Position numbers and translations under genes: made by a program | The notes under the pieces: generated by a model | Databases searched by the model: none | Told to the model about the DNA's origin: nothing | The model's input: the letters and a program-made list of their open reading frames with translations, nothing else | From: a virus | Taxonomy: Duplodnaviria > Heunggongvirae > Uroviricota > Caudoviricetes | Strand: one strand, 5' to 3' | IMG/VR virus record: IMGVR_UViG_2541047860_000002 | DNA length: 64,000 bases | In this document: positions 1 through 64,000 of the stretch, in pieces | How positions within the stretch are numbered: the first letter of the stretch is position 1 | How the letters are laid out: each line of letters starts with the position of its first letter

Positions 1-75
1 TATCAATACTGCTGAAAAATTTATTTCTCAGCGGAACCTGAATAAAAAAGCAGCCTGATATAGTAAAACACATAC

Positions 76-108
76 AAAAAGCCCACTTAGCAAGTGGGCT
101 TTCCTTTG
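76..108 (+). terminator. Rho-independent terminator-like hairpin (GCCCACTT-agca-AGTGGGC + T-rich)
   Basis: GC stem 81-99 followed by TTTCCTTT. Confidence 0.45.
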
Positions 109-114
109 TAATTA

Positions 115-315
115 ATGAACATTAAACCTATCCGTACAGAACAAGATTATGAGGCCGCACTGCGTGCGGTCAAACCGATGTTCGATAACGAACCGGAAAT
201 GAATACTCCGGAAGGTGATTTCTTTGAGGTTATGAGTCTTCTCATTGAGGAGTACGAGAAGAAACATTACCCAATTCAGCCACCATCACCTGTTGAATCT
301 TTTAACTATCCATAA
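115..315 (+). CDS. HigA-family antitoxin-like N-terminal fragment (IKPIRTEQDYEAAL...PEGD...YEKKHYPI), HTH domain absent
   Basis: N-terminal signature typical of Xre/HigA antitoxins; ORF stops where the HTH would begin, at the edge of the AT-rich segment. Confidence 0.4.
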   Translation: MNIKPIRTEQDYEAALRAVKPMFDNEPEMNTPEGDFFEVMSLLIEEYEKKHYPIQPPSPVESFNYP

Positions 316-336
316 TAAAAGTAATCAGGATAAGCT

Positions 337-1065
337 ATGATGTCAGAAAAAGTTAAAGATAATCCGTCTATAAATGAAACAGAACTAAAATCATTTTCTG
401 AAATAATAAAAGATAAAATATTTAACAAGGTTTTTGCATATGTTGTCATTTCTTTTCTAATTTTTAACTGGAAGGATATTTTAATTATATTAAAGTCAAA
501 GGACGACATCCTATATACATTATCTATTGTTTTTGTTGGTGGTAATGTCCCGTTCTTTGATAATTGGATTGTATCCCCGTGGGTTTATCACTTTGTAATC
601 CCATTTGGTTATGGGGTATTTGCATCTGTGTTAGCTCCTATTCTCACACTGAAGATATCTAAGCTAACAAGTAAATTATACACTGAAATAAGATATTTAG
701 ATGAAGATGCTGATTATGATAAAAGAATAGAATTGCAAAGAAAGAAAACAAAGTTAAATCAAGCAACCAATGACGCTAAATATTCAAAACAAATCTTAGA
801 TGAAAATGAAAATAAACTTAATGACCTAGCTACGAAACGGCGAGAAATTTGTGGCGCGATAAAACTATTGCATTCTGATGTTGGCAGTATTATTGAACTA
901 TATAAAAATAAGGGGGTTAGCATTGAATCTCCGCAAGATTTATGTGATTTTATAGTCGCTATAAAAAGCACATCATTCTATAATGATGACAAGCATTTTA
1001 ATAAATTGGTGTCTGATATTTCCAGTTTGTTTGATAATACTGGAATTGATCTTTCAAAAAAATGA
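337..1065 (+). CDS. Hypothetical membrane protein (N-terminal TM helices + coiled-coil tail), very AT-rich
   Basis: 242-aa ORF, hydrophobic segments near N-terminus, K/E/D-rich C-terminal half; GC clearly below flanking phage DNA. Confidence 0.5.
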   Translation: MMSEKVKDNPSINETELKSFSEIIKDKIFNKVFAYVVISFLIFNWKDILIILKSKDDILYTLSIVFVGGNVPFFDNWIVSPWVYHFVIPFGYGVFASVLAPILTLKISKLTSKLYTEIRYLDEDADYDKRIELQRKKTKLNQATNDAKYSKQILDENENKLNDLATKRREICGAIKLLHSDVGSIIELYKNKGVSIESPQDLCDFIVAIKSTSFYNDDKHFNKLVSDISSLFDNTGIDLSKK

Positions 1066-1098
1066 AAGCCCAGCATAAACTACTAGGCTATGTGTGGT

Positions 1099-2292
1099 TT
1101 ATGCTTTTTTCACGTACTCTATAAACATCTTCTCAGCCTGTTCTTGTGGCGTTCCAGCCATGACAAGCGCATCAATGAACGCCTGCTTCTTCAGTGCGAA
1201 CTGATCGGCAAGGCGTTGCTGAAGTTCCTTATTTTTCTGTTTCTCACGTTGCAAGGCCGCTTCTTTTGCAGCCGCCCGTTTTTTCTGTGCGTCTGACAAC
1301 TTTCTGGCCCTGGTCAATTGGTCACGTAGCTTGTCGATCTTGCCGTTGTCCTTTGCCAGTTTTGTACTTAAAGCTGCCTGGCGCTTCTGATAGAGCCTCC
1401 ATTCGCGTTTGGCGGCTTCAACGTTCGTTTTACTGCTACGATTGCGATTAAACTCCTTCTCGTCTTCTTTTGAGAAGTGTTTGGTTGTACGGCGGCGATC
1501 GTCACCAAATGCAATTTGCGTTGCAGCCTTTTGTAGCGCACGAGCAATACTCATTTGCCAACTGGCGGACTGTAACCGCGTCATTGAGTGGATCACGTGT
1601 TTACAGGCGACGCCTTGCAGCTTCGGGTTGCGAACTTTTGGATAGGCGTATTCTTTTGGCGGTGCCAGGGCAAAGTTACCCGCAGTGGCGATGTAACGAT
1701 ACCAGTATTGATGACGACCACAGTCACAATCGAAAGACACTCGCCCGGCGCACAGTGATTTAGTGATTTTGAGAGCTGATTTATCGTCTTCTGCGATGTC
1801 ATCAACCATCTGATCCCATTCTTCAAAGCGTATCCGGACGATATGGTGCTGGTGGACGGATATATCCGATGCTTCTACGCGGATATTAATCACATTGTGG
1901 CGAAGAGATACGGGTGTAGCTCTTTTGATACCAGATCCGTCATCCACGGCGTTATTTGCACGCTTAATATCGATTGCCTGGCTGGATGCCACCAGCTGGG
2001 CGTATGTGATGCCAGCCGTCTTGCTGTCATATTTTTCGCGCGTTTTACTCCGTAGCTTTTCGAAACCTTTCAGGTCGTCTCGCGTGAAGAACGTGCCGCC
2101 TTTTTTCTTCCCTAACTTGAGAATATCTTCGGCGGATTTGTTCCTCAGTCTACCTGGCGTCAGCGTCCGGTGAGCTTGTCGGCGCTTACGGGTTTGTTCT
2201 TTCCTGATAAGCTCGAATAAACGCGTGAAGTCCTTAGAGGACAGGCCGTCAGTGATATAGCGCCCGTCCTGGTTTTTCAGGAAATCAGGCAT
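1099..2292 (-). CDS. Hypothetical protein with Cys/His cluster (FDCDCGRH...CKH) and K/R/Q-rich coiled-coil C-terminus
   Basis: 397-aa ORF; start overlaps the upstream 109-aa gene by 8 nt. Confidence 0.5.
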   Translation of the reverse strand: MPDFLKNQDGRYITDGLSSKDFTRLFELIRKEQTRKRRQAHRTLTPGRLRNKSAEDILKLGKKKGGTFFTRDDLKGFEKLRSKTREKYDSKTAGITYAQLVASSQAIDIKRANNAVDDGSGIKRATPVSLRHNVINIRVEASDISVHQHHIVRIRFEEWDQMVDDIAEDDKSALKITKSLCAGRVSFDCDCGRHQYWYRYIATAGNFALAPPKEYAYPKVRNPKLQGVACKHVIHSMTRLQSASWQMSIARALQKAATQIAFGDDRRRTTKHFSKEDEKEFNRNRSSKTNVEAAKREWRLYQKRQAALSTKLAKDNGKIDKLRDQLTRARKLSDAQKKRAAAKEAALQREKQKNKELQQRLADQFALKKQAFIDALVMAGTPQEQAEKMFIEYVKKA

Positions 2293-2614
2293 TTTCTATC
2301 TCCGGTTCCGCGCTCGCGTAATCACGGATCTTGTTCCTCAGCCATGCCACATCAGGAAGAGTTAACGTGGTCCCGGCGGGCATTTCTTCCATTTCTGACT
2401 CATGGCCCACCAGCACCCGGAATACCCAGCGCAAATCTGCATTGCCATACGCCCGGTAGGCTGCAAGGTCTGAACGATATACTTCATCAATCTTTATCGT
2501 GTACTGGAAATTATCAGAGTGATACTCCGATACCCGCTTAATCATTTCCTGGTGAAACAGCGCACGAAAAATATCGTCTTCAATGTACCTATCGTCGAGT
2601 CTGCTATAGCCCAT
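2285..2614 (-). CDS. Hypothetical protein
   Basis: 109-aa ORF translationally coupled to the 397-aa gene. Confidence 0.45.
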   Translation of the reverse strand: MGYSRLDDRYIEDDIFRALFHQEMIKRVSEYHSDNFQYTIKIDEVYRSDLAAYRAYGNADLRWVFRVLVGHESEMEEMPAGTTLTLPDVAWLRNKIRDYASAEPEIENA

Positions 2615-2807
2615 AACAAAGCCTCTCAGTCATAACCTGGGGGAAACTGTATGCAGGGTGTGAAATGCGAGAAACAGACAGGCCACCAGTTCAGGGGGAT
2701 GTGGCTCATAAATCCCCTCACTGGTGACAAGTGACTTTCATTAATCTTTATGCGGGGGCCAGCTTCATTTGCTGGCATTAGATTAAAAATTAAACGGAGT
2801 GAATGAC

Positions 2808-2942
2808 ATGGATGTTATCTTCGAATTATTAATTCTAATTGATCTGTTTATGAACGCTTCATTGACCACTCAAATACTCGCGTCAATATTTTTGTTACTC
2901 TTCTACCTGGTGTTGAGGGAGTTAACAAAGCTACTAATGTGA
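2808..2942 (+). CDS. Small hydrophobic peptide (44 aa, MDVIFELLILIDLF...), possible membrane toxin-like peptide
   Basis: ATG at 2808 preceded by ACGGAG; single predicted TM helix; below ORF-track cutoff. Confidence 0.25.
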   Translation: MDVIFELLILIDLFMNASLTTQILASIFLLLFYLVLRELTKLLM

Positions 2943-3638
2943 TCAAAGTATCACGGTATCTTCATCAACTTCTTTCCCAGCCAGTGACTTTGGCTGGGAG
3001 GTGCCTGCTTTAACTTTTTCATGCCCAATAATGGAAAGGAACGAAGCGAGTATGCCTGTTTTTTGCTCTTTCTCGACTGTACCGGTCATCTGCTCTACGT
3101 AATCCGCACTGGCAACGTTGTGGTATACGGTCGCGTAGCAACACAGGATCATCAGAATATGCTCCGGCCTGATATCCTGCCAGTTCACCCTGTAGACTTC
3201 TTCTCCGTTACCGTTGTATTCGGTATCAACGATAGAGTCGGGGATTTCGAAAGCACCTTTGTTATTTTGCGGCAGGGATAATAGTTTCTGGAGTTTTAAC
3301 TCTTTGTATCTTTCCATCCCGACGATGATTGCTGCTCTACCATCGGCATGACGGGTCTTGAGAGTCACCTGGCTTGCTCCGGTGCCAGCGGAGATCGTTG
3401 GCGTAATTTCGTCTACCAGTACCTTAAATTTGCTTTTCCGCAGGGCTGCTATAGCTGGAGGAATTTTTTGCTTTTGCTCCAATGCTGACGCGGGAAGGGG
3501 TTTTACTTCGTTAATAATGAGAGCACCGTCTTTCAGTATTGCAGTGAGCATTTGAGGCTTGCTGGTGGTCAGGCTGAATATTGCGATCTTTTCCATTGTC
3601 CTTCCTCCACGGATGACGGATACAAAAAAAGGCCGCAC
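2943..3638 (-). CDS. Hypothetical protein (probable start at the internal Met near 3596)
   Basis: 231-aa ORF. Confidence 0.45.
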   Translation of the reverse strand: MRPFFVSVIRGGRTMEKIAIFSLTTSKPQMLTAILKDGALIINEVKPLPASALEQKQKIPPAIAALRKSKFKVLVDEITPTISAGTGASQVTLKTRHADGRAAIIVGMERYKELKLQKLLSLPQNNKGAFEIPDSIVDTEYNGNGEEVYRVNWQDIRPEHILMILCCYATVYHNVASADYVEQMTGTVEKEQKTGILASFLSIIGHEKVKAGTSQPKSLAGKEVDEDTVIL

Positions 3639-3863
3639 ATGGCGGCCTGCTTTGGCGTTATGACTCCCTACCGCGCTTCGGCTGAAAGTTAATCGTCAAA
3701 AGAACCTTCAACGGGAGCCGTTAGCGCGATGGATTATGTGCAGTTTGTGATTTCCAAAATAGTGTCAACCACTTTTTGTGGATTTTATTTTTTGACAGAA
3801 ATTTGGCCTAAATCATGTTGATTTGGCTGATTATTTTTATAACATAAAAGTCATTTTGATTGC

Positions 3864-4763
3864 ATGAAGGACGGTGCAGTGAAGTTAAGGGTTTTAGGGA
3901 CCGCGCTCGCGGCTAAGATGGTAAGGTATGGAGTTAATGAAATGTTTTTTATAAAAAATGGAAAAAGATTTTCCTCAACAATACTAGCTACTGTTGTTGC
4001 TCTTTTTGTCCCCACACTCACCTTTGCTTATGATTTTAGCAAAATTGACTGCAATTCCCCTAAAACTAGGCAGATGTTAATCGATGATTATAATGAACTG
4101 CTGAAGGACGATCAGGAAGCAATTTCTGTAATCGATGCTTATAATCAGATCAATGAGATAAGAGAAAAAAATAAGCTCCAATGCCTGGGAACGTATGAAT
4201 TCTCAGATGGAAGTGCGCTTAGGGTTAGATATAAGTTATATTTAAATAGCCTCGGCACCCCCATATATGAATTTGCTCCAGTTGAGGAGTTAACGCAAGA
4301 TGACGTAAGCGCATCTATCCAAAATATCCCTGCAACCACAGCGAGTAAGGCTGGAGGGAATGAAGAAACGTACTCCTGTAAAGTGGCTGTAACCTACAAT
4401 GGAAAGCGCTCTAACTATATGGGGGATACTGGAGTCTGGGATCGTGTGATTACTGACTATGGCACTTATTTCTCATGGGATTTGCCGCGCGGAAATCGAG
4501 GCAATAGTACAGGCCAGGATGCTTTTAGTGGCATGGACGAATCAAAGCCAGCATTAGAAAATAAGCTGGTGAGAAAGGAAGTCGAAAAAGATGGTAGCGT
4601 GGTTGATGAATTTAGGACTGATGTAAGTTATGGGGAAAAACAACCAGTTCATAAGTTTGTATATGCTCGTAGAATAAAACCTACAGGCATGAGAGAGTAT
4701 TATGTTACGGATTTAACAGACAAGCGGGCGTTTATGTTTCTGAATTGTCAGAGAGATTCGTGA
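3864..4763 (+). CDS. Hypothetical secreted/periplasmic protein (signal-peptide-like FSSTILATVVALFVPTLTFA; probable start ATG 3939)
   Basis: N-terminal hydrophobic h-region followed by A-Y; AT-rich. Confidence 0.5.
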   Translation: MKDGAVKLRVLGTALAAKMVRYGVNEMFFIKNGKRFSSTILATVVALFVPTLTFAYDFSKIDCNSPKTRQMLIDDYNELLKDDQEAISVIDAYNQINEIREKNKLQCLGTYEFSDGSALRVRYKLYLNSLGTPIYEFAPVEELTQDDVSASIQNIPATTASKAGGNEETYSCKVAVTYNGKRSNYMGDTGVWDRVITDYGTYFSWDLPRGNRGNSTGQDAFSGMDESKPALENKLVRKEVEKDGSVVDEFRTDVSYGEKQPVHKFVYARRIKPTGMREYYVTDLTDKRAFMFLNCQRDS

Positions 4764-4803
4764 TTGACATAGCAGGCTTACTATTAAGCCTGCTTTTTGG
4801 CTA

Positions 4804-5163
4804 TTACTCGGTAATAGTTTTGCAGTTGTTTTGATTTAATGACAATCCTAGCTTGCTAGCAGCCAACTCATTTTCTGTGTGAGAACCAGCAAAAATGAAG
4901 CCTTGTTTTATCTTATTTACGGTGAAATATTTATTATACATGAACGCCCAGATAAATGAGGCAATCCACGGGCCAATTCCGGCTGTGAGGAATGCCAGTA
5001 TCAGCATCACTACGAATACCCCAATAAAAGTTATAAAGTCTTTCCTGAACAAAGCTGGAAAAGCACCAAACAAGAATGTAGTCCAGGAAAAACCATAAAA
5101 ACCGGTGATTGATTCGCCAGTTTGAGGGTTTTCAAGTTTAATTTTAGTAGCCACGATTATCAT
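4804..5163 (-). CDS. Hypothetical small inner-membrane protein
   Basis: 119-aa ORF with 2-3 hydrophobic helices. Confidence 0.45.
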   Translation of the reverse strand: MIIVATKIKLENPQTGESITGFYGFSWTTFLFGAFPALFRKDFITFIGVFVVMLILAFLTAGIGPWIASFIWAFMYNKYFTVNKIKQGFIFAGSHTENELAASKLGLSLNQNNCKTITE

Positions 5164-5299
5164 CCTTTTACATAAAAAACATATAGTTATAGTGCTGTGT
5201 GAGATTCTAATGTTACTAATTTACACTTTGTAATGCAATTAAATAACTTTAGGCAGTGAAAGTAACTATTCGTGGCAGACTATCGTTAAGACCTTTCAA

Positions 5300-5584
5300 T
5301 TATGGTTGCTGTAAGTGGAGGGGAACAGCCTGTTCTATCATCTCGCGTATCAAGCCAACTTCAAGTAGTTCCTCGGATTCCCAGTATCTGTTTGTCACCA
5401 GATCCAGGCTGGCTATGACCTTGTGCCGGTCATTCGGCATAGCCAATTTTTCTGCTATAACCATCAGTGAAAACTCTTCATCCAGTAGAATTTGATACCA
5501 GTTTTTTGATAGTTCCACTTCCCTTATGAGACTGAAACGTCGCTGGATTGTGGCAGCAGAGTAAGTGAAATCTATTTTCTTCAT
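5300..5584 (-). CDS. Hypothetical protein
   Basis: 94-aa ORF. Confidence 0.4.
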   Translation of the reverse strand: MKKIDFTYSAATIQRRFSLIREVELSKNWYQILLDEEFSLMVIAEKLAMPNDRHKVIASLDLVTNRYWESEELLEVGLIREMIEQAVPLHLQQP

Positions 5585-5643
5585 CGTGCGGAGAATCCGG
5601 TTATTTAGTAGTTAAAGCCCCGGACAGGCCGGGGCAACAGTAA

Positions 5644-6585
5644 TTAACTAACAATCCAGTCCGTAGCAACAACATCCTCTGGAGCTAAATCAATCGCATG
5701 GATTTTCCCATCCCGGATAGTGCGCCAGTGCTTTCGTGATCCACCTTCGGGCCATACCCATACACCTTCAGGCCAAGATGCTCGACGGCATACGATTGCA
5801 TACCCTGTTTTAATCCTCTCTCTGGCGGTATGCAACGACAGGTTTGCCTTTGGACTTTCAGGCACAGGATGGTGGATTGCCTGAAACATCCCCATCTTTG
5901 GATGATACCAGCGTTTATTGCGTGGTTCTGCCTCCGACATCACCTGCTTAAAGGCTTTCCGGAAGGGGGCCAGAGCCACAATGGAGCGTCGCGCAAGCAA
6001 GCCATCGGGGGTCAAAAACTCATGTGTATCGGTGGGAATCCGGTAAGCGTTAACCAGGTTGCGGCATTTGGCTTCAGTCAGGCCGCATTTCGCCGCCAGC
6101 TGGCGGTAGCCAATGTAACCTTCCGGCATATTGCCTTTCTTGATTTGCTCGAGTGTTTCAGCAACCATCGATACTTGTGCTGATACCTCGGCTACCTGGG
6201 CATTTACGGCGTTGATCCGGCGTTCATGCTCAAGATGCATTTGCGCCATTTCAGCCAGGATTTCGGCTTTTGATTTTAACTGTACCCGGGCATTCTCCAG
6301 TTCGCGCCAGCGGTCCACTAGCCGGGCGGTAAATTCGGGAGAGAGCTGCGCGACGACAACAATGCTGTCTCGTTTTCCTTGCTCGCCTTCGAAGACATAG
6401 ACCGGATCTTTGACAACCTTCCCTAAGTTATTGATTCTTTCGACGAACTCATTTTGAGTTTCTCGGATGACACCGCTAGCCATCATATTGCGAATGGTAC
6501 GTAAAACATTGCCGTGACGACTACCAACTAACTCTGCAATATCTAGGCTACTCATTGTCGCTTTTTGAGAGATGGACAGATTCAT
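5644..6585 (-). CDS. Rha-family phage regulatory protein (antirepressor-like) fused to a C-terminal DUF2829-like module
   Basis: N-terminal Rha-like region (VFEGEQGKRDSIVVVAQLSPEF...); near-identical paralog at 43223-43930; C-terminal CRRASW...ATDWIVS. Confidence 0.7.
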   Translation of the reverse strand: MNLSISQKATMSSLDIAELVGSRHGNVLRTIRNMMASGVIRETQNEFVERINNLGKVVKDPVYVFEGEQGKRDSIVVVAQLSPEFTARLVDRWRELENARVQLKSKAEILAEMAQMHLEHERRINAVNAQVAEVSAQVSMVAETLEQIKKGNMPEGYIGYRQLAAKCGLTEAKCRNLVNAYRIPTDTHEFLTPDGLLARRSIVALAPFRKAFKQVMSEAEPRNKRWYHPKMGMFQAIHHPVPESPKANLSLHTARERIKTGYAIVCRRASWPEGVWVWPEGGSRKHWRTIRDGKIHAIDLAPEDVVATDWIVS

Positions 6586-6800
6586 CAGTGCACCTCCACG
6601 CAGTTCATCGGCAGATTCCAGTAATTGAGGATCTCCATCGCATCAAGAGTGAAGCGAGCAGCAAAAATGCAGGGTTCTTCGGGAAGGTATGAGCGCGCCT
6701 CTGATTCGGTAGCAGCCATGACGCAGATATACAGGTGCTTTTGGCAGGAATAGAAACGCCAGATAAATTCAGAATGAGTTGGGGTAGGGATAGTAGCCAT
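6585..6800 (-). CDS. Small protein preceding the Rha gene (Icd position of an immI-like module); paralog at 43930-44154
   Basis: 71-aa ORF; shared EFIWRF(Y/H)S.QKH core with the 74-aa paralog; stop overlaps Rha start. Confidence 0.45.
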   Translation of the reverse strand: MATIPTPTHSEFIWRFYSCQKHLYICVMAATESEARSYLPEEPCIFAARFTLDAMEILNYWNLPMNCVEVH

Positions 6801-6862
6801 ATTGGCAGCCTCCTTTTGCTAATTTAAGGAGCTACCGCGTGAGGTCTCAATCTCAATGGCGG

Positions 6863-6938
6863 TAGCACTGGCTGGGTTGAGACTACCGGCGCAAAAGGGA
6901 ACCGGCCTGCCTTTCGGCAGCCCAGCCAGCACTACCAT
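6863..6938 (-). ncRNA. Candidate structured RNA element (16-bp stem, ~44-nt loop) upstream of the Rha module
   Basis: Arms 6863-6878 and 6923-6938 pair perfectly (two G-U) only when the minus strand is transcribed; plus strand gives two C-A mismatches. Confidence 0.3.
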
Positions 6939-6983
6939 TGATCTTGGAGCTATACGCTACGTATGGCTGTGCGATGGCATGAC

Positions 6984-7007
6984 ACAAAAAAAGACGCTTT
7001 CGGCGTC
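6984..7007 (-). terminator. Rho-independent terminator (GACGC-cgaaa-GCGTC + U7) on minus strand
   Basis: Hairpin 6993-7007 followed on the minus strand by a T run (6984-6992). Confidence 0.5.
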
Positions 7008-7112
7008 TGTGTCGCCTTTTGCATTATCCGGGGTCTCAATCCCGGCACCCGTTTTTCTAAGGTGCCGTAGAAATATACCCCACGATAATGCCAGGGCGCA
7101 ACAGTCAGTATT

Positions 7113-7280
7113 TTATGCTTTGGCGGATTTTTTCCGGGCTTGCTTGCAGGCGTAGGCCATTGCTTTAGCTTTCACTTCATCCAGCTTCCCGGTGATCACT
7201 TCTTTTCCGAGAGTGACAAACCAGTCATAGCAACCGCCAGTAATGTTCTTGATTTGAAAGTTGAGGTAGCGAACAGTCAT
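7113..7280 (-). CDS. Small hypothetical protein (55 aa, MTVRYLNFQIKNITGGCYDWF...)
   Basis: ATG 7280 preceded by GGGGGTG; followed by the terminator at 6984-7007; below ORF-track cutoff. Confidence 0.3.
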   Translation of the reverse strand: MTVRYLNFQIKNITGGCYDWFVTLGKEVITGKLDEVKAKAMAYACKQARKKSAKA

Positions 7281-7601
7281 TTTGACACCCCCAGCGCGAG
7301 TAAAGAATGCAGATTATCGCGTGAGTGGTGGACGACGAGTGATGGGAAAAGACTGTAGTTGTTCATAGTGTAGTGACTCCTTGCTTTCGGAGCCGCCATC
7401 GACTGTTCCACGGTCTGGTGGCGGCGCAATAAAGGCTGGAACACCGTGAGTCAACGGGGGCTTTTCAGCCACCTATATTGCACCGCCATAGGTATGGCGG
7501 CGGCAATAATACGAAAAACTAAACAGTTTGTCTCAAAAAGTTGACCGGTGTGCCAATCGGTAGTGAATGTACATCGGAGAAATTTTCAATTCAACTTAAA
7601 A

Positions 7602-7620
7602 TGTTAGAAAACTAATTTAT
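7602..7620 (+). promoter_or_regulatory. Operator-like motif TGTTAGAAAACTAATTTAT (copy a)
   Basis: Member of a motif family repeated at least 11 times; lies upstream of the first Rha module. Confidence 0.45.
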
Positions 7621-8190
7621 CAATTCAATTGCCATCTGATACAACGCCATTTCATCGGCATTGTGCCGCATGAAATCTGCTTTTCCGCCTATTTTTCCAT
7701 CAGCATGAACAGGGACCAGCCAGGGATATTGTTCTCGGACCTCGGCTGGCGCTGCGTACTGGTGGTGCCATTTACACAAAGGGAGGACATATTTATGCGC
7801 GTTCTCTGCCGTTCTCCCGAAGATATGGTGCAGGGATACTACTGGGCTATGTTGCCCGTGAATATGGCAGGCAATGCAGGGGAGAGTACCGATAGCGGTC
7901 TGTATCCGGCGTTCATCGGCTGTGAGTGATCTGCCCTTCAGGCCGCGTGACGTGCGTGTTTTTTTGGACGGAGCGGATACAGCTTTCTCTTTTCTCCGCT
8001 GGTCATATTGCTTTGCTTTTTCAATTTTTTTTTGCCGATATTCAGGCGATGCGGCTTTTTCTCTCGCTCGCTGCTGCTGGCGTTGAGCTTGTTGAAGGCG
8101 CTTTGCCCTTTGTTCCTCTCGCCAGGCCGGGTCAGCCAATTTTTGCATGGCTTTTTGTCTCTGTTTCTCCCAGTAGCTCTGTTTCTGCAT
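7612..8190 (-). CDS. ref: Ref-like HNH endonuclease (P1 recombination enhancement function homolog)
   Basis: 192 aa; basic N-terminus; HNH-type motif ...CIACHIHGQHSP...HHIFGRT...PLCKWHH. Confidence 0.8.
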   Translation of the reverse strand: MQKQSYWEKQRQKAMQKLADPAWREEQRAKRLQQAQRQQQRAREKAASPEYRQKKIEKAKQYDQRRKEKAVSAPSKKTRTSRGLKGRSLTADERRIQTAIGTLPCIACHIHGQHSPVVSLHHIFGRTAENAHKYVLPLCKWHHQYAAPAEVREQYPWLVPVHADGKIGGKADFMRHNADEMALYQMAIELIN

Positions 8191-8235
8191 GATGGCTGCC
8201 TCTTACTTTTCAGCGATTTTTCTATGATTGATCAA

Positions 8236-8270
8236 AATTGTTAGATATTCAAAATTGATTTTCTAACACA
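8236..8270. promoter_or_regulatory. Divergent operator pair TTGTTAGA-N16-TCTAACA between ref and the early operon
   Basis: Inverted repeat 8239-8246 / 8263-8269 in the ref upstream region. Confidence 0.5.
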
Positions 8271-8307
8271 AAACATTAATATCATTCCTGATAACTGTTT
8301 GGAGGAC

Positions 8308-8463
8308 ATGATGCTTATAGCTTTAAGTGCGATCCACCAGCCATCTGTGAATGAGATTGGCCTGTTCTATGTGTTGTTTTTCGGGGCGTTGGCGCTACTT
8401 GAGCTTGGTATTGAGCTTTTCGCAGTGCTTATGTTTTGCGTCACGATTTTGGGGAAATTTTGA
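8308..8463 (+). CDS. Small hydrophobic peptide (51 aa), first ORF of the early operon
   Basis: GGAGG then ATG; MMLIALSAI...LFFGALALLELGIELFAVLMF; stop overlaps next start (TGATGG). Confidence 0.3.
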   Translation: MMLIALSAIHQPSVNEIGLFYVLFFGALALLELGIELFAVLMFCVTILGKF

Positions 8464-9086
8464 TGGTGAAACGTGTTTTGAAAATTTACATCGCGGGGCC
8501 GATGACTGGTTATCCAGATTACAACCGTGCGGCGTTTAATGCGAAAGCGAGCGAGTTGATGGCTGAAGGGCATATCGTTCTGAATCCAGCGGTGTTACCT
8601 GGTGGCCTTTGCCAGAGTGAATACATGGATATTTGCCTGGCAATGGTGCGTTCTGCTGATGCGATCTATTTGCTCAATCAATGGGAAGAATCGGTTGGTG
8701 CTCGTGCAGAGCACGCGTTGGCTGAAAAGCTTGGGCTGACTGTAATTTATGAGTCACCAACCAACATTGAATGCCAGGTTGCTACGCATATTTACCGGGA
8801 ACTGGTCAATGCGTTACGTGATGTTGCTATTGAATGTCACGGCACGGATCAGCTTCGCGCTCGCTTAAGCCAAACCCTTTCCAGTTACCTGTCTTTGGCT
8901 GAAGGATACAACCTCCGACAGCGAAGAATGGTCAGATTAATCACGCGGTTATCTCAATCCCTGGCAAATGCTGAACCAACTAATCCGCTACCTAATGACG
9001 CAATGAATTATCTGAAGTCATGCGGCGTTGTTTCTGAAGATGCAGTTCGTTTTGTGGAGTTTATGTCTCAGAGGATGTCGGCGTGA
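8463..9086 (+). CDS. DUF4406-like protein (nucleoside 2-deoxyribosyltransferase-like fold) with a C-terminal YRELVN...GT.QLR module
   Basis: KIYIAGPMTG...N..AF...YLLNQWEESVGARAE motif; C-terminal ~30 aa shared with ORF 14824-15990. Confidence 0.5.
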   Translation: MVKRVLKIYIAGPMTGYPDYNRAAFNAKASELMAEGHIVLNPAVLPGGLCQSEYMDICLAMVRSADAIYLLNQWEESVGARAEHALAEKLGLTVIYESPTNIECQVATHIYRELVNALRDVAIECHGTDQLRARLSQTLSSYLSLAEGYNLRQRRMVRLITRLSQSLANAEPTNPLPNDAMNYLKSCGVVSEDAVRFVEFMSQRMSA

Positions 9087-9400
9087 GCTGGCGGGGATGG
9101 GGAAGGGCAGAAATCATGATACTCCGCCAGTGCGCCGGAACTATGACGGTCGAGAGTATTGGGAAGCTGATCGGTCGTACCGGTGATGCCGTCAGGACTA
9201 AAGCGCGGGAGTTGGGGATCAGCATGATTCTGAAAGGAGACTTTCATCCGTCAGCCAAATACCGGCAGAGCGATATAGAACTGGCACGGCAGCTTCATCA
9301 GTGTGGTGTTCCCCGCCGTGAGATCGCGGAAAAACTCGAAATGCCCCTGGGCATGATTAATCAGTACGTTTATTTCGAAAGGAGAGTGTATGAAGTCTGA
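9083..9400 (+). CDS. Hypothetical protein (possible HTH)
   Basis: 105-aa ORF, overlapping stop/start. Confidence 0.4.
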   Translation: MSWRGWGRAEIMILRQCAGTMTVESIGKLIGRTGDAVRTKARELGISMILKGDFHPSAKYRQSDIELARQLHQCGVPRREIAEKLEMPLGMINQYVYFERRVYEV

Positions 9401-9899
9401 AGGTTTAACGCCCGCACAACTGGCAGAGCGTAACGCTGAGTATGTAACGGAAATTTCCCGACTTGAGCAAGAACGCTCGGCGCTGGCGGCGGAGAATGCG
9501 GGAATAAAGTCTGCAATTCCAGAATCACGGGATATTGAGGATGACAATGACAATATGGATGACGTATCTCTCGCGGAAGATTTCGGGTTCAATCATGCAA
9601 TAGAACTGATGAGGAGACGGATTCCTGAAACTCCGGCCACCGACGCTTTCCTGGCTGAAGTACGTGCGGAGGCACGCAACGAGGGGATTAACTACACCGC
9701 AAGCCGTCTTGCTGCTGCGTTCAATCACGGATTTATCAATAAGTCTTTGCGTGAAGTTTTCGACGTTACACGCATGATTTTGTCAGCGAAAGAAGAGTTG
9801 GCTAATGAACCGCATCCGCTTGATGGCCTGTCCGGTGAATATGCGGAGAAATCCCTAGAAGAATGGGCGGAACAGATTCGCAAAGGAAGCAGCCAGTGA
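9390..9899 (+). CDS. Hypothetical acidic protein
   Basis: 169-aa ORF in co-directional early operon. Confidence 0.4.
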   Translation: MKSEGLTPAQLAERNAEYVTEISRLEQERSALAAENAGIKSAIPESRDIEDDNDNMDDVSLAEDFGFNHAIELMRRRIPETPATDAFLAEVRAEARNEGINYTASRLAAAFNHGFINKSLREVFDVTRMILSAKEELANEPHPLDGLSGEYAEKSLEEWAEQIRKGSSQ

Positions 9900-10171
9900 A
9901 TATCGACACCACGATAACGATCGATACGGCCCTAAATACCGGACTGGCACTTCTCGGTTGGCTTTACATCATGTCCAGTACATGGCGATGGCTGGGTTCC
10001 ATTTTCCTAAAACAGTGGAAAAAACGGCGCAAACAGGAACTACGCCAGAAGGCATTAGAAGCGTTCTATGACGCATTTGAACTTAGCCGCATAGAACCAG
10101 GCACAACAGCCAGGATAGCGACAAAAGGCGACCTGATGATAGTGATGTTCAGACAGGAGAAAACAAAATGA
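9863..10171 (+). CDS. Small membrane protein (probable start GTG ~9898)
   Basis: Hydrophobic segment LALLGWLYIM. Confidence 0.35.
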   Translation: MGGTDSQRKQPVNIDTTITIDTALNTGLALLGWLYIMSSTWRWLGSIFLKQWKKRRKQELRQKALEAFYDAFELSRIEPGTTARIATKGDLMIVMFRQEKTK

Positions 10172-10392
10172 CAGAACAGACGATGACAAATCGCGAACTT
10201 GTTGATGCCGCGATTGAACTTGCTGGCGATTTTTATTCCATGATGGGTTACGAGCATCGACCTGGTTTTAAGTATTGGGAGTCACCGCATCCGCAAGAAC
10301 AACAGGTGTTTGAAATGGCTTGCCGTGCTTTTGAGTTTATTCGCGGTTCTGATGTGATGGAGGCCGTTGCCGATTTGGAGGATGAAGAGTGA
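10168..10392 (+). CDS. Hypothetical protein
   Basis: 74-aa ORF, overlapping stop/start. Confidence 0.4.
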   Translation: MTEQTMTNRELVDAAIELAGDFYSMMGYEHRPGFKYWESPHPQEQQVFEMACRAFEFIRGSDVMEAVADLEDEE

Positions 10393-10700
10393 GCACAATT
10401 AAAGAAATGCCGGTAGAACGTGATGAATATGGCTGCTGGACACATCCGGAGTATGAAAAGTTTTGCGCAGGCCGTGAATATATTTCCACTGAGGAATTTG
10501 ACGCCTGGATGAAGGGAAATAATCTTCAGTGGACTATTCGCAGTATGGATGAAGATGATTTTGATCTGGACGCAGCTGGTCCCGATATTGCCGCCTGGGA
10601 ACCGGAGCGACCAGAGGGTGAAGGCTGGTTTGTTGGCTCTATTCATGACACTGAAGATGGTCCGGTTTGTATCTGGCTGCGTGAGAAGGTTGCCGCATGA
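10389..10700 (+). CDS. Hypothetical protein
   Basis: 103-aa ORF. Confidence 0.4.
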
Positions 10701-11389
10701 CACAGGCTATGCATGAAGTGAATTTATATAGCCGTATTGATGGTTCTGGCTACAGAAACATATGGGTTGTTGGTGATCTGCATGGTTGCTACACCAGACT
10801 GATGTCCGAACTCCATCGTGTGGATTTTGACCCGGCGCAGGATTTACTGATATCGGTTGGCGACCTTATCGATCGCGGTACTGAAAATGTCGAATGTCTG
10901 GAACTATTGCAGATGCCCTGGTTCAGGGCAGTAATGGGGAACCATGAGCGGTTGATGCTTGATGCGTTAAGTCCTGATGGCAACGTGAATAACTGGCTAA
11001 TGAATGGCGGACAATGGTTCTTCATGCTGGACACTGATCAGGAAATATTAGCCAAGGCGCTGGTGGAGCTGGTAAAGCGTCTGCCATATATCATTGAGTT
11101 GAACACCGGGCATGAAACTATCGTTATAGCCCATGCCGACTATCCAGGTGGAGAGTACCAGTTCGGTAAGGATGTGTCGCTTTTTGATGTTGTCTGGTCG
11201 CGCAGTCGCGTCGGTGATTCGATAGATGGCATTGGTGGAGAAATCACAGGCGCAGATCGCTTTATCTTTGGGCACACACCGGTACGAAGACCAAAAGCAT
11301 ACTGGAATCAGCACTACATAGACACGGGCGCGGTTTTTTGCGGAAATCTGACGCTAATGCAGGTGAAGGGAGGGCAGCTTAAAGTCTGA
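10697..11389 (+). CDS. Ser/Thr protein phosphatase (PP-lambda-type metallophosphatase)
   Basis: GDLHG, GDLIDRG, GNHE metallophosphoesterase motifs. Confidence 0.85.
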
Positions 11390-11411
11390 TCAAATCATTT
11401 ACGCACTCAAA

Positions 11412-11450
11412 ATTTGTTAGAACATTGATTATAGTTTTCTAACATATTAT
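11412..11450. promoter_or_regulatory. Operator pair TTGTTAGAAC-N14-TTTTCTAACA (copy c)
   Basis: Inverted TGTTAGA/TCTAACA halves inside the early operon, upstream of ORF 11487. Confidence 0.5.
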
Positions 11451-11486
11451 TTTACCGCTCGGAACAAAACAGAGTCGGTATACATT

Positions 11487-12482
11487 ATGAGTGCAATAAT
11501 CACACCTCATTTCGTAAACGGAGCTGGTGTGGCTGTCTTTCCGGTAGACAAGCCCACCAGTAACTACATTGGCGCAGGTCGCCGTTTCATTATCTCCCCA
11601 CTTCCGCGTGAACAGGCTGAAAACACGCCAGATGGCGTAGTGGATCTGAATTATTCGCTGGTTGCCAACCAGTCTCTGAAACCGTTTTTTCAAAGCGAGC
11701 GCGTATTTAACGCGTTGGGCGGTGAAGATTCGCTTGTTCATTGGGTAAGTTCCAATATCCACGATTGCCAGGCGCACGATAAGCGCGATTGCAGCCACCA
11801 GCTAACCACTCATTTCTATAACGGCTCTGCCGTTCGCCTGTGCTGGAAGCATGATGCGGAATACATGATGAAGGGGTACAGCAAGTTGGACGACCAGTTA
11901 TCCCTGAATCGTGCCAACTGGGTTATGAACTGGGCTGCGAGCGAGTTAAAACTACCGCCAGAACGCGATCTGAGCATGGTTGAACTCACTTTTTGGGCCA
12001 TTCGCCGGAATCTGAAAGATGAGCTACCAGATGAAGCCGGTCGCATTGCATTTTGTCAGCCAAAAACTGAAATCCCTACCGGTACGCTGAAAGAATCAGA
12101 TATCACCTGGGAGCACAGTACCCGCGAGCTGGTGGACATAACCGCAGAGCAGATCGTCAACCTGTCTGTAGATGAGGATTCCGGCCTGCTTTATATGCGC
12201 CGACCAAAAGCGGTCCTCGGTAAAAGCCCGGCTTATCTCCGGTTTGTGGTTTCTCGTCCGTGCATCGGATGCGGTGGCAAAGTTAACCACCCGTTCATGT
12301 ACCGCGCCCGCTCGTTAAACGAACACGACCGCTGGGCTGTTCCTCTTTGCGATGACTGCGCCAGAAGCGCAGAAAACGATGTCCGGGCATGGGAAAAAGC
12401 ACATGGCATACGCCTTTACGTAGCCGCTAACCAGCTTTTTGACTTCGCCATCGAGCGCGGAGTGATCACTTTCAATAACTGA
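11487..12482 (+). CDS. Hypothetical protein with C-terminal Cys-rich HNH-like finger (CIGCGG...H...CDDC)
   Basis: 331-aa ORF; C-x2-C ... C-x2-C cluster at C-terminus. Confidence 0.45.
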   Translation: MSAIITPHFVNGAGVAVFPVDKPTSNYIGAGRRFIISPLPREQAENTPDGVVDLNYSLVANQSLKPFFQSERVFNALGGEDSLVHWVSSNIHDCQAHDKRDCSHQLTTHFYNGSAVRLCWKHDAEYMMKGYSKLDDQLSLNRANWVMNWAASELKLPPERDLSMVELTFWAIRRNLKDELPDEAGRIAFCQPKTEIPTGTLKESDITWEHSTRELVDITAEQIVNLSVDEDSGLLYMRRPKAVLGKSPAYLRFVVSRPCIGCGGKVNHPFMYRARSLNEHDRWAVPLCDDCARSAENDVRAWEKAHGIRLYVAANQLFDFAIERGVITFNN

Positions 12483-12486
12483 TGAG

Positions 12487-13179
12487 GTGGATCAAAAAAT
12501 GAAAGAACGCGGGATGATTTTTAACGATGAGATGGTCAGGGCCATCCTCGAAGGAAGGAAGACGCAGACTCGCCGACCTGTAAAAAATGTCAGGGCCGAT
12601 AACTGCCTGGTTATCCGTAAACCGACAAAGAAACGCAATGGTGTCTATACCCACGTTATGGATGCACCTGAACATGGTTTATGCCCGTTCGGTAACGTTG
12701 GTGATCGCATATGGGTCCGTGAGGCGTGGGCGATATTAGGCAATGAGGATGGTTGCAGTGTGGACTGGAACGACAACCTTTGTCGTGGCGATGAGAAGAA
12801 CGCAGCAAGGATTTATCGGGCCAGTTGTGAGCAAAAGCCGGGTGATTACGGCTTGTGGTCGATACCCGATGATGCCGACTGGAAACCTCACACTGTGAAT
12901 GAAAAATTTGATGGCGGGTGGCGTCCATCAATTCACATGCCGCGCTGGGCATCGCGCATTTTGCTGGAAATTACCGACGTGCGTGTGGAACGGCTGCGTG
13001 ATATGAGCGAGGCAGATGCTAAAGCAGAAGGCGCATCTCCGGCGATGTACAAAATTACGCCGCCGGAAGCTGTTTATCGCGTTGGTTTTGGTGATATCTG
13101 GCGCAGTATTTACGGGCAGGATAACTGGCTATCTAACCCGTGGGTATGGGTAATCGAGTTTAAGCGCATTCAGGAATAA
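12487..13179 (+). CDS. ASCH/PUA-like domain protein (tentative)
   Basis: N-terminal MIFNDEMVRAILEGRKTQTRR resembles the ASCH GxKxxExR region. Confidence 0.4.
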   Translation: MDQKMKERGMIFNDEMVRAILEGRKTQTRRPVKNVRADNCLVIRKPTKKRNGVYTHVMDAPEHGLCPFGNVGDRIWVREAWAILGNEDGCSVDWNDNLCRGDEKNAARIYRASCEQKPGDYGLWSIPDDADWKPHTVNEKFDGGWRPSIHMPRWASRILLEITDVRVERLRDMSEADAKAEGASPAMYKITPPEAVYRVGFGDIWRSIYGQDNWLSNPWVWVIEFKRIQE

Positions 13180-13262
13180 ACCGTGAGTATGCATCAAATC
13201 GTCAGTTTTTCAGGTGGACGAGCATCGGCCTGTCTCGTTCATCTGTTCGAAGAGGTAGTGGC

Positions 13263-13466
13263 ATGACAATCGTAAAAACCCATACCGGCACCGTGATCAC
13301 CAAAGACGGTCCGCAGGTAAAAAAACTGCACCAAACAGAGCGGATGTGGGTCGTCGGCAAAAATGAGTTTTACCACAAAGATACCGGACGCCGCCACTTT
13401 GCAGAAAATACGCGCCGTCGACTGCTGTTAGACACCATCAAGCCTATCGAGGTGAAGCATGTTTAA
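13263..13466 (+). CDS. Hypothetical protein
   Basis: 67-aa ORF. Confidence 0.35.
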   Translation: MTIVKTHTGTVITKDGPQVKKLHQTERMWVVGKNEFYHKDTGRRHFAENTRRRLLLDTIKPIEVKHV

Positions 13467-13698
13467 ACAGAACGAAAAAGCTATCGCTCAAATTGCTGAT
13501 TATATCCCGCGTGCGTGCCGGGGTATGCAGTTGCAGGAAGCCAAAGCGCGCCTGGAGAAAAAAATTGCGCTCTATATTGATGACGGCTGTGATGCTGCCG
13601 TTCTTAACGCGGCGTTCGCACCAGCTCTTAACAGTCATACTCGGGAGTCTTTTTTTTCGTGCATCGAAGCGCAACTCCGCAAAGGAGGCAACCAGTGA
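13459..13698 (+). CDS. Hypothetical protein
   Basis: 79-aa ORF. Confidence 0.35.
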   Translation: MFKQNEKAIAQIADYIPRACRGMQLQEAKARLEKKIALYIDDGCDAAVLNAAFAPALNSHTRESFFSCIEAQLRKGGNQ

Positions 13699-14420
13699 GC
13701 CAGATTGATTATCAAAAGCTTCGTGAAATCGCTGAAAAAACAAAAATTGCCGGTGAAGCACCTGTAATGCCTTTCGATCAGCGAATTAATGCGCTTAACG
13801 ATTTTATGAAGCACTTTTCGCCAGATATCGCGCTGGCATTGTTGGATGAACGGGAAAGAAACCAGCAATACATCAAACGCCGCGACCAGGAGAACGAGGA
13901 TATTGCGCTTACGGTTGGGAGGCTGCGCGTTGAGCTGGAAGGCAAAGACAGCAAAATAGCCAATCTTACCGCCGAACGCGATGCTCTTCGTGAAGGTGAG
14001 ATGGGCGACGCTAGGCATAGCAACACACGGGCCGCAGCTGATATCTACTTCCAACTGGTCGAGGAATGCGAAATTCCTGCTGGCGGATCTCTGGTCGAGT
14101 ACGTTGACGATATGCGCGAGAAGCTGGAAGCCGCAGAGAAGCGCATTGCAGAACTGGAAGCACGGGAAATAAAACCAGCCAAAGGCGAAGTTCTTGTCGT
14201 TGTCTCTGGTTTTACTGGTTGCGGGAAAAGCGCCATTGCCGGGGAAATAGAAATTGCGATGAAAGCTATTGGTGTGCCGGTTCAATGGACTAATGGCGAT
14301 GCAGAAAAGCATATGACCGGCGCTGACTGGCTGACAGCGATTGAGATGTACAAACCAACTGTGCGCATCGTGGAAGTTAATGTGCCACGCGCCGCTGGCA
14401 TTCGCATCAAAGGAGAGTGA
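13695..14420 (+). CDS. Hypothetical coiled-coil protein (Ea22-like style), start GTG 13695
   Basis: AAAGGAGG 6 nt upstream of GTG; coiled-coil middle. Confidence 0.4.
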   Translation: MSQIDYQKLREIAEKTKIAGEAPVMPFDQRINALNDFMKHFSPDIALALLDERERNQQYIKRRDQENEDIALTVGRLRVELEGKDSKIANLTAERDALREGEMGDARHSNTRAAADIYFQLVEECEIPAGGSLVEYVDDMREKLEAAEKRIAELEAREIKPAKGEVLVVVSGFTGCGKSAIAGEIEIAMKAIGVPVQWTNGDAEKHMTGADWLTAIEMYKPTVRIVEVNVPRAAGIRIKGE

Positions 14421-14421
14421 T

Positions 14422-14616
14422 ATGGCAACCAACAACCGTAAAGCAAAGATTCTGTTAGTTCGTAGAAACGCTCCTGGCGTCTGGCAGTGGGTGAGACTCA
14501 GCAACCGACGGATGGGGTTGATGAAATATTACGGGATGATGGATTGTGGTTTTTGCAAAAAGCCCAGCGCGGCGCAAAACCGCTGGAAAAACCATTTGCG
14601 CACTAAAGGAGAGTGA
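14422..14616 (+). CDS. Small hypothetical protein (64 aa)
   Basis: AAAGGAGAGTGATATG junction; internal start of track ORF 14341-14616. Confidence 0.4.
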   Translation: MATNNRKAKILLVRRNAPGVWQWVRLSNRRMGLMKYYGMMDCGFCKKPSAAQNRWKNHLRTKGE

Positions 14617-14617
14617 T

Positions 14618-14827
14618 ATGGCTATTGCCGCAAGTTACACCATGCATCTCTATTGTGACTGCCGCCAGTGTACGGAAGGTGTATATCCAGTGCCAGACTT
14701 CGGTGAGTATATCGGTACGTCATGGTCTGGTTGTGCAAAAGAGGCGCGCAAGGATGGCTGGCGCATAAGCAAAGACAAAACGCGTGCTTTTGCGCCCGGG
14801 CATAAAGTTTTGAGGATTAACAAATGA
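14618..14827 (+). CDS. Small Cys-containing protein (69 aa)
   Basis: Identical AAAGGAGAGTGATATGGC junction as the preceding gene. Confidence 0.4.
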   Translation: MAIAASYTMHLYCDCRQCTEGVYPVPDFGEYIGTSWSGCAKEARKDGWRISKDKTRAFAPGHKVLRINK

Positions 14828-15990
14828 CCACTATTACCAAAGAGCGACTGCTGGCAATCAAGCAGTGGCGCGAAACATACGGACCTGGTAGCAACGTTGT
14901 ACTGCCAGCAGAAGAAGCGGAAGAACTGGCACGGATTGCTCTGGCAGCGCTGGAAGCTGAACCTGTTCTGTATCAGTCCTGCACTCGCCCCACTTGGAAT
15001 AGCGGTGTTCCGTGGACGGAATGGAAAGAACGTAGTCGTGAGGGCTACGAAAACGATTTGCGCTTTACAGACACGCCTGACCATGCCGGTTGGATAAACA
15101 AATGCCGAAAACAATATACCACTCCGCCAGTTCCGGTAATGCAGGCTGATGTCGCGCAAGCAATTGAAAACCTCAAGCAGAAGTTAGTGGAATGCAATCG
15201 CTATAACTACTGCGCAGATGCCGTTAAAGGTGTTGAGGATGCCAGCCGCGTCTTGGCACTCCAAAATCAAAATATGTCAGCGCCGATAACGCCGGAGGCT
15301 ATTGAAAACGCAATTGAATACATCCGCAGTATCGCTTTTCACATCAATGAAGACGATTACCACGGCAAACATATTGCGTATTTCATGCGACAAGCATTGG
15401 CCTGGCTGGAAGGGCATTCATGCAGCAACGATAGACTGGGTAAAGCCGATAATCAACCAGTACGCGGCAACCAGGCTGCCGAATCCAATCGCGGTAATGA
15501 GTGGACCGGCAATCCTGATATTGATAACGCCATCATCATGCTCGATCGCATAGATACTCTGGAAAATTGCGATGATGACCGTATTGAGGCTGTTAAGGCC
15601 GTTTTGCGTAGACTGGCTGGCAACTATCCGGATATTCCGGATAGTTCGGTGCCAGCGCCAGGAAAGGGCGTCACCGGTGAACGTATCCGAATTAAGCCGC
15701 ATGTTTATCGCGAACTGGTTAACCGTCTCCACGATACAGCGATCAAGTGTGCTGGCACCCAGCAATTACGAGAAAGAATTAGCCGTGTTTTAGGCGACGT
15801 TATTACGCCAGATCATCATAAACAAGCCGAGAAAAGTGGCTTGGAAAGGTGTCACCTTGAGGCGGCATTAAACATTAAGCCGGGGCATACACTTGGCATT
15901 ATTGATGCACTATTGGTTCATAAGATGGCCAGGGCTTTATTGCCGCTGGTGGCTGAAAAGCATGAGGTGGACCATGCCAACGAAAGCTGA
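14824..15990 (+). CDS. Hypothetical protein with the YRELVN...GTQQLR C-terminal module
   Basis: 388-aa ORF; shares ~30-aa module with ORF 8463-9086. Confidence 0.45.
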   Translation: MTTITKERLLAIKQWRETYGPGSNVVLPAEEAEELARIALAALEAEPVLYQSCTRPTWNSGVPWTEWKERSREGYENDLRFTDTPDHAGWINKCRKQYTTPPVPVMQADVAQAIENLKQKLVECNRYNYCADAVKGVEDASRVLALQNQNMSAPITPEAIENAIEYIRSIAFHINEDDYHGKHIAYFMRQALAWLEGHSCSNDRLGKADNQPVRGNQAAESNRGNEWTGNPDIDNAIIMLDRIDTLENCDDDRIEAVKAVLRRLAGNYPDIPDSSVPAPGKGVTGERIRIKPHVYRELVNRLHDTAIKCAGTQQLRERISRVLGDVITPDHHKQAEKSGLERCHLEAALNIKPGHTLGIIDALLVHKMARALLPLVAEKHEVDHANES

Positions 15991-16258
15991 ATTACAGGTG
16001 CGCGTAGATGAGCTTGAAAAAGAGAACGCGAGCCTCAAAAAAATGCTGTCGCGGGCGGAAAGGGAATTATCAGGCAAATTATTGCCAGAAGAACTGCCAC
16101 CAGCAGATATACCTGATCGAGTGTCCTGGTGGATGAAGTATTTCCGTGCACCGTGGGAGGCGTTTTGGTGCTACCACCATCGCAGATGGTGTGATGAACT
16201 TGATAGCAGTTTTCCCTACTTTGCGGAAGGGAACACCTGCCCTCAATGCAGGGGATAG
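15974..16258 (+). CDS. Hypothetical protein (start ATG 15974)
   Basis: MPTKAELQVRVDELEKEN... coiled-coil then Cys/His-rich tail. Confidence 0.4.
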   Translation: MPTKAELQVRVDELEKENASLKKMLSRAERELSGKLLPEELPPADIPDRVSWWMKYFRAPWEAFWCYHHRRWCDELDSSFPYFAEGNTCPQCRG

Positions 16259-16593
16259 CATTTGACGAAATCGATCACCCTATCCTGAACTTCAGAAAGA
16301 AGGTCTTTTTCACGCGCCAGGACGTCAGGATATTGACGTTCTGGCCTTACCAGATGCCGGAGCTTCCCATTAAGCAGAATGGCCTCAGAAAACACTTTTA
16401 CGCTGTGCTTTATCCCCTCTGTTTCACTTTTCAGCGTCAAAATAAAGCGCAATTGCTTATTAGCCTGATTCAGATTCAATACACGAATTTGCAGTTCGTC
16501 TATGCTGTTTCGCAATGGGATTGATGCCACCACACTGGTGCAGTCTCTGATTGTCTGAATTGAACGGCTAACATTGAGAACGTTGTTGTGCAT
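16243..16593 (-). CDS. Hypothetical protein divergent from humD
   Basis: 116-aa ORF. Confidence 0.4.
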   Translation of the reverse strand: MHNNVLNVSRSIQTIRDCTSVVASIPLRNSIDELQIRVLNLNQANKQLRFILTLKSETEGIKHSVKVFSEAILLNGKLRHLVRPERQYPDVLAREKDLLSEVQDRVIDFVKCYPLH

Positions 16594-16745
16594 GTGCCCG
16601 ATCCACTAACTCCTGGAGGTTTCTTGTGTCAGATCGAAATATAGCAGCTAAAAGCCAGGAAGAGCGAGACAAGGTGAACGTAGACCTTGCCGCCAGCGGT
16701 GTTGCTTACAAACCCCGCTTTCACAAACTATGCCTTTTCAATGTA

Positions 16746-16765
16746 TACTGTATGAATAAACAGTA
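16746..16765. promoter_or_regulatory. LexA (SOS) box TACTGTATGAATAAACAGTA
   Basis: Perfect CTGT-N8-ACAG palindrome 19 bp upstream of the humD ATG. Confidence 0.7.
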
Positions 16766-16783
16766 TCATTGAGGTAAAACGCT

Positions 16784-17173
16784 ATGGGCTTCCCTTCTCC
16801 TGCGGCGGATTATGTTGAAAGCCGAATTTCTCTTGATCAACAACTAATCAGGCATCCATCAGCAACCTACTTCATGCGGGCAGCTGATAGCCATCACCGT
16901 GAGGGAATATTGCAGGGTGCTTTGCTGGTGGTTGATTCTTCGCTTACTCCAGTTGATGGTTCGCTGCTTGTGTGCGCTATGGAGGGTGAATATCGCATAA
17001 AGAGATACAGGAAGTATCCGCGCCAGCACCTGGAGGATTTAAGCACCGGGAAGAAAGAGGCGTTACCAGTAGATGACGATGGATACACGGGCAGTAATGC
17101 TGTTTTTGGTGTGATCACCCACATTATCAATGACGCCAGGGGCGGTGAATTTGATGATAGTCCTGCTATATGA
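16784..17173 (+). CDS. humD: UmuD'-like S24 peptidase (P1 HumD homolog)
   Basis: MGFPSPAADY...; LexA/UmuD C-terminal fold pattern (LLVVD...GE.RIKR). Confidence 0.85.
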   Translation: MGFPSPAADYVESRISLDQQLIRHPSATYFMRAADSHHREGILQGALLVVDSSLTPVDGSLLVCAMEGEYRIKRYRKYPRQHLEDLSTGKKEALPVDDDGYTGSNAVFGVITHIINDARGGEFDDSPAI

Positions 17174-17307
17174 TTTGTTTTCAGAGAAACCATAGAGAGG
17201 CATGACTGGATCTATATCGCCCTGGCCATTTAAATGATTCCTCCCATTAGACGCGGTTACTCACTTGAAGATAAGATGAGGTTATAATTCTCTTTTTAGG
17301 TACGCGA

Positions 17308-17730
17308 ATGAGTTCGTCTGCTTTTGTCACTGTTGTCACTGGAGTAAGCGTTTTTGTCCTAGGTCGACTCATCATCAAGGGGGTTGAGTCTTACATTTCA
17401 TTCAAGGAACAGTTGGGGGAAATATCGCATCTGTTATTGTCTAACCAAGCAAAGCTATCGAATCCCCGCTCTGACTTAAAACAAGAAATCATCCATGATT
17501 TGAAAGATGCGGCAGCACAGTTACGGGTGAAGTACGAACTATTACCTTTCTATATCAAAATGTTACACATCGGTTTTCGCCTTGTTCCATCAGAAACTGA
17601 AATTCGTAAAGCGGCGCAAGAATTGAATCTGATAGCCTCGATACATGACGGTAAAACCGGAGAGCTGCCATATGAGCACATAGCCAAGATTGGATTACTG
17701 CTCAGAATTCCAACCACTTATTCTGCTTAA
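17308..17730 (+). CDS. Hypothetical membrane-anchored protein
   Basis: N-terminal TM helix; 140-aa ORF. Confidence 0.4.
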   Translation: MSSSAFVTVVTGVSVFVLGRLIIKGVESYISFKEQLGEISHLLLSNQAKLSNPRSDLKQEIIHDLKDAAAQLRVKYELLPFYIKMLHIGFRLVPSETEIRKAAQELNLIASIHDGKTGELPYEHIAKIGLLLRIPTTYSA

Positions 17731-17838
17731 TCCCAGCAATTGCAAGACTGCATCTCGAGGATTTAAGGCACCAAGAAGTGGTATTCAGCATCATTAAAAC
17801 CTATAATTGCGTACACATAACGAGCACACGAGGTGTTT

Positions 17839-18060
17839 ATGCAATCCATTAACTTCCGTACCGCGCGCGGCAACCTTTCTGAAGTGCTCAACAATGTTGA
17901 AGCCGGGGAAGAGGTTGAAATCACCCGCAGAGGCCGTGAGCCAGCAGTAATTGTTAGCAAGGCTACTTTTGAAGCCTACAAAAAAGCGGCGCTGGATGCC
18001 GAATTTGCATCCCTGTTTGACACCCTGGACTCCACCAACAAGGAACTGGTTAACCGATAA
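17839..18060 (+). CDS. phd: Phd antitoxin (prevent-host-death)
   Basis: [39 protein letters not shown]... matches P1 Phd as recalled; overlaps doc start. Confidence 0.9.
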
Positions 18061-18440
18061 TGAGGCATATATCACCGGAAGAACTTATTGCGCTTCATGA
18101 TGCGAATATAAGCCGCTACGGTGGCCTGCCGGGAATGTCAGATCCGGGTAGGGCAGAGGCCATTATCGGGAGAGTTCAGGCCAGAGTTGCCTACGAAGAG
18201 ATCAGCGACCTTTTCGAAGTCTCCGCCACCTACCTGGTGGCTACAGCGAGAGGGCATATATTCAATGATGCCAATAAGCGTACCGCGCTAAACAGTGCGC
18301 TGCTATTTCTACGCCGTAACGGGGTGCAGGTATTTGATTCACCTGAACTGGCAGACCTTACTGTAGGCGCTGCGACTGGCGAGATATCTGTATCTTCTGT
18401 CGCCGACACGTTACGTAGATTGTATGGTTCTGCGGAGTAG
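18060..18440 (+). CDS. doc: Doc toxin (Fic-fold kinase, death-on-curing)
   Basis: [25 protein letters not shown]...[19 protein letters not shown]. Confidence 0.9.
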
Positions 18441-18444
18441 ATTA

Positions 18445-18642
18445 ATGGCACGTAAATACAACAAGTTGTCCCGTGAAGCGTTAAAGATGCTTCTTGATGG
18501 CGTGAGTCGCCGCGAGGTAAAGCAATACCTGGTTGGTAAGCAAATTGGTGCCAGGACCGCTATTGCTGTGTTATGCCGTCAGGAAATGGTTGTGCTTAAA
18601 CAGAGAATGCTTGGTAGCAGACAAAGTGCTTCCAGTATTTGA
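18445..18642 (+). CDS. Small hypothetical protein downstream of doc
   Basis: ATG 18445 in frame within track ORF 18424-18642. Confidence 0.35.
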   Translation: MARKYNKLSREALKMLLDGVSRREVKQYLVGKQIGARTAIAVLCRQEMVVLKQRMLGSRQSASSI

Positions 18643-18674
18643 AAAGAAGCCCGCCATACCAAGCGGGCTTTTTG

Positions 18675-19451
18675 TTATTTCACCTCTTCTGCCGCTGTAT
18701 CATTGGACTGTTCTTCTTTGGCCCGTTCTGCAATCGCCGCACGGCATTTCGCCCTGGCTGTAGCGATTGCTTCTGCTCGCACATCGTCTGGAATCGTTGA
18801 CGTGATATACATATCCAGTTCTTCGGCACGGAATACTGTTTGGTCCAGATATTCGCGTAGCATCCAAGTAAATTCGAAATCACACGCGATAATCTCTGCG
18901 CTACCTTCTGCACCATTTGGGAAATGAATAAATGCCTGTTTAGCCAAACCGATAACACGACATGCGGTTGCCAAAACAGCGACAACCAGGTTTACATTTT
19001 CACACGCTACGGGCTGATTAACGCCGGAGATTACTCCATTTAACTGTCGGTTATATGGAAGGTAGTTTGAGATGCGTTCTACGCGCCATGTGCCAGTCAG
19101 GCTGCCATTCTTAAAGATAATTGGTGTAACGGATAGCCCAAGCTCGCGTATAAGTCGTTGCGCTATAGCAGGATCATTAAACATGTCTAATGCTACACAT
19201 TCGAAAGACTGTGCAAGGGTAAACAGTTCTTCCAGAGAGTAGTCTTTGCCCCTGGCGGTGATGTAACGATGAACGCCGCTTTCTGCATCGCTCCATATAG
19301 CTACGCCATGCTCTTCATTCAGCTCTTCATTAAAGCCGAGATACGTCATGATAGTACGTTCAATCGTGTCAAACGGCAGTGACATGTCGGCGTTAACAGC
19401 CACCAGCAGGCCATTACGCAAGCGGTATTGAATTGCTTTAGTATTTTCCAC
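18675..19451 (-). CDS. Hypothetical protein
   Basis: 258-aa ORF. Confidence 0.45.
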   Translation of the reverse strand: MENTKAIQYRLRNGLLVAVNADMSLPFDTIERTIMTYLGFNEELNEEHGVAIWSDAESGVHRYITARGKDYSLEELFTLAQSFECVALDMFNDPAIAQRLIRELGLSVTPIIFKNGSLTGTWRVERISNYLPYNRQLNGVISGVNQPVACENVNLVVAVLATACRVIGLAKQAFIHFPNGAEGSAEIIACDFEFTWMLREYLDQTVFRAEELDMYITSTIPDDVRAEAIATARAKCRAAIAERAKEEQSNDTAAEEVK

Positions 19452-19457
19452 GTTAAA

Positions 19458-20135
19458 TCACTCCACTACAAACCAGTCACATGCCAGTAAGTCGCCTACA
19501 GAAGGAACCCACGGAACAACTACACCTTGTGCATTTTTTAAGGCGAAATAAGCACCATACGGAACGAGGTCGCCGGGGAAATATCCCTTAATGGCTTCCA
19601 TTCGTGCCGGGTACTGTCCTTCAGGAACCAGCCAGCAGAATTGGTTTTCGCCGTTCCACCCGCGTCGAGCAACTTTCTTGCCATCCTTCAGCCACATCAG
19701 CGCGTCAGAAAAGTCGGCTGCTTCAAGGTCGATTTCTTCTTGCTGGGTGGTGATGCCACCAGCAGAAATAGTTACGCTCCCGGTAAGATTAATCATCACG
19801 CCGTTGTCATCCGTAATGATGACCGTGGTTCCATTTTTGGAGGCGTCGTTAACCAGGCCATAGCGTTCCTCAAATGGTTTCTCCGGGGCATAGAACAGAT
19901 AACCGTTTTCATAAACGATCAGATACCCGCCAGTTTTTGGTCGGTGTTTTTGTAAAAACATTGCGTCAACACAAACTGTTGCCCCTTTTGGTTCAACGAG
20001 TTCGATGCAGCCCCAAAGTGGGGCATCAGTTACTCCGAAAATAACAACATTTTTGATTTTCGATGCACTAACGTTTTTGTGAGCTTTGTATTTGGGAAGG
20101 AACTTAAAAAGCTCTTTCGTTGCCATGTTATTCAT
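19458..20135 (-). CDS. Protein with C-terminal DUF2829-like (Tad2-like) domain
   Basis: C-terminus ...ALMWLKDGKKVARRGWNGENQF...PWVPSVGDLLACDWFVVE. Confidence 0.5.
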   Translation of the reverse strand: MNNMATKELFKFLPKYKAHKNVSASKIKNVVIFGVTDAPLWGCIELVEPKGATVCVDAMFLQKHRPKTGGYLIVYENGYLFYAPEKPFEERYGLVNDASKNGTTVIITDDNGVMINLTGSVTISAGGITTQQEEIDLEAADFSDALMWLKDGKKVARRGWNGENQFCWLVPEGQYPARMEAIKGYFPGDLVPYGAYFALKNAQGVVVPWVPSVGDLLACDWFVVE

Positions 20136-20149
20136 AGTCTTTTCTCTGC

Positions 20150-20644
20150 TTATAACTTTTCGTACTGAAGCGGTGAACGCTTAATTTCAAAGTGGCCTTC
20201 CGATGTGCTACCAAAGCCACCAGCACCACGTTCCGTTTCGTTGAGTTCCTCAACCTCGACTAGTGAGACTTGTTCAACTCGTTCAAAAATTCCTTGCATG
20301 ACAGCCATTCCAGGCTTGAGACAAACGCCTTCCCCGCCGGGATCAGTAATCAGTTTTGCCATGATTTCGCCGCGATAATCGGAGTCGATAATTCCTACGC
20401 AGTTAGCCAGGCGAGTATGTTTTTTGCAGCCCAATCCGGATCGCGGATAGAGTTTCAGACACCAGCCGGGCGGGATCTCCATAGCCAGTCCGGTATACAC
20501 CCACCAGCTTGAGGAAATTGCACCATTGCTATCGACGCATGGTTTTATTTCAACAGCCTCAAAATCCATCGCCGCCGATCCGGAGGTGGCATAAGCTGGA
20601 AGTTTTGCTGCCGGATGTAGGCGTTTCACTTTTACGTAAATCAT
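20150..20644 (-). CDS. dut: dUTP diphosphatase (dUTPase)
   Basis: Motifs PRSGLG, GIIDSDYRGEI, RGAGGFGSTS. Confidence 0.8.
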   Translation of the reverse strand: MIYVKVKRLHPAAKLPAYATSGSAAMDFEAVEIKPCVDSNGAISSSWWVYTGLAMEIPPGWCLKLYPRSGLGCKKHTRLANCVGIIDSDYRGEIMAKLITDPGGEGVCLKPGMAVMQGIFERVEQVSLVEVEELNETERGAGGFGSTSEGHFEIKRSPLQYEKL

Positions 20645-21117
20645 TGTTTTTTAGCTCTCTGCGTGAAGGTGTAAACCCGACGTTTGATATGTGGAACGGT
20701 AGGAACAGGAAGACAGGAACTTTCAATAACTCCTTGCTCCTCCAGCGATCGCACCGCCCGCAAGAACTGCGACGTGTCGCCGCCAAACTGGCGGGCATAG
20801 GTGCTGCCGTTATGAAGTATTTGAGCTATTACCCGAGCTTTTGTCTGGCTGTCACGATATGCGAATAGCCGCACGGCCTCTTCTGGCGCAATCGCTAACT
20901 GATAGCCTTTCCCGGCACGGTGTCGAATGAATCCATGCGCCAGTAGGTTTTTGAGTTCGTTACGAGTGCGAACAGATCCGTAATCCAGGAAGTGTGGATT
21001 GATAACGACTGGCTTAAACCATTCCGTAGGTGCTTTAGCTAATAGAGCTAACAGCTTCCCGGATAATTCTGGATAGGAAGACGGGTAACAATTCAGAGAT
21101 GTGTAATAAGTTTTCAC
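20641..21117 (-). CDS. Hypothetical protein
   Basis: 158-aa ORF, overlapping stop/start with dut. Confidence 0.4.
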   Translation of the reverse strand: MKTYYTSLNCYPSSYPELSGKLLALLAKAPTEWFKPVVINPHFLDYGSVRTRNELKNLLAHGFIRHRAGKGYQLAIAPEEAVRLFAYRDSQTKARVIAQILHNGSTYARQFGGDTSQFLRAVRSLEEQGVIESSCLPVPTVPHIKRRVYTFTQRAKKQ

Positions 21118-21458
21118 CGACGCCCCCTTGCAGGATAGCGACCTGCATTAGTATCCGGTGCAATAAAGCCGGTAGTGGGGCGAGTGAAAGCGAGATTAAT
21201 CTTCTCGACCATAGTGCGATAATTTTCCTGATAGTGGGCCAGGAGTTTTTCGGCGGCAATGATGGTTACTTTCCGGACGTAGCTTTCTGCTTCCTCCAGA
21301 TTTCGCCAGTTTTTTTCGAGGGTAAACACAGGGACGGCCTCAAGCCCGGTCATGATGCCGAACACAACGACAGCATGACTGTTCTTAACACCAGCGGCGA
21401 AGGTTACGGTGTAACCATCCACCTTAAAGCGTCTTGATTCCGTGATTTGACTCTGCAA
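21114..21458 (-). CDS. Hypothetical protein downstream of cre
   Basis: 114-aa ORF. Confidence 0.4.
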   Translation of the reverse strand: MQSQITESRRFKVDGYTVTFAAGVKNSHAVVVFGIMTGLEAVPVFTLEKNWRNLEEAESYVRKVTIIAAEKLLAHYQENYRTMVEKINLAFTRPTTGFIAPDTNAGRYPARGRR

Positions 21459-21515
21459 AGCACCCTCCGAAATAGGCGAGGGTACTTTACAGCAAAGATA
21501 ACAATCTAAAAAGAT

Positions 21516-21536
21516 GTGTTAGAAATTTAATTTATG
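21516..21536 (+). promoter_or_regulatory. Operator-like motif TGTGTTAGAAATTTAATTTAT (copy d)
   Basis: Overlaps cre stop; precedes downstream minus-strand genes. Confidence 0.4.
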
Positions 21537-22560
21537 AATCCATCAGGCGGCTATTAGCCCCCACAGACACGCCGCCACGGCGCAGATACCGCATAAGTGT
21601 TTCCGGTTTCTTCCAGGTTCCTTCCTGCATGATCTCCACCATAGACACCTGCTTTTCTGCCATATCGATAGCAGCCCCGACACGAGCACTATGCCCGGTC
21701 CACGTCCGGTATCTCCCCTTGTTTGGAGTGGCATCTCTTTTATTCAGCAACACCCAGGCGTCACTAAATATTTTCTCCATTGCAGGTGCAGTAAGGGGCG
21801 TTGTCGTAATCCTGGCCTTATTGCTACGGTGTATCGGCGGGAACAGCACCGCGTCAGGATGTTCACGAAGCCCGGAAACATCCAGCCAGTCATTCAGCAC
21901 AGCAGTAGTGCGACGGGAAAGCACCTTATCAAGCCCGGCGGCGGTCGTTATTGTCTTCGTGTGTGAAATATGTAGCGTGACAGTGTCACCTGTTTGGTCC
22001 AGATCTCCTACACGAATACGCGAGATTTCAGACATGCGCATCAGCGTATTGTATGCAACAAAGAGAAAAGCCCGGTTGCGCAGGTCCACCAGCCGTTCTG
22101 ACCTGGACAACAGGACGTCGAGCAGTTTCAGATCGTCCCACCGCAGCGGTATAGCCTGGCCTGTTCGTTCGCCTTTTTCCGTTGCCGCTTCACGCCGGAT
22201 GCGCCGCATAGCCAGAGAAACACTTTTATCATCCGAAAGTGGCGGAAGGCCACAATGCGAAAGCAGCATGTTCAGCATGGCGTAGTGCTTATCAATGGTG
22301 GTCGAAGCCAGATCAGCATCATGCAGCTGAAGAAAATACTCGCGGGCCATCTCTGGAGAGATCGGGAACCAGGCGAGCTGGCGAGCGTGACACCATCTCG
22401 CCCAGGAGTGAAACACTAACCGGAGATCGCGCAAAGTATTAGGCGCGTAAGCCCCCTGGTCATTCATGAACCGCATAAAGTTTTCTGCGGCCTCCTGGTA
22501 CTCTTTGCCAATGTTGCGCAGAAAACCACTGGAGCTGCCAGAGATAATTAATTCACTCAT
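21532..22560 (-). CDS. cre: Cre-like tyrosine recombinase (diverged from P1 Cre)
   Basis: Colinear similarity to P1 Cre incl. WFP...P..V..Y, VSLVMRRIR-like, NTL.R..EI.RIRV.D, SGHSARVGAA.DMA, E.MQ.G.W motifs. Confidence 0.9.
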   Translation of the reverse strand: MSELIISGSSSGFLRNIGKEYQEAAENFMRFMNDQGAYAPNTLRDLRLVFHSWARWCHARQLAWFPISPEMAREYFLQLHDADLASTTIDKHYAMLNMLLSHCGLPPLSDDKSVSLAMRRIRREAATEKGERTGQAIPLRWDDLKLLDVLLSRSERLVDLRNRAFLFVAYNTLMRMSEISRIRVGDLDQTGDTVTLHISHTKTITTAAGLDKVLSRRTTAVLNDWLDVSGLREHPDAVLFPPIHRSNKARITTTPLTAPAMEKIFSDAWVLLNKRDATPNKGRYRTWTGHSARVGAAIDMAEKQVSMVEIMQEGTWKKPETLMRYLRRGGVSVGANSRLMDS

Positions 22561-22711
22561 GAAACTATTTAACCTCTATATACAGATGACGCTACGCGAA
22601 AAATATAAAAATGACAGGGTAGCTATAAGTTAATTTTCAAGATTCAAACCTTTGATTCGAGGCACGTATTTTCAGTGATGTCAACACTGATCATCCACCC
22701 ATGATTATAGC

Positions 22712-22745
22712 TTAACTTTAAATAATGCCAATTATTTAAAGTTAT
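22712..22745. other. lox-like recombination site TTAACTTTAAATA-ATGCCAAT-TATTTAAAGTTAT
   Basis: 13-bp arms (12/13 inverted match) around an 8-bp asymmetric spacer, ~150 bp upstream of cre; outer ATAACTT-like arms as in loxP. Confidence 0.7.
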
Positions 22746-22927
22746 AAAGTGCCAATTTTTTTTAATCCATCATAGATTGATGATGACCAGTAACACGTTG
22801 CCTTCATGGTCTTTAATTTGCGAAGTGTGGTTTCTACGGTTGGTTTTCTAAAATTGATGACAAAAAATCACAGTTCGATCCTTTACTCACTCTGTTATTC
22901 GACATAAATTTGTCATAGTAATTTTAT

Positions 22928-22945
22928 GTTAGAAAACTAAATCGA
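22928..22945 (+). promoter_or_regulatory. Operator-like motif TGTTAGAAAACTAAATCG (copy e); degenerate inverted copy at 22843-22863
   Basis: 10 bp upstream of ORF 22955. Confidence 0.45.
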
Positions 22946-22954
22946 GTAGGAATA

Positions 22955-23992
22955 ATGAGTAAGAAGTCGATCGAGAAAGAGTACAAACGGTTCCTGCAAA
23001 CCGCTGAACGGTGGAAAGAGCTGGTGGTCGCAAACTCTGTTTTCCATGATACCAGTTATGCTGGCGAGGAATTCCGCCATGTTGCATTAACGCATGACCA
23101 AAACATATTAGAAGAAGCTGAAAAATGTCTTGCTGAATGGAAAGCCTTCGTTGACATGTGCCGCGATTCCGACGGCAAAGCGTCGAACATTGTTGAGTCT
23201 GTATATTCTCCGATCCCATTCATCATTGAGGACACCAATCAAAGCACGCATGTTGTTGTGCAAAGCGCTACAACAACACGTACATTTACACGTGAACAAT
23301 TGCTCAAAAAATACGACAAAATCATAAAGAAAAGCCTGAAAAATAGGGTTTTTTCTCAAATCGTAGGCGCTCTTGAAGAAGAACAGCGCTTCTTTGAAGC
23401 TGAGCCTGAAGGCGAGATCTACCGGGCGCGTAAAGAGGCATATACAGATGTTGTGCTGACAACAAATATCGAAGGCAGCAATGCCCTTTCTCGCTTTAGA
23501 GTTGGCGCACATGGCGCATTGGTTTTCGCAAGACTACCGAAGACAACGATCCCCGTTGTCAATAATGTTGGTGAACGCCGGAGCATTACAATTTATTCTG
23601 GCGTCGAATCGGTACCTTGCAGCCTTCTCGGCGATTTTAACTTATATCGTGTTCGTGACCTGGAAAAACACCAGCCAAGCTACGTTGCGAAGTCGTACAT
23701 CTTAAGGAACATCGATATTCGCAATGAAAGCCTTAAGCAGAAATCCGCTAAGATGCTGGAGGATGCCGATCCGGCTATTCGCCATATCATTGAGCGTAAG
23801 ATACGTACATCACGTGAAGCAATGGCAAGGCTGGATAAAATGGATCTGGAATTGTTAGACGTAATGATGGCCTCTGGAGACGACCTGACCGGCATTAAAC
23901 TGAATGAAGCTCGTAAAAAATACGGCAAAGCAATCGAAGAACGTTACGGATACACATTCCCCCAAACGCAGTACGCCGCGAAGCTCTGGTAA
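22955..23992 (+). CDS. Hypothetical protein between lox and pacB (c1/coi region equivalent)
   Basis: 345-aa ORF preceded by operator copy e; function not recognisable from sequence. Confidence 0.45.
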   Translation: MSKKSIEKEYKRFLQTAERWKELVVANSVFHDTSYAGEEFRHVALTHDQNILEEAEKCLAEWKAFVDMCRDSDGKASNIVESVYSPIPFIIEDTNQSTHVVVQSATTTRTFTREQLLKKYDKIIKKSLKNRVFSQIVGALEEEQRFFEAEPEGEIYRARKEAYTDVVLTTNIEGSNALSRFRVGAHGALVFARLPKTTIPVVNNVGERRSITIYSGVESVPCSLLGDFNLYRVRDLEKHQPSYVAKSYILRNIDIRNESLKQKSAKMLEDADPAIRHIIERKIRTSREAMARLDKMDLELLDVMMASGDDLTGIKLNEARKKYGKAIEERYGYTFPQTQYAAKLW

Positions 23993-24019
23993 TCACAACC
24001 GGCCCCGCATCGCGGGGCT

Positions 24020-25528
24020 TTATATATCCAGATCAGGCATTTCGATATCCGCCAGAACCTGATCTCGGAAAGTTGCCATTTCGGCACCAATATCTTCATT
24101 AGCAGGCACATAGTCCACCAGCATAGTGAAGCAGTAGGTATCCCATCGGTCAGGCGATTTGATGTTTAGCTTTTGCCGCATGTGCTCTTTGCGCATCATC
24201 GCCATTTTCCCTTCTTCATTCAGTAAAAAGGGGATTTTTGACGCTTGCTCTGCCGTTTTAGGGTCACTGTCTATCCGCATACGCCCTGACTTTATGGCAT
24301 CACGCGCCATAATATTTGCGTAGGCACGCTGATTAACAAATCGCTCCCTGTCTTTGTTCGCAAACATGGGTTTTCCCCACCGAATACGTACCGGGTTCGC
24401 ACCACGACGCACCAACTGCGCACACGTATCAGAACCAAAACCATCAGCATCAACCGCGATTGTTATATTCGGGTATTTTTCCGGCGTACATTCGTTATAT
24501 ATGAAGTCAGCAAAGGCCAATGGGTCCATAGTGCCAGGCATCTCCATTACCTTAAAGTTAACAACGCGACGCTTATCCCTGTGACCAGATACCTTGCAGA
24601 TGTTGAGGACCGACTTATCTCGCCCATTACCAACGTCAGCCGTTGCCACCCATCCCCAGTTTTTCTCCAACAACACCTTGCGGCGAGCAGCGCGATCGCA
24701 TTCATCACGACCAAGCAAATAGCCGTTAATTTCTCGTGGGAACTGACCAAGCACCTTGACCATGTACTCAATAGAATCGCGCCCGCCATATTCCAGAAGC
24801 TTCTGCTTGATGAATTGTGGTGTGACGAACGGTGATTCTTCCGAGTTAAGAACAATTGCTGTCCAGATCCCTTTCGGGTTGTCTGGGGTTTTTGCTTGAG
24901 AATGGTGCGAATCGTAGAAATAACCACTTGGCCTTGTTGGCTGGGATAGCATCAACATCCGGTTATCTTCTTCAGTAAGAGCACCGGTCATTACGCCGAT
25001 CGCCTTATCAGATATACCAGATGCTTCGTCCAGAATTAGAAGCAAATGTGCCGCGTGTTCCCCCGCCAGCGCTTCTTCGTTGCCGAGTCGATAACCTTTG
25101 CAGAGAACTTCCCAAATCCCCTTACGGGAGCGCTCATAAAACATGGTGTCAGAGAGGACAAAATAGGTCTGCAACCACCCATGACGCTTAACTGCATTCG
25201 CCCAATACTGTTTAACGTATTTGAATACGCCTGTTTTTACCTGGCCTATCTTGTTAGCAACAATGATGACACGGGCATCGGGGAACAGGATCATAAAAAT
25301 CAACAGCAACATCGCGGTAAGGGACGACTTCCCCGTTCCGTGTCCGGACGTGACGGTCGTCCTACTCCCCGTTTCCTGCACTGACTGAATGATCTGCTGC
25401 TGCTGGTGGGAGGGGAACATCCCAAAAATATCGACAACAGCCTGGGTAAAGTTGTAGCGGTATTTGATTACCATATCGCGCCAGCGTGGATCGCTGGTGA
25501 CGCATTTAATCTTGCGCCCGCCAGCCAT
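24020..25528 (-). CDS. pacB: Terminase large subunit (PacB-like)
   Basis: Walker A SGHGTGKSS, Walker B LLILDEASG; size and position after pacA. Confidence 0.8.
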   Translation of the reverse strand: MAGGRKIKCVTSDPRWRDMVIKYRYNFTQAVVDIFGMFPSHQQQQIIQSVQETGSRTTVTSGHGTGKSSLTAMLLLIFMILFPDARVIIVANKIGQVKTGVFKYVKQYWANAVKRHGWLQTYFVLSDTMFYERSRKGIWEVLCKGYRLGNEEALAGEHAAHLLLILDEASGISDKAIGVMTGALTEEDNRMLMLSQPTRPSGYFYDSHHSQAKTPDNPKGIWTAIVLNSEESPFVTPQFIKQKLLEYGGRDSIEYMVKVLGQFPREINGYLLGRDECDRAARRKVLLEKNWGWVATADVGNGRDKSVLNICKVSGHRDKRRVVNFKVMEMPGTMDPLAFADFIYNECTPEKYPNITIAVDADGFGSDTCAQLVRRGANPVRIRWGKPMFANKDRERFVNQRAYANIMARDAIKSGRMRIDSDPKTAEQASKIPFLLNEEGKMAMMRKEHMRQKLNIKSPDRWDTYCFTMLVDYVPANEDIGAEMATFRDQVLADIEMPDLDI

Positions 25529-26892
25529 TAATCATCCTCCGGCGGTTCTATCGCGATATCATCATCTCCGGCGTCATACCCTGCATCAGATGCATCATAA
25601 TCACCGTAAATTTCAGCCGTTGCCGAAGGGTCAATATCCAGCTCTTCGTCGTTGGCCTCGAATTCTCCAGCTTTACGCTCGCCATTGCGGTCGTAATCTC
25701 CGCACCCCAATTCTTCAACAATGGTTGCCACATCCGCCCGGCGCTCTGCCAGCCATTGCGGATGGTTAGCCTGAAGCGTTGCAAACTCCCTTGCCTCTTT
25801 GTCCAGCTGTTCATCATCAACATCATTGACGTCAGAAACAGGTGGTTCGAGAAGAGTGATAGCTTTCGCCGCGCGCGCCGCGAGGATAGCCGGGACGCTG
25901 ACCCCCTGGCGCTCGATGTATTCAGCAACACCGATATCATCCAGTTCCTCGCGCTCACGCATACGTATAGCGGCGGCGATAACTCTGGCAGCGCGTGCGT
26001 CAGCGCCAATGCGATATTCAATCTCTTTGCCACGCTGTTCGGCCTGTAGGCGTGCTAATTCGAGTTTTTCTCTGGCCTCAGCCTCTTTGAATGCTTGCTG
26101 GCGAGCGCTCTGACGAAGCTTTTCATCCCCCTGTCGCAGCTTTTGTTCGGACTGATATATAGCTGCCAACCTACTGATAAAATCATTCATGTAGTAGGCC
26201 GCGTCACTGATTAGACCGAGAAGGCGCTGCCCAGGGTGCATTCCTTCTGGCTCTTTATCGCCCAAGGCGTCTATTTCCGCCTGTAGACGTTCGGCCTCCT
26301 GATCAACAATGCTTTGATACTGAAGTGCGCGCTCTTGCGCCATTTGAATTGCTAACCGCAGGTGTTCTTCTGCGCCGTTCTTCATCATGTCGCGAGCCAC
26401 ATTCGTAGTGGGCAATGTGGCACGTTGCACAGCACCGCCAGGGATCATTGCTGAAGATCCCTCAATTTTTGGGGCGCTTTTATCTTCTTCGGGGATCATT
26501 TTCGCCATTTTTTCGCGCAATGATCTCCTGACAGATTCTTTTATCTCATTGTTATTATTTGCATTATTTTCATGATCCGAAGTTTTCTTTCTCGGCATAC
26601 TTCGGAAAGAACCTGCGCCCTGCGAATTGTCAATTTCTGTAAATTTTGTTTTTTCTGCACCCTCTTCCAGCTTTTTTGTTGCTCTTCCCGCCCGTTTTTT
26701 TTCAGGTGATTTGGTGCTTTTTTTTGTTGTCTTTACCTGCGACCGCACCTCATTTTTTTTCATATTGAGATGCTTTCTGGCTGTATTGAAGCTAAGGCCA
26801 TGCTCCTCACAGTATTCCTTTACAGTGATCCCTTTTTCTTCACGCAACGCTATAAAGCGGGCGCGGTGCTCCTCCCAATTAACCAGACTCAT
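25528..26892 (-). CDS. pacA: Terminase small/pac-recognition subunit (PacA-like)
   Basis: N-terminal HTH; cluster of 5 GATC sites inside the 5' third; directly upstream of pacB. Confidence 0.7.
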   Translation of the reverse strand: MSLVNWEEHRARFIALREEKGITVKEYCEEHGLSFNTARKHLNMKKNEVRSQVKTTKKSTKSPEKKRAGRATKKLEEGAEKTKFTEIDNSQGAGSFRSMPRKKTSDHENNANNNNEIKESVRRSLREKMAKMIPEEDKSAPKIEGSSAMIPGGAVQRATLPTTNVARDMMKNGAEEHLRLAIQMAQERALQYQSIVDQEAERLQAEIDALGDKEPEGMHPGQRLLGLISDAAYYMNDFISRLAAIYQSEQKLRQGDEKLRQSARQQAFKEAEAREKLELARLQAEQRGKEIEYRIGADARAARVIAAAIRMREREELDDIGVAEYIERQGVSVPAILAARAAKAITLLEPPVSDVNDVDDEQLDKEAREFATLQANHPQWLAERRADVATIVEELGCGDYDRNGERKAGEFEANDEELDIDPSATAEIYGDYDASDAGYDAGDDDIAIEPPEDD

Positions 26893-27281
26893 AAAGCAAC
26901 ACCACGCTTTTTAACGGCGGCATTCCACAGCTTATTCGCCATGTCCACCAGCTCTCGTTGCTCTTTTCGCGCCTGTTCGACTGATTTCCTGCTACAGTTT
27001 TTAACCAGTAAGCTACCGTATTCAGGCGTGCGCCCGCGCACCTTGAACTGATATCCGTTCAGACCATGTAGCCAGTATTTTCGTGGATACACACGATCAT
27101 CCAGCTCACAGATTGCCCTGCTTGAACGAACAAAATGACGAATGATGTTAGTTACACTTACTCGTGAAACATGGAGATGAGGGTATTTTTCTTTGGCGAG
27201 AGTGGTAATTTCAGTGACTGTCAGATAGCAGTCAGCCCTGATCATGATATCCGCAATTTCTGCGCTGCTGATTTGTTCCAT
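26889..27281 (-). CDS. Small protein in Lpa (late promoter activator) position
   Basis: 130-aa ORF overlapping pacA start; operator-like motif upstream. Confidence 0.35.
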   Translation of the reverse strand: MEQISSAEIADIMIRADCYLTVTEITTLAKEKYPHLHVSRVSVTNIIRHFVRSSRAICELDDRVYPRKYWLHGLNGYQFKVRGRTPEYGSLLVKNCSRKSVEQARKEQRELVDMANKLWNAAVKKRGVAL

Positions 27282-27357
27282 TAATCCCCCGGGCAGGAAA
27301 TGACCGAGGGGATGATAATGAGAATGTTAAAACTGTATAGACTGGTAAAAAGATGAT

Positions 27358-27382
27358 TATATTAGAAAATTAATATTAAATA
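27358..27382 (+). promoter_or_regulatory. Operator-like motif ATTAGAAAATTAATATTAAATA (copy k, degenerate)
   Basis: Upstream of the lpa-like/pacAB transcription unit. Confidence 0.35.
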
Positions 27383-27389
27383 CCTAACG

Positions 27390-27782
27390 CTACCAGCGAG
27401 ACAAACGAACAACATGTTTCACTTTTGCGATCCACTTTCCGCGATAACTATTGATTACGGCCTGTGCCAGCTTCAAATTGGCTTCAAAATCAGCCTTACT
27501 ACCATCAGACTCCACCAGCATTCCTCCATCTATTTCTGGTAAACATAGATAATCCTGCTCAACCTGCAGCGGCATTGATGGCTCTCTGAATGGCGTTACT
27601 TGCTCTGCTTTCCAGCGAAATCTAACCCTCATCCCCCTGGTGGTCATTACTAGATAGCCTGTTATAGTGCTTTTATGGCCCACATCAGTACGCGTGGCAT
27701 TGCATGACACGATCTTACAGTTAGCGATAGACCACTCCATATTGGTGGCCTGTTGAGTGCTTAATTTGGTAGTCCCGTACAT
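27390..27782 (-). CDS. Hypothetical protein
   Basis: 130-aa ORF. Confidence 0.4.
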   Translation of the reverse strand: MYGTTKLSTQQATNMEWSIANCKIVSCNATRTDVGHKSTITGYLVMTTRGMRVRFRWKAEQVTPFREPSMPLQVEQDYLCLPEIDGGMLVESDGSKADFEANLKLAQAVINSYRGKWIAKVKHVVRLSRW

Positions 27783-28357
27783 CAGAAAGCCTCCCAGTCA
27801 GTCGCGATAATATCCACACCAGTTGCAAACCAGTCTGTCTGCGCCTGTAAATCCCCATTCATCATTACCAGGCGAGGCATCACCATCACATCGCACCCTT
27901 CCACAATATCGAATGCCTCTTCCGGCAAGAATTCGAAGAGCTTTTCTTTGCTGCCAATGCTGCCACGGAACATCGATATATAGCTCCCTTTAGGCCATGA
28001 TGTCCGCCGGGCATCAAGCCCTTTCATCATCCAGTAAAAAGCCGAGGAAAAAGGGATATTCTTTTTGCCAATGATTACATTATTCGCTTCTGTGTACTTC
28101 AGGAACTTAACTAACCTTACCATTGACTCGGATAACGCAACGTATGGCTCATGATTGATTGCTGACACGCTTACACCGTGCAATCCAACGCTTACCACTG
28201 TCATATCGCCGCTCTGTGCGGTTTCGATATTGACGCCTTTGCGAACTAATGAGGCGTAAAGTTCCTCTCGCTTTTGGGTCCAGCGTTCCCGCTTCCCTAT
28301 GAAGTCACTCAAAATGAGATCTTCTTCTGCATATGCGTTATCGTTCGCCATTAACAT
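27782..28357 (-). CDS. Protein with C-terminal DUF2829-like module
   Basis: ...YWMMKGLDARRTSWPKGSYISMF...DWFATGVDIIATDWEAF. Confidence 0.45.
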   Translation of the reverse strand: MLMANDNAYAEEDLILSDFIGKRERWTQKREELYASLVRKGVNIETAQSGDMTVVSVGLHGVSVSAINHEPYVALSESMVRLVKFLKYTEANNVIIGKKNIPFSSAFYWMMKGLDARRTSWPKGSYISMFRGSIGSKEKLFEFLPEEAFDIVEGCDVMVMPRLVMMNGDLQAQTDWFATGVDIIATDWEAF

Positions 28358-28811
28358 AACGTCTCCTTTTTTACACGCGCGACTATCCCCCGGAAGTGCC
28401 GGTAGTGATGTCGTAAATTCGTATTAATTAAGGGGTACAGCCTGAGCGGCTATATGATGAATTGAAAGGAGTTGTGGCGGTGGTGCCTCCACCTGCCAGG
28501 TTAGCCACTCCTGGCGACGTCACTTATCAGAACGTAGTGAATAAAAATGGCTTCGTCACGAGCGCATAGCCGCAATTACCACAACGGAAACGGCGCTCAC
28601 GCTAATTAAACGCCTTTTCCTGTTGTGCGCCGTGCTCTTCCGGCTGTCACACCGAATCGCCAGGATGGTGAGTCCTCGGTCCGCCACTGTTATCGGGGCT
28701 TGCACATTCCGGCTACCTGGTCCGTTTGCCTGAGCAAGAGTCAAAGATACCCCTTTAACGTCACCAGACCGCTAACGACGCATGTGCCAGACGCCGTGTT
28801 ACAACCAAATA

Positions 28812-28887
28812 TGGTGGCCCCTACCGGACTTGAACCGGTGACCGTGCGATTATGAGTCGCCAGCTCTAACCACTGAGCTAAAGGGCC
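28812..28887 (-). tRNA. tRNA with CAU anticodon (Ile2/Met-type, close to E. coli ileX)
   Basis: GGCCCTTTAGCTCAGTGGTTAGAGC...CTCATAA...GGTTCAAGTCC...CCA cloverleaf folded by eye. Confidence 0.8.
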
Positions 28888-28896
28888 AGATTACTG

Positions 28897-29028
28897 TTAA
28901 TTCCGCTTACGCTTTTTGCCAGGACCGCGTAAGGCTTTTGCTGCTTGCTCGACCCCATATGCAACCACCAGCAGAAATAAAAATGTCCACCAAGGGTTCT
29001 TGTCGGCAAACGTCCAAAATTCCATCAT
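28897..29028 (-). CDS. Small hydrophobic peptide (43 aa) between tRNA and plp
   Basis: MMEFWTFADKNPWWTFLFLLVVAYG... then basic tail. Confidence 0.2.
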   Translation of the reverse strand: MMEFWTFADKNPWWTFLFLLVVAYGVEQAAKALRGPGKKRKRN

Positions 29029-29041
29029 GTTATCTATTTGG

Positions 29042-29869
29042 TTATTTCACCGGAACAAACGGAACAGCGGTATTACTGGTCATATACTGCGGTAGCGTTC
29101 CGTTCCATTTGTTGATCGCTTCCAACTCCATAACGCCGGGGTTCTGGCGCAGAGCCTCACCGCGTAAACGAATGGCATCAGCTTCAGCCTGGGCTTTTGT
29201 GCGAATGGCATCGGCCTGTCCAGCAGCTTCTGCGCGCAGCATGTTGGCTTCTGCTTCGCGTTGCTTGACTTCCTGCTCGCGTTGCAGAGTTTTCTGGTTC
29301 GCCGTGACTTTGGCATTAATGCTGTCGATAACGGTTGGCGGGTACTCCGGCTTGCCCACATATGAGAGGCTCATTACCTGAATACCGATGGGCGTCATTT
29401 CTTCCTGAATGTCTTTAAGGGCTGCATCAAGCAATTCAGATTTGCCACCGTCGATAAATTTGTCGGTGGTCATTTTGCTGGCTAACCGGTTCAGAGCATC
29501 TGCAACCTTCTGGCGTAGATCGGTATCAGTAATATCATCTACACCTTTGCGATAGGTCTGAAATACCGTTGTGACTTTTGCTGGATCAACCTTGTAGGCT
29601 ACGCCGATGTGGTAACCAATGGTTGTTCCGTCGCTCATCTGGAAGCTGAACGGCTCATCGTATGTCTTCATTTGCTTAAAGGTCGGGAAGATATAAACTT
29701 CAGTATTCAAGCCTGTCCAGTAGCGACCAACGCCAACTACTTCACCGATACCTTTATCATCCCCCAGCTTATTTACTTTGATCCCTACGTTACCTGGCTC
29801 TACCCGATCGCATCCGGTCAGACATAAAGAACCAAAAATAATCGCTGCACTAATCAACGTTTTTTTCAT
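29042..29869 (-). CDS. plp: SPFH/band-7 domain lipoprotein (P1 Plp-like)
   Basis: Lipobox ...SLCLTGC; prohibitin-like core and coiled-coil tail; located inside tRNA cluster as in P1. Confidence 0.75.
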   Translation of the reverse strand: MKKTLISAAIIFGSLCLTGCDRVEPGNVGIKVNKLGDDKGIGEVVGVGRYWTGLNTEVYIFPTFKQMKTYDEPFSFQMSDGTTIGYHIGVAYKVDPAKVTTVFQTYRKGVDDITDTDLRQKVADALNRLASKMTTDKFIDGGKSELLDAALKDIQEEMTPIGIQVMSLSYVGKPEYPPTVIDSINAKVTANQKTLQREQEVKQREAEANMLRAEAAGQADAIRTKAQAEADAIRLRGEALRQNPGVMELEAINKWNGTLPQYMTSNTAVPFVPVK

Positions 29870-30086
29870 TAATCAATTTCCTGGTTTTTTCACGAAAAAA
29901 GACTACTGCAAAAGCCGGGTAAATGAGCGCGAGAAGGACTCCCAACAATACAAGTATTGTGCTGTCAGATGAGATCATATTTGGCAAAAGCCAAACATAC
30001 AGAACCAGTGACACAATCAAACAGAGGACGACATAAATATATAACCGCACCCATAGCGTTCGACATTTGTTCGGATTGTTCTGCAT
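29850..30086 (-). CDS. Small membrane protein upstream of plp
   Basis: 78-aa ORF with two hydrophobic helices. Confidence 0.45.
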   Translation of the reverse strand: MQNNPNKCRTLWVRLYIYVVLCLIVSLVLYVWLLPNMISSDSTILVLLGVLLALIYPAFAVVFFREKTRKLINEKNVD

Positions 30087-30349
30087 CCTCTCACTCCATT
30101 ATTTACCGAATAAAAAAGCTGCGGTGCCTGGTGCCTCCAGGTGACGTTAACCAGTTAACAATTAACGCCGGGATGTTTGACTTAACCACTAAGGAGGATT
30201 GTTTTAACTGTTCCGCGTGCGCTTAGCCGCATTCACCGCAATGGTAAGAGCACTTGGCTGGCTGGGCGGCGATGACGCCTGTACGCATTTGGTGATCCGG
30301 TTCTGCTTCCGGCATTCGCTTAATTAGCCAAATACTCTTAACGTTGCAC

Positions 30350-30436
30350 TGGCGGAGAGTAATGGAATCGAACCATCATCGCTTGCGCAATGGGACGGTT
30401 TTCAAGACCGCTTGAGCACCATGCTCCCTACTCTCC
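30350..30436 (-). tRNA. tRNA-Ser-like (UGA anticodon, long variable arm, atypical short D-loop)
   Basis: Perfect 7-bp acceptor stem, anticodon loop CTTGAAA, T-arm GATGG-TTCGATT-CCATT, CCA encoded. Confidence 0.55.
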
Positions 30437-30533
30437 AGTGATTGTGATGGTCGGTGCTGAACTCCGACACAGGGTTGTAGCAAGCCCCGCAAAGCGCGCA
30501 CTACTGTAGTTGCGGCACATCAGCCTGTGCATT

Positions 30534-30633
30534 CACCACAATGTTGAGAACACTGGTTGTCACGCTGCAACGCAACATTTATTCATAGATTGGGATATGA
30601 CCCCGTTACGCCAGTGTTCTCAACGTTGTGGTG
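30534..30633. repeat. 23-bp inverted repeat (CACCACAATGTTGAGAACACTGG / rc) with 54-nt loop; related copies at ~30233 and ~30765
   Basis: 22/23 match between 30534-30556 and rc of 30611-30633. Confidence 0.6.
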
Positions 30634-30838
30634 CCGGTTACGGTTCCGGCCAGGCCTCTTCCTCAACGGGGTGTTCTCCATACGGACTACCGTTTATTGG
30701 TCGTTCCTGCGGTTTATGTTGTGAAGCCAGATGCTTATCTTCTGGTTGCTTCAAAGAGCTGCACTTCATCACAACGGTAAGAGCACTCGATGCATTTAAG
30801 CCAAGCCCCATAAGGGAGAATGCCCTTACCTGTTGTGT

Positions 30839-30914
30839 TGGTGCCGGTTAACGGACTCGAACCGCTGACATCCTGCTTACAAGGCAGGCGCTCTACCAAC
30901 TGAGCTAAACCGGC
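30839..30914 (-). tRNA. tRNA-Thr (UGU)
   Basis: GCCGGTTTAGCTCAGTTGGTAGAGC...CTTGTAA...GGTTCGAGTCC...CCA. Confidence 0.85.
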
Positions 30915-30918
30915 AATT

Positions 30919-31005
30919 TGGTGGGGAGTGATGGAGTCGAACCACCCGAGTCGCAATGACAGTAGATTTACAGTCTACCCCGCTACCCCTACGGACTAAC
31001 TCCCC
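30919..31005 (-). tRNA. tRNA-Tyr (GUA), type II
   Basis: GGGGAGT acceptor, anticodon loop CTGTAAA, long variable arm, GGTTCGACTCC T-loop, CCA. Confidence 0.85.
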
Positions 31006-31010
31006 TAAAT

Positions 31011-31087
31011 TGGCGATGGTGGGTGGATTCGAACCACCGACCGACAGCTTAGAAGGCTGCTGCTCTATCCTACTGAGCTACACCATC
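31011..31087 (-). tRNA. tRNA-Arg (UCU)
   Basis: GATGGTG acceptor, GCTCAGTAGGATAGAGC D-arm, anticodon loop CTTCTAA, GGTTCGAATCC, CCA. Confidence 0.8.
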
Positions 31088-31590
31088 ACTTGCCGGGTAC
31101 GTCTCCGGCGAGGGCTTCCACCTCCGTATGCTTTTCGGCGCACCGCGCCCTGGCTGCAATTCGGTAACAGGGGATGCACAACCCTGGCTTCCAGCGTGAT
31201 TAGCGCCTTCAGCATGACGGGATATACCCGTAGTAGGATGTTATCCCAGAAAGCCATTAATCAATGGCTGTTACGCGGGAGGGACGTAACAGGTAAGGGC
31301 GCTGACCAGAAAGACCTGACCCTTCTCATTCATCTGGTTAATCACACCAGCGCCCTTGCCTGTTATGCCTCCCCGTTCCCTAATACACAGACGGGGACAC
31401 TCTGCGGTCGATTTTTTGACGGGGGACGACTCATACCCCGTGGCGTCTGGCTTCTTAGGCCGCTACCATCATCAGATCATCGTTTGCATTTACTTTAATG
31501 GTCGGTTTCTAAACCGCCGCAAAGTCGCTAACCATGACGAAAACCCTAAAAAAGCCCACCCGAAGATGGGCAAATACGCTACATCTCACA

Positions 31591-31669
31591 CAAGAAAGAA
31601 GCCGACTGCCTGAGCTGGATTCACTTTCAAATGCCCGCAGAAAGGGATCACAAGTCGGCTTCTTTCTTG
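31591..31669. repeat. Perfect 17-bp inverted repeat (CAAGAAAGAAGCCGACT ... AGTCGGCTTCTTTCTTG), 45-nt spacer
   Basis: Direct reading of 31591-31607 and 31653-31669. Confidence 0.7.
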
Positions 31670-32303
31670 ATGCGGCACTCTCTCCGCCCGTCACCGCTCT
31701 GTCTCGGTTGTCGCGTTTGCCACGCCAGCCGTAACGAGGTTTAAAGTCTTTACACGTTTCCATCACTCGACTGCCGTCTGTGGCTGTTCGTTGCAGCGGG
31801 GGTGCCTCCCCCTGGGGATATCCCCGGCCTTACCCCATTCTTTCAAGACACAATGCAAGGCCACATCCGCATAGGTGCATTACCGCAACATTAAGGAGAC
31901 TCAGGGCAAAAGGTAACCGCCACAAAAATCCCTATGCCTCCTTAATGTTGAAGATGTGCATTGATGATTAGATGCAGCATGTACCGTTACTCTCTGCCGG
32001 ACCATCATCAATGAACACCTTAAAAAGACCTTCCGTGGCTCAACATGTATTGTCGTTTACTCCGCAAAGTGCTCTCTCTGAAACCACTTTCCGCACTAAA
32101 CCTGCTGAACTTTGGCCTGCACGGTGCCAAAGCGTGCTCTTGCATTACCATCCTTTTCTAACACTTTAATTTGTTAAATGCTGGTGGGCGAACAATAACC
32201 AATAAGTGACTATCAAGCCCAGCAAGCGAAACGTGGGTACTGCCCACCAGCAAGGAAAATTCTATGTTAAGTTATCTCCACAATCAATACATTCGAATTG
32301 TGA

Positions 32304-32327
32304 TTTTAGATTTCTAACACATTATTT
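32304..32327 (-). promoter_or_regulatory. Operator-like motif (rc TGTGTTAGAAATCTAAAA, copy f) ahead of the noncoding leader and tRNA operon
   Basis: Overlaps stop of ORF 32322-33530; upstream (minus strand) of the tRNA cluster. Confidence 0.4.
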
Positions 32328-33530
32328 CCCATAAAGATCTTCTACACCCCCATTCTTCTTATCCCATTCGTTCGCCCATACCCGGCAAGCGTCAATGATT
32401 TCCTGACGACGATCTCCTTGCATGAACGGGATGCTTTCATGGAAACAGCTTGGAATGCAGGCCACACTGAATACAGTATCAAACTCCGTCTGCTTGATTG
32501 CCTCCAGCGTCTCCGGACGCATTTTTAATTCATCGATTGGCGCATCCTTAGAGTCCATAATCCGGCGATATAAGCGCGGAAAATCCGTCTCCAGGTACGC
32601 CATAATTTTATCTGCGAGACATTCGTCTATGTCGGTATTCCAGTCCTTTTCGAAGCCCGGCAGGCGATAGTAAAGCGGCGTTCCCCATACCGATGGGATC
32701 ACATCCATCGTTAACAGGCGATTGGTTCTGATTTGTTGATGGTAATTAGCCGTCAACAGTGCTTCGCCACGCTGCCCTGTTTCCGCAACCAGGCCGTGCG
32801 GATACTCATGGATGTAGGCAATGGCATCCCTTCCATCATACATGAGTGGAAATGTCTCTGGTCTTTGTCCCATGCCACAAGCACGGTTCAGATCGTGACC
32901 AAGCTGTGAGCACTCTCGCTTTAATGTTTCGATAATGCTCTGCGCTGTAGCCAACTTTTTACGCAGTGTGACGCCTTCGCCTTGATAATCAATGCATTGC
33001 TGATTGAGCTTGGTTAAACGCTCTTTTAGTTCCCTGCGCTCTCTTTTCAGCGTGCGGTTATCCTTCTCCGCAACATCCAGCCGCTTTGTCAGGCTTGGCG
33101 GATAGTCTTTTTTGTAACGGTTCAAATCGGCTTCGGCAGATTTACGCAGTGTATTTGCCTGTTCAAGACGCGCTTCCAGATTGCCGATCTCATTACGCAT
33201 ATTCGCGGCAAATTGATTAACTGCATCACCTAGGCTTTCAACTGTCGCTGATACGCCTGTGACTTGTGAAAAACGGATCAAGCCATCATTAACGGCTTGT
33301 TGGTATTCCTCAAACTGATCCACCAGCTTATTGTAATCAACTGCCCCATCATCAAGCAGCTTGTTGATTTCCGCCACCAGGTTATCTGTAGTGGCAATGA
33401 CACTCTCGTGCAGTCGCTTTGACAGGTCATCACCCGGATTCCGTTTCTGTATAAGAGCGATTTGTGTGCGCAGCGTTTCAATTGCTGTCGAGATAATTTC
33501 CAGATTAGAAGTATCAGTGTGTTGACTCAT
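32322..33530 (-). CDS. Hypothetical protein (probable ATG start 33530)
   Basis: ~400-aa ORF preceded by operator copy g. Confidence 0.5.
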   Translation of the reverse strand: MSQHTDTSNLEIISTAIETLRTQIALIQKRNPGDDLSKRLHESVIATTDNLVAEINKLLDDGAVDYNKLVDQFEEYQQAVNDGLIRFSQVTGVSATVESLGDAVNQFAANMRNEIGNLEARLEQANTLRKSAEADLNRYKKDYPPSLTKRLDVAEKDNRTLKRERRELKERLTKLNQQCIDYQGEGVTLRKKLATAQSIIETLKRECSQLGHDLNRACGMGQRPETFPLMYDGRDAIAYIHEYPHGLVAETGQRGEALLTANYHQQIRTNRLLTMDVIPSVWGTPLYYRLPGFEKDWNTDIDECLADKIMAYLETDFPRLYRRIMDSKDAPIDELKMRPETLEAIKQTEFDTVFSVACIPSCFHESIPFMQGDRRQEIIDACRVWANEWDKKNGGVEDLYGK

Positions 33531-33552
33531 TGCTGTTCCCGTCACTTTGTTA

Positions 33553-33577
33553 AATTAGTTTTCTAACATATTTTATT
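33553..33577 (-). promoter_or_regulatory. Operator-like motif (rc ATGTTAGAAAACTAATTT, copy g)
   Basis: Immediately upstream of ORF 32322-33530. Confidence 0.45.
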
Positions 33578-33643
33578 AGTTTGATGACGGTATCGGAAGA
33601 TGCAATAAACAAAAAACCCGCTAATTGGCTGGTTTTTATGCAA

Positions 33644-33958
33644 TTACTGTGTTGCAGCCTGATAAATAAGATACGCGATAAATACAGGTACGATGGCCCA
33701 TTGCAGCAATGAAAGTAGCCTCATTACTGTTATTGGGGTAACTCCATCCACGTATTGTTTCTCTGACATTTTCCCTAACCAACTAACCGACAACAGTGCC
33801 GAGTTTTCCCCCAATTCCAGCTCTCTGAGAGCTTCACGGATTAACGGCGCTGTCACAGCCTTAACCGGCGTGCTCAACGTGATACTCCGCGTCCTCCCCG
33901 CATCGTCAGCGAACGCCAGACTCACATGATATTTTTTGCTCAATGCACAAACTCCCAA
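33644..33958 (-). CDS. Hypothetical protein with C-terminal TM helix
   Basis: 104-aa ORF. Confidence 0.4.
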   Translation of the reverse strand: MGVCALSKKYHVSLAFADDAGRTRSITLSTPVKAVTAPLIREALRELELGENSALLSVSWLGKMSEKQYVDGVTPITVMRLLSLLQWAIVPVFIAYLIYQAATQ

Positions 33959-34140
33959 TCATCAGCGCTTGCACTTTCCGGGGTTATGTGAACCTTATCG
34001 CCAGTAACAATATTGCGAGCTTCAAAACTTCCATTGATACGTTTCGAGATCTCAATACATAGAGCCTGCTGCCATGAGCGACGACGAGCGATAGCATTAG
34101 TTCCTGCAGGGATAAGTTCTGCCACGTTAAGTAAACGCAA
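33940..34140 (-). CDS. Small protein with RRRSW ... ADDWEFV signature (DUF2829-like, short)
   Basis: 66-aa ORF; same terminal signature as four other ORFs. Confidence 0.35.
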   Translation of the reverse strand: MRLLNVAELIPAGTNAIARRRSWQQALCIEISKRINGSFEARNIVTGDKVHITPESASADDWEFVH

Positions 34141-34154
34141 AACGATTTCTCCGT

Positions 34155-34617
34155 TTAATCAAGACAAACATACTCCGTGATAGCTTTTATGGCTTCAGCG
34201 GCACTGCGCGCCTCAAAGCAGTAGTAACCGGCTTCAGTGAGGCGGGTCATCCAGACGAGTTGTTCGGGAGTCAGGCGATTTCTCCCATGTTTCATCTCAA
34301 TGCGCATTCCGTGGTATCCCCCCACAAGCAAGGTCTATAGAAAGATCGGGATATCCCTTCTTTTGGCCCTCTGCCACCATTTTTATTGCCGTCCTTATGC
34401 CTCGCAGGCCACCGTTTGGAGTGGCGTGAGTATGCTCATACACATAACGCATATTGCGATACAACCAGTCCAGGACGCGAACCTGCTCGTAATGCTCATG
34501 GTTCCTTTTGATTAGATCTGGGTTTTTCTCCAGTTCTCTAAGAGCTGCGGCATGTGGGGATGTTTCAGAATATTCACTGCGACGCCTTCTCTTTCGCGCT
34601 ATTTTTCTAACACACAT
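34155..34617 (-). pseudogene. VRR-NUC domain nuclease gene interrupted by a frameshift at a C6 tract (34318-34323)
   Basis: N-part ...GYPDLSIDLACGG then, in the adjacent frame, YHGMRIEMKHGRNRLTPEQLVW... completes the PD..(I)E(M)K nuclease core. Confidence 0.6.
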
Positions 34618-34620
34618 ATT
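34604..34620 (-). promoter_or_regulatory. Operator-like motif (rc TGTGTGTTAGAAAA, copy h) overlapping the VRR-NUC start
   Basis: Overlaps ATG 34615-34617. Confidence 0.4.
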
Positions 34621-34786
34621 GATAGTAAATATGCGAAATAATAACAACAACGTTAGATTTATAAAACAAGAGAGATACTACTCAAGGATGGTCTATATGC
34701 AACAGGTCGGATTTGCTTTTAGAGTAAAGAGTGACCTTAATCAACAAGGAGGGTAAATCGCATGGCATTTACCCAACCTGTTATTT

Positions 34787-35047
34787 TTAAAGGGTTATTT
34801 TATCCTGTTCGGATAATTCTTTGATTGTCTTGTCGATTGCGATCAACCAACCTTCATAGGTTAAATCATCAACAAGTTCTACCAACTTATCATCGGTGTG
34901 AGGAAAGTATACCCAGCTCCAGTTCGCGGGGTTTTCTGCTTTTCGCAGCGTAAAAACCTTCTTGTATCGGTGGAACTCAAGGACATACCCCTTCGATATG
35001 GAATATTCCTTTAGGTCTTCGACCGTAAACCTACGATTCTTTCGCAT
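34787..35047 (-). CDS. Hypothetical protein downstream of darB
   Basis: 86-aa ORF. Confidence 0.4.
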   Translation of the reverse strand: MRKNRRFTVEDLKEYSISKGYVLEFHRYKKVFTLRKAENPANWSWVYFPHTDDKLVELVDDLTYEGWLIAIDKTIKELSEQDKITL

Positions 35048-35049
35048 GG

Positions 35050-35484
35050 CTACCCCATGATTCGATATTTCTCTATAGACTCGTCGTAACTTGTGTACAC
35101 GTATGGCTCTGTATCATCGGCATAAGGTGCGACTTCCAGAGCATGAACAGGATTGTATACCGCGTCATTTTCCAGGCGATCGCTCGAATACAGATGCCCA
35201 GCCAAAACCGTAAGCGCCGGGCGACTCATTTTGTAGATCTCTGCCACATCACTATCTACAACTTGTCCAAATGATATGTCGCCGCGCTCCAGCAATAACG
35301 TTTTAAGCGCAGGCCACCACGGCCCATAAAGGTGATAAAGCTGTGGATCTCGTTTCAGCCTTTCCACCATGCCATTCAGATATGCATCCAGAAACGCCTC
35401 TTCACTCCTGCCATTGAGCGCCTGCGGCAAAATGTCCTCAAGGTAGGATTCCGTCGGTTTTACAGTGTCAATTAGTGTCGTCAT
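35050..35484 (-). CDS. Hypothetical protein downstream of darB
   Basis: 144-aa ORF. Confidence 0.4.
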   Translation of the reverse strand: MTTLIDTVKPTESYLEDILPQALNGRSEEAFLDAYLNGMVERLKRDPQLYHLYGPWWPALKTLLLERGDISFGQVVDSDVAEIYKMSRPALTVLAGHLYSSDRLENDAVYNPVHALEVAPYADDTEPYVYTSYDESIEKYRIMG

Positions 35485-35520
35485 TCAAATTCGGCCCCGG
35501 TTGGGGCCGCTCCTTATCTG

Positions 35521-38500
35521 TTAAGCCGCATCGGCGATTATTTTACGCAGTTCATCTACCGAGTAACGCGTAGATACCATCCACGCCGGACGGTCAAAGT
35601 CCACATCCGCGACAGGATTCACTTCAAAATTCCAGAAACGCCCGCCAATCTTCTTAATCGCGTCTTTGGCGTTCCGTATTGTCGAGGAACCTGGTTGGTC
35701 GGCAATGAGATAAACCGCGCCAACGTCCTCGCTGACGCTCCACCAGCGCCCGCGAACACGCGCCTTAGCGCGAATAGGCTTATCATTAACCACAATGATA
35801 TAGTCATCATTTGCCGCTTCATCAGCTCTGGCTTCAGCCACTGCCGCCTGCTCTTCTCTTTTGCTTTCAGCCTGCTCAAGCCTTTCCGCGATCTCTGATT
35901 CAGTGGCCCCGCCGTTTTTCAGCGATACATAGTCCTGCCACGTTGCCGATTTGAGCGTATCCGGCAACTCATTCACATAGTCGCCATCTTTCAACTCACG
36001 GGCGCGGCGGGTAGCCATTTCTACCAGGCGATTAACAGAAACAGCATCAGCAAAATCGTCCTTACTAATGTGTTTTTCATCAAATGCATTGATGACAGCC
36101 CCCACCTTAATCCACTGTGCTGCCGGTGATTCCAGGGGGTTATCAGCCTGGACAATGGCGAGTTTCGCTCCATCTACCCCATTATTCGCCAACTGTTCCA
36201 GCGCCGCCCATCCATCTGCATCACTGAGTGATTTATATTGCTCAAACAATGCATCGCGCCAGGCCACCAGCGCAGAACGTGTTTTTTCGATCTTCGCCTT
36301 AATTTTCGCGATCTTGACCTGATTAAACATCCGTTCAATATCATCGATATTGCTAAAGGCTTTCATCCTGCCCTGGAATAAACGGTATGCCAGCACGGTC
36401 CTCCAGAATGATTCCAGACCTTCTCCGGACGGTTTACGGAACAAGCTAAGAATATCTTCAGAAGTGACTTTATTAAGCGAACGACCTGACAGACCACGCC
36501 CAGCCATCCAGTTTTCGAACTCCTTGGCAACATCATCCATCGTTGCCTGTGCGCCCCATGCCTGCATTCCCTGGATGTAATCATACCCATACAATGCCTG
36601 GAGGAATCCCTCTCCGTCCACGATATTCAGCGGGTTATCACTGGCTTGTATTTTTGCCACTTCACGCTTCAGCGCCTCGTCGTTGCCATCAGGATATATC
36701 CATCGTTCAGGTGCTATATCCGATGCTCGCCCGATTTTTTGGCCTATCACGCCATCATAGGTCGATGACAGCGCGATCTGCCCATCATCTGTGCGATAGG
36801 CCCAGTATTTAATAGCTGATCCACCGCCCCATGCATTACCAGGTTTACCAGCAATAACATTCATTACCCCATTGCGAATAGCATCATAGAACTGATCGCG
36901 AGTAAGTATTGTTGATAGCTGGTGGCACTGAACACCACGCGCAGCCGTTGCGCGCGATTCAGCAACCCCCTCTTCAAAAGTTACCGCTTCAATCACAGAG
37001 TCAAACGGCAATGTAACGATTGACCCCGGTGATCGAGCGTAACGACTTGCTCTATCCAGCCAGGCGATACGACAGATGTATTGTGCTTTTTCACCGTCAA
37101 TTTTTTCCACCCGGACAATCGCTGTTGTTTCGCGATCATCAATGACTGCACGGTAATAACTACCTTTATGCAACAGGATATTCTTGTCAGTGCGCATATA
37201 TTCCTGTGGGTTCTGAATAACATCGATACTGATATCCAGCACACCAGACTTAATAGCGCGCTCCACATCACCACGAGAGCGTTTCATTATGGTATCCGCG
37301 TCTTTTGCCCTGGTGATCGCAAACCGCAGCACCCGCGCACGTTTTCTGTAGCTACTCAACTGCTCAAGCGCGTATTTTTGCCCATTCCTGTTCGTACCCG
37401 CTTTTATCAGGTCGTCAAGATTGCGCTGGTAATACTCTATCTGTTCCATCGCGCTTTTCAGTTCTGTCTCCATCATGCCGATATCTTTTCCGGCGGCGTT
37501 TGCCGCTTTCAGGTAGATATCGAGAGCATTGTTGGCCTCGCGCTGTGCTTTCAGTTTCAGACGTTCTTCACGCTCTTGCGCCTGGCGAGCCATGATTGCG
37601 CGGCGTTCTTCCGGGTTTGCCGCCAGCATAATGGCGCGTTCATCAGCATCATCCACATCACCATTGGCGATCTCTGACATGTCGGAGGTCATCACCATCT
37701 TGATCCAGTCTTTCTTACGTTTCAGCGTATCCAGACGGAAGTCGTCGAATGTGCCTTTGCCACAATAGTAGTGAACATTGACCTTCTCTTGCGGTGAACC
37801 TACGCGCGCACCGCGCCCATTTCGTTGGTCGATACTGGCTGGTGTCCAGGGTAGTGTCAGGTGGTGGATATCGGTTGTCCCGATGTGCAGGTTAATACCT
37901 ACTTCAGCCTTCTTGTTACAGATTATGATGCGCGTGCGACCTTCGTTATAGTCGGCGGCAATACCTTCCATGCCCTCAAGGCCAGCATCATTTTTAGCTG
38001 AGAGATAATCCTCATATTGGGCAAGTTTGCTGTAGTAGGTTTCCCATGCCCCTTCTTTGTATTCACCGTTTTTGTTTGGAGTAGGTTCGGTCGGCTTATT
38101 CACCTTCTTCAGCTTGATGCCGCCAGCCTGGCTAACTGTCGTCGCATTGATAATGCCAATCTCCTGCTCCGGCATTTGCAGTGCACTGGCGATAATACGG
38201 CGCAGCTTCTGGTGCTGGGCTTTTTCATCAATAAAGACGATCTGCTTACCGTTCTTCAGACCTTCACGAAGATTTTCGATCAGCGCGGCATACTTCGGCG
38301 GGATGGGGTGCGATACCTGCTGCATATCAATACCGGCAGCCGCAATGGCCTTCAGTATTTCAGCTTCCAGTTCAATGCTGGCACGTATTTCAACATGCGT
38401 CGGATGTTCACTAAAAGCGGTCTTCACTACCTTGCTGGTACGCGTACTGACCAGCCCGCCAGCGCCGTCTTCCTCGGCCTCATCAACATCATCTGCCACT

Positions 38501-41500
38501 TTACCACCAGCTACTTTTGGCAAGGCATCAGCAATAGCTTTTACCTGGTCTGCAAGCTCAACGGGGAACTGGAATGTAATCGCACTGGCATACAGATCCG
38601 GGTCTATAGCAACCTTGTCCATGTCACGGATGATGGAGAAGATGAAATCATCCGGTTTGTCGTTAGTGATATGCCCGTTTTCATCGACTGTCAGCTCATC
38701 ATTGCGACTTAACTCCTGAGCACGCTTACGAAGTTCTTCATAAGCAGACTCCTGCTCCCCTGTCATCGGGATCTGCAAGGTGTTCTCGATGATGTCGGGA
38801 ATTTTAACCGTCGCTCCGACATCTGCGGCAGTCTTCAGAGTGGTCCAACGATGGAAAATACCACGCAGGCCATCAAGGTTCTGGAAGCCCACCAGCCCCT
38901 GCTTCTCTTCCACTTCCCCGGAAATTTTCTGGACCTGAACTGTGGCTGTTTTGCCAAACACACGAACGAAATCATCAGGCGTAATGATGCCCATGCGCAT
39001 CCACTCTTCCTGCGGAATGACAGTAGACAGCATGTTGAAGGCATCAATCGGACTGTTCACCAGCGGAGTTGCCGTCAGCATGACTACACCACGTCCGTTG
39101 TTGCGTTTCATCATGTACGCAGCTTTTACAGCCATGTCGCGGGCCATCTTGGATACTGCCGGGTTAGGCAAATATGCCAGTTGTCCCGCTTCACGCCCGG
39201 CATTAAAGGAGTTGCGGTAGTTATGCCCCTCGTCGGCAATCACGCTATCGAAGTTCATATCCTCAAAGTACGGGATATTCTGCTTCTTCGTTGTACCGGT
39301 ATTCGCGGCCTGATCCTTAATCTTGTTCTTCTTCTGTGCATCACGGTGTTTGCCAGACGCCAGGTCAAGACGCCCCATTTCCACAGCATTAAAGACAGCT
39401 TGCTGTGAGTTCTCCTCGATGGTTTTTTCTCGTAGCGGGATAGACGCGAATTGTTCTTTTGTCATGATGACCGTTCGCCAATTTGACGACGGGATCATGT
39501 TCATGCGCTGAACGATAACGGCGCTGGCGGACTCTTTCACAACATTTCTGGTAAGAGGCTGCCCGTTACTGTCGAGGCGTGGTTCGCCATTTTCATCAAG
39601 CACCGGCGCGGTCAGAATATTTCCGCTGTCATCACGAACTTCATCCAAACCGATAAACATCATATTGGCGAAGGCATCAGCACTGTAGAAACTCTGTGCC
39701 TCGTGATACCAGTTCTGATAAACCGCCTTCGGAACAACAATACACGTGCGTTTAGTGCGACCTGTTTCGAAGTTATACGCCTCAAGCGCAAGCGCGGTCG
39801 TGGTTTTACCCAGCCCGGTACCAAATCCCATGATGCCGCGCCCATCTTCTGACAAGCGACGAACTTCTTCATTTTGATAAGTCAGAGGAATGCGCTTTCC
39901 ACTAATCCCTTCCAGGCCAAGCGGTGCGTTAGAGTGCGTGAACGGAATGAAGCCATTGAATGCGTCGTTATAGTCACGGGCTATCTGATCCGCCTGCGGG
40001 TGGGTGCGTAACCAGTCGTTAAAGCTAACTTCCAGTTGAGCAATTTTATCCAGGTACTCGTTAGCGTTCTGCCCACGCGGTTTAACACCGTTCAGGTAGT
40101 TTTCTAACTGGTTCAGGAAGCCGTCTTTATTGTTGGCCTTCTTGAACTCATTCCCGTTTTTGCCGTTTACGGTTCGTAGCTGATAGCCGGTAAATACCCC
40201 GTCCTTACCTTCGTAATCGTCCGGAGATACCAGAATGCCATCGACGACCTTCAGATCAGGTTCAGTGTACTTAAACTCGTCATAGCCCTGCTCTGCCAGG
40301 AACTCTTTTATCAAGCGGCGATCCAGCCAGCGGGCATTCAGATTAACGGTGACTTTATTTAGTGGCGTGAAAATGCGTTTCTCTTCGATTTTCGCCAACT
40401 GACGCTCAAAGTTCGCTTTCTGCTCACCTGTTGACGCATCACGCCAGCCCACCAGCAATGCTGTTTTGGTTGCAATATCGCCGCTGGTGGCGCGGTCCAT
40501 CGGCAGCAGGCAGCCATACCCATCAATAGCGATATCATCAAATTTCGCTAGGTATTCAAGGGCCGCGTCGTCGTCCTCTGGCAATTCACCAGCAAACGCC
40601 TCACGAAAGTCGCCCAGCGTTATAGGATTAAGGGCTACATCACTGAAAAGATGTGCTATCACTTGTTCAGGACGTGTAAAGTCAATACCGGCAGCACCAT
40701 CCGTTACATCAAGTCGCCCTGCCAGAAGGTCAGAAGTGGAACCATCCTGTTTCACATTGCCAGTGAACGTCATCCAGTTTTTAGCGCCAGCTTCAGCAAG
40801 CCCATTCAGCTTAATCGCGTGCGGTGGTCCATACTTCGCAACTTCTGCTGCCGCCAGGCGGGATGCATCTGCCAGTTTGTCATCAACGTTCACCCCCAGG
40901 TTACGCAAATCAAGTGCCTTGTTGATCAACTGCCCTATCAGCGCACCGCGCATAACGCGCTCTCTGTCTTTTTCTCGCTGCTTGCCAGCAAAGCGAATCA
41001 TTGCTGCCACTTCATCACTGACAACCGATGGATAGTCGGACGCGATCGCCGATATCTGGTCCCATGACAAAGCCAGAATCCCGTTTGTTGACTGGAACGC
41101 GATCTGCAGATCGCCAAACGTCGAAACACCATATCGACTTACATCAAGCGCGGAGGATTTGGTTGTCGTGTCCTTAACCCATTTCAGGCCATCAAACTCA
41201 TGCCAGATACCGCCTACAAGGCGTTTATCGCCCACTTTCGCGCCCTGCCATGCCTGAGTAGTTACGCCGAGCAAATCCCAATTGATGCGACTATCAAAGC
41301 GACGAGATAGCGCGGTTTTCATCGACTCATTGGATACACGGCCGTCTTTTTTCACCACTAGGGTATTGCGGAAGCTGGTACGTTCCATGTCGCCGTAAAC
41401 AAACCGCTTCCCTTCGGTTGTAAACCATTTTCCTTTGAGGAAGGTATCCCAAAGGACGTTTGCCGATTTGAGCGTGGCATCATCCGTGTCGGGGATCATC

Positions 41501-42357
41501 TCCAGGAAGGTTTCCGGGTGTTTACGCAATACCCATACGTCCACCACGGTATCTGTACCGGATTCGCTGAACGTACCAGAAGGCATACGATGTGCGGCCA
41601 AAAATTCCGCTTTACGGCTGACTTTATCGCGCAATTTTTTGTATTTCGTACCATCGGTCATGCCATTCGGCACCACCAATACGATAAGCCCACCAGGCTT
41701 AACCTTGTCGATCGTGCGCAACACAAAATAATTGCCAACGTTCTTCTCGTTTGCATATGCCGGATCAAGCCCGGCAACGCCGGAACGCCCTTCACCAAAC
41801 GGTACGTTACCAACAGCGTGGTCATACATTGCATCTTTCGCCGCCAGCGCCTCAAACGCCCCGATATTCACATCGTCTTCCGGGTGCAAAAGCTGGTTTA
41901 TTCGACCAGAAATCGGAGACAGTTCGGCGCTGGTCATTATCATGCCCTGCCGTTTTGTCTCCTGGAAAATACCTGTGCCCGCTGATGGTTCCAGTACGTG
42001 CCCGCCATCAATACCGTAGTCAGCAAACAGATCCCATATACCTTCAGCCATAAACTGTGGCGTGTAGTATTCGTATTGGCTGCCCTCACCATCTGTCAGG
42101 CCGCCTTCACCGGTATACCCGGCAAGAATCTGACGTTGTTCGTCAGTTAATTTCGCCCCATCGAAGCCGGGCGGAAGGGAATTAAGAAGATTTACTGCGG
42201 CGTTGTTTGCTGCACGGCGTGTTTTCTGAATACTGACGCCATCGGCTTTCCTGACGCCAAAGGTCGCAACAGCACGTAATTTATGCAACCGACTAACAAT
42301 TTCAATCAGTTCGCCTAAGCTGGAGGCTTCACTGATTGAATGAAGTAATTTGTCCAA
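35521..42357 (-). CDS. darB: DarB-like giant N6-adenine methyltransferase + SF2 helicase (capsid-packaged antirestriction protein)
   Basis: 2278 aa; MTase motifs (EPSAGTG, GNVPFG); helicase motifs GFGTGLGKTT, DEGHNYRN, LTATPLVNS, QRNGRGARVGS. Confidence 0.85.
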   Translation of the reverse strand: MDKLLHSISEASSLGELIEIVSRLHKLRAVATFGVRKADGVSIQKTRRAANNAAVNLLNSLPPGFDGAKLTDEQRQILAGYTGEGGLTDGEGSQYEYYTPQFMAEGIWDLFADYGIDGGHVLEPSAGTGIFQETKRQGMIMTSAELSPISGRINQLLHPEDDVNIGAFEALAAKDAMYDHAVGNVPFGEGRSGVAGLDPAYANEKNVGNYFVLRTIDKVKPGGLIVLVVPNGMTDGTKYKKLRDKVSRKAEFLAAHRMPSGTFSESGTDTVVDVWVLRKHPETFLEMIPDTDDATLKSANVLWDTFLKGKWFTTEGKRFVYGDMERTSFRNTLVVKKDGRVSNESMKTALSRRFDSRINWDLLGVTTQAWQGAKVGDKRLVGGIWHEFDGLKWVKDTTTKSSALDVSRYGVSTFGDLQIAFQSTNGILALSWDQISAIASDYPSVVSDEVAAMIRFAGKQREKDRERVMRGALIGQLINKALDLRNLGVNVDDKLADASRLAAAEVAKYGPPHAIKLNGLAEAGAKNWMTFTGNVKQDGSTSDLLAGRLDVTDGAAGIDFTRPEQVIAHLFSDVALNPITLGDFREAFAGELPEDDDAALEYLAKFDDIAIDGYGCLLPMDRATSGDIATKTALLVGWRDASTGEQKANFERQLAKIEEKRIFTPLNKVTVNLNARWLDRRLIKEFLAEQGYDEFKYTEPDLKVVDGILVSPDDYEGKDGVFTGYQLRTVNGKNGNEFKKANNKDGFLNQLENYLNGVKPRGQNANEYLDKIAQLEVSFNDWLRTHPQADQIARDYNDAFNGFIPFTHSNAPLGLEGISGKRIPLTYQNEEVRRLSEDGRGIMGFGTGLGKTTTALALEAYNFETGRTKRTCIVVPKAVYQNWYHEAQSFYSADAFANMMFIGLDEVRDDSGNILTAPVLDENGEPRLDSNGQPLTRNVVKESASAVIVQRMNMIPSSNWRTVIMTKEQFASIPLREKTIEENSQQAVFNAVEMGRLDLASGKHRDAQKKNKIKDQAANTGTTKKQNIPYFEDMNFDSVIADEGHNYRNSFNAGREAGQLAYLPNPAVSKMARDMAVKAAYMMKRNNGRGVVMLTATPLVNSPIDAFNMLSTVIPQEEWMRMGIITPDDFVRVFGKTATVQVQKISGEVEEKQGLVGFQNLDGLRGIFHRWTTLKTAADVGATVKIPDIIENTLQIPMTGEQESAYEELRKRAQELSRNDELTVDENGHITNDKPDDFIFSIIRDMDKVAIDPDLYASAITFQFPVELADQVKAIADALPKVAGGKVADDVDEAEEDGAGGLVSTRTSKVVKTAFSEHPTHVEIRASIELEAEILKAIAAAGIDMQQVSHPIPPKYAALIENLREGLKNGKQIVFIDEKAQHQKLRRIIASALQMPEQEIGIINATTVSQAGGIKLKKVNKPTEPTPNKNGEYKEGAWETYYSKLAQYEDYLSAKNDAGLEGMEGIAADYNEGRTRIIICNKKAEVGINLHIGTTDIHHLTLPWTPASIDQRNGRGARVGSPQEKVNVHYYCGKGTFDDFRLDTLKRKKDWIKMVMTSDMSEIANGDVDDADERAIMLAANPEERRAIMARQAQEREERLKLKAQREANNALDIYLKAANAAGKDIGMMETELKSAMEQIEYYQRNLDDLIKAGTNRNGQKYALEQLSSYRKRARVLRFAITRAKDADTIMKRSRGDVERAIKSGVLDISIDVIQNPQEYMRTDKNILLHKGSYYRAVIDDRETTAIVRVEKIDGEKAQYICRIAWLDRASRYARSPGSIVTLPFDSVIEAVTFEEGVAESRATAARGVQCHQLSTILTRDQFYDAIRNGVMNVIAGKPGNAWGGGSAIKYWAYRTDDGQIALSSTYDGVIGQKIGRASDIAPERWIYPDGNDEALKREVAKIQASDNPLNIVDGEGFLQALYGYDYIQGMQAWGAQATMDDVAKEFENWMAGRGLSGRSLNKVTSEDILSLFRKPSGEGLESFWRTVLAYRLFQGRMKAFSNIDDIERMFNQVKIAKIKAKIEKTRSALVAWRDALFEQYKSLSDADGWAALEQLANNGVDGAKLAIVQADNPLESPAAQWIKVGAVINAFDEKHISKDDFADAVSVNRLVEMATRRARELKDGDYVNELPDTLKSATWQDYVSLKNGGATESEIAERLEQAESKREEQAAVAEARADEAANDDYIIVVNDKPIRAKARVRGRWWSVSEDVGAVYLIADQPGSSTIRNAKDAIKKIGGRFWNFEVNPVADVDFDRPAWMVSTRYSVDELRKIIADAA

Positions 42358-42507
42358 AGGATTTCCCCCTCTAAACCGTAAAAATTCCGCTATGCGGTAC
42401 GGTTGAGAGGGTATGGAGAATGTTATTTTCAGGGGGACGATACTACCGTCAAAATCACATACTCCCCATAGTTTGCCTACTTATTAACCCATGACCGGGA
42501 GAAAAAT

Positions 42508-42993
42508 ATGGCAAACATTGAACCTCGCTGGCTAATTGAAGCCCGTAAGCACATTGGCCTGACTGAAATAAAAGGCGCTAAACACAACCCTGAAATCGTT
42601 CAGTTCTGGCGCGACATCAAGCGCGGCGGAATTAAAGACGATGAAACGCCGTGGTGCGCAGCATTTGTCGGTGCAATGCTGGAACGTGTAGGCATCCGCT
42701 CAACAAGATTTGAGTCGGCAAAATCCTATCTGGATTGGGGCGAGAAATTAGATACACCGGCATACGGATGTATCGTTGTATTTACCCGCGTAGGCGGTGG
42801 GCACGTAGGCTTCGTTGTCGGACGCCGCGCCAATGGCGATCTGCTTGTCTTGGGTGGGAACCAGGGGGATGCGGTTAATATTCGCGCATTCCCAACATCA
42901 AGAGTGTCAGGCTATCGCTGGCCTGCTGGCGAACCACGCAATACCGCTCTGTTACCAGTCGGAGACGCAGCAACCTCAACTAATGAGGCATGA
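42508..42993 (+). CDS. CHAP/NlpC-P60-like peptidoglycan hydrolase (phage TIGR02594-like)
   Basis: Catalytic Cys (PWCAAFVG) and His (GGGHVGFVV) context. Confidence 0.55.
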   Translation: MANIEPRWLIEARKHIGLTEIKGAKHNPEIVQFWRDIKRGGIKDDETPWCAAFVGAMLERVGIRSTRFESAKSYLDWGEKLDTPAYGCIVVFTRVGGGHVGFVVGRRANGDLLVLGGNQGDAVNIRAFPTSRVSGYRWPAGEPRNTALLPVGDAATSTNEA

Positions 42994-43025
42994 AAAAAGC
43001 CCCGGCCAGGCCGGGGCATCACGCT

Positions 43026-43226
43026 TCAAGTCACGATCCAATCATTACCGACAATATCAGCCGTCGATAAATCAACTTCCCGGATCTGGAGTCCATTAAT
43101 ACAAAACCATCCGGTAGTAGAGTAATTATCAGGCCAGGCCCATACACCAACACTCCATGCTTTACGGCGGCACACTTCAGCCTGTCCTTCCCTGATTTTT
43201 TTTACCGCCTGCATGATGTCCATCAC
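43026..43226 (-). CDS. Stand-alone DUF2829-like small protein
   Basis: 66 aa; ...VCRRKAWSVGVWAWP...DLSTADIVGNDWIVT; corresponds to the fused C-terminus of ORF 5644-6585. Confidence 0.45.
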   Translation of the reverse strand: MMDIMQAVKKIREGQAEVCRRKAWSVGVWAWPDNYSTTGWFCINGLQIREVDLSTADIVGNDWIVT

Positions 43227-43930
43227 TCACCTCCCCAACCGATCACCTGGAATTGCCCCATTTTTGGGTGATACCAACGTTTTCCTCGGTGTTCAGCCTC
43301 CGACATCATCCGGTTAAAAGCATTCATGAAGGGAGATAAGGCGACGATGGAACGACGCGACAATACCCCCTCTGGAGTTAAAAACTCATGTGTATCTGTG
43401 GGAATCCGGTAAGCGTTGACAAGGTTGCGGCATTTGGCTTCGGTCAGGCCGCATTTCGCCGCCAGCTGGCGGTAGCCAATGTAACCTTCCGGCATGTTGC
43501 CCTTCTTGATTTGCTCGACGGTTTCTACCACCTGGCTAACCTTTGACTCAACAACATGAAGCCGCTTTTGCTGCTGAACTGCATTTGCAGCCATTGCGGC
43601 GATCATCTCTATTTCGGTCAACGGCTGGCGTACTTGTTCTTCCAGTTCGCGCCAGCGGTCCACCAGCCGGGCGGTGAATTCCGGAGAGAGCTGCGCAACG
43701 ACAATGATACTGTCACGCTTGCCTTGTTCGCCTTCGAAGACGTAGTGTGAATTTTTAACTTTAAATCCTAAGTTATTGATATTTTCGGAAACCTCCATTG
43801 GAGGAAGTGGAATAACACCTGATTTACTCAAGCGTTCAATAGTGCGTTTAACGTTATCCGGGCGACTTCCCACCAGCTCCGCGATCTCAATGCTGGTCAT
43901 TGATGGCTTTTCAAGAATGCAGATTTCCAT
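43223..43930 (-). CDS. Rha-family phage regulatory protein (antirepressor-like), copy 2
   Basis: Paralog of 5644-6585 over ~230 aa. Confidence 0.7.
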   Translation of the reverse strand: MEICILEKPSMTSIEIAELVGSRPDNVKRTIERLSKSGVIPLPPMEVSENINNLGFKVKNSHYVFEGEQGKRDSIIVVAQLSPEFTARLVDRWRELEEQVRQPLTEIEMIAAMAANAVQQQKRLHVVESKVSQVVETVEQIKKGNMPEGYIGYRQLAAKCGLTEAKCRNLVNAYRIPTDTHEFLTPEGVLSRRSIVALSPFMNAFNRMMSEAEHRGKRWYHPKMGQFQVIGWGGE

Positions 43931-44154
43931 CAGTGTGCCTCCGCAATTCCGGGATTGGTAATATTGCGATACCAGGGATTAGTGTTTGGTTGTGGGGAAG
44001 TAGAGAAACGACCAGTAAGAACACCATACTGATCAGGGATCAGAGAACGGGCTTCTTTTTCGGTTGCGGCAATTGCGAAGTGATCGCAGTGTTTTTGCAG
44101 GGAGTGGAAACGCCAGATGAATTCTGGACGTGAGCAAGGATTGGCATTAACCAT
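43930..44154 (-). CDS. Small protein preceding Rha copy 2 (paralog of 6585-6800)
   Basis: 74-aa ORF; EFIWRFHSLQKH core. Confidence 0.45.
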   Translation of the reverse strand: MVNANPCSRPEFIWRFHSLQKHCDHFAIAATEKEARSLIPDQYGVLTGRFSTSPQPNTNPWYRNITNPGIAEAH

Positions 44155-44485
44155 AGTTACGGCCTCACTAACAGGTTTAACAACCTGCTACCCGCTGTCA
44201 AACAGGTGGCAGGACGTGACAGGGTTGACAGACTGGCGTTAGTGAAACCAGCAGGCCGAAGCCTCCCCATCACGCCCCACCATAATTCGGGCGTAACGCG
44301 GTTTACGGACACAAAAATACCGCAATATCGGAAATCTGCGGTTGTCCGCACTAACATTCAGGCTGTCAAACCTGGTCGCAGAATTTGCTACGACGGCATG
44401 AATATAAGCCTGAAAACATGGAAGATCAACTAAAAAATTTCAGCAATGGATGACTTCAGTCGATGATGCAGATCATACATTCCGA

Positions 44486-44520
44486 TTTAGAAACAGCAAA
44501 TTAATTTTCTAACACAAATC
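44486..44520. promoter_or_regulatory. Operator pair TTTAGAAA-N11-TTTTCTAACACA (copy i) upstream of Rha module 2
   Basis: Inverted TTAGAAA/TTTCTAA halves between the repL-like gene and the Rha module. Confidence 0.45.
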
Positions 44521-44568
44521 ATCGAGCGAGCATTTTCCGATCATTGGGATGCTTTGTAGACACACAGG

Positions 44569-45531
44569 TCATCCCCTAAATCCCGCAGGGATTGACCAAT
44601 CCTCCCGGTCAAATTCAGACCGATAGCCACGTTGTTTCATCAGGTCAAAGGCTTCACCAATGGTTACACACCCCTGGGAGCCAGAATAATCCATTGAGAA
44701 ATCCAGGGCACTGGATTGTTTAGGCTTATTCACTGCGGTAGCGGCACTACGTATCCATGCAAATTTTTTTGCCAGCTTTTCAGCGGTACGATACAGAGCC
44801 TGCCGTTTTGCGTGCCCCTCGTCTGAACGACGCTTTGCAGCTCTCGCTTTTGCCGCCGCCAGGCAGTGGTTGGTATGTTCTTCCCTGATTACTGTTTTTT
44901 TATCCAGTCCCCCATTATCCGCTTGAGTACTATCTGCTGGTGAAGCCTTTGGCTGAACCGCGCATGATCTTTCTCTTCTTTTGGCTATAGAGTGACTCTT
45001 ATTTTCTATTGGCTGTTCATTTTGAACATGGGGGGACTTGTTCAATTTGAACAGGGGGTTCCCAGTTTCAAAAAAATAACGTACCTTTGAAATCAATTGC
45101 TTAACCAGCTTTGTGGCGTTGGCAAATTTGATGCCCTGCTTACCCCCTATCTCCATTGCTACATGAATGAAGTGGAGAAATTGTGTCGTAAACCGATATA
45201 CGTTACACACCTGGGCATTGTTATTCGCTACCTGATGTTGCTTAACAAGCATTCCGCACTTCGTCGCTTCAGCAAATGCCCGGCGCACAGTAGAAATGCT
45301 GCGTCCTGTAATCTCGGACATATCAGCATATGAGCGACGGATCATGTATTCATCGGTAGACCCTGCCAGGTTGGCGAACTCGGCAATAATGGCGCTATGT
45401 GAAGGGGAAAGAAGACCGCTATGACGAGCAAAAAAACTCAACTGATGACCTTTGATTTTTTTGTGGTATTCAGTGTTGTTTTTATACTCAGAAGTGTTGA
45501 AAGTTACTGAAACTGAATTTAAAATACTCAC
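44569..45531 (-). CDS. HTH DNA-binding protein, RepL-like replication initiator or repressor candidate
   Basis: N-terminal helix-turn-helix-like ...SEITGRSISTVRRAFAEATKCGMLV; operator copy j upstream. Confidence 0.35.
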   Translation of the reverse strand: MSILNSVSVTFNTSEYKNNTEYHKKIKGHQLSFFARHSGLLSPSHSAIIAEFANLAGSTDEYMIRRSYADMSEITGRSISTVRRAFAEATKCGMLVKQHQVANNNAQVCNVYRFTTQFLHFIHVAMEIGGKQGIKFANATKLVKQLISKVRYFFETGNPLFKLNKSPHVQNEQPIENKSHSIAKRRERSCAVQPKASPADSTQADNGGLDKKTVIREEHTNHCLAAAKARAAKRRSDEGHAKRQALYRTAEKLAKKFAWIRSAATAVNKPKQSSALDFSMDYSGSQGCVTIGEAFDLMKQRGYRSEFDREDWSIPAGFRG

Positions 45532-45593
45532 CAGATAGTTCCGTGAAAAAATCTATCTACCGTATAAATCTATGGCAGTGGATTTATACACCC

Positions 45594-45626
45594 AAAAAGC
45601 CGCTTCTCAGCGGCTTTTGCTTTTTT
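45594..45626. terminator. Bidirectional rho-independent terminator (GCCGCT-tctc-AGCGGC flanked by A5 and T-rich runs)
   Basis: Direct reading. Confidence 0.55.
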
Positions 45627-45704
45627 GGCAGTCGCTACCGGAGCAGTGACCGCGATCCTACTCGATCCCATCCACCAGGATCAACAGTGTATATAAATAC
45701 ACTA

Positions 45705-45724
45705 TGTTAGAAATTTAACTTAAC
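45705..45724 (+). promoter_or_regulatory. Operator-like motif TGTTAGAAATTTAACTTAAC (copy j)
   Basis: Between head genes and the repL-like gene. Confidence 0.45.
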
Positions 45725-45731
45725 AAGGCGG

Positions 45732-46730
45732 TTACCCCCTTCTAGAAACGAAGAGTAACGGGGTGGTGTTTTTGTTCTCCTTCGGTGATAACTCTGGTTC
45801 TTTCTTGCCTGATACCGGTAAGCCATAAGTAGCATTTGCCCCAAGAGATTCAAGCATCGCAGCCACTATGCGGGCATCATCTTCAGACTGCATACGGCAG
45901 AGCGCCCGGCGCTGTTCTGCGCTGATAAAAACAGGCATTTCCTGGATAGCGTCACGCAAAATCCGGCGGCATTGCTTTGCATTTTCCCCCTGGCTTTCCA
46001 TCATCGCTGTTTGAGCGCGCAGCTTATCTCGAAGCTGTATGTTTTCCACTTCAAGGAGCATCAATTCTGATTCCAGGGCTTCACGATGTGCAGATTCGAG
46101 CATGGCTTGCTGATTTTTCATTGCTGAAAAGTGGTGAACCAGATCCGTAGCAGCGTTATCGGTAAAACCTTGTTCGATAAGTGCTGCATGAATAGCCGCA
46201 TCGCGCTCTTCTGCTGATTCAAGCATCAGGCTTTTCTTGTCGAGGCTGATATAGTTAGGCACAGTTACGTAATCAAAGCCGTGGAAAGACTTTACCAGGG
46301 ATACCGATGAATCTGGACCAGATGTAGCCCACGACCAACCACCAGCACCAGAATTAATCATGCCCTGAACAATACGCCCGGTGTCTGTATCCAGTATTTC
46401 CTGCGTATGCGTAACAATGCCGTTGTCGTCAATCGAAATGTCGATAGTCCTGTTTGACGGCACGTTCTCCAATACAACAGGCTTCCCATCTACCATCACA
46501 ACAGAGACTTCCGGCAAGTTCAGGCTTTTCGTTTTGTTATAGTGCATCGCCCGGCGACCATGACCGTAATAACCATACATCTCACCCAGCGCGATACGCT
46601 CTTTTGTTTCTGGCGAGTTGAATGTGTCTCGTACCGACTGAATGACATAATTTCGGTTGTTCTGCGGTGTGTGTTTGCGGATTTTCTCCACCAGGGAGAA
46701 GCGATCCGTAACAGTATTCAGTGATTGCAT
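45732..46730 (-). CDS. Putative head morphogenesis protein (prohead protease/scaffold position)
   Basis: 332-aa ORF immediately downstream of the putative portal gene; assignment by context only. Confidence 0.35.
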   Translation of the reverse strand: MQSLNTVTDRFSLVEKIRKHTPQNNRNYVIQSVRDTFNSPETKERIALGEMYGYYGHGRRAMHYNKTKSLNLPEVSVVMVDGKPVVLENVPSNRTIDISIDDNGIVTHTQEILDTDTGRIVQGMINSGAGGWSWATSGPDSSVSLVKSFHGFDYVTVPNYISLDKKSLMLESAEERDAAIHAALIEQGFTDNAATDLVHHFSAMKNQQAMLESAHREALESELMLLEVENIQLRDKLRAQTAMMESQGENAKQCRRILRDAIQEMPVFISAEQRRALCRMQSEDDARIVAAMLESLGANATYGLPVSGKKEPELSPKENKNTTPLLFVSRRG

Positions 46731-46743
46731 TATTTCCCTCCGG

Positions 46744-48426
46744 TTAATTGCTCATCACAAATTTTGCAAAGTTTATTAACTGTTCTGGCGTCCAGTTTTC
46801 CGGATCGTCACCGGACGACAACGGCGCGGATTCGTACATACCATGCTCGTTGTTTTGCTCTGATTCATTCGCCTTAAACTCTTTGATCATGGTGTTGAGA
46901 GTGTCATCGTCGATGTGCAACTGCTCAGTGAACAGATAACGCATAAACGCGTCACTACCAGCCAGTTTCGGGTTGTTCTGGATCTGGTCCATAATTTGGG
47001 AGATGACAGCAACAAAGTTGGCGCGTGCATCCAGTTCTCGGTTTTCCTCTTCCTGGATAGCAGTGTTCATTGAGTTGAATTGCACGTCATAAGGGCGGTT
47101 TGTTTCGGTGTAAACCTTGCCGTATTTATAAGCGAGGTGAATGTCCAGAAGCCGATAAATAGTTCGCTGGGCGGCCTGTCTGATCCAGTTCGCACGCAAT
47201 GCAGCCTGGATAGCAGTTTGCTGCCAGCCGCCTTCTCCAAGCCCTCCGCTCATCTGATCAGCCCAGCCAAGCATTGTTGCGTCAATGCCGAGGCTTGCAG
47301 CAAGCTGCCGGAGGTGAAACATAACGTCTTCGATACCACTGATATCTGCGGGTATGGATTGCGTATCAATGGTGATGCCGTTCTTCCCGTCTCCCATAAC
47401 AGGTATCAGATGGTTAAGCACAGTCGGAATAGCGTTGGCATTAATCGACCTTTGCGCCACCAGGTCACTATGACGCTTCAATGCCTGGCTGACGCCACGC
47501 GTATAGTTCGCCGCATTAACCGGGTCCAGTGTGTTCGTCGTAAGAGCAATCAGGCGGTCAATTTTGGCTGCATTATTTCGCGTTGATTTCAGCGCGGCGA
47601 GCGCAGCACATAAATTCAGGTAAGGTTCATAGCTGTATTCAAGGAATGAAGTTCCGTAATTCTGCGTCTCCATTAACGGCTTATCAGCCTGCTCACTTAA
47701 CAGTGAGTACCCTTTTGTGCCGTAGCTGACCGGAATAACTTTATGCTGCGGCGTCCAATAGGGATTTTTCATGGAAACCAGATTCCACGGTTCGGTTATT
47801 ACTCTGCGCAAACTATGCGTATCCAGGATGTAATCACCACTGAAACCTACCAGCTGGCTACCACGATAAAACTCCTGGACGAAGTGTGGCAGAGTGTAAT
47901 AACTGGACTCAATGCCTGTTATCCCCCTGCCCTGTTCAGCATAAGGGCGGACATAAGACACCCCAAAGATAGCCATAATCATGGCCCATGAAGGAAGTCC
48001 GTCATTAATCATCGCCCCCAAATCAGCGGTTAACTCTTCACATCTACTTACTGCCTCGGCATCGGAACCATCCTTTGGCGAAAGGATGAATGCTTGTCCG
48101 GTTTTTTTTGAAGGCGCAAGCGCATGTGCAATGTGAATGTTTAAAGCCGTCGAGATAGTCGGGCTTTTAGCCATCGTTTCCAGGATGTTGTACTTTTGCA
48201 GGCGCTCGCCGGGCAGTTCAGCGGATAAAGAAATTGAATCTGCTGCACTCGTCATGCCATCGCTATTGCTCCCCAGGATGCCTGGACGTAAAGCAGACAG
48301 GCCGGAACGAGCAACGACACTATGTCCGCTCGTAAAAACGACCGGATCGGCGGGCGTAACATCACCACCGTTGAAGGCTTTCTTCAATGCTGACAGAAAG
48401 CCTTTGTTTTTGTCTTTCGTTGCCAT
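46744..48426 (-). CDS. Putative portal / large head structural protein
   Basis: 560-aa ORF within virion-gene block; assignment by size/context. Confidence 0.4.
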   Translation of the reverse strand: MATKDKNKGFLSALKKAFNGGDVTPADPVVFTSGHSVVARSGLSALRPGILGSNSDGMTSAADSISLSAELPGERLQKYNILETMAKSPTISTALNIHIAHALAPSKKTGQAFILSPKDGSDAEAVSRCEELTADLGAMINDGLPSWAMIMAIFGVSYVRPYAEQGRGITGIESSYYTLPHFVQEFYRGSQLVGFSGDYILDTHSLRRVITEPWNLVSMKNPYWTPQHKVIPVSYGTKGYSLLSEQADKPLMETQNYGTSFLEYSYEPYLNLCAALAALKSTRNNAAKIDRLIALTTNTLDPVNAANYTRGVSQALKRHSDLVAQRSINANAIPTVLNHLIPVMGDGKNGITIDTQSIPADISGIEDVMFHLRQLAASLGIDATMLGWADQMSGGLGEGGWQQTAIQAALRANWIRQAAQRTIYRLLDIHLAYKYGKVYTETNRPYDVQFNSMNTAIQEEENRELDARANFVAVISQIMDQIQNNPKLAGSDAFMRYLFTEQLHIDDDTLNTMIKEFKANESEQNNEHGMYESAPLSSGDDPENWTPEQLINFAKFVMSN

Positions 48427-48490
48427 GAATCACCGCAAATTGTTTCCAGTTTTGCGGCAGCATAATCAGTATGTGATTTCAGCGGTTGGT

Positions 48491-49888
48491 TTAGTTTTCC
48501 GTACGGCAATTATTTAGAACTGTAGAATTTTCAAACATAGCAAAGTTCAGACCTTTCCCTTCGCCAAATTCACCCTCAATTTCATCAGATACAGCAGACA
48601 AAATACAACGCAGATCAACATCGCCACCGCCGAACATATCGCCCAATGCCTGTTGTTTATGAGTCAGCTCGTCGTTGATTTTTTGCGCCATTTTTTTGAA
48701 TGCTGCCCCCATACGCTTCGCACTGCGATTATTTGCTACGATGAATAGCGCCAATGCCTCAGCTTCCGGTGTACTGTCGCCGAATAACCCCCTTTGGGCG
48801 ATCACTTCTTCAACGGCCTGACCGTTGTCTTTGGCTTCACGTACAAGATTAATTGCTTCCTGGAGTGCTGCTATCGCCTGTGTATCCAGGCCATTAACCT
48901 GCTCTATACCGTCCACTAAGCCTGTTACTGCGTCATGGTGAGCGTCGCCAGACAGCGACTGCATTTGCGCAAAATCGCTGGCTGCCGTATTTAATGCGGT
49001 CAGGATATTACGCATTTCCGGATCTGGCTCTTCCGACACCAGCCGAACAAGCCTTTCATCCTTGTACGCTTTGGCAAAAATTGCATTCTGGATGCGATCG
49101 ATAAGCTGTTTCGTGGGACGCCCATCGGCAGTAAGCAAGCCTGCCGTCGCTGTATCGCCAATTTCGCACAAAAACGCACGAATAAACGCATCATTGGACC
49201 GCGCCAGCAGATTTCCATCATCTGAAGGATTAAATAGCGCCATGACGCTCTCAGTGAGAAATTGCGCATCCGCATACGCTTTTTCACTTGCTGCCATCTC
49301 TTGCAGATCGCTAATGTTTGAATCGCGGGCAAATTGAGCGCGGTCTACATCTGTGAGTCTTTCTCGCACCAGTACGGGCATAGACATTTGCGAAATTTCG
49401 TCAGGATTCAGACCAAACTCTTTCGCATGGTCGATCAGGTACTGGCGATACTCATCCGCCTGTCCTTGCTCATAGGCACGCCAGATACCCATACTCCTTC
49501 CGTTGCCGGATTCAACAACGTTGTCCGGACCAACTATCGGCGCTCCGTGGCTGCTCATACCGGAATCCGTTAATTGTGCCGGGCGTAAATTGGAGGCAAT
49601 ACGGTTAACCTGGAGTTTGCTGGATAGCCGGGTACGATCTCGTGGTTGGAGTTCTTCCGGGAAGGCCGGGTTAATCGTACCGTCAAGGTTGTTCGAAATG
49701 ATCAGACTGCTGGCATCAACGACCTTAAAAGCCGTCTTTACCTCTGCACCTTTGCTGGTGACTACGTAGCTACTTCGCCCCAAGCGTGTTTCTTTCCTCT
49801 CTAATGAAGAAACCAGAGCAATGACGCTGTTAATATCTGTGGCCCCGGAAAGCGCAGAAGTAACTGATTTGTTCAAAATACACTCCAA
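48491..49888 (-). CDS. Hypothetical virion-associated protein (Ddr-like position)
   Basis: 465-aa ORF downstream of DarA-like gene. Confidence 0.3.
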   Translation of the reverse strand: MECILNKSVTSALSGATDINSVIALVSSLERKETRLGRSSYVVTSKGAEVKTAFKVVDASSLIISNNLDGTINPAFPEELQPRDRTRLSSKLQVNRIASNLRPAQLTDSGMSSHGAPIVGPDNVVESGNGRSMGIWRAYEQGQADEYRQYLIDHAKEFGLNPDEISQMSMPVLVRERLTDVDRAQFARDSNISDLQEMAASEKAYADAQFLTESVMALFNPSDDGNLLARSNDAFIRAFLCEIGDTATAGLLTADGRPTKQLIDRIQNAIFAKAYKDERLVRLVSEEPDPEMRNILTALNTAASDFAQMQSLSGDAHHDAVTGLVDGIEQVNGLDTQAIAALQEAINLVREAKDNGQAVEEVIAQRGLFGDSTPEAEALALFIVANNRSAKRMGAAFKKMAQKINDELTHKQQALGDMFGGGDVDLRCILSAVSDEIEGEFGEGKGLNFAMFENSTVLNNCRTEN

Positions 49889-49944
49889 CTATAGAGAAAG
49901 CTGTGAGTGTAAAAAGTGTGTGATTTATGTGAGAACAGATAAGT

Positions 49945-49968
49945 AAAAGGGGCATTTCAGCCCCTTTT
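49945..49968. terminator. Bidirectional terminator-like hairpin (AAAAGGGG-catttcag-CCCCTTTT)
   Basis: Direct reading. Confidence 0.5.
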
Positions 49969-49970
49969 GA

Positions 49971-50339
49971 TTACCCGGCATAACCGTTAGCTTTCACCCA
50001 GCTTATGGTCTGCTCTTTAGCCTGCTCCAACGTAAGGAACTCGCCAACATAGTTTGAGATCCCACGCAGCGCATCAATAAATTCCATTTGTGTGGACTTT
50101 GTGAACACACCGCCCAGGAAGTCAGTCACTATCTTAGGGACTTCATCTACAACAGGATCAGCCTGTTGTTGCGGTTCCGCTGCCGGTTGCGCGGCAGTCC
50201 CCAGGCCCAATTTCAGCATCACATCAACAATCTGCTTACCAATGGTGACGCGTTGCAATACTGGCGCAGTTTTCTGCGCCTGCATTAGATCTGATAGCTC
50301 TTTACCTAATTTCAGGCGGTCTAAAACAGAGATGGTCAT
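49971..50339 (-). CDS. Small protein (DdrA-like position, ~13 kDa)
   Basis: 122-aa ORF overlapping stop/start with upstream gene. Confidence 0.3.
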   Translation of the reverse strand: MTISVLDRLKLGKELSDLMQAQKTAPVLQRVTIGKQIVDVMLKLGLGTAAQPAAEPQQQADPVVDEVPKIVTDFLGGVFTKSTQMEFIDALRGISNYVGEFLTLEQAKEQTISWVKANGYAG

Positions 50340-52282
50340 TAAACACCTCCCTGCTGAATTTCAGCCAGAATATTGATCAGGTAGTCAACTGCTGCACCCA
50401 CAGTGGCTTCGTTCTCGTCGTATCGACCTGCACTGATTAGAGCGTTTGCTGCTTCCTGCACATGATCAAGTTCAGCACTGATGACCGTCAGATCGCGGGA
50501 TGTAAACTGCTCCGGCACGGATTTCAGGTACTCCAGCGCTTTATCTGCTTCCTGATCAGCTTCACTTGCTGATTCACCCGCTTCTTCTGGCTCCGACTCC
50601 TGTTCTGGTGCTGGTTGTGGTTGTGGTTGTGGTTGTGGTTGTGATTCTGGCTCAACCACATGCTCTGTTTTTACTTCGCTTGAATGATTTTGAAGGGCGT
50701 TATACACGTCCATAATGAAAAGGTTCTCCCCATCACTAAGTGGATACGCCACGTTTGGAAACGCTTTGCGGAAAAGAATTTTCACTTGCGCCTTGAATGT
50801 TTTCAGGTCACTGCCAAACAGGTCCACATAGCCATCAATATGTTTCGACATGCTGGACGCAACCAATTGGCCTGCAAAATCTTTCAGCTCATCTTCATCA
50901 GGAAGATAAAGCAACTCGTACTGGCTGACTTCTTCATCTGTCAGTTTACGGTCATACGTAATGATACCGTGACGAGCATATTCGTAATACTGATCAGCCT
51001 GGTCAGGACGATCAAGCACGGCTTTATTTCCATCCGGAACAGCACCAACACCAGCTGGGCGAGATTGAAGTGCATAGTGGTATTTACCTACATCTTGGCT
51101 CTCTGGTTGTAATACTGGGTTCGTTTCGGGGTCTGTCTGTGGTGGCTCGGAGTCTTCCAACTGGCCTGGTAACACATCAACTTTATATTTATTTGCGTTA
51201 TGCTCTCGGTAGGCTTTAAGTAATTTGGTTGCAGCATCTGCCAAACTGCCTCCTTTGACAGCACTGGCATCAATACTGAATTTACCTTCAGGTGCTACTA
51301 TCGTAACGAAATTGTCACTGCCGGACGTGACATAATTAACTTCAGCGCCATTATCCAGCACTGTTTTTCCGTCAATGGCAAGATTATGTTTTACATGTCG
51401 CAGCTGGTCACTAAACGCTCGTTCTTTCGTTTTTTCACCTTTAGCAGACAACAATTTATCGCGTTTTGCTTGTAATTCCGCGTTGATGGCTTTCTGGGCA
51501 TCAAGTTTTTTTTGCATCTCCGTAAGAGCAGCACGCTTTTCAGTCAGCCCACGTTGCGCAACGTCCACCTGATCAATCATTATTGACCGTTCTTCTGCCA
51601 GTTTATCTGCTTCATTGAGATAACTCTCAATATCTGCCTTCATTTTGTCCTGGCGCTCTTTTGCTTTCTTAAATTTTTCGCTGTTACGCTCAATCAAATT
51701 AGATAGCGCCTGACATACTTGGCTTAAAGAAACATCTCTCCCACCAATCGGGGCGACAACGTGAGTTACGTTACGCTTATTAAGTAAAAACTGAAATGCA
51801 ACAAGCTCGTCGTTACTCTTTATTTTTGCCCCATCAGCTGTTGGAGAGTGGAAAATTATGCTTGTGCTCTGCCCGTCAGTAAGCGGTATCTGCGCGGTCA
51901 AAACAGGGATATTAGCTACCCGACGTACACGACCGATAATTGCACCACCAATACAATTACGTCCATTTTCATCGGTCCCAGCTTCATCAGTCCCTGCCAT
52001 AATATTCGTACCATTCAGGCCACGATTCAGCGCACGGACGAAAGCTCGCATTGTTTGAGCTAACCGAATTCTGGTTGTAGTTATGGACTCAAACATAGCT
52101 TCGTCAGACACAACCAGAATTTCATTGCCCATATAGGCAAGCTCAATATCTTCTAAGGTCGCCGCCTCAAAAATCAGGTCATCTTCGCTTAATTCTTCTG
52201 AAGACCAGCGACTTGGCATATAGCCGGGGATCGTATCAGCAAAAGTAGACTGAATATTAATTCGTAAAGGATTGTTAATCAT
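50339..52282 (-). CDS. Large coiled-coil protein with C-terminal PQ/acidic repeats (DarA-like by size and operon context)
   Basis: ~648 aa from ATG 52282 (GGAGG 6 nt upstream); follows holin-like genes as lydA-lydB-darA does in P1. Confidence 0.35.
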   Translation of the reverse strand: MINNPLRINIQSTFADTIPGYMPSRWSSEELSEDDLIFEAATLEDIELAYMGNEILVVSDEAMFESITTTRIRLAQTMRAFVRALNRGLNGTNIMAGTDEAGTDENGRNCIGGAIIGRVRRVANIPVLTAQIPLTDGQSTSIIFHSPTADGAKIKSNDELVAFQFLLNKRNVTHVVAPIGGRDVSLSQVCQALSNLIERNSEKFKKAKERQDKMKADIESYLNEADKLAEERSIMIDQVDVAQRGLTEKRAALTEMQKKLDAQKAINAELQAKRDKLLSAKGEKTKERAFSDQLRHVKHNLAIDGKTVLDNGAEVNYVTSGSDNFVTIVAPEGKFSIDASAVKGGSLADAATKLLKAYREHNANKYKVDVLPGQLEDSEPPQTDPETNPVLQPESQDVGKYHYALQSRPAGVGAVPDGNKAVLDRPDQADQYYEYARHGIITYDRKLTDEEVSQYELLYLPDEDELKDFAGQLVASSMSKHIDGYVDLFGSDLKTFKAQVKILFRKAFPNVAYPLSDGENLFIMDVYNALQNHSSEVKTEHVVEPESQPQPQPQPQPAPEQESEPEEAGESASEADQEADKALEYLKSVPEQFTSRDLTVISAELDHVQEAANALISAGRYDENEATVGAAVDYLINILAEIQQGGV

Positions 52283-52910
52283 GCTCATCCTCCAGGCGCG
52301 CGATTTCTTCTTTAAGAGCACGTGTCTTAGCTACTTCCTGAGACAAGGCAGCTTTAACGTTACCCGTATCTTGCATTACTTTGTCTGACTTGCTCTGGAG
52401 TTTAGACAGTTTGTCGTTAGCATTAGCGATATCTTCACGGAGTGCATCACGTGATTCTTTCGCTTCAGCTAATTTCTGAGCGTTAGATTTAACTCCCTGC
52501 CGCTTCTTATTTCCGTCATCAATATTTTTTGCTGCACGAGCAAGTTTTCGAGCTAATGACTTCTGGAAAGAAGTTGCTCCGCGATTAAATAAAGCCGCAA
52601 GAGATTGCCCCAAAGCCGACATTGTTTTTACTGGCTTGAACGGTACTGTTTTACCATTCAGTTTGATCCCAGATATATCACCGGTATCGTTAACCTGAAC
52701 TTCCATTGTCTGTTCATCAATACCAATAAGAGTAAACGTGCGCGTCATGATCCCATCTTTCTTCCTGCCATTACTTACAGGGATCACCCTCGCTATCTTG
52801 TAACCACCTTTGCTGATTTCTTTGACGAGTTTTGCCAGCCCCTTTTCGTTTAATTCAGCATAATTAAGAAGAACATAATTATTCTTATTTGACATCCCAG
52901 TCTCCTTCAC
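52275..52910 (-). CDS. Hypothetical K/A-rich coiled-coil protein
   Basis: 211-aa ORF. Confidence 0.35.
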   Translation of the reverse strand: MKETGMSNKNNYVLLNYAELNEKGLAKLVKEISKGGYKIARVIPVSNGRKKDGIMTRTFTLIGIDEQTMEVQVNDTGDISGIKLNGKTVPFKPVKTMSALGQSLAALFNRGATSFQKSLARKLARAAKNIDDGNKKRQGVKSNAQKLAEAKESRDALREDIANANDKLSKLQSKSDKVMQDTGNVKAALSQEVAKTRALKEEIARLEDEHD

Positions 52911-53331
52911 GCTTTTCGATCGTAAACTGGCGCTCTATGCAGTCATTGATAGGGAAAATGCGATAAAGCGGATTCAGTCGGCAGTTACCGTTAGTCAATG
53001 TGACTTTCAGATCCCACTTCGTTGGCTCAAGATATTTCGTATCGATGAGCAAATACTCTTCTCTCTCACCGCGTTTTGAGGCGTCAACTGGTCGCGTTTT
53101 CCCTGAAATAACCACAGATGGATTTTTCAGGTCTTGCAACCAATATTCGATTTGAGCATTGCTGACCCAGCTTCGCTTAACACGTAGCGAAACAGGAAAT
53201 GCTATAGCGGATTCTTTCACTACAGCGTCACCAATACTCAAAATCTCAACACTCTTGCGACGAAAAATGAAACGGTCAATGATGGCAACAAATGCCATGA
53301 TAAAAATGAAATAATTTCCAAAGTTACCCAT
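52885..53331 (-). CDS. Membrane-anchored protein (LydB-like position)
   Basis: N-terminal TM helix; 148 aa. Confidence 0.35.
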   Translation of the reverse strand: MGNFGNYFIFIMAFVAIIDRFIFRRKSVEILSIGDAVVKESAIAFPVSLRVKRSWVSNAQIEYWLQDLKNPSVVISGKTRPVDASKRGEREEYLLIDTKYLEPTKWDLKVTLTNGNCRLNPLYRIFPINDCIERQFTIEKREGDWDVK

Positions 53332-53657
53332 TATTTCTCTCCACCTTTTCCCCCATTCGCTATTACGCTTAAGAGATTCAAGACGTTACTAGCTCTGGAC
53401 TTCAAGCCCTGTAAAATTTCACTACCGTTGTTACTGGCAATCAGAACAACGCAGAAAATGATACCTTCAGGCCATTCTTGGCTAACCGCCACCCCATACC
53501 CCGCAAGCCCGGCTGTTACCGCAGTAAACAATTCACTCGCAAGATTGAGCAGGGACGCAGAAATGCGCCCGTCTCTAACTCCGAGAAGGAATACGCCGGT
53601 TCCACTTAGTAGGGATGTTATGACTACTACAGCCAGATTTTCATAATCTGCAAACAT
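53331..53657 (-). CDS. Holin-like small membrane protein (LydA-like position)
   Basis: 108 aa with 2-3 hydrophobic helices and charged C-terminus; first gene of operon. Confidence 0.45.
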   Translation of the reverse strand: MFADYENLAVVVITSLLSGTGVFLLGVRDGRISASLLNLASELFTAVTAGLAGYGVAVSQEWPEGIIFCVVLIASNNGSEILQGLKSRASNVLNLLSVIANGGKGGEK

Positions 53658-53763
53658 ACCCCTCCAGAAATAACATCTAATGCGCCACTAACTTAGTCAG
53701 TTTGTTATTTCCTTACAGGACATCTTCTAAAATCTCCCCCCTTAACATACAAGGGGGGGACAT

Positions 53764-54324
53764 ATGCTTATTGGATACATTCGCGTATCAACTAATGACC
53801 AAAACACCGCTTTACAACGAAACGCCCTTGAAAGCGCAGGATGTGAGCTAATTTTTGAGGATAAGGCGAGCGGCAAAAAGGCTGAACGCCCAGGGTTAAA
53901 AAAGGTTCTCCGTATGCTTTCCAGAGGTGACACCCTAGTCGTATGGAAGTTAGATCGTCTTGGGCGCAGCATGCGTCACTTAGTTGTGCTGGTGGAAGAG
54001 CTGCGTGACAGAGGCATTAACTTCCGGAGTCTCACTGACTCCATCGACACCAGTACACCAATGGGGCGCTTTTTCTTTCACGTAATGGGGGCGCTGGCAG
54101 AAATGGAACGTGAGCTTATCGTTGAACGTACACGCGCTGGACTTGATGCAGCTCGCGCAGAAGGTCGTATAGGTGGGCGTCGGCCTAAATACCAAGAAGA
54201 AACATGGCAGCAAATGCGGCGATTGCTCGAGAAGGGCATCCCCCGTAAGCAGGTTGCAATCATCTATGATGTGGCTGTTTCCACGCTTTATAAGAAGTTT
54301 CCGGCGTCATCATTTCAATCCTAA
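53764..54324 (+). CDS. cin: Serine recombinase DNA invertase (Cin/Gin/Hin family), copy 1
   Basis: MLIGYIRVSTNDQNTALQ...; catalytic Ser region and C-terminal HTH. Confidence 0.9.
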   Translation: MLIGYIRVSTNDQNTALQRNALESAGCELIFEDKASGKKAERPGLKKVLRMLSRGDTLVVWKLDRLGRSMRHLVVLVEELRDRGINFRSLTDSIDTSTPMGRFFFHVMGALAEMERELIVERTRAGLDAARAEGRIGGRRPKYQEETWQQMRRLLEKGIPRKQVAIIYDVAVSTLYKKFPASSFQS

Positions 54325-54341
54325 ACCTTGGTTTAAGAGAA
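54316..54341. other. gix/cix-like crossover site CAATCCTAAACC-TT-GGTTTAAGAGAA (left)
   Basis: AAACC-NN-GGTTT core overlapping invertase-1 stop codon. Confidence 0.6.
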
Positions 54342-54371
54342 CTCGGTACCAGTGGTGAAAAGATCCCCCTG

Positions 54372-55907
54372 TTGAGCACGGCTAACACATGGAGTGCGCG
54401 CCAGACTTTCAACGGCGGGATCACCGGGGCGCTGACAGGGAACGCCGATACCGCGACGAAATTGAAAACAGCCAGAAACATTAATGGCGTCAGGTTCGAT
54501 GGTTCGGCTGACATTAATATCAATACTCTGGTATCACGCGGTCGAGTAACTGCTCTGGCGTCGAATGCGCAGGGGACATCCGGGATTCAGCTGTATGAGG
54601 CATACAACAATGGCTACCCTTCCCCCTATGGCAATGTGCTTCACCTTAAAGGTGCCACCGCTGCTGGCGAAGGTGAGTTATTCATTGGCTGGAGTGGCAC
54701 GAGCGGTGACCATGCGCCCGTACATATCCGTTCGCGGCGGGATACTGATTCTGCCAACTGGTCTGAATGGGCGCAGGTCTATACGTCAAAAGATTCCGTT
54801 CCCGGCGTTAATACCAAAGGGAATCAGGACACCTCTGGTAATGCGGCTACAGCGACCAAATTGCAGACAGCACGTACTATTAACGGTGTCTCGTTTGATG
54901 GTTCTAAAAACATTGAGCTAACAGCGGAAGATTTAAATCTTGAGCAAACCGTAGAATTAGCCGCTGGATCATTGCAGAAAAACCAGAACGGCGCAGATAT
55001 TCCAAACAAAGATAAATTTACGCAAACAATAGGTGCTTGCCGCTCTTTTCATGGTGCTATTAGCACAGGTGCAGGAAACTGGACGACGGCACAATTGATT
55101 GAATGGCTGGATTCTCAAGGGGCATTCAATCACCCATACTGGATGTGCAAATGTTCATGGTCATACGGCAATAATAAAATTATTACCGATACTGGCTGTG
55201 GAACTATTCATCTTGCAGGTTGCGTTATTGAGGTTATGGGTAATAAAGGTGCCATGACTATCCGTGTAACCACCCCGAGCACTTCCAGAGGTGGCGGAAC
55301 TACTAATGCACAATTTACTTATATAAACCATGGCGCAGATTACGCACCAGGCTGGCGGCGTGACTACAGTACCAAAAATCAGCAGCCTGCATTTGCTTTA
55401 GGGCAGACAGGAAGCACTGTTGGAAATGACAAAGCTGTTGGATGGAACTCAATTAGTGGCGTTTATAATGCGACTATTGGTGGAGCATCAACATTGATTC
55501 TTCACTTTAATATGAATGCGGGGAGTTGCCCTGCTGTACAGTTCCGTGTGAATTACAGGAACGGTGGTATTTTTTATCGTTCAGCGCGTGATGGTTACGG
55601 ATTCGAAGCTGACTGGTCAGAATTTTACACCACAACACGCAAGCCATCAGCAGGAGATGTTGGTGCATATACCAAAGCGGAGGCGGACTCCCGTTATGTA
55701 CGTGATATCCGACTTGGTGGCGCATCATCATACAAACCAGCAAATAATGGCACAACATGGACACATCAGGCTCCATCTGGTTGCGCATATACCGGAATAA
55801 TTGTTCAGGATACAGGCTCAAACTCTGCCGATAATATTGGTGGTGTTTATTACAGACCAATTCAAAAAAATATTAATGGCACATGGTATAACGTATCGAG
55901 TATTTGA
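54372..55907 (+). CDS. Tail-fibre cassette (middle repeats + variable C-terminus), no ATG start
   Basis: Two tail-fibre repeats GNA.TATKL.TAR.INGV.FDGS; frame open from 54294 without ATG. Confidence 0.65.
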   Translation: MSTANTWSARQTFNGGITGALTGNADTATKLKTARNINGVRFDGSADININTLVSRGRVTALASNAQGTSGIQLYEAYNNGYPSPYGNVLHLKGATAAGEGELFIGWSGTSGDHAPVHIRSRRDTDSANWSEWAQVYTSKDSVPGVNTKGNQDTSGNAATATKLQTARTINGVSFDGSKNIELTAEDLNLEQTVELAAGSLQKNQNGADIPNKDKFTQTIGACRSFHGAISTGAGNWTTAQLIEWLDSQGAFNHPYWMCKCSWSYGNNKIITDTGCGTIHLAGCVIEVMGNKGAMTIRVTTPSTSRGGGTTNAQFTYINHGADYAPGWRRDYSTKNQQPAFALGQTGSTVGNDKAVGWNSISGVYNATIGGASTLILHFNMNAGSCPAVQFRVNYRNGGIFYRSARDGYGFEADWSEFYTTTRKPSAGDVGAYTKAEADSRYVRDIRLGGASSYKPANNGTTWTHQAPSGCAYTGIIVQDTGSNSADNIGGVYYRPIQKNINGTWYNVSSI

Positions 55908-56443
55908 TTATGATGCATTTAAAAAACATAAAGCCAGGCAATCCAAAAACCGAAGAGCAATATCTTTTAACTAAAAACTCAGGCGTCGTCTGGTTATGGA
56001 CCGAAGATGGTAAGAACTGGTATGAGGAACAAAAGAACTTTCAGGAAGACACCATAAAGATTGCATATGATGAAAATAATGTTATATGCGACGTGCAAAA
56101 GGATGTGACTGCAATTTGCCCGGAGGGAAAAAGTGTCGTTGAGGTTCCTGATATTACAGCAAATCGCCGGGCTGATATTTCGGGTAAATGGATGTTCAAA
56201 GATGGCGTAGTGATAAAGCGAACTTATACCGAGGAAGAGCAGAGGCAACAAGCGGAAAATGAAAAGCAAAGCCTGCTACAGCTCGTCAGGGATAAAACAC
56301 AGCTATGGGACTCACAGTTACGGCTGGGTATCATTTCCGACGAGAATAAACAAAAATTAACCGAGTGGATGCTCTATGCGCAGAAGGTCGAATCCACAGA
56401 CACCTCCAGCCTGCCAGTAACATTTCCCGAACAACCAGAATGA
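55904..56443 (+). CDS. Tail-fibre assembly chaperone (U-type)
   Basis: 179 aa; paralog on opposite strand; follows fibre cassette. Confidence 0.75.
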   Translation: MIMMHLKNIKPGNPKTEEQYLLTKNSGVVWLWTEDGKNWYEEQKNFQEDTIKIAYDENNVICDVQKDVTAICPEGKSVVEVPDITANRRADISGKWMFKDGVVIKRTYTEEEQRQQAENEKQSLLQLVRDKTQLWDSQLRLGIISDENKQKLTEWMLYAQKVESTDTSSLPVTFPEQPE

Positions 56444-56471
56444 GAGAAGGCCCGATATCGGGCCTTAATTT

Positions 56472-56999
56472 TTATTCAGGCTTTTGTGGCCATTCAGGAT
56501 TTGCCGTATCCACACGGCTGACCAGAACACTGTAGCGTTCCCATGACTCCAGTCGTGCGCGTTCCTCATCCGTCGCCATATTCAGCCTGACAGCGCGTTC
56601 CAGTGGCTGAATAACGCTTTCTGCTTCGGAAAGTAACGCGGCCTTTTGTGATTCGGCCTGTTGTTGCTGTTCATCTGCCGTATAAATCCGTTTAACCACA
56701 GCTCCGTCCTTAAACATCCACTTCCCTGAATCATCGGCACGACGATTGGCTGTTATGTCGGGAACCTCAACGACGCTAAAACCTTCAGGGTTAAGCGTGG
56801 AGGCATCTTTGGTGATGGCGACAATAATATTATTTTCATCGTAAACAATCTTTATGGTGTCTGGCTGAAAGTTTTTCACTTCCTCATACCAGTTTTTTTC
56901 GTCCTCAGAGTAAAGCCAGATGACTCCGTGCTTCTTTGTTAACTCATACTGATCCAGTGTTTTAGCATTACCCGCTTTTATGTTCTTTAAGTGCATCAT
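56472..56999 (-). CDS. Tail-fibre assembly chaperone (U'-type)
   Basis: 175 aa; ~60% identical to ORF 55904-56443. Confidence 0.75.
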
Positions 57000-57000
57000 A

Positions 57001-58011
57001 TTAAACGCTCGCTACATTATACCAGGTGCCATTTATATACTTTTGAACGGGTCTGTAATAAACGCCCGCTATATTATCGGCAGAGTTGGACCCTGTATCC
57101 TGAACATTAATACCAGACAATACATGACCTGACGGGCACTGGAAATTCCATGTTTGCCAGTTGTTTACTCCATAATATTGCTGTGAACCAAGTCGAACAT
57201 CTTTCACATAACGGGAATCAAAGTTACCGTAATCCGAGGGATTAACACGCCCTGTAATATTTATGGTTTTATTACTTTGAATGCTGCCGGAGACAAAGCG
57301 CATAACATGGACGTTATTAGCATAAACGTCCAGATTACCGTCGCCATTTTGTTTAAAGCCCGTGTCATTATCACCCAAAACAATCGAGTTACCGCCAAGA
57401 GCACTGGATGTTCCGATACCCAATGCACCATTCAATTGACCGCCAGATAATGACAACGCCCCAACCTCAGCAGCAGTCGGTTTAATGTGCGAACTGTAAA
57501 TTACATATACAGTTCCATCTGTCAGGCCTGTTGGTTTATTCGCTGTATAAGTTGGTGATGTATGAATTTGTACAGTTGCATCCTTTGTATAATCCCACTG
57601 GATATTAACACCTGTGGCGTAATTACCTATTTTTACATAAATGTCATAGGTATCACCGGATGTATTCACCCATGCAAAATTAGTAAATCCAACCGAGGTC
57701 CGTCGCCATAATGCACCAGTAAGACCTTTTGGATTTCCATTTCCCGCACGAAGAACAAGTTCAGATATACCAGCCTGCATAGGGGAGTTAACATTATATC
57801 CAGCACCACCAATCAGACTTATGTAAACCACGGAACTGGCTTGTGGCATTGTTACAGTTGCCAGTTTGAACCATCCAGCACCACCACTAAAAGACATGGT
57901 TGTTGAATTTGTTGTGCCGATATTACGCAGGAATAGTTTTTTATCGGGAATATCTGCGCCGTTCTGGTTTTTCTGTAATGCGCCAGAAGCCTGATTTACC
58001 GTTTCCTGCAA
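57001..58011 (-). CDS. Alternative tail-fibre variable cassette (Sv'-type), no ATG start
   Basis: Shares ...[11 protein letters not shown]... junction with the plus-strand cassette; TAA stop 3 codons upstream inside the crossover site. Confidence 0.65.
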
Positions 58012-58028
58012 ACCGAGGTTTTAGATAA
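58003..58028. other. gix-like crossover site TTCCTGCAAACC-GA-GGTTTTAGATAA (right)
   Basis: 24/26 identical to the Mu gixL sequence as recalled. Confidence 0.75.
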
Positions 58029-58082
58029 TGGCCGTTTCTGACCTGCATGGCATGATTTACGCTTTTGGACGGGAGATTCAGC

Positions 58083-58670
58083 GTGCTGATTGGCTATGTA
58101 AGGGTATCAACAAATGACCAGAATACAGACCTGCAACGAAACGCTCTTGTTTGTGCAGGATGTGAACAAATATTTGAAGATAAATTAAGCGGGACAAAGA
58201 CAGACCGACCGGGATTAAAACGCGCTTTAAAGCGCCTTCAAAAAGGTGACACGCTGGTTGTCTGGAAACTGGATCGCCTCGGGCGAAGCATGAAACATCT
58301 GATTTCTCTCGTCGGGGAACTACGGGAGCGAGGGATTAATTTTCGCAGTCTGACCGACAGCATAGATACATCTTCTCCAATGGGACGTTTTTTCTTCCAC
58401 GTGATGGGTGCCCTGGCTGAAATGGAACGTGAATTAATTGTTGAACGTACACTGGCCGGACTGGCAGCAGCGCGCGCACGGGGGCGCACAGGCGGACGTC
58501 GCCCGAAGCTGACAAAAGAACAGCATGAGCAAATAGCAAGGCTGATTAAAAACGGTCACGACAGAAAACAACTGGCAATAATTTACGGCATTGGTACATC
58601 GACGATTTATCGTTACCACCCCGCAGGAGAATCAAGCGGAACAATAGAGAAGAGTCAGAAAACAAAATAA
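58083..58670 (+). CDS. Serine recombinase DNA invertase (Cin/Gin/Hin family), copy 2
   Basis: (M)LIGYVRVSTNDQNTDLQ...; GTG start 58083 with GGGAG upstream. Confidence 0.9.
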   Translation: MLIGYVRVSTNDQNTDLQRNALVCAGCEQIFEDKLSGTKTDRPGLKRALKRLQKGDTLVVWKLDRLGRSMKHLISLVGELRERGINFRSLTDSIDTSSPMGRFFFHVMGALAEMERELIVERTLAGLAAARARGRTGGRRPKLTKEQHEQIARLIKNGHDRKQLAIIYGIGTSTIYRYHPAGESSGTIEKSQKTK

Positions 58671-58700
58671 CCGCTAATCTGACCATTAGCGGTTTTTGTG
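58670..58700. terminator. Bidirectional terminator (ACCGCTAAT-ctgacc-ATTAGCGGT + T5)
   Basis: Direct reading between invertase 2 and tail gene U. Confidence 0.55.
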
Positions 58701-58705
58701 TTAAA

Positions 58706-59200
58706 TCAGAACAGCCCTTTAACTGAACTGGCCGCGCTGTTAAGAGATGATGTCACCTTATCTTTGAAGCCGGACAGCATATCGCTGAACGATGAGGATT
58801 GCAGGCGCTCCCGCAAATCCTCATCACAGCGTTCAAGGGTCAGTGAAAATTCTATCTTTTTCGCCTTACCGTAGCGATCAAACTCGGAACGGGTCGTATT
58901 CGTTCCGGTCAGGACATACATGCCGTAAATCTGCCCGACGCCATCAATCAAAGGCCAGGGTCGTCCTGTATACGCCTGCGTGGTCAGCAGCGACAGCGAC
59001 ACTTCGCCACCTGTAATTTCAGGATAAAGCACACCAGAAAGAACGATGCGATCATCACCTGCACCGATATACTGCCAGCTTGCTGAACGGTTAACGCGTT
59101 CATTTTTCACATGCCGCCAGCTTTTGTTTTGCTGTAACTGCTGATGCGGCAGCGTGCGCAGCTCAAAAACAAACATGCCGTAGATCATCATCATGGCCAT
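58706..59200 (-). CDS. Tail protein (P2 gpU-like position)
   Basis: 164 aa immediately downstream of tape measure. Confidence 0.5.
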   Translation of the reverse strand: MAMMMIYGMFVFELRTLPHQQLQQNKSWRHVKNERVNRSASWQYIGAGDDRIVLSGVLYPEITGGEVSLSLLTTQAYTGRPWPLIDGVGQIYGMYVLTGTNTTRSEFDRYGKAKKIEFSLTLERCDEDLRERLQSSSFSDMLSGFKDKVTSSLNSAASSVKGLF

Positions 59201-59206
59201 GACTCC

Positions 59207-62014
59207 TCAATCTTTATCGTAAAAACTGCCACGCCCGGCACGGGCGCGCCGTTCCATTTCTGCCCTGACCATTTCACCGACCAGTTTCGCCAGTTCGCGG
59301 GGATTCTGTGTAACAACGTTATGCAGATGAACATGAATTTCACCGCCAAATCCGGAGGCAACAGGCTCCCGGTTACGGGAAGTTGCAGGAACTGATGCCA
59401 CTGGCGATCGTATGGCCTCCGCCACCGGGCGGGAGCTGGCCGCAACAACAGGGACCAGCGCCGGAGGCAGCGGAGCCGGAACCACGGGTGTGATATTAAT
59501 TGCGGGGGCAGGCTTACTGACCTGCGCAATCTTCCGCTCCTGCCACTCCCCACGAACAGCAAGTGCGCGGGGCAGGTTCTTAAAGACAATATCGCCGGGG
59601 CCAATGCGTTTTTTCGTCTCATCAACCAGCTTACCTGTGTTATCAGCAATTTTGCTGAGTCTGCGTAGCGTCCCGGTATTGCTGTCTGTGAGCGGTTTGT
59701 TGTCTTTGGGTTTATCACCTCCGGTGCCATTGCCATTTTCCACAGGCTTCGGCGGATTGATTTTCGCCAGGTCCCCCTGAAGCAAGGCAACCTTGTCCTG
59801 AAGAATGGCCGCACGCTGTGCGTCTTCGATTTTCTTGCGCGCCCTTTCCGCTTCATCCGGAAGGACGCCAAGTTTTTCAAGTATCCACGCCAGCGTATCC
59901 AGTAGCATTTTTGCAGGTGTCAGAACAAGTTGTAACGCACCGCCAAGAACGTTACCGAATATCTCGCCAGCACTGGTACATTTATCCAGAGTTTCCTTGC
60001 TGGATTCCATCGGTGACAGCAGCGATTTAAACCAGTTAAACACCTGGCTGATCCCGCTTCCGATTGCGTCAAAAACAGGACCAAACCGTTCAAAGGTTTC
60101 GCGCAACGGGGTCAGCCTTTCCATAATCCCGCTGAACACCCCGGCAAAAAATGCCCTGATGGGATCCCAGTATTTCCAGATAAGAACGGCAGCTCCGGCA
60201 AGCGCAGCCACGATAAGACCAACCGGACTGAACAACGCCCCGATGGCGCCTCCCAGTAAAGAAACGGAACCCGTCACCATTCCCCACAGCGCAGGCAACG
60301 CCCTGACGACATTCATTGACCGGGTAAGAATGTCAAAACCAAGACGCAGGGTGGCCAGCTTCCCGTAAAGCACCCCAATAACCAGCGACAACGAGCCAAT
60401 CGTTGCAGTCATTGCCAACAACGCACCGCCTGCTATCAGTAGCTGGCGCGTCAGTACCGGATGGGCCTGCGCCAGCGAGGTGATTTTTTCAAGCACCCGC
60501 GTGAGCCACTGCGTGACAGAACGCAGCGGACCGTCAACCAGATCACTGATGCGAATACGAAGACCTTCCCATGCGCTGTCGAGATTTTTCAGGTCCCCAT
60601 CAAGATTATCGGCCATTACTTTTGCAACGCGATCGGACTCTCCCCTTGCCCCCTGCAATTCTCTGGTCAGTTTTTGCAGCTCTCCTGAACCAGCCGCCGC
60701 AACAAGCGTCTGCAAACCAACGAACGCCTCTTCTCCGGCGATGTCCTTGAAGAAGGAAACCTGGTCCACCTGTCCGTATTTTTGTGTCGCCTTATAGAGA
60801 TCAAGCAGCACATCCTCCATCGGGCGCATTTTGCCTCTGGCGTCAGCAACTGACACCCCCAGCTCTTTCAGTGCATCAGCCGCAGCTTTTGGCGGTGATG
60901 CAAGGCGGGACAGACTTGCGCGCATGGCCGTACCAGCATCGCTTCCACGAAGACCATTATTGGCAAGCATCCCGGCCATAGCTGCCGCTTCTTCAAGACT
61001 GATACCAAGTTTTGCGGCAACCGGACCGGTATACTTCATGGTTTCGCCCAGCGCGCGTAAATCAGTATTGGTCCGGGTGAATGCCGCTGTCAGCGTATCG
61101 CCAACCCGGTCCATTTGATCGGCTGTCAGGTTGAACTGTGTGAGGATATTGGAGCCTATATCAGCCGTCTCGCCGAGTTCGACGCCACCTGCCAGCGCCA
61201 TATTAAGAACACCGGGCAATGCGGCCTGAATGGCCTGCGGAGTAAAACCAGCCATTGCCAGAAAGCTCTGCCCACTGGCGGCATCACTCGCAGTAAACTG
61301 TGTTTCAGAGCCAAGTTTTAACGCCTGCTCACGCAGCGCCTTAAACTGCGGGCTGTTTTTGTCGATTCGCGTCAGCGCCTGAACGCGGGACATCTCTTTG
61401 CCGAACCCGATCGCGGGCTGCAAAAAACGCCCGGCAGCATAGCCGCCCGCCGCTGCCGCACCAATTGCCAGCGCACCACCTGTTTTCAGTTTTCCCGCGG
61501 TTTCCTGCGCGCGCGAATACCGCTCACGCGCCCGCGTTACACGCGCAAGCGCCTGCCGTTCGCGTTCAAGCTGGTTGTTGTACTGTTCGGTGCGTCTGAT
61601 GGCCTGCTGGATGGTGTTATCGCTGCCTGTCAGGGAAATGCCGTGGCGTTTCAGTTCTCCGCCAATCTCCCGCATTTTCTGAATTTCCCGTGTGCGCGAT
61701 TCATTCAGGCGTTCAAGCCGGGTGCTTAACTGCTGCATCAGCTTTTGTTGTTTTTCGCTGAGCACTGTACCCGTGCGTTGTAACTGATTAAGGGCGTTAA
61801 GCTGGCGTCGTGCTTTCACGATGCCCGCATCCGCTTTACTGACAGCGTCACGGGCGCGCTCAAATGAACGCGCCTGACGCTCGAGATTTTTGATCGCCCC
61901 CTGCGTTCGCTGGATGGAGTCACCAAACTGCCCCATCAGGCGGCGGGCGTTTTCGGCAGGCCGGGTCAGCCTGTCAACGGCGCTGAAAGCGACCCGGATA
62001 TCAAGAGTCTTCAT
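59207..62014 (-). CDS. Tail tape-measure protein
   Basis: 935 aa, coiled-coil N-terminus, Gly/Ala-rich hydrophobic middle; follows E/E' frameshift pair. Confidence 0.85.
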   Translation of the reverse strand: MKTLDIRVAFSAVDRLTRPAENARRLMGQFGDSIQRTQGAIKNLERQARSFERARDAVSKADAGIVKARRQLNALNQLQRTGTVLSEKQQKLMQQLSTRLERLNESRTREIQKMREIGGELKRHGISLTGSDNTIQQAIRRTEQYNNQLERERQALARVTRARERYSRAQETAGKLKTGGALAIGAAAAGGYAAGRFLQPAIGFGKEMSRVQALTRIDKNSPQFKALREQALKLGSETQFTASDAASGQSFLAMAGFTPQAIQAALPGVLNMALAGGVELGETADIGSNILTQFNLTADQMDRVGDTLTAAFTRTNTDLRALGETMKYTGPVAAKLGISLEEAAAMAGMLANNGLRGSDAGTAMRASLSRLASPPKAAADALKELGVSVADARGKMRPMEDVLLDLYKATQKYGQVDQVSFFKDIAGEEAFVGLQTLVAAAGSGELQKLTRELQGARGESDRVAKVMADNLDGDLKNLDSAWEGLRIRISDLVDGPLRSVTQWLTRVLEKITSLAQAHPVLTRQLLIAGGALLAMTATIGSLSLVIGVLYGKLATLRLGFDILTRSMNVVRALPALWGMVTGSVSLLGGAIGALFSPVGLIVAALAGAAVLIWKYWDPIRAFFAGVFSGIMERLTPLRETFERFGPVFDAIGSGISQVFNWFKSLLSPMESSKETLDKCTSAGEIFGNVLGGALQLVLTPAKMLLDTLAWILEKLGVLPDEAERARKKIEDAQRAAILQDKVALLQGDLAKINPPKPVENGNGTGGDKPKDNKPLTDSNTGTLRRLSKIADNTGKLVDETKKRIGPGDIVFKNLPRALAVRGEWQERKIAQVSKPAPAINITPVVPAPLPPALVPVVAASSRPVAEAIRSPVASVPATSRNREPVASGFGGEIHVHLHNVVTQNPRELAKLVGEMVRAEMERRARAGRGSFYDKD

Positions 62015-62269
62015 TATCTACATTCCCGCTGCGAAGTGCCGCCCGCTCACGCCAGCTAACCACTTCGCCGGGCGTCATCATGAAGATTTCGGCGGGCGAC
62101 CAGTTAAAAATGGCGGCGATATCTGCCACCAGATCTTCGATGTGCTCAAAGCACACCAGGGTGATTACGCTGCCGTCTCCTGCACGCTCTTCGCGCCAGA
62201 GTCTGGCTCGCTCATAAAATTTACAGCCACAGCGCACAACTGAATAAAATCGCGTGACGACATTTTTTT
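62001..62269 (-). CDS. E' extension of tail assembly chaperone, reached by programmed -1 frameshift on A7 (62263-62269)
   Basis: -1 frame open from 62267 to 62001 overlapping the 3' end of E; slippery AAAAAAA in IKKM codons. Confidence 0.5.
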
Positions 62270-62539
62270 AATCATCACTTCATCCAGTCGTGGCGAGGTC
62301 ACGCGAGGCAACAGCGTGAACATGGTATCCGCTTTCAGATTCAGCACATCAGACAGCGACAGACCACGCAGGGATCCAGCCTGTTCAATAGCCCCGGTGA
62401 TCTCCACATACGTGATTTTTTCGCCACCACGCTCAATTGGTCGGGTCAGTTTTACGCCACGTTCGACAGCCATATCCTCACCTGCCGTCACATCATCCGC
62501 CACGGTGTTATTCCGGGTTTCAGTATCGATGTCTTTCAT
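62165..62539 (-). CDS. Tail assembly chaperone (P2 gpE-like)
   Basis: 124 aa between tube and tape measure with overlapping -1 frame. Confidence 0.6.
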   Translation of the reverse strand: MKDIDTETRNNTVADDVTAGEDMAVERGVKLTRPIERGGEKITYVEITGAIEQAGSLRGLSLSDVLNLKADTMFTLLPRVTSPRLDEVMIKKMSSRDFIQLCAVAVNFMSEPDSGAKSVQETAA

Positions 62540-62594
62540 CAGTTGTCTCCTTTTCAGTCAGAGGCGACGCACTGCGCCGCCTGCATATTACTTA

Positions 62595-63107
62595 TCAGCC
62601 AAGCCCGAGCGCGGAACGGATGCGATCGGGCACAATGTCCTTGCCGTCCTTCCGGTAAATGAAGTTCAGCAGGTCAATCTCCCACAACGGGCGATCGTTA
62701 ACACTCAGCTTGTAGTAGGTGTTTTTAATGGCGTAAGTGTGTGATGTGGCTTCGCCCTGTTTGGCTTCCCCCATATCAATTTCCGTCACACGTCCGCGCA
62801 TTTCGACTTCATACAGGTCGCTTTCTGCATCGGTGTAGTATTCACCCGCAAAACGCAGCAGCGTGCCGTCAATCGTGCCGCCATACTTAAGGAACAGCTC
62901 ACGAACTGCGCCCCCCATGACAAAGCTCGCATCAAGCGCGGAGTCGTCCAGACCGAGATCAATACTTACCGCACCCATCATGCCACCACCCCGGTAGCTG
63001 TCGGTTTTGCGCGTCAGCTTAGGCAGAGTGACGGACGTCACCTTACCCACTTCGTTTTCACCATCCACAAACAGCGTAAAAAAGCGAAGATGTTTTGGTA
63101 CAGCCAT
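62595..63107 (-). CDS. Tail tube protein (P2 FII-like position)
   Basis: 170 aa between sheath and E. Confidence 0.55.
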   Translation of the reverse strand: MAVPKHLRFFTLFVDGENEVGKVTSVTLPKLTRKTDSYRGGGMMGAVSIDLGLDDSALDASFVMGGAVRELFLKYGGTIDGTLLRFAGEYYTDAESDLYEVEMRGRVTEIDMGEAKQGEATSHTYAIKNTYYKLSVNDRPLWEIDLLNFIYRKDGKDIVPDRIRSALGLG

Positions 63108-64000
63108 CAGGCACCTCCCAGCACCGCAAATGCGGGACCAAAGAATTCATCAGTAAACGACTGGTAAAGCTCCATGTCTTCCAGCGGGGGAACAGGCGTA
63201 TATTTGTAGCGAATACGCACGCGCCCCTGACGTAAATTCGTGGTGCCGTTATCCACCACGTCATACCAGCACGACGCCCCAATCAGTTTCCCGGCAGTAA
63301 CCAGTGAATCCAGTTTTGCCCTGATGGCACTGATAACATCTTTCACGTTCGCAGGCGTCAGTGGACTGTCGATGGTTTCAAACTGCGCTTCCGCAATTGA
63401 ATCAGCCAGCACCTGTGCGGTTCGGGTATACACCTCAAAGATGTAGGCGTTCGTTTCCGGTGTGCGGTTGCCCCAGAAGCGGAACCCATTGCGACGAATA
63501 ATGGTCGTGATTTCTTTGTTGTTGAGGCTGTTGGCATCGCTGTCTTCGGCCTGCAACGACCAGAACACATGCCTCGACATCCCCAGCACATTTTTAACCG
63601 GAACGTTGGACAGTGATTTGTGCCAGCCCTGCTCATGGTCAATGTACGCACGAAGGCCGCACGCATAGGCAGGCGCGGGGAACGTTTCGTTTTTGCCACT
63701 TTTCGGGTTGTAGGCAATGAAGTCCGGCCATAAGAGCATCACCTCACGTTCGTTGAATTTCTGGCGGTAGGTAATCGCCTCAGCCATCGTGTTACAGCCG
63801 TAACATGAGGCATACACAAACGCGCGCAGTTTACCTGCAATCACGCACAGGGATTTTGTTACAGCCTCCGTGTCCAGCTCCGGCGCGGCCAGAATACGCG
63901 GACGGTATCCGATGCTTTCATCCTGCTCTGCAACAAGCAGCGCATACATCCCCGTATAGCTGCCGTCAGATTCAGAGCCACCGATAACCAGTTGATCCTG
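63107..64000 (-). CDS. Tail sheath protein, 5' end beyond window
   Basis: Frame open to window edge; precedes tube gene. Confidence 0.55.
   Translation of the reverse strand, partial: QDQLVIGGSESDGSYTGMYALLVAEQDESIGYRPRILAAPELDTEAVTKSLCVIAGKLRAFVYASCYGCNTMAEAITYRQKFNEREVMLLWPDFIAYNPKSGKNETFPAPAYACGLRAYIDHEQGWHKSLSNVPVKNVLGMSRHVFWSLQAEDSDANSLNNKEITTIIRRNGFRFWGNRTPETNAYIFEVYTRTAQVLADSIAEAQFETIDSPLTPANVKDVISAIRAKLDSLVTAGKLIGASCWYDVVDNGTTNLRQGRVRIRYKYTPVPPLEDMELYQSFTDEFFGPAFAVLGGA

Follow-up and report, generated by a model that had tools for sequence, protein, structure and literature searches.

dre-rox, a site-specific recombination module in a D6-like plasmid prophage

Results

Layout of the locus and its host element

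The stretch of DNA analysed here (hereafter, the window) comprises 64,000 nucleotides of the Caudoviricetes record IMGVR_UViG_2541047860_000002 of IMG/VR. It contains a recombinase gene on the minus strand, a palindromic site upstream of this gene and, on the other side of the site, a repressor gene on the plus strand. The features are as follows:

21532..22560, minus strand: dre, gene of Dre, a tyrosine site-specific recombinase (342 aa, ATG at 22560, natural G11S allele)
22561..22712, minus strand: leader or regulatory spacer from rox to the dre ATG (152 nt)
22704..22731, minus strand: candidate sigma-70 promoter into dre (predicted; 11 of 12 consensus positions)
22713..22744, no strand assigned: rox, 32-bp Dre recombination site, exact match to the published rox TAACTTTAAATAATGCCAATTATTTAAAGTTA
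22713-22726: rox arm TAACTTTAAATAAT (14 bp, perfect repeat with the other arm)
22727-22730: rox spacer GCCA (4 bp, asymmetric)
22731-22744: rox arm ATTATTTAAAGTTA (14 bp, perfect repeat with the other arm)
22955..23992, plus strand: c1, prophage repressor, immC region (ORF; colinear with a D6 gene that bears the annotation 'c1, phage repressor protein')

BLASTN comparison clearly indicates the relatedness of the window to Escherichia phage D6; the window is colinear with D6 positions 68773–91159 and then 1–34852, with an identity of 92–99% and a few unmatched segments. The parts without a D6 match at blastn sensitivity (57046–64000, 12485–14123, 29030–30119 and 9503–9883) probably represent variable modules, either for tail fibres or of an accessory kind. 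The 57–64 kb stretch comes after a region colinear with the cin/tail-fibre inversion segment of D6, where the similarity is fragmentary (68–86% identity). E. coli and Salmonella plasmids of about 92 kb are 99% identical to the window over 25 kb. In a megablast search, the region 21400–22900 was 96% identical to D6 among the phage records, with matches to the features 'dre: tyrosine recombinase' and the rox crossover region, and 99.8% identical to, e.g., CP092511.1. The gene order dut, orf3, orf2, dre, rox, c1, pacB, pacA is the same in the window and in D6. Judged by its sequence, the window is a D6-like phage-plasmid of roughly 92 kb, one of the P1-like elements of E. coli and Salmonella; D6-like plasmid prophages are a described group (PMC6799933).

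The locus is carried mainly by plasmids. Among 5426 complete E. coli genomes, 117 contained it, at 119 places in all (median, one per genome), of which 116 were on plasmids; 143 PLSDB plasmids contain it as well. In four of the complete E. coli genomes, a plasmid carries the exact 1214-bp interval with 100% identity.

The dre gene and its product

The predicted product of the gene and the Dre protein of phage D6 (AAV84949.1) align without gaps and are identical at 341 of 342 positions, the sole change being G11S. A gene of the Salmonella Thompson plasmid CP092511.1 matches the window dre completely (100%), at the level of both DNA and protein, and the G11S allele has already been deposited (e.g., WBX21445.1 on CP092511.1). 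The preliminary description, which was made from the letters alone, regarded the ORF as colinear with P1 Cre but much diverged, and the alignments bear this out: Cre chains among the PDB sequences align colinearly with residues 22–341 of the window protein (E = 5e-69), and the identity to P1 Cre is 40–41%. A search of the PDB sequences for a structure of Dre itself returned only chains of Cre and Cre variants.

All seven catalytic residues of Cre, including the tyrosine nucleophile, are kept in the window protein; R173, E176, K201, H289, R292, W315 and Y324 of Cre correspond to R175, E178, K202, H290, R293, W316 and Y325, respectively, and five of these aligned residues are the active-site positions given for Dre (R175, H290, R293, W316 and Y325; PMC4777119). 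The Pfam domain Phage_integrase (PF00589) was matched with 62.6 bits (cut-off 27.1), and the N-terminal SAM-like DNA-binding domain PF02899 with 21.6 bits, slightly below its cut-off of 22.3 bits. By these similarities, the window protein belongs to the Cre subfamily of tyrosine site-specific recombinases.

The coding sequences of the window and D6 differ by 37 nucleotides, which affect 36 codons, 35 of them synonymously. The only replacement, G11S, is a conservative change in the N-terminal tail, before the Cre-aligned region, which begins at residue 22; natural Dre homologues also vary near residue 11 (S9G/N, G12M). Because of this location and of the variation among homologues, a changed specificity through G11S seems unlikely, and, since residue 11 lies outside the Cre-aligned region, the window allele would be expected to recombine rox but not loxP, as D6 Dre does.

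The rox site and the leader

Upstream of dre, the repeat finder detected two perfect 14-nt inverted arms with 4 nt between them, i.e., a 14-4-14 arrangement. The resulting 32 bp are identical at 32 of 32 positions to the feature 'region of crossover (rox) site for Dre recombinase' of the D6 record AY753669.1, and they also match the sequence in PMC3082901, where it is printed as the reverse complement; in the literature, rox is described as a 32-bp site with 14-4-14 architecture (PMC3082901, PMC12331466, PMC4777119). The cleavage positions of Dre in rox are inferred, not mapped (PMC4777119). Chance does not account for the palindrome: even with up to three mismatches allowed, its 32-bp core was located a single time in the 64-kb window, and 100 shuffles gave no match. 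The same search of the window, with up to three mismatches, found no second full rox site. A half-rox with two mismatches lies at 43756, probably by chance.

The preliminary description placed a lox-like site about 150 bp upstream of the gene, and a 34-mer is indeed found there, at 22712–22745, 152 bp upstream of the ATG at 22560. Its division of this site into 34 bp with 13-8-13 architecture holds in part; a palindrome with an asymmetric spacer is present, but the perfect repeat is 14-4-14 and measures 32 bp. The proposed 13-mers, TTAACTTTAAATA and TATTTAAAGTTAT, pair in only 12 of 13 positions, because their outermost bases (22712 and 22745) are both T and so do not pair; in D6, position 22712, which directly adjoins rox, is C instead of T, and this position therefore lies outside the conserved site. 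At the same time, the proposed 8-bp spacer ATGCCAAT is equal to 'positions 1-8' of Chuang et al., which correspond in function to the spacer of loxP (PMC4777119), so that 13-8-13 is a defensible functional parse, though not one that reflects the symmetry of the sequence. The statement that arms and spacer are unlike those of loxP agrees with the 14-4-14 organisation and the different arms of the site.

The distance from rox to the ATG of dre is 152 nt in all eight loci compared (8/8). Between the window and D6, the 152-nt leader contains 12 differences and the adjacent rox none; together with the synonymous character of 35 of the 36 changed codons, this points to purifying selection on both partners, dre and rox, as read from the substitution pattern in the window. 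A GATC (Dam) site is located in the leader at 22689–22692, about 20 nt from rox, and is found also in the related loci L007, L008 and L009; D6 has GAAC at this place. Dam sites occur in the regulatory region of P1 cre as well.

Variation of rox and the mosaic boundary

In three plasmids whose Dre proteins are 90–93% identical and whose leaders are 67–97% identical, rox is the same at 32 of 32 positions. The Shigella flexneri locus L008 (NZ_CP058787.1) has one substitution in an arm (ATTATcTAAAGTTA), and the adjoining Dre is the same as D6 Dre; the S. dysenteriae locus L004 (NZ_CP026816.1) contains a rox with four changes, two of them in the spacer (TAgCTTTAAATAAT-aCtA-ATTATcTAAAGTTA). The variant site of L004 (CP026816.1) reads in full TAGCTTTAAATAATACTAATTATCTAAAGTTA, and its cognate Dre is 89% identical. 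In both loci, the site lies 152 nt upstream of dre. The appearance of new target sites as a general pattern in dre homologues of 78–89% DNA identity was considered and rejected, because rox is unchanged in three of the four homologues examined, the sole variant being that of the S. dysenteriae plasmid.

A comparison of loci L004, L005, L006 and L008 with the window indicated an abrupt loss of similarity at rox. The identity is 88–100% in rox and falls to 35–49% over the next 60 nt on the c1 side; on the dre side of rox, the same four loci are 67–97% identical to the window. Towards c1, the identity is partly regained in L004, L006 and L008 (73–81%), but not in L005 (window 22745–22865, some 185–305 nt from the dre ATG), and many megablast matches stop at window position 22748. 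In view of this collapse of homology at its edge, rox is a sharp mosaic boundary on the c1 side. Dre/rox may take part in exchange between co-resident phage-plasmids.

A candidate promoter overlapping rox

The predicted promoter directed into dre consists of the −35 element TTGGCA (22731–22726), which spans the spacer of rox, and the −10 element TATAAT (22709–22704), which is situated 3 nt outside rox; the two are 16 nt apart. It is the sole site with at least 11 of 12 consensus positions in the 64-kb window on both strands; shuffling of the dre–c1 intergenic region yielded any site with at least 11 of 12 positions in 146 of 5000 shuffles. The −10 element is kept in D6, L006, L007, L008 and L009. 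Since the predicted −35 element lies inside the rox spacer, this arrangement suggests autoregulation of dre, in which Dre bound at rox would repress its own gene. A literature search for a rox site acting as a cryptic promoter found nothing relevant.

Discussion

Identification of the locus

The identity of the recombinase and its target with Dre/rox is shown directly in the present study, and nothing was found against it. Dre/rox of Escherichia phage D6 (AY753669.1, MF356679.1) is the same system, with the same protein at 341 of 342 positions, the same rox at 32 of 32 positions and the same distance of 152 nt; the neighbours of dre-rox in D6 also match those in the window, with orf2, orf3 and dut on one side and c1, pacB and pacA on the other. 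The differences from D6 amount to G11S, the 37 nucleotide differences in the coding sequence and the 12 in the leader, and the module is carried by a natural D6-like plasmid instead of the D6 type strain. The locus is almost certainly the dre-rox module for site-specific recombination in a D6-like plasmid prophage. The preliminary description contained a correct reading but missed that the pair is the known Dre/rox of D6. The percent-identity comparison with Cre-like recombinases that it had called for gave 341/342 with D6 Dre and 40–41% with Cre, and the orthogonality to Cre/loxP that it considered possible has already been demonstrated by experiment for Dre/rox (PMC3082901, PMC12331466), having reportedly been established some two decades ago.

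The similarity to P1 Cre/loxP includes the fold family, the catalytic residues, the position of a palindrome beside the recombinase gene and facing the immC/c1-pac region, and the presumed roles in dimer resolution and cyclisation (PMC2409434). The locus works in the manner of Cre/loxP but does not belong to Cre/loxP proper; the protein identity is about 41%, the site is 14-4-14 with other arms, whereas loxP is 13-8-13, and cross-recombination is absent. The upstream regions are different too. In P1, the interval from lox to cre is occupied by cra and by three mapped cre promoters, 104–424 nt from the lox centre, and the annotated cre promoters are outside loxP; in the window, 152 nt separate rox from the ATG, and the strongest candidate for a promoter overlaps rox itself. 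Other Cre-type recombinases with lox-like palindromic targets are VCre/VloxP, SCre/SloxP, Vika/vox, Nigri/nox and Panto/pox. Panto/pox is the one known system that cross-reacts with Dre/rox; Panto, from Pantoea sp., is 52% identical to Dre and recombines rox, and Dre recombines pox (PMC4957104).

Alternative explanations

A protein with about 41% identity to Cre and a site with arms and spacer unlike those of loxP might be taken for a new recombinase/site pair, orthogonal to Cre/loxP and to all known systems. The chance of this is negligible; the protein is 99.7% identical to Dre, the site is rox at 32 of 32 positions, the same allele and site have already been deposited in several plasmids, and the sequence identity with Dre/rox refutes such novelty. 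It is also highly improbable, if a shade less so, that the module is a decayed or domesticated remnant with a recombinase gene or site that is non-functional in this plasmid lineage. Some D6-like plasmids are defective prophages (PMC6799933), and the rox of the S. dysenteriae relative L004 carries four substitutions; in the window, however, the ORF is intact, the catalytic residues are complete, the ratio of synonymous to non-synonymous codons relative to D6 is 35:1 and rox is unchanged.

A further explanation would make the palindrome mainly an operator or promoter of dre or of the c1 region, which is divergent, with recombination as a secondary function. The sigma-70-like promoter with 11 of 12 consensus positions, which has its −35 element in the rox spacer and is directed into dre, speaks in its favour. 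Against it, recombination of this exact rox sequence by Dre is experimentally documented (PMC4777119, PMC12331466, PMC3082901), and a promoter role, for which there is a consensus match only, would supplement recombination rather than supplant it; we consider this explanation unlikely, though less so than the two others.

Proposed mechanism and roles of the Dre/rox module

As a recombination module, Dre/rox can be supposed to operate as follows. Each 14-bp arm of rox would be bound by one Dre monomer, and two rox sites would synapse in a Dre tetramer; Tyr325, assisted by R175, E178, K202, H290, R293 and W316, would cleave and exchange one pair of strands, which gives a Holliday junction, before the other pair follows. 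Accessory factors would be unnecessary, and the directionality of rox would come from the asymmetric GCCA spacer. With a single copy of rox per element, Dre would resolve phage-plasmid dimers to monomers and so help the element to be inherited stably; judging from P1, Dre probably has a second task, the circularisation of infecting DNA that is terminally redundant. We infer the catalytic mechanism from Cre, and dimer resolution and cyclisation in the D6-like element from P1 Cre/loxP, which keeps the P1 plasmid prophage monomeric (PMC2409434). Recombination of rox by Dre and its heterospecificity are experimental results from published work on a protein that differs from that of the window only at G11; in E. 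coli, no cross-reaction of Cre, Dre, VCre and SCre was seen with the sites loxP, rox, VloxP and SloxM1 (PMC3082901), and strict orthogonality of Dre and Cre was found in B. subtilis (PMC12331466).

A search of pacA (25528–26892) for a cluster of Dam-methylatable pac hexamers of the P1 type (TGATCA/G) revealed one TGATCA only, at 26300. The P1 geometry that promotes cyclisation by Cre thus lends no support here to the cyclisation role, and the pac site of the window element may differ from that of P1.

Significance

Dre/rox of phage D6 was reportedly characterised by Sauer and McDermott in 2004, and it is now used routinely, together with Cre/loxP, as a tool of genome engineering in mice, zebrafish, mammalian cells and bacteria. 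The pair is already known, so the finding itself is without novelty and has no discovery value, although a real recombinase/target pair could be recognised from the raw sequence at first reading. What the locus documents is a natural G11S allele of Dre, a rox that stays the same beside diverged Dre homologues and a possible promoter embedded in rox; these points may be of small interest to those who engineer or study Dre.

Perhaps rox provides the −35 element of the main dre promoter, with autorepression by Dre, and, separately, Dre/rox is engaged in exchange between co-resident phage-plasmids; we put this forward tentatively and hold it to be rather doubtful. If true, the module would possess a built-in autoregulatory loop that is absent from P1 Cre/loxP, and in engineered constructs rox could supply one half of a bacterial promoter.

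What the first reader, a model, noticed from the sequence alone, without database searches (positions are those of the whole stretch)
26443..26576. Cluster of five GATC sites inside pacA: candidate pac site
GATC occurs at 26443, 26456, 26494, 26522 and 26573, within 134 bp of the 5' third of pacA, against roughly one expected per 256 bp. The P1 pac site lies in pacA and is built from Dam-methylatable TGATC(A/G) hexamers.
Basis: partly seen in the sequence, partly recalled or inferred. Interest (0 to 1): 0.45.

Follow-up and report, generated by a model that had tools for sequence, protein, structure and literature searches.

The report
Likely packaging start site of D6-like phage
The five GATC sites inside the small-terminase gene (pacA) of this D6-like phage-plasmid are very probably its DNA-packaging start (pac) site, the counterpart of the well-studied phage P1 pac site but built from a different Dam-methylatable motif (GGATCA/TGATCC, not TGATCA/G); this has not been shown experimentally.

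Summary

In one sequence the cluster is only weakly unusual. The window-wide scan gives P=0.22 and a synonymous-codon shuffle of pacA gives P≈0.012.

Comparison settles it. In relatives only about 62% identical across this linker, all 20 GATC-core bases are invariant, against about 42% of neighbouring bases (p≈1e-7). That includes 7 of 7 third-codon positions. The sites sit in all three reading frames and on both strands, so the constraint is on DNA, not protein.

All thirteen enterobacterial pacA lineages examined, and more weakly a Vibrio one, carry GATC arrays in the same part of the gene (18.7 versus 3.8 per kb).

The D6 clade uses GGATCA/TGATCC (about GGGATCATT), not P1's TGATC(A/G). It also lacks P1's tight 4+3 layout.

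Gene order lpa-pacA-pacB-c1-rox matches P1, with rox 3.7 kb downstream. The D6 reference genome encodes a Dam-type methylase.

The cleavage position and methylation control are inferred by analogy, not shown. I file it as a new member of a known kind, of modest interest.

The parts
26443..26577 (.). Cluster of five GATC (Dam) sites, the candidate pac recognition region. It covers gene nt 316-450 of pacA.
   Evidence: All 20 core bases are invariant in four lineages whose flanks are about 62% identical. In 29 distinct D6-clade sequences, three sites are retained in 29/29 and two in 28/29.
26571..26580 (-). Site 1 (gene nt 316): TCGGATCATG, with hexamer GGATCA on the coding strand. Reading frame 0 (S-D-H).
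   Evidence: CGGATCA is an invariant run across the D6 clade.
26519..26528 (-). Site 2 (gene nt 368): GGAGATCATT, with hexamer AGATCA here and GGATCA in relatives. Reading frame 1 (R-S).
   Evidence: GATCATT is an invariant run. The site is lost by a T>C change in one natural variant, L086.
26491..26500 (+). Site 3 (gene nt 396): GGGGATCATT on the + strand, which reads AAATGATCCCC on the coding strand. Reading frame 2 (M-I-P).
   Evidence: AAATGATCCC is an invariant run. The site is lost by a T>C change in one variant, L082.
26453..26463 (-). Site 4 (gene nt 434): GAGGGATCTTC, with hexamer GGATCT here and GGATCA or AGATCA in relatives. Reading frame 1 (G-S).
   Evidence: The GATC core is invariant while the encoded residue changes G<->R.
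26440..26450 (+). Site 5 (gene nt 447): AGGGATCATTG on the + strand, which reads CAATGATCCCT on the coding strand. Reading frame 2 (M-I-P).
   Evidence: AATGATCCC is an invariant run.
26526..26573 (-). A 48-bp spacer between sites 1 and 2 that is 75% A+T. It holds a weak IHF-like 13-mer, TAACAATGAGATA (26542-26554), and TGTCAG (26528-26533). This is a possible bending or cleavage zone; the assignment is inferred and weak.
   Evidence: A+T content is. The 13-mer matches 7/9 specified IHF consensus positions, against 8/9 for the annotated P1 site AAACAAAGAGTTA. ATAACA is invariant in the clade. TGTCAG is also in the P1 cleavage zone but is not conserved in the 75% relatives.
25528..26892 (-). 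pacA, the small terminase (pacase A) subunit, 454 aa. It contains the cluster.
   Evidence: It is 21% identical to P1 PacA (E=6e-10). No Pfam family is found at E<=0.001.
26758..26892 (-). Predicted N-terminal helix-turn-helix of PacA (aa 1-45). The putative recognition helix is F-N-T-A-R-K-H.
   Evidence: Sub-threshold Pfam HTH hits appear in three divergent PacAs. A single-sequence AlphaFold2 model gives helices 6-20, 24-31 and 35-41 with pLDDT 81-85. Foldseek top hits are HTH domains but none is significant.
24020..25528 (-). pacB, the large terminase (pacase B) subunit, 502 aa.
   Evidence: It is 56% identical to P1 PacB over 488 aa. There is a sub-threshold Terminase_6N hit.
26889..27281 (-). 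lpa, the late-promoter activator, directly upstream of pacA and overlapping it.
   Evidence: Pfam BPP1_LPA, E=5e-57.
22713..22744 (+). rox, the Dre recombinase site and counterpart of P1 lox. It lies 3.7 kb from the cluster in the pacA->pacB direction.
   Evidence: An exact match was found and it is annotated in AY753669. In P1, pac to lox is 4.0 kb.

Best explanation
The cluster is the recognition part of the pac site of a D6-like P1-family phage-plasmid.

The proposed mechanism, by analogy with P1, runs as follows. The N-terminal helix-turn-helix of PacA binds the repeated GATC-containing motifs, here about GGGATCATT (that is, GGATCA/TGATCC), present in both orientations. Binding or cleavage probably depends on adenine methylation of the GATC cores by host Dam and by the phage's own Dam-type enzyme, so that cutting is delayed until late in infection. 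PacA and PacB then cut nearby, plausibly in the A+T-rich 48-bp spacer between sites 1 and 2. Headful packaging proceeds through pacB and c1 towards rox. The first headful therefore carries rox in its terminal redundancy and can be circularised by Dre.

What is shown here:
- the sites exist;
- their cores are under DNA-level selection;
- homologous genes carry equivalent arrays;
- the gene context matches P1.

What is inferred: PacA binding, methylation dependence, the cut position and the direction of packaging.
For: (1) Identity and context.
- The window is 99.3% identical to phage D6 over pacA.
- The gene order lpa-pacA-pacB-c1-rox-dre equals P1's lpa-pacA-pacB-c1-lox-cre.

(2) Position.
- The P1 hexamers lie at pacA nt 195-351, with cleavage at nt 276-285. 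The D6 cluster is at nt 316-450.

(3) Selection on DNA.
- Relatives from Shigella dysenteriae, E. marmotae and E. fergusonii are 61-62% identical to D6 across this linker, yet keep GATC at exactly nt 316, 368, 396, 434 and 447.
- 20/20 core columns are invariant against 40-45% of non-core columns (Fisher p about 1e-7).
- 7/7 third-codon positions in the cores are invariant against 35% elsewhere (p=0.001).
- Adjacent residues change (R<->G) while the core stays. The motif falls in frames 0, 1, 2, 1, 2 and on both strands.

(4) Family-wide pattern.
- 15 PacA lineages, 19-74% identical to D6 PacA, carry 4-10 GATC in gene nt 120-479. The pooled density is 18.7/kb against 3.8/kb in the rest of the gene.

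(5) Motif specificity.
- The exact 9-mer GGGATCATT occurs only twice in 64 kb, and both copies are in the cluster.
- The D6 clade, Enterobacter plasmid p60214CZ_1 and IMG/VR contig L037 all use GGATCA/TGATCC and have the helix T[AG]RK[HK]L. TGATC(A/G) lineages have NTARR[YE]L.

(6) Methylase.
- The D6 reference genome encodes a D12-class (Dam-type) adenine methylase (PF02086, E=2e-56).

(7) P1 precedent.
- P1 has seven TGATCA/G hexamers, an IHF site and methylation-controlled cleavage. Synonymous destruction of the hexamers lowers P1 packaging about 9-fold (PMC10028697).
Against: - No packaging ends, cleavage or binding data exist for D6 in anything I could read. The D6 genome paper (PMC5800970) is not held.
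- In this sequence alone the clustering is weak: window-wide P=0.22.
- The strict P1 hexamer TGATC(A/G) is absent.
- The layout, with spacings of 52, 28, 38 and 13 bp, is not P1's two tight arms separated by about 95 bp. There is no helical phasing.
- The IHF-like element matches only 7/9 specified positions.
- The helix/hexamer co-variation maps to a single clade, so it counts as one evolutionary event.
- The motifs force certain amino acids (D-H, M-I-P, G/R-S), so a protein contribution to their conservation cannot be fully excluded.
- The Dam-type gene lies outside the window and is known only from the reference genome.
Confidence: 0.8

Rival explanations
1. The conserved GATC array is a different Dam/SeqA-dependent cis-element that happens to lie in pacA. 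Examples would be a methylation-sensitive control of pacA/pacB expression, a SeqA sequestration site, or part of a replication or partition function. On this reading the true pac site lies elsewhere.
For: Clustered GATC sites are also the hallmark of SeqA-bound origins and of Dam-controlled promoters (established knowledge). DNA-level conservation shows function but not which function. A second tight GATC cluster exists in the window, upstream of the repL-like gene at 45654-45682.
Against: - No sigma-70-like promoter is found in or next to the cluster.
- The array recurs specifically in the 5' third of pacA in all the enterobacterial lineages examined, including P1, where that array is the experimentally defined pac site.
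- The hexamer flank changes together with the PacA N-terminal helix. This is expected if PacA reads the sites, not SeqA or RNA polymerase.
- The D6 plasmid and lytic replication genes lie elsewhere.
Confidence: 0.1
2. The cluster is a by-product of protein coding or chance. The linker of PacA happens to encode D-H, M-I-P and G/R-S peptides whose codons contain GATC.
For: The window-wide scan statistic is not significant (P=0.22). The amino-acid sequence alone predicts about 2 GATC in this segment. M-I-P occurs twice and is conserved.
Against: - The five sites lie in three different reading frames and on both strands.
- All seven synonymous (third-position) bases within the cores are invariant, against 35% elsewhere in a linker whose residues otherwise vary freely.
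- Neighbouring residues switch R<->G while GATC is kept.
- The same enrichment is seen in PacA proteins sharing only 20-36% identity.
Confidence: 0.04
3. The array is a PacA-binding pac recognition element, but methylation plays no regulatory role in D6. GATC would then be simply part of the binding motif inherited from a P1-like ancestor.
For: Nothing in the sequence tests methylation dependence. The D6 motif is longer and asymmetric (about GGGATCATT), so contacts outside GATC may dominate.
Against: - The four-base GATC core is the only part of the motif shared by the two specificity classes. It is the most strictly conserved part: 20/20 columns, while flanks vary.
- D6 keeps its own Dam-type methylase, as P1 does.
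- A Betaproteobacterial small terminase next to a distant PacB relative has no GATC at all.
Confidence: 0.15

Closest known systems
Bacteriophage P1 pac site (and those of the near-identical P7-type phage-plasmids)
   Same: - It lies inside the 5' part of pacA, upstream of pacB.
- It is built from several GATC-containing hexamers.
- The phage encodes a Dam-type methylase.
- A lox/rox recombination site lies about 4 kb downstream in the pacA->pacB direction.
- The same pacase pair is present: PacB 56% identical, PacA 21%.
   Different: - The hexamer is GGATCA/TGATCC (asymmetric, extended to about GGGATCATT) instead of TGATCA/G.
- There are five sites spaced 52/28/38/13 bp rather than 4+3 tight arms (7-15 bp spacing) separated by about 95 bp.
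- The cluster lies about 100 nt further into the gene.
- The IHF-like element is weaker, at 7/9 against 8/9.
- The predicted recognition helix reads NTARKHL, not NTARRYL.
GATC arrays in pacA of other P1-family phage-plasmids found here (Serratia sp. PL17 contig L012; IMG/VR L078, L038, L037; Enterobacter hormaechei p60214CZ_1, L011)
   Same: The arrays occupy the same gene position and carry the Dam core. L011 and L037 share the D6-type GGATCA/TGATCC hexamer and the RK-type helix.
   Different: Most of these have a clear bipartite layout, with a 12-bp-periodic left arm of 3-6 sites. The D6 clade lacks that arm. None of these arrays is experimentally characterised, as far as the literature I could search shows.
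pac sites inside small-terminase genes of other headful phages (P22 gene 3, SPP1 gene 1, Sf6); from established knowledge
   Same: The recognition site is embedded in the small-terminase gene, and packaging is unidirectional and headful.
   Different: Those sites are not built from Dam sites and are not known to be methylation-controlled. Their terminase families are unrelated.

Membership tests
P1-type pac site (PacA/PacB pacase recognition site) | Lies within the 5' part of a pacA homologue that is immediately followed by pacB | tested here: met
   The cluster is at nt 316-450 of pacA. PacA is 21% identical to P1 PacA (E=6e-10) and PacB is 56% identical. Synteny is lpa-pacA-pacB-c1.
P1-type pac site (PacA/PacB pacase recognition site) | Multiple Dam (GATC) sites clustered within about 160 bp | tested here: met
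   There are five GATC in 135 bp, against 2.0 expected from the protein sequence (P=0.012). The cores are invariant in diverged relatives.
P1-type pac site (PacA/PacB pacase recognition site) | Hexamer consensus TGATC(A/G) | tested here: not met
   On the coding strand the D6 hexamers are GGATCA, AGATCA, TGATCC, GGATCT and TGATCC. The clade consensus is GGATCA/TGATCC.
P1-type pac site (PacA/PacB pacase recognition site) | Bipartite layout: four and three closely spaced hexamers flanking a central region of about 90 bp that holds the cut sites | tested here: not met
   The spacings are 52, 28, 38 and 13 bp, and there are no tight arms. Other lineages (L011, L012, L078, L038) do show two arms.
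P1-type pac site (PacA/PacB pacase recognition site) | IHF binding site next to the cleavage region | tested here: inconclusive
   The best analogue, TAACAATGAGATA (26542-26554), matches 7/9 specified positions of WATCAANNNNTTR. The annotated P1 site matches 8/9. The ATAACA core is conserved in the clade.
P1-type pac site (PacA/PacB pacase recognition site) | Cleaved by PacA+PacB, with cleavage depending on adenine methylation; virion DNA ends map there | not testable with these tools
   No end-mapping data were found. One IMG/VR contig starts right after site 1, but a single case is compatible with chance. The metagenome scan gave one uninformative hit.
P1-type pac site (PacA/PacB pacase recognition site) | Phage encodes its own Dam-type methylase (P1 Dmt) | tested here: met
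   D6_63 in the reference genome MF356679 is a D12-class N6-adenine methyltransferase (PF02086, E=1.9e-56). The gene lies outside this window, and no DPPY-type ORF is present in the window.
P1-type pac site (PacA/PacB pacase recognition site) | Site-specific recombination site (lox) a few kb downstream in the packaging direction | tested here: met
   rox is at 22713-22744, 3.7 kb from the cluster in the pacA->pacB direction. The P1 distance is 4.0 kb. The direction of packaging itself is inferred from P1.
Dam-controlled promoter or SeqA-sequestered origin | GATC sites overlapping promoter hexamers, or an origin with initiator repeats and an AT-rich unwinding element | tested here: not met
   No sigma-70-like promoter lies within 25400-27300 apart from one upstream of lpa. 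There are no iteron-like repeats. The replication genes lie elsewhere in D6.

The most novel reading that the evidence does not exclude
The D6 clade represents a second specificity class of Dam-dependent pac sites. On this reading an asymmetric GGATCA/TGATCC motif (about GGGATCATT) is read by a PacA whose recognition helix has changed from NTARR(Y/E)L to T(A/G)RK(H/K)L. The site has also lost the 12-bp-periodic left arm. D6-type and P1-type phage-plasmids, which co-occur in Enterobacteriaceae, would then not package each other's DNA. The two pac/pacase pairs could serve as orthogonal phagemid-packaging systems.
Probability: 0.45. Interest if true: 0.5.

Novelty: new member of a known kind. Interest (0 to 1): 0.35.

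Why it matters
P1 is the classic generalized transducer and the basis of phagemid delivery systems. Its pac site is the only characterised methylation-gated packaging signal.

Showing that a distant relative keeps the logic (Dam sites inside pacA) while changing the motif has three uses:
- It gives a natural experiment on how small terminases read DNA, through one candidate helix change paired with a hexamer change.
- It predicts which host sequences D6-like phage-plasmids would mis-package. These elements are widespread in E. coli and Salmonella, and 121 PLSDB plasmids match this pacA.
- It offers a second, possibly orthogonal, pac/pacase pair for engineering.

It does not change the general picture of headful packaging.

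Tried and rejected
- **D6 genome paper.** I tried to read Gilcrease & Casjens 2018 (PMC5800970) and the P1 genome paper (PMC523184). Neither is held. I therefore cannot say whether a D6 pac site was already discussed in print. Neither GenBank record of D6 annotates one, and the D6-like plasmid paper PMC6799933 does not mention one.
- **Physical ends from contig boundaries.** One IMG/VR contig (L039/L106) starts at the base after site 1. With about 15 contig ends in the fetched flanks, a hit in the cluster has roughly 0.24 probability by chance. The one metagenome scan returned a single internal hit. I rejected this as evidence.
- **IHF consensus scan.** No match of 8/9 or better was found in the D6 cluster.
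- **Sigma-70 promoter scan.** Nothing was found in the cluster.
- **PacA family assignment.** Pfam finds nothing at E<=0.001. The N-terminus gives only sub-threshold HTH hits. A PDB profile search gave only spurious repeat-protein hits. Foldseek on the single-sequence model gave only non-significant HTH-domain hits.
- **tblastn of D6 PacA against the phage collection.** It finds only D6 itself. The link to P1 PacA therefore rests on the pairwise alignment and synteny.
- **Co-variation of helix and hexamer.** I considered treating this as independent evidence, then down-weighted it because all GGATCA-class lineages form one clade.
- **Genome-contig scan with PacB.** It returned only one locus, from Serratia.

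Full report
**What is there**

The window is a D6-like P1-family phage-plasmid.
- The ORF 25528-26892 (minus strand, 454 aa) is 99.3% identical in DNA to pacA of Escherichia phage D6. It is 100% identical to several E. coli and Salmonella plasmids.
- It is flanked upstream by lpa (Pfam BPP1_LPA, E=5e-57) and downstream by pacB, which is 56% identical to P1 PacB.
- D6 PacA is only 21% identical to P1 PacA. The pairwise BLASTP E-value is 6e-10 over the full length. A tblastn search of the phage collection does not even retrieve P1.
- c1, rox (an exact match at 22713-22744) and dre follow, as c1, lox and cre do in P1.

**The observation**

GATC is at 26443, 26456, 26494, 26522 and 26574. The span is 135 bp, at gene nt 316-450 of pacA.

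This is the densest five-site cluster in the window. A cluster this tight somewhere in 64 kb nevertheless occurs in 22% of random placements. When pacA's protein sequence and codon usage are kept and synonymous codons are shuffled, the segment is expected to hold 2.0 sites, against 5 observed (P=0.012). On its own, then, the cluster is suggestive and no more.

**Comparative test**

PLSDB holds 121 plasmids with this pacA, at identities from 100% down to 67%. Three relatives are only 61-62% identical to D6 across the linker outside the cores:
- Shigella dysenteriae (L007)
- Escherichia marmotae (L008)
- E. fergusonii (L010)

All three have GATC at exactly gene nt 316, 368, 396, 434 and 447. Across the four lineages:
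- 20/20 core columns are invariant against 40-45% of non-core columns (Fisher p about 1e-7).
- 7/7 third-codon positions inside the cores are invariant against 35% elsewhere (p=0.001).
- Most invariant runs of 6 nt or more in this region are the motifs themselves: CGGATCA, GATCATT, AAATGATCCC and AATGATCCC.
- Neighbouring codons change (AGA<->GGA, which is R<->G) while the core stays.
- The five sites fall in reading frames 0, 1, 2, 1, 2 and on both strands.

A protein-level repeat cannot produce this pattern, so the constraint is on the DNA. Among 29 distinct D6-clade sequences, three sites are kept in 29/29. Two are kept in 28/29, each lost once by a T>C change. An unrelated GATC at nt 589 is kept in only 21/29.

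**Family-wide pattern**

I used PacB as an anchor to collect pacA genes from IMG/VR, a Serratia genome and plasmids.
- Fifteen lineages, whose PacA proteins are 19-74% identical to D6's, carry 4-10 GATC in gene nt 120-479. The pooled density is 18.7/kb against 3.8/kb in the rest of the gene.
- In P1 this array is the experimentally defined pac site. It has TGATCA x4, then the IHF site and cleavage positions, then TGATCG and TGATCA x2 (PMC10028697).
- Most lineages are visibly bipartite. L078, for example, has six TGATCA at 12-bp spacing followed by four more sites.
- The enrichment is weakest in the Citrobacter and Vibrio lineages (13.9 and 11.1 per kb), and the Vibrio sites use other hexamers such as CGATCG.
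- A Betaproteobacterial small terminase next to a distant PacB relative has no GATC at all.

**How D6 differs**

- None of the five hexamers is TGATC(A/G). The clade consensus is GGATCA/TGATCC, extended to about GGGATCATT.
- That exact 9-mer occurs only twice in the 64-kb window, both times in the cluster. One-mismatch copies lie at site 2 and in the HTH-coding segment.
- The same class is used by Enterobacter plasmid p60214CZ_1 (7 of 8 sites) and by IMG/VR L037.
- These lineages share a predicted helix-3 sequence T[AG]RK[HK]L. All TGATC(A/G) lineages have NTARR[YE]L.
- The N-terminus is probably a helix-turn-helix. Three divergent PacAs give sub-threshold Pfam HTH hits, and a single-sequence AlphaFold2 model has three helices with pLDDT 81-85. 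Foldseek top hits are HTH domains but are not significant.
- All GGATCA-class lineages form one clade, so the co-variation is a single event. It is consistent with PacA reading the flanks but is not strong proof.
- The D6 layout (spacings 52, 28, 38, 13 bp) lacks P1's tight arms.

**Other elements**

The 48-bp spacer between sites 1 and 2 is 75% A+T, against 50% for the gene. It holds TAACAATGAGATA, which matches 7/9 specified IHF consensus positions. The annotated P1 site AAACAAAGAGTTA matches 8/9. TGTCAG follows 8 nt later in D6. In P1 the same hexamer lies 7 nt after the IHF site, within the cut zone. TGTCAG is not conserved in the 75% relatives, so the suggested cut zone is a weak inference.

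The D6 reference genome encodes a D12-class (Dam-type) adenine methylase. That gene lies outside this window.

**Mechanism proposed**

PacA binds the methylated motifs through its HTH. PacA and PacB then cut nearby, and headful packaging runs through pacB and c1 to rox, 3.7 kb away (P1: 4.0 kb to lox). The first headful would therefore carry rox twice and could be circularised by Dre. Binding, methylation control, cut position and direction are all inferred from P1 (established knowledge and PMC10028697), not shown here.

**Rivals**

- Another Dam/SeqA-dependent element (about 0.1). No promoter or iterons are found, and the position is specific to pacA across the family.
- A coding by-product or chance (about 0.04). 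The frame, strand and synonymous-site evidence excludes it.
- A pac site without methylation control (about 0.15). This is not testable here.

**Verdict**

- Kind: the D6 counterpart of the P1 pac site, with a diverged hexamer and layout. That makes it a new member of a known kind, with variant features.
- Prior annotation: the site is not annotated in the D6 GenBank records. I could not check the D6 genome paper.
- Interest: modest, 0.35.

Noticed in passing
L039/L106 (IMGVR_UViG_2537562191_000021), position 1; equivalent to window 26573: A 23.6-kb D6-identical contig begins exactly at the base after GATC site 1 (...TCGGATC|ATGAAAATAATGC). This could reflect a physical DNA end or coverage break at pac. 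It is a single case, though, and a contig end falling in the cluster by chance has a probability of roughly 0.24.
   Followed up: partly
window 45654-45682: This is the tightest three-site GATC cluster in the window (TTGATCCTGGTGGATGGGATCGAGTAGGATCG, 3 sites in 29 bp). It lies in the intergenic region upstream of the repL-like gene (44569-45531, minus strand), between an inverted-repeat-like AT-rich segment and a terminator-like hairpin. It may be a Dam-sensitive control or lytic-origin element.
   Followed up: no
window 26627-26648 (pacA gene nt 245-266): The block CAAAATTTACAGAAATTGACAA is almost invariant across the D6 clade and the Enterobacter relative, inside an otherwise variable linker. 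It encodes (F/L)T(E/K)xD(N/K) and contains a perfect TTGACA. Its function is unknown; it could be a further pac or regulatory element, or a peptide motif.
   Followed up: partly
window 28812-31087: ARAGORN finds five tRNA genes (Met, Ser-tga, Thr, Tyr, Arg-tct). The D6 reference annotates only Asn, Thr and Ser in the corresponding region. The window also carries about 0.5 kb more than D6 between pacA and repL, so this element is a D6 relative and not D6 itself.
   Followed up: no
L082 and L086 (IMG/VR D6-like contigs), pacA gene nt 396 and 368: Two natural variants have each lost one GATC by GATC>GACC, which changes I>T and S>P respectively. Single sites therefore appear dispensable, as single hexamers are reported to be in P1.
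   Followed up: partly
L011 (Enterobacter hormaechei p60214CZ_1), pacA nt 157-181 and 380-471: This relative has a clear bipartite array of the D6-type hexamer: three sites at 12-bp spacing, then five more about 200 bp downstream. The left arm sits in an insertion that the D6 clade lacks. This suggests D6 lost, or never gained, the periodic arm.
   Followed up: partly
window 35521-42357 (-), 50339-52321 (-), 48491-49888 (-): The window encodes DarB-like (2278 aa, SNF2 domain), DarA-like and DdrB-like antirestriction proteins, as in P1. No Dam-type (DPPY) methylase ORF is present in the window itself.
   Followed up: partly

Follow-up and report, generated by a model that had tools for sequence, protein, structure and literature searches.

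Six homologous long hairpins in the tRNA-bearing operon leader of a P1/D6-like phage-plasmid belong to a conserved helix family and are candidate RNase III processing sites

The stretch of viral DNA analysed here, called the window throughout, is 64,000 nucleotides long (IMGVR_UViG_2541047860_000002) and, judged by its similarity to known genomes, is a P1/D6-like phage-plasmid. The region of interest matches E. coli phage-plasmids of ~75-96 kb with 100% identity, and with phages D6 and P7 the identity is 92-93%. According to the annotation of P1 and P7, the corresponding stretch lies within the ban operon, which is under the control of the C1 repressor and has the order Pban/Op72, tRNA-Asn, tRNA-Thr, tciABC, tRNA-Ile and ban. 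In the window ARAGORN identified five tRNAs, all on the minus strand: tRNA-Arg (UCU; 31011-31087), tRNA-Tyr (GUA; 30919-31005) and tRNA-Thr (UGU; 30839-30914), which were found by Rfam as well, tRNA-Ser (UGA; 30350-30436) and a tRNA with the anticodon CAU (28812-28887), termed Met by ARAGORN and Ile by RefSeq (PGAP), the homologue of which is tRNA-Ile2 in the P1 record. With the hairpins described below numbered H0 to H5, the order along the minus strand is H5, H4, tRNA-Arg/Tyr/Thr, H3, H2, tRNA-Ser and H1, then a small membrane ORF, an SPFH-domain gene, the CAU tRNA, H0 and a Tad2 anti-Thoeris gene. The leader is long (1.5 kb) and untranslated. The small membrane ORF (29850-30086, minus), the SPFH-domain gene (29042-29869) and the gene of the Tad2 anti-Thoeris family (27782-28357, minus) belong to the same operon, thus the array of tRNAs and hairpins may belong to an island with anti-defence or early functions.

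The set of tRNAs at this locus differs among related phages. When loci L001, L002, L007, L008, L009 and L010 were compared with the window, the sets were Asn-Thr in P1 and SJ46, Asn-Thr-Ser in D6 and P7, Asn-Tyr-Thr in Ro157, Asn-Tyr-Thr-Ser in CMS-2020a and Arg-Tyr-Thr-Ser in the window (30350-31087). Two P1 genes, upl and plp (L002 4067-4636), are annotated antisense across the hairpin-rich spacer, the equivalent of which is 30437-30838 on the plus strand of the window, and plp overlaps tRNA-Thr; RefSeq PGAP called no CDS at this position in an identical plasmid, and upl and plp of P1 are probably not genes. Within the leader there are also a terminator-like hairpin with a U-tract (31554-31571, minus) and a perfect 17-bp inverted repeat (31591-31669), situated where P1 annotates a 'dicF-like region'; the Rfam DicF model gave no match at 31554-31669 with E-values up to 5.

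An earlier note on this DNA described a repeated element inside the tRNA cluster, two copies of which were said to form a 23-bp stem. This stem is indeed present: CACCACAATGTTGAGAACACTGG (30534-30556) and CCAGTGTTCTCAACGTTGTGGTG (30611-30633) constitute a 23-nt inverted repeat, 96% complementary, with a gap of 54 nt. The degenerate motif CAYCRCAAYGKTRAGARCACT was found four times in the whole window, on the plus strand at 30234, 30534 and 30767 and on the minus strand at 30613, while the expectation from 100 dinucleotide-preserving shuffles was 0.00. The related copies that had been placed at ~30233 and ~30765 do exist, but they are not solitary, since each has a partner arm, at 30330-30353 and 30817-30838, respectively. 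The coordinates were also correct, though incomplete, as further homologous hairpins lie outside them at 28577-28627, 31278-31374 and 31886-31950. It follows from the partner arms and the additional hairpins that there are six long hairpins rather than one, and these homologous structures span 28577-31950 in the operon leader.

All six are given here on the minus strand. H0 (28577-28627) has a short loop and is located ~185 nt downstream of the CAU tRNA. H1 (30233-30353) consists of a 5' arm (30330-30353) that begins at the CCA end of tRNA-Ser (0 nt), a loop of 73 nt and a 3' arm (30233-30256). H2 (30534-30633), the hairpin of the first note, has a structured 54-nt loop and, in the minus-strand RNA, a single A·C mismatch in its 23-bp stem; tRNA-Ser follows 98 nt downstream in the direction of transcription. 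H3 (30765-30838) has its 5' arm (30817-30838) 1 nt past the CCA end of tRNA-Thr (30839) and its 3' arm at 30767-30787, which is the copy formerly noted at ~30765; together with its loop it is 92.6% identical to a sequence of the N15-like Klebsiella phage MK54. Thus two of the six follow a tRNA CCA at a distance of 0-1 nt. H4 (31278-31374), upstream of tRNA-Arg, has a stem of the family type (CAUAACAGGCAAGGGCGCUGG / UCAGCGCCCUUACCUGUUACG) lengthened by GGGAGG/CCUCCC, and H5 (31886-31950) is a diverged member (CAACAUUAAGGAGGCAUAGGG / CCCUGAGUCUCCUUAAUGUUG). Stems of all six are 19-24 bp long and are interrupted by isolated bulges and mismatches only, with loops of 11-73 nt, the shortest being that of H0 (11 nt). 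The repeated element thus makes up one strand of a long and conserved RNA helix of ~20 bp, the consensus of which is 5'-CACAAC(A)GGUAAGAGCAUUG ... CAGUGCUCUUWCCGUUGUG-3', usually followed by GGUGAAU; this 3' flank is found after H1 and H2, and close variants of it after H0 and H3. Directly 3' of H3 lies a module (30712-30764, minus; GCAGCUCUUUGAAGCAACCAGAAGAUAAGCAUCUGGCUUCACAAC) common to Sashavirus, SSU5-like Klebsiella phage-plasmids and the N-gene leader of P22-like phages.

It had been proposed that the element is derived from a tRNA, its core resembling a D-arm, or that it acts as an attenuator. Both ideas, that of fragments or pseudo-tRNAs and that of intrinsic attenuators, are scarcely credible in view of the following. 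The D-arm likeness of GGTAAGAGC is superficial and the motif is antisense to transcription: all five tRNAs are on the minus strand and the plus-strand motif is thus complementary to the RNA, so that the GGTAAGAGCAC core resides on the non-transcribed strand, where neither ARAGORN nor the Rfam tRNA model called anything. The scan for tRNAs and pseudo-tRNAs that the earlier note had suggested returned the five ARAGORN tRNAs, none of them at the arms, and no Rfam tRNA at the arms with E-values up to 1; at a relaxed threshold ARAGORN added only a reverse-strand '???' call adjoining tRNA-Ser. The same helix is also found in many phages without a nearby tRNA, as only 42 of 124 listed units have one. 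A sequence 5' of H2, CGUAACCGGCAC, resembles the 3' end of tRNA-Thr, yet it belongs to a small hairpin (GCCGG...CCGGC) seen before family hairpins also where the phage has no tRNAs, and is more likely to be this small hairpin, common before family members, than a tRNA-Thr remnant. As for attenuation, the stems are followed by GGUGAAU and not by a U-tract, and the loops, of 11-73 nt in the window, reach 172 nt elsewhere among the matches listed. A terminator scan gave no minus-strand call at H1-H5, and the calls inside H0 (minus) and H3 (plus) correspond to helix tops without a convincing U-tract.

The pairing of the arms is well conserved. An IMG/VR scan with a pattern for the 3' arm alone gave at least 120 stretches, and a complementary arm was present upstream in 124 of the 127 matches listed, a figure that is independent of any selection for complementarity. 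An anchor-only scan (CACAAC...GTTGTG plus complementarity) of 1.14 Mb of loci found 172 hairpins compared with 4 in reversed sequences. In an alignment of 20 diverse stems that included H1, H2 and H4 (A3), 96.4% of cells are paired, and in that of 27 stems of the commonest class (A2) 96.9% are, both percentages being inflated because part of the sample was ascertained by complementarity. Both sides changed in 12 of the 19 pairs of A3, a value reached in 0 of 500 shuffles, and in 7 pairs of A2; slid registers of A3 gave a pairing of only 33-53%. Variants in which the helix is kept include GAGAAC/GUUCUC, GAGGCC/GGCCUC, AUGCUC/GAGCAU and AAACGGC/GCCGUUU.

Compensatory changes would be expected also of an inverted repeat maintained as DNA, and it is only an asymmetry of G·U pairs that speaks for RNA in particular. 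Such pairs are one-sided in the family: of the 27 stems of A2, 20 have U·G at column pair 18-30. Across the unique hairpins of the family, the strand with the GUGAA flank, which in the window is the tRNA strand, gives the more stable stem in 61 of 66, with a mean difference of -5.8 kcal/mol. Within the window the minus strand folds better in five of six hairpins, at -28.9 kcal/mol against -21.1 for the plus strand in H0, -49.3 against -47.7 in H1, -49.7 against -48.9 in H2, -34.9 against -25.6 in H3 and -32.2 against -26.3 in H5. Minus-strand z-scores of the six range from -3.1 to -6.4 (H1, -3.4; H2, -6.4; H5, -4.7). H4 is the exception, more stable on the opposite strand (-51.2 kcal/mol on the minus and -58.4 on the plus strand), which speaks against the reading as RNA processing sites. 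The strand bias of G·U pairs as a whole argues for a function at the RNA level and against a DNA palindrome. Together with the minus orientation of tRNAs and flanking genes and the ban-operon annotation of P1 and P7, this asymmetry assigns the predicted transcription of the region to the minus strand.

The opposite view, that the inverted repeats are recombination joints or a MITE-like mobile palindrome by which tRNA and sRNA cassettes are shuffled between phages, the RNA hairpin being a by-product, should be considered here. Blocks of homology between the window and P1, P7, D6, Ro157, SJ46, CMS-2020a, pJN2-26, MK54, Sasha and phiNP start or stop at arms (30252/30257, 30609-30611, 30632/30633, 30640, 30787/30788 and 30833/30838), the tRNA sets of P1-like phages vary, and the same hairpin occurs in unrelated types of phage. 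The breakpoints are nevertheless partly automatic where conserved arms flank divergent loops, and the strong G·U bias towards one strand is not predicted for a DNA palindrome. A MITE was rejected, as the internal sequences are unrelated between copies, without the shared interior of a MITE family, and no target-site duplications were seen in the flanks inspected by eye. A primarily DNA-level element is decidedly improbable. Recombination at the arms is compatible with a function in RNA and is better seen as its consequence; as a secondary point, the arms probably also act as joints for homologous recombination, because their sequences hardly differ from one cassette, or one phage, to the next. 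Such recombination would be a simple mechanism to explain why P1-like phage-plasmids carry different sets of tRNAs.

A function for the helix is suggested by its homologues in lambda and in the Qin prophage. In lambda a canonical member with the stem CACAACAGGTAAGAGCATTG / CAGTGCTCTTTCCGTTGTG is located directly 3' of tR', the terminator of 6S RNA, in the Q-S late leader (L135 3002-3083), that is, directly after a stable RNA element as in the window, although this element is a terminator and not a tRNA and the operon is late and not early. The Q-dependent late transcript of lambda reportedly contains RNase III processing sites, described by Daniels et al. in 1988, and the hairpin may correspond to them. 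A later article (PMC7547250) cites Daniels et al. 1988 on RNase III processing sites in this transcript.

The Qin member (L183 4173-4258; NC_000913.3 1649172-1649257) consists of 7 bp, a 1-nt bulge, 2 bp, a 1x1 mismatch and 10 bp, which is exactly the topology of the lambda hairpin. RNase III processing upstream of DicF in the dicBF operon of Qin is said to have been described by Faubladier et al. in 1990. A DicF species of 190 nt requires RNase III, and its 5' end is an RNase III cut (bioRxiv 10.1101/2023.04.14.536235). As this species shares its 3' end with DicF (L183 4435), the 5' end should be near 4246, inside the 3' arm of the Qin hairpin (4239-4258); the position ~4246 is derived from the length of the RNA (190 nt, probably accurate to within a few nt) and is not a published coordinate. 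Papers on the RNase III targetome gave no coordinates for dicF. Qin resembles the window in its homologous stem sequence, in the topology of the helix and in the setting, an untranslated stretch in a repressor-controlled early operon of a temperate phage; moreover, the Qin spacer between dicF and dicB is homologous to 30120-30240, the domain 3' of H1. It differs in that its hairpin precedes an sRNA (DicF) instead of following a tRNA, in that there is one copy and not six, and in a loop of unrelated sequence.

The helices, then, are real; their conservation includes compensatory changes, they show a preference for the transcribed strand and they have homologues in the hairpins of lambda and Qin. 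Most likely they are RNase III processing stem-loops which separate tRNAs, sRNA-like modules and mRNA, and we put the probability of this reading at roughly 60%. Among the roles offered for the element by the earlier note, processing signals are the one that gains support, from stems of 19-24 bp, covariation, location on the transcribed strand and homologues at or near reported sites in Qin and lambda. RNase III substrates are mostly Watson-Crick dsRNA of about two helical turns (at least ~20 bp), a length that the stems have, and the helix lies on what is predicted to be the transcribed strand of a longer precursor. Cutting by RNase III in this phage, and the effect of the cut, are by analogy the most likely course of events. 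Each hairpin would fold as the polycistronic precursor is made and would be cut by host RNase III on both strands near mid-stem, and the cuts would separate the tRNAs, the STnc100-like RNA domains and the downstream mRNA of a ban-type operon. For tRNA-Thr and tRNA-Ser, cutting would leave a short 3' trailer to be trimmed by exonucleases, which gives a testable account of 3'-end formation for tRNAs within a phage mRNA operon. The conservation of the stem goes far beyond the known needs of RNase III and suggests recent spread or a further constraint on the sequence itself.

The products of such processing may include the domains next to some of the hairpins. Directly 3' of H1 is a multi-branch STnc100-like domain (30120-30240, minus), one of three paralogous domains on the minus strand, the others being at ~28470-28590 and ~31795-31900, that each come after a family hairpin (H1, H0 and H5) and are homologous to the Qin dicF-dicB spacer (L183 4457-4580). 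Each has a 5-bp stem with an AGGCA pentaloop, the stem covarying as CCUGG/CCAGG, GGUGG/CCACC and GGGGG/CCCCC. The closing helix of the 30120-30240 domain (UUGCGGUG...CACCGCA) re-uses the last bases of the 3' arm of H1. These bases (GUUGYGGU) could close the next RNA domain in all three cases, so cleavage could trigger refolding: the cut would free the 3' half-arm to close the domain that follows. The flanks of H1, H0 and H5 share a GGUGAAU start and a CCNGG-AGGCA-CCNGG hairpin with the prophage sRNAs STnc100 / PasD (RF02076). True STnc100 RNAs of Stx phages have no family hairpin upstream, and the likeness concerns the flank, not the repeated element. The 30120-30240 domain was rejected as a member of STnc100, since its RF02076 score of 39.4 bits (model positions 31-147 of 206) is under the Rfam gathering score of 47; genuine members score 179-208 bits.

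Long helices in a polycistronic precursor are familiar from rRNA operons and from the early mRNA of T7, where RNase III cuts release stable RNAs or split cistrons. There is no sequence relationship between those stems and the ones in the window, and the rrn helix encloses its product, while most of the products in the window would be outside the helix, unless the loops themselves are the product (see below). Correia elements of Neisseria and the ERIC and REP palindromes of enterobacteria are, likewise, dispersed imperfect palindromes transcribed into hairpins, and Correia elements are RNase III substrates. They are, however, repeats of the chromosome whose copies have their interior in common, and Correia elements also have target duplications, whereas the family described here is phage-restricted and has unrelated loops. 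Of the known kind of element to which it belongs, the set in the window is the first array linked to tRNAs.

The distribution of the family is wide, extending over more than 100 viral contigs and prophages of Enterobacterales. One hundred unique units among the matches listed have an almost invariant stem (5' CACAACAGGTAAGAGCATTG ... CAGTGCTCTTTCCGTTGTG, then GGTGAAT) around unrelated loops of 31-172 nt. Only 13 of the 124 units listed abut the 3' end of a tRNA, and the 42 units with a tRNA noted above have it on the same strand within 1 kb; others among the matches listed are placed directly after a terminator U-tract or a small hairpin. Parts of the spacer between tRNA-Ser and tRNA-Thr have matches in unannotated intergenic DNA of several unrelated phage groups, namely Sashavirus, P22-like phages (N-gene leader), N15-like phages (MK54, PY54), SSU5-like Klebsiella phage-plasmids and phiNP. 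Judged by these matches, the hairpin family is specific neither to P1 nor to tRNAs. In a set with one genome per species, matches with a partner arm were almost all from Enterobacterales, plus four oddly labelled MAGs; ~25 matches had no detected partner arm, ~22 of them in other phyla, compared with ~17 estimated by chance. No Rfam 15 family matched the hairpins when the region was scanned at permissive E-values; that scan gave only tRNAs, the sub-threshold STnc100 hit and miRNA-precursor matches which are spurious and due to the hairpin shape. Full-text literature searches with the stem sequence returned no match. The family is broader than its record in Rfam and in the full-text searches run. 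The end of the Qin DicF precursor, the late leader of lambda and an unannotated stretch of P1-like phages are thus brought into one sequence family that is absent from Rfam.

One may ask if the loops have a role of their own. It was considered that the stem, which is conserved, serves as a handle and that the loop, which varies, is a small RNA freed by a double RNase III cut, in analogy to the excision of pre-16S rRNA from rrn precursors, the loops being diversifying small phage RNAs, some of which mimic T-arms. Consistent with this, hypervariable loops (31-172 nt among the matches listed) are set between near-identical stems, and alleles of loops are conserved across unrelated phages, that of H3 being found in the window, in MK54 and in several IMG/VR contexts. 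Hairpins resembling T-arms (G53-UUCRANY-C61 with a stem of 4-5 bp) occur in 11 of the 100 unique loops among the matches listed, compared with 0.125 in shuffles, and at a low threshold ARAGORN detected a weak tRNA-Tyr-like structure in the H3 loops of D6, P1 and SJ46. The T-arm fragments could, on the other hand, be debris of recombination with neighbouring tRNA genes, and some loops are very short, such as the 11 nt of H0. The H1 loop (30261-30325) is 98% identical to a lambda late-leader segment (L135 3081-3145) that lies 3' of the lambda hairpin and so outside it; the same module is therefore found in or out of a loop, and seems to work in both places. We regard this scaffold as unlikely. 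Its broader form, in which the 20-bp helix would be a universal RNase III excision handle of temperate enterobacterial phages that frees the loop as a stable RNA, is slightly more doubtful still. Were it true, the loops (~11% with T-arm mimics among the matches listed) would be a fast-exchanging repertoire of small RNAs, whether decoys, sponges or tRNA mimics, and recombination at the invariant arms would shuffle them between phages as an RNA-level analogue of a cassette array. Should the loops prove to be excised, the small phage RNAs of this family would amount to a large pool that is so far unexplored.

The T-arm-like hairpins of the loops (GGUUCGAnUCC type) are situated directly after the 5' arm or directly before the 3' arm, in the loops of L019, L020, L030, L043, L069, L076, L085, L091 and L126 and in L001 4683-4789.

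The sequence of the 3' arm raises the question of antitermination. The canonical arm contains UGCUCUUU, the core of the rrn boxA, and in H1 and H3 it contains UGCUCUUAC, close to the boxA of lambda nutR. Such a string might recruit NusB/NusE, or the structures might simply shield 1.5 kb of untranslated RNA from Rho and thereby allow expression of the genes downstream; the leader, being long and untranslated, would fit this view. Yet the string is buried in a very stable helix, and in variants it is replaced by GUUCUCA, GGCCUCA, GAGCAUG or GCCGUUU with compensation in the other arm, hence selection preserves the pairing and not the boxA sequence. Antitermination of either form is very unlikely, and a single-stranded conserved boxA of the GCUCUUUA type was rejected, as it is present in canonical arms but paired, and replaced with compensation. 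Two other candidates were dropped. The P1 C1 operator (ATTGCTCTAATAAATTT, up to 3 mismatches) had no match near the hairpins, and its partial likeness to the 3' arm was discounted; an integron attC-like site was discarded because the arm ends, inspected by eye, do not fit RYYYAAC/GTTRRRY.

A covariance model built from the stem only (R1) found in the window just the short-loop H0 (34.1 bits, E 1.8e-7) and an unrelated terminator at 73-110; the model penalises long loops too heavily and is thus of no use for defining the family. The terminator at 73-110 is bidirectional and intrinsic (AAAGCCCACUUGCUAAGUGGGCUUU), scores 21-22 bits with the stem model and is not related to the family. Most lambdoid members (e.g., L034, L047 and L080 3930-3966) have a small conserved hairpin on the 3' side (GCGCAGGCUGAUGCGC) and a small hairpin with a purine-rich loop on the 5' side (GCUCCACGAAACGGAGC, CCUCGGAAGAGACGAGG), which suggests a fixed three-hairpin architecture in these phages. 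A further conserved non-coding module (GGCGUCUGGCACAUGCG...GUAGCCGGAAUGUGCAAGCC...CUCACCAUCCUGGCGA) at 28635-28717 precedes family hairpins, and does so as well at 3580-3657 of L080, an unrelated viral contig whose non-coding operon ends in a DicF-like sRNA.

Follow-up and report, generated by a model that had tools for sequence, protein, structure and literature searches.

What does a segment of about 1.2 kb do when it lies directly upstream of the tRNA genes of a phage, is poor in open reading frames (ORFs) and is marked by long inverted repeats? The segment (31088-32303) belongs to a D6-like, P1-family plasmid prophage, of which a 64-kb stretch was analysed (the whole of it is called the window here), and it is read on the minus strand, as are the tRNAs. 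It is 98.4% identical over its entire length to phage D6, which carries counterparts of the leader, of the tRNAs and of tciA/B but, in the 4 kb that follow, no annotated homologue of ban, the helicase gene that comes after tRNAs and tciA/B in the P1 operon. Part of it (31088-31574) has 91% identity with P1 68855-69347, the P1 annotation describing this homologous stretch as the promoter-distal leader from Pban/Op72 to tRNA-Asn, and the 100% identical RefSeq record NZ_CP027309.1 carries no annotation from the upstream CDS to tRNA-Arg. The initial annotation had proposed a structured non-coding RNA or a long regulated leader, and both proposals were borne out, since we found no conserved frame, and a conserved promoter with operator-like sites. 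That account was right about the repeats and the leader; it missed a terminator at 31571-31548, the sharing with P1 and a tag-encoding module. We conclude that the region is probably a non-coding, minus-strand leader into the prophage tRNA cluster, composed of four modules that include a messenger module derived from tmRNA. Its predicted order is promoter and operators, an RNA of the D6 lineage, the tmRNA-derived module and a 3' leader.

The features at the start of the leader are as follows.

32311-32327, no strand assigned: operator-like 17-mer TTTCTAACACATTATTT, which precedes the −35 hexamer and overlaps the pmgS-like gene at its stop codon
32259-32287, minus strand: sigma-70-like promoter, TTGATT-17-TAGAAT, the only promoter-like site in 28500-33800
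32155-32171, no strand assigned: further operator-like 17-mer, lying 156 bp from the other copy, on the downstream side of the inferred start

Both promoter hexamers are kept across the D6-like plasmids while the spacer diverges, and transcription would start near 32252. The 17-mer at 32311-32327, named operator copy f in the initial annotation, has a core (TGTTAGAAA) that is invariant in 15 homologues, and the second 17-mer is kept in all homologues. Seven copies of this motif occur in the window against 0.68 expected, a dispersal over the genome like that of the P1 C1 operators. The two conserved copies bracket the promoter and neither overlaps its hexamers, an arrangement in which the promoter would be repressed in the lysogen and would fire in lytic growth.

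Downstream of the promoter, the first ~700 nt form a structured RNA specific to the D6 lineage, with the following elements.

32179-32252, minus strand: 5'-terminal stem-loop with an 11-bp stem (UGCUGGUGGGC/GCCCACCAGCA) and a variable interior
31948-32024, minus strand: long hairpin with stem CAUUGAUGAU/AUCAUCAAUG, its 10 pairs 97.9% paired and its loop variable in length
31886-31950, minus strand: long hairpin of ~20 bp with UAAGGAGG in its 5' arm
31789-31885, minus strand: nearly invariant core of three short hairpins, including GGGGAUAUCCCC and GGGGG-AGGCA-CCCCC
31591-31669, minus strand: extended hairpin formed by a perfect 17-bp repeat, with an inner stem and, at its apex, the conserved loop UGCGGGCAUUU

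This 705-nt upstream part folds more stably than shuffled sequences (z = −4.19). The 17-bp inverted repeat is present as claimed initially (arms 31591-31607/31653-31669, 100% complementary, 45-nt spacer), and a perfect repeat of this length with arms up to 300 nt apart would be expected by chance only ~2e-5 times in 1.2 kb (~3.6e5 position pairs × 4^-17). Likewise real is the reported 10-bp repeat CATTAAGGAG/CTCCTTAATG, whose arms grow to 21 nt (31886-31906/31930-31950, 86% complementary) and make up the 31886-31950 hairpin. To these we could add three inverted repeats absent from the initial annotation, at 31948-31968/32004-32024, 32179-32189/32242-32252 (11/11) and 31278-31304/31348-31374 (27 nt, 81%). 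Related phages, where structure conservation had been suggested as a check, keep the stems through compensatory changes and through G:U pairs possible on the minus strand only. Thus, 9 of 11 pairs are invariant in the 5'-terminal stem, with one compensatory change from C:G to G:C and a loop tolerant of indels, and the 20 pairs of the 31886-31950 hairpin are 99.6% paired, with two compensatory pairs and one invariant G:U. The 31591-31669 hairpin, 19 nt upstream of the terminator hairpin, occurs in eight sequence variants with three lower-stem versions, compensatory changes at 3 of its 17 pairs and one fold common to all, and the 31789-31885 core persists as far out as L005 and L006, the plasmids that diverge most. 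In the upstream helices 92.3% of cells were paired, compared to 37-56% with the partners slid, with the proviso that these 700 nt vary little and most of their helices are therefore simply invariant. On the other strand the conserved G:U pairs become A:C mismatches. The upstream 700 nt have no paralogue within the window, and the operator motif is the only part of the whole region that does.

The upstream RNA is followed by a terminator.

31548-31571, minus strand: putative intrinsic terminator, a G+C-rich hairpin, GCCCAUCUUCGGGUGGGC, followed by U6

With its hairpin and U-run on the transcribed strand, this element has the features expected of an intrinsic (Rho-independent) terminator. It is kept in all D6-like plasmids and in P1 and divides the region into two units, so that the upstream segment may give a terminated RNA of ~700 nt or be continued by read-through. 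Known RNA families account for neither unit: Rfam at gathering thresholds returned tRNAs only; the hairpins and the terminator are all that lies behind sub-threshold matches to STnc240, MicA and miRNA families; and with the DicF model (RF00039), E-values relaxed up to 0.5-10 still yielded nothing in the window, P1, L004 or L005.

The 460 nt downstream of the terminator are common to the window and P1 and also fold more stably than shuffled sequences (z = −3.50). They comprise the following elements and end at the tRNA gene that borders the leader.

31488-31546, minus strand: 5' domain of the tag module, GGGUUUUCGUC...GCGACUUUGCGG...UUUAGAAACCGACCAUUAAAGUAAAU, with a tmRNA-type resume context at its end
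31455-31487, minus strand: tag frame GCA AAC GAT GAT CTG ATG ATG GTA GCG GCC TAA, for ANDDLMMVAA and a stop
31407-31441, minus strand: post-tag hairpin ACGGGG/CCCCGU (31441-31436 with 31424-31419)
31370-31405, minus strand: second pseudoknot, stems GCAGA/UCUGU and UCCCCG/CGGGGA
31278-31374, minus strand: long-stem hairpin of the ACAGGYAAGRGC...GCYCUUNCCUGU family, enclosing a small hairpin with conserved loop UGUGAUUAA
31088-31277, minus strand: 3' portion of the leader, ending where tRNA-Arg begins
31011-31087, minus strand: tRNA-Arg(tct), the downstream border of the leader

The first ~200 nt of this unit thus hold a tmRNA-derived module with a resume context, a 10-codon tag with its stop, a hairpin and two pseudoknots. 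Its 5' domain, conserved in phages of unrelated families, can be aligned with the part of Rfam RF04321 next to the tag and has UA at positions −5 and −4 of the resume context, and the helices AGUUUU/GAAACU and CUUUG/CAAAG, candidates for PK1 and P2 upstream of the tag, are near-invariant or shifted in register between phage groups. In P1 the tag frame occupies NC_005856.1 68944-68976; the predicted tag is ANDDLMMVAA in P1 and D6 alike and ANDDVVLMAA in T1-like phages. The tag frame is under coding-type conservation. Its 124 instances fall into 30 different nucleotide versions, each consisting of 10 sense codons and the stop, conservation at the tag start and in the upstream context being partly a matter of ascertainment because our search pattern already specified the initial 8 nt of the tag along with some of that context. 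Synonymous changes occur, third codon positions vary most, and the other frames mostly contain stops. Covariation likewise establishes the hairpin stem and the second pseudoknot. The post-tag stem appears in other phages as UCAGGG/CCCUGA, UCGGGA/UCCUGA or UGAAGG/CCUUCA, and the first pseudoknot would arise from pairing of its loop GUCG (31430-31427) with CGAC (31410-31407), loop and partner being CCGA/UCGG in a second type of module and CCAA/UUGG instead in L045 and L070. In the second pseudoknot (stem 1, 31405-31401 with 31391-31387; stem 2, 31397-31392 with 31375-31370), all 10 distinct variants are paired at 5/5 and 6/6 positions, with stem 1 in seven versions and a mean of 5.0 pairs for true partners compared to 4.05 for permuted ones.

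Beyond the module, the long-stem hairpin belongs to a family of which we counted 79 distinct modules with such a stem in phage tRNA arrays, and the loop GGUGUGAUUAAUAA is conserved atop covarying stems in other phages. Acceptor stems of the alanine type do not explain the ACAGGUAAGAGC stems, the third pair being U:A in 30 modules, U:U in 26 and mixed in others, and no CCA follows them. RNase III stems flank stable RNAs in rRNA operons and T7 early transcripts, and by analogy the near-perfect stems of 17-20 bp around and between the modules here may be processing stems of a polycistronic stable-RNA transcript; those in the window differ in making up one conserved sequence family, ACAGGUAAGAGC...GCUCUUUCC. 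The segment 31088-31277 matched no Rfam family, and the last ~140 nt of the leader are almost identical to P1. The long-stem hairpin and the 3' leader would presumably be removed as RNase P and other RNases release the tRNAs.

The module occurs in 308 phage records from unrelated families, including P1, lambdoid, T1-like, N4-like and Vi1-like phages, and only four times in 185,579 species-representative genomes. Nearly always it precedes phage tRNA genes, on their strand, and in lambdoid prophages it lies between Q and the holin gene. None of the 308 records has an annotation at the match apart from the dicF-like label of P1 and three listed hypothetical proteins. The module has gone unannotated in the records examined because tmRNA detectors do not pick it up, and we found the tag peptides in no paper and no description of a messenger-only tmRNA for P1 or coliphages (in a literature search that did not cover the P1 genome paper).

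A tmRNA by definition joins a tRNA-like part, with a 7-bp acceptor stem bearing G3:U70, a T-arm and ACCA at the 3' end, to a messenger part, and the module has the resume context, the short Ala-start tag with stop and the pseudoknots downstream of the tag frame that mark the latter. Rfam tmRNA_permuted (RF04321) aligned to the resume region and tag with 24.1 bits in the window, about half its gathering score of 47, and with 33.1 bits at best (L012; also in L010 and L011). ARAGORN reported no tmRNA at default thresholds; at 80% it gave the tag and "resume consensus sequence" in nearly every locus, and at 80% and 60% it placed tRNA-like parts inconsistently between loci, with many false positives. 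The module falls outside the tmRNA family in these tests because it has no detectable tRNA-like domain. In none of 121 loci did a T-arm precede a strand able to pair with the 5' flank (and NCCA); T-arm-like hairpins were scattered, none at a consistent offset from the tag; and an Rfam E-value scan gave no match to a tmRNA or tRNA-like domain at other places in the 64-kb window. T1-like phages have a consensus promoter whose end lies 5-8 nt ahead of the module, which leaves no room for a 7-nt acceptor strand. Nor is the permuted two-piece arrangement present, with a CCA-ending acceptor piece first, the module being preceded by the terminator hairpin and U-run.

Among the closest known systems is the coding piece of permuted two-piece tmRNA, above all that of phages (OM43 phage Melnitz, PMC9004378; IMG/VR viral metagenome contigs L113 and L121, whose complete permuted tmRNAs share the resume context of the module and also have CCA, a T-arm and G3:U70). 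Shared are the resume context UAAAU|GCA AAC GA, a short tag that starts Ala-Asn-Asp and ends in small or hydrophobic residues and Ala, a stop in or adjoining a small hairpin, and post-tag pseudoknots; the 5' segment UAGUUUUCGU of the module also resembles UAGGAUCGAC of L113. In contrast, the module has no GGGGGCG acceptor strand, T-arm acceptor piece or CCA, its tag is invariably 10 codons long, with MAA, VAA or AVA at the end in place of ALAA, and, except in T1-like phages, it is embedded in a leader upstream of tRNAs instead of being a gene of its own. In phage Pylas a T-arm, directly followed by ACCA, lies upstream of the module, and the comparison of Pylas with complete permuted genes suggests that the module is the coding piece of a permuted phage tmRNA that has lost both acceptor-stem strands. 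Host ssrA of enterobacteria (ANDENYALAA) shares the tag length of 10 residues, the first three or four of them, and UA at −5 and −4 from the resume codon; it differs in having a tRNA-like domain, in giving no significant nucleotide alignment past the tag, and in that ARAGORN at default and the Rfam gathering score miss the module. Local alignment to E. coli ssrA beyond the tag scored 25, within the range of shuffles (mean 24, maximum 33), which leaves the GTGGAAGCCCT seen by eye in both unsupported, and predicted pairing of the module with E. coli tmRNA (duplex energy −118.6) was no better than with shuffles (mean −121.3). A phage-borne tmRNA half is also found in mycobacteriophage DS6A, as a "tRNA-like-domain-only" tmRNA (PMC4131195, PMC11915505), the reverse of our case in that it keeps the tRNA-like domain without a tag frame, whereas the module keeps the tag frame and pseudoknots without a tRNA-like domain.

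What such a half might do is answered differently by three readings. The module might be the functionless relic of a once complete permuted phage tmRNA, hitch-hiking with recombining modules of tRNA clusters. The missing tRNA-like domain, the occurrence in leaders and spacers among heterogeneous, shuffled modules, the T-arm and ACCA upstream in Pylas, which resemble a decayed acceptor piece, and the prophage ssrA fragments ascribed to imprecise excision (PMC9004378) all fit this. However, frame length, stop and conservative residues are kept in 30 versions across unrelated virulent and temperate phages, third-position variability is in excess and other frames are closed, the downstream stems are maintained through compensatory changes, and in T1-like phages a near-consensus promoter of its own drives the module, all of which makes a mere relic rather doubtful. 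Instead, the coding-type constraint on the tag makes it the likeliest working model that the frame is still a template for trans-translation and may act with a so far unrecognised tRNA-like partner, the weakest step in the scheme. In its specific form, in which enterobacterial phages of many families (P1, lambdoid and T1-like phages among them) would carry a functional messenger-only tmRNA piece that, with a phage- or host-derived tRNA-like partner, redirects trans-translation to a phage tag, we regard this as unlikely; that the tags would then end ...LMAA, ...MVAA or ...LAVA, not ...ALAA, is part of the same reading and equally tentative. Less probable still is a decoy, a mimic of the messenger domain that would titrate SmpB, S1, RNase R or stalled ribosomes and, as the mirror image of the DS6A tmRNA, would modulate host trans-translation in lytic growth. 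Retention of the resume context and pseudoknots without an acceptor end is consistent with a decoy, as are genomic contexts that suggest expression with lytic functions and the report that the DS6A-type molecule inhibits tmRNA, perhaps by titrating SmpB (PMC4131195, PMC11915505), but a decoy does not readily explain why a frame of constant length (10 codons, the last for Ala or Val, then a stop) should be constrained at the codon level.

Of readings that dispense with a non-coding RNA, the idea that the region encodes one or more small proteins, such as the 68-aa plus-strand ORF 31214-31417, is scarcely credible. That ORF matches phrog_27020 (E = 3e-45), and SJ46 and JL22 annotate hypothetical proteins here; against this, it is frameshifted or stopped in P1, L005 and L009, its substitutions are spread evenly over codon positions (27/25/26), and it has no Pfam match. 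The phrog_27020 match stems from nucleotide conservation among close relatives, and the matches of the same query to PHROGs antisense to tRNA genes show that families of this kind may be spurious. Conservation is lacking in the remaining ORFs too, in keeping with the region having been called ORF-poor: no ORF in 31088-32303 outlives comparison with homologues, and those of at least 30 aa are none of them open across divergent homologues save two of ~30 codons in an almost invariant block, which are frameshifted in L009 and L006. Equally far-fetched is a role for the palindromes as DNA (replication origin, recombination site or protein-binding cruciform), for which the long perfect inverted repeats and the initial suggestion of an origin speak, given that DnaA boxes and iterons are absent and GATC occurs just twice, that conserved G:U pairs are A:C mismatches on the opposite strand, that pseudoknots cannot be DNA cruciforms and that the region has no paralogue in the window save the operator motif.

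The non-coding leader with its embedded tag module is thus the reading we retain, and a close counterpart is the leader of the P1 ban operon (NC_005856.1, annotated with Pban/Op72, a "dicF-like region", tRNA-Asn and tRNA-Thr). Both have the homologous terminator and 460 nt downstream (91% identity) directly upstream of tRNA genes, and the promoter is tied to repressor operators in P1 and to putative ones in the window. They differ between promoter and terminator, where the window has ~700 nt of unrelated structured RNA and P1 ~110 nt; the window does not contain the "dicF-like" module of P1 (~100 nt); on the upstream side its leader borders on a pmgS-like gene and that of P1 on dmt; and the operator-like sites flank the promoter in the window but the operators overlap it in P1.

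To our knowledge, the natural tmRNA halves reported so far keep the tRNA-like part (phage DS6A and some plastids). The tag module is the reciprocal half, with coding-type conservation and covarying pseudoknots, placed by phage tRNA genes in hundreds of genomes, and it accounts for several spurious hypothetical proteins in phage annotations. Even as a relic, it marks shared mobile tRNA-cluster cassettes that link enterobacterial phages of temperate and virulent type. A functional module might give phages a hitherto undescribed means of manipulating ribosome rescue or protein tagging, and the messenger-only reading, if true, would mean an altered fate for the proteins of stalled ribosomes during lytic growth.

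Every neighbouring gene lies on the minus strand, as do the tRNAs Arg-tct (31011-31087), Tyr, Thr, Ser and Met-cat, and the ORF-poor region at 31088-32303 was therefore read from right to left. It is 98.4% identical over its full length to phage D6 and, over the part tested, 100% identical to E. coli 2015C-3108 plasmid NZ_CP027309.1, whose RefSeq annotation is empty from the upstream CDS to tRNA-Arg; its tRNA-proximal 487 nt share ~91% identity with P1, P7, SJ46 and their relatives. The P1 counterpart has the C1-controlled promoter Pban (operator Op72) on one side and tRNA-Asn on the other, with 'dicF-like region' as its sole annotation, and the leader studied here is another member of this known kind, the P1-type tRNA-operon leader. 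The Rfam DicF model matched neither the window nor P1. The downstream tRNA cassette (28812-31087; compared in loci L001-L009) varies among otherwise similar plasmids, being Arg-Tyr-Thr-Ser-Met(cat) in the window and L009, Arg-Thr-Ser-Met in L007 and L008, Asn-Thr-Ser-Met in D6 and L004, Asn-Thr-Met in P1, L003 and L005, and Arg-Thr-Met in L006, so that the first tRNA is exchanged among plasmids with its 5' leader unchanged. In the D6 GenBank record (L002, MF356679.1 7145-7850), the tRNA strand is opposite to the ARAGORN calls.

The region is non-coding. As the initial annotation had it, there is no convincing ORF: none of at least 30 aa is kept across homologues diverging by 7-20%, and Pfam gave zero matches for those in the region. 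One plus-strand ORF matches phrog_27020, which we take to be a spurious-ORF family because the ORF is broken by a frameshift or stop in P1, L005 and L009, its substitutions are spread evenly over the three codon positions, and the same query also matches PHROGs antisense to tRNA genes. An ORF at 30956-31498 (plus strand), which runs antisense to tRNA genes and to the tmRNA-like module described below, is matched by phrog_27020, phrog_4647 and phrog_27294, and these three families probably collect spurious ORF calls. A replication origin, which the initial annotation had advised looking for, is not suggested by the sequence, since the region holds no DnaA boxes, no iterons and only two GATC sites. 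Folding was more stable than that of dinucleotide shuffles (z = -4.19 and -3.50 for the upstream ~700-nt and downstream 460-nt halves). The two inverted repeats reported initially, of 17 bp (31591-31669) and 10 bp (~31888-31945), lie exactly where described, the latter being longer than claimed, with 21-nt arms, and three additional long inverted repeats were found.

Minus-strand features of the leader, in the order of reading
32287-32259, minus: sigma-70-like promoter TTGATT-17-TAGAAT, sole promoter-like site in 5 kb
32252-32179, minus: 11-bp stem-loop at the very start of the inferred transcript
32024-31948, minus: long hairpin
31950-31886, minus: long hairpin (20-bp), with two compensatory pairs and an invariant G:U
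between the preceding hairpin and the next, minus: almost invariant core with three short hairpins
31669-31591, minus: 17-bp-stem hairpin, eight sequence variants
31571-31548, minus: intrinsic terminator GCCCAUCUUCGGGUGGGC plus U6, kept in every homologue, P1 included
31487-31455, minus: tag frame ANDDLMMVAA plus stop

The predicted promoter, operator-like sites and terminator are conserved, as is the structure of the minus-strand RNA. Across 15 homologues both promoter hexamers are kept, with a divergent spacer, and two kept operator-like 17-mers, 156 bp apart, flank the promoter and first hairpin. The window holds seven copies of the 17-mer (TTTCTAACACWTTAWTT), where 0.68 would be expected, in a dispersed layout that we take to be the pattern of P1-type C1 operators; its copies (TTTCTAACAYNTTANTT) lie at 7594, 11436, 21509, 32155, 32311, 33560 and 34604, one of them immediately 5' of the start of a pmgS-like gene. 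In a 15-sequence alignment of relatives, where the initial annotation had called for a check of structure conservation, the helices remain paired, some with compensatory changes: 92.3% of cells in the upstream helices are standard pairs, most of them invariant, compared to 37-56% when the 3' partners were slid by 1-3 columns. The lower stem of the 17-bp-stem hairpin exists in three versions (CAAGAAAGAAGCCGACU, CAAGAUAAAAGCCGACU and CAACAUACAAGCCGAUU), each complemented by its own 3' arm, and every variant yields the same extended hairpin. Only D6-like plasmids carry this upstream ~700-nt module (32252-31548): it was found in 121 plasmid records and, among phage records, in D6 alone. It has no paralogue within the 64-kb window. 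In some relatives the P1 'dicF-like' sequence is present as an extra block of ~100 nt that separates the big hairpin from the terminator, and ~127 nt are missing elsewhere; the leader is therefore modular.

Directly past the terminator, the minus strand reads ...GGGUUUUCGUC...GCGACUUUGCGG...UUUAGAAACCGACCAUUAAAGUAAAU, followed by the frame GCA AAC GAU GAU CUG AUG AUG GUA GCG GCC UAA. The Rfam tmRNA_permuted model aligned the resume region and tag below its gathering score of 47: the window scored 24.1 bits, L012 33.1, and two lambdoid prophages 26.3 and 22.9. In nearly every locus, ARAGORN with lowered thresholds reported the tag together with a 'resume consensus sequence'. The 124 instances with a 10-codon frame comprise 30 different nucleotide versions, encoding peptides such as ANDDLMMVAA, ANDDVVLMAA, ANDDLMLMAA, ANDEQFLAVA, ANEEMYLAVA, ANDNTFLAVA and ANDNAVRVAA. 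Because the pattern scan fixed the first 8 nt of the tag, only the remainder is informative. To judge from these sequences, the frame is a tmRNA-type tag under coding-like constraint: variation is greatest at third codon positions (9/10 vary), with 18 extra alleles versus 10 at first and seven at second positions, and the other two reading frames are closed in 29/30 and 24/30 versions.

The structure 3' of the tag stop is backed by covariation. Stems of the post-stop hairpin read ACGGGG/CCCCGU, UCAGGG/CCCUGA, UCGGGA/UCCUGA, UGAAGG/CCUUCA, GCAAGG/CCUUGU or GUGAGG/CCUCAU across phages, and the pseudoknots also covary. In one module type the loop pairs with downstream sequence as GUCG/CGAC; in the other it does so as CCGA/UCGG, which is replaced by CCAA/UUGG in loci L045 and L070. 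Both stems of the second pseudoknot of the window's module type are fully paired in all 10 variants, stem 1 occurring in seven different versions. The module thus has the same resume context, tag, stop adjoining a small hairpin, and ensuing pseudoknots as the messenger domain of tmRNA.

The module occurs widely beside phage tRNA genes. A blastn search with 231 nt matched 308 phage records from unrelated families, including P1-like phages, N4-like phages (ECBP1, Pylas), Ackermannviridae (e.g. Det7, Ag3 and Serratia phage 3M), T1-like Drexlerviridae, Aeromonas phage pIS4-A and one phage of Grimontviridae; among the matches listed, the only annotations at the site were the P1 'dicF-like region' and three hypothetical proteins. 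An IMG/VR pattern scan added 120 loci, and in the phages examined the module lies 5' of same-strand tRNA genes. It is essentially absent from species-representative bacterial genomes (four matches in 185,579); on E. coli chromosomes it is found in the unannotated gap that separates the Q antiterminator and holin genes of lambdoid prophages. In prophages L010 (at 3001-3090) and L011 (at 3001-3109) this gap spans ~1.1 kb, with the module ~360 nt past Q, and that of L011 additionally has two T-arm-like hairpins uncalled as tRNAs by ARAGORN. A conserved long stem, CACAACAGGUAAGAGC...GCUCUUUCCGUUGUG (30773-30833 and 31278-31374), encloses variable inserts of 46-231 nt and is also found in L010, L011, L016, L019 and many IMG/VR loci (79 distinct modules counted among the loci compared). 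The stem turns up again in tRNA arrays of P1-like, lambdoid (Q-S gap) and T1-like type, whose tRNAs have similar CACAAC leaders 5', and has the look of a common system of cassettes or processing stems.

Other RNA features were seen in the window. A very long hairpin between tRNA-Thr and tRNA-Ser (30525-30644) is a source of spurious miRNA-family matches. The window, P1 and one D6-like plasmid each have, 3' of the tRNA cluster, a sub-threshold match to STnc100, a Salmonella sRNA family with a gathering score of 47 (window 30120-30240, minus strand, 39.4 bits; L001 3149-3268, 33.4; L004 4393-4530, 40.8). C4 antisense RNA genes are present as two full copies and a weaker third (6855-7065, 7414-7493, 44202-44407), with isrK and c4 target motifs, and the element therefore carries two immI-type immunity regions.

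The tag module is a variant of the tmRNA coding piece that lacks the tRNA-like domain defining membership among tmRNAs. ARAGORN found no such domain at default thresholds, and its relaxed predictions were mutually inconsistent between loci. None of 121 loci had a T-arm with the complement of the 5' flank after it, T-arm-like hairpins outside called tRNAs had inconsistent positions, no tmRNA-like sequence was found elsewhere in the window, and E. coli ssrA gave no significant alignment beyond the tag. In T1-like phages, moreover, a near-consensus promoter (TTGACA-17-TAGATT) ends 5-8 nt ahead of the conserved GAUAGUUUUCG, leaving no space for an acceptor strand. Complete permuted tmRNAs, in contrast, were called by ARAGORN at default on six metagenomic viral contigs (L113, L057, L061, L121, L125, L136), with an acceptor piece consisting of a T-arm and GCCUCCACCA, and a coding piece that starts with GGGGGCG (G3:U70), continues with UAGGAUCGAC and later reads ...GACCACUAUAGUAAAU|GCAAACGAU. 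These genes, and those of L135 and L111, which went uncalled despite visible acceptor-piece-like sequences, have their own promoters; the tags on these contigs are ANDNFAPMALAA, ANDNFASQDYALAA, ANDNVASRYALAA and ANDNNVVEALAA. In phage Pylas, a T-arm followed directly by ACCA lies 5' of the module, and the spacer after ACCA resembles that between the two tmRNA pieces of L113, and the 10-codon modules probably descend from a permuted phage tmRNA after loss of both acceptor strands.

We infer that the promoter is repressed in the lysogen and active in lytic growth, that transcription would either end at the terminator, giving a ~700-nt RNA, or continue into the tag module and tRNAs, and that the long stems and tRNA 5' ends would serve as processing sites freeing stable RNAs. 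How a messenger-only tmRNA would act is the least certain part of this scheme. Conservation at the level of codons speaks for a tag that is read, and reading would require a tRNA-like partner; none was found in the 121 loci or the rest of the 64-kb window. Alternatively, the module could serve as a decoy for factors of trans-translation, in which case it would mirror the inhibitory RNA of phage DS6A, which consists of a tRNA-like domain only (PMC4131195), whereas the module has the messenger part only; or it could be a slowly decaying relic. The tag peptides do not appear in the searchable literature, whose coverage here is partial. Surveys of phage tmRNAs describe only complete genes and the DS6A form, truncated candidates having been rejected (PMC4131195, PMC11915505, PMC9004378). 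With no messenger-only form among the phage tmRNAs surveyed, the tag module would add a new variant.
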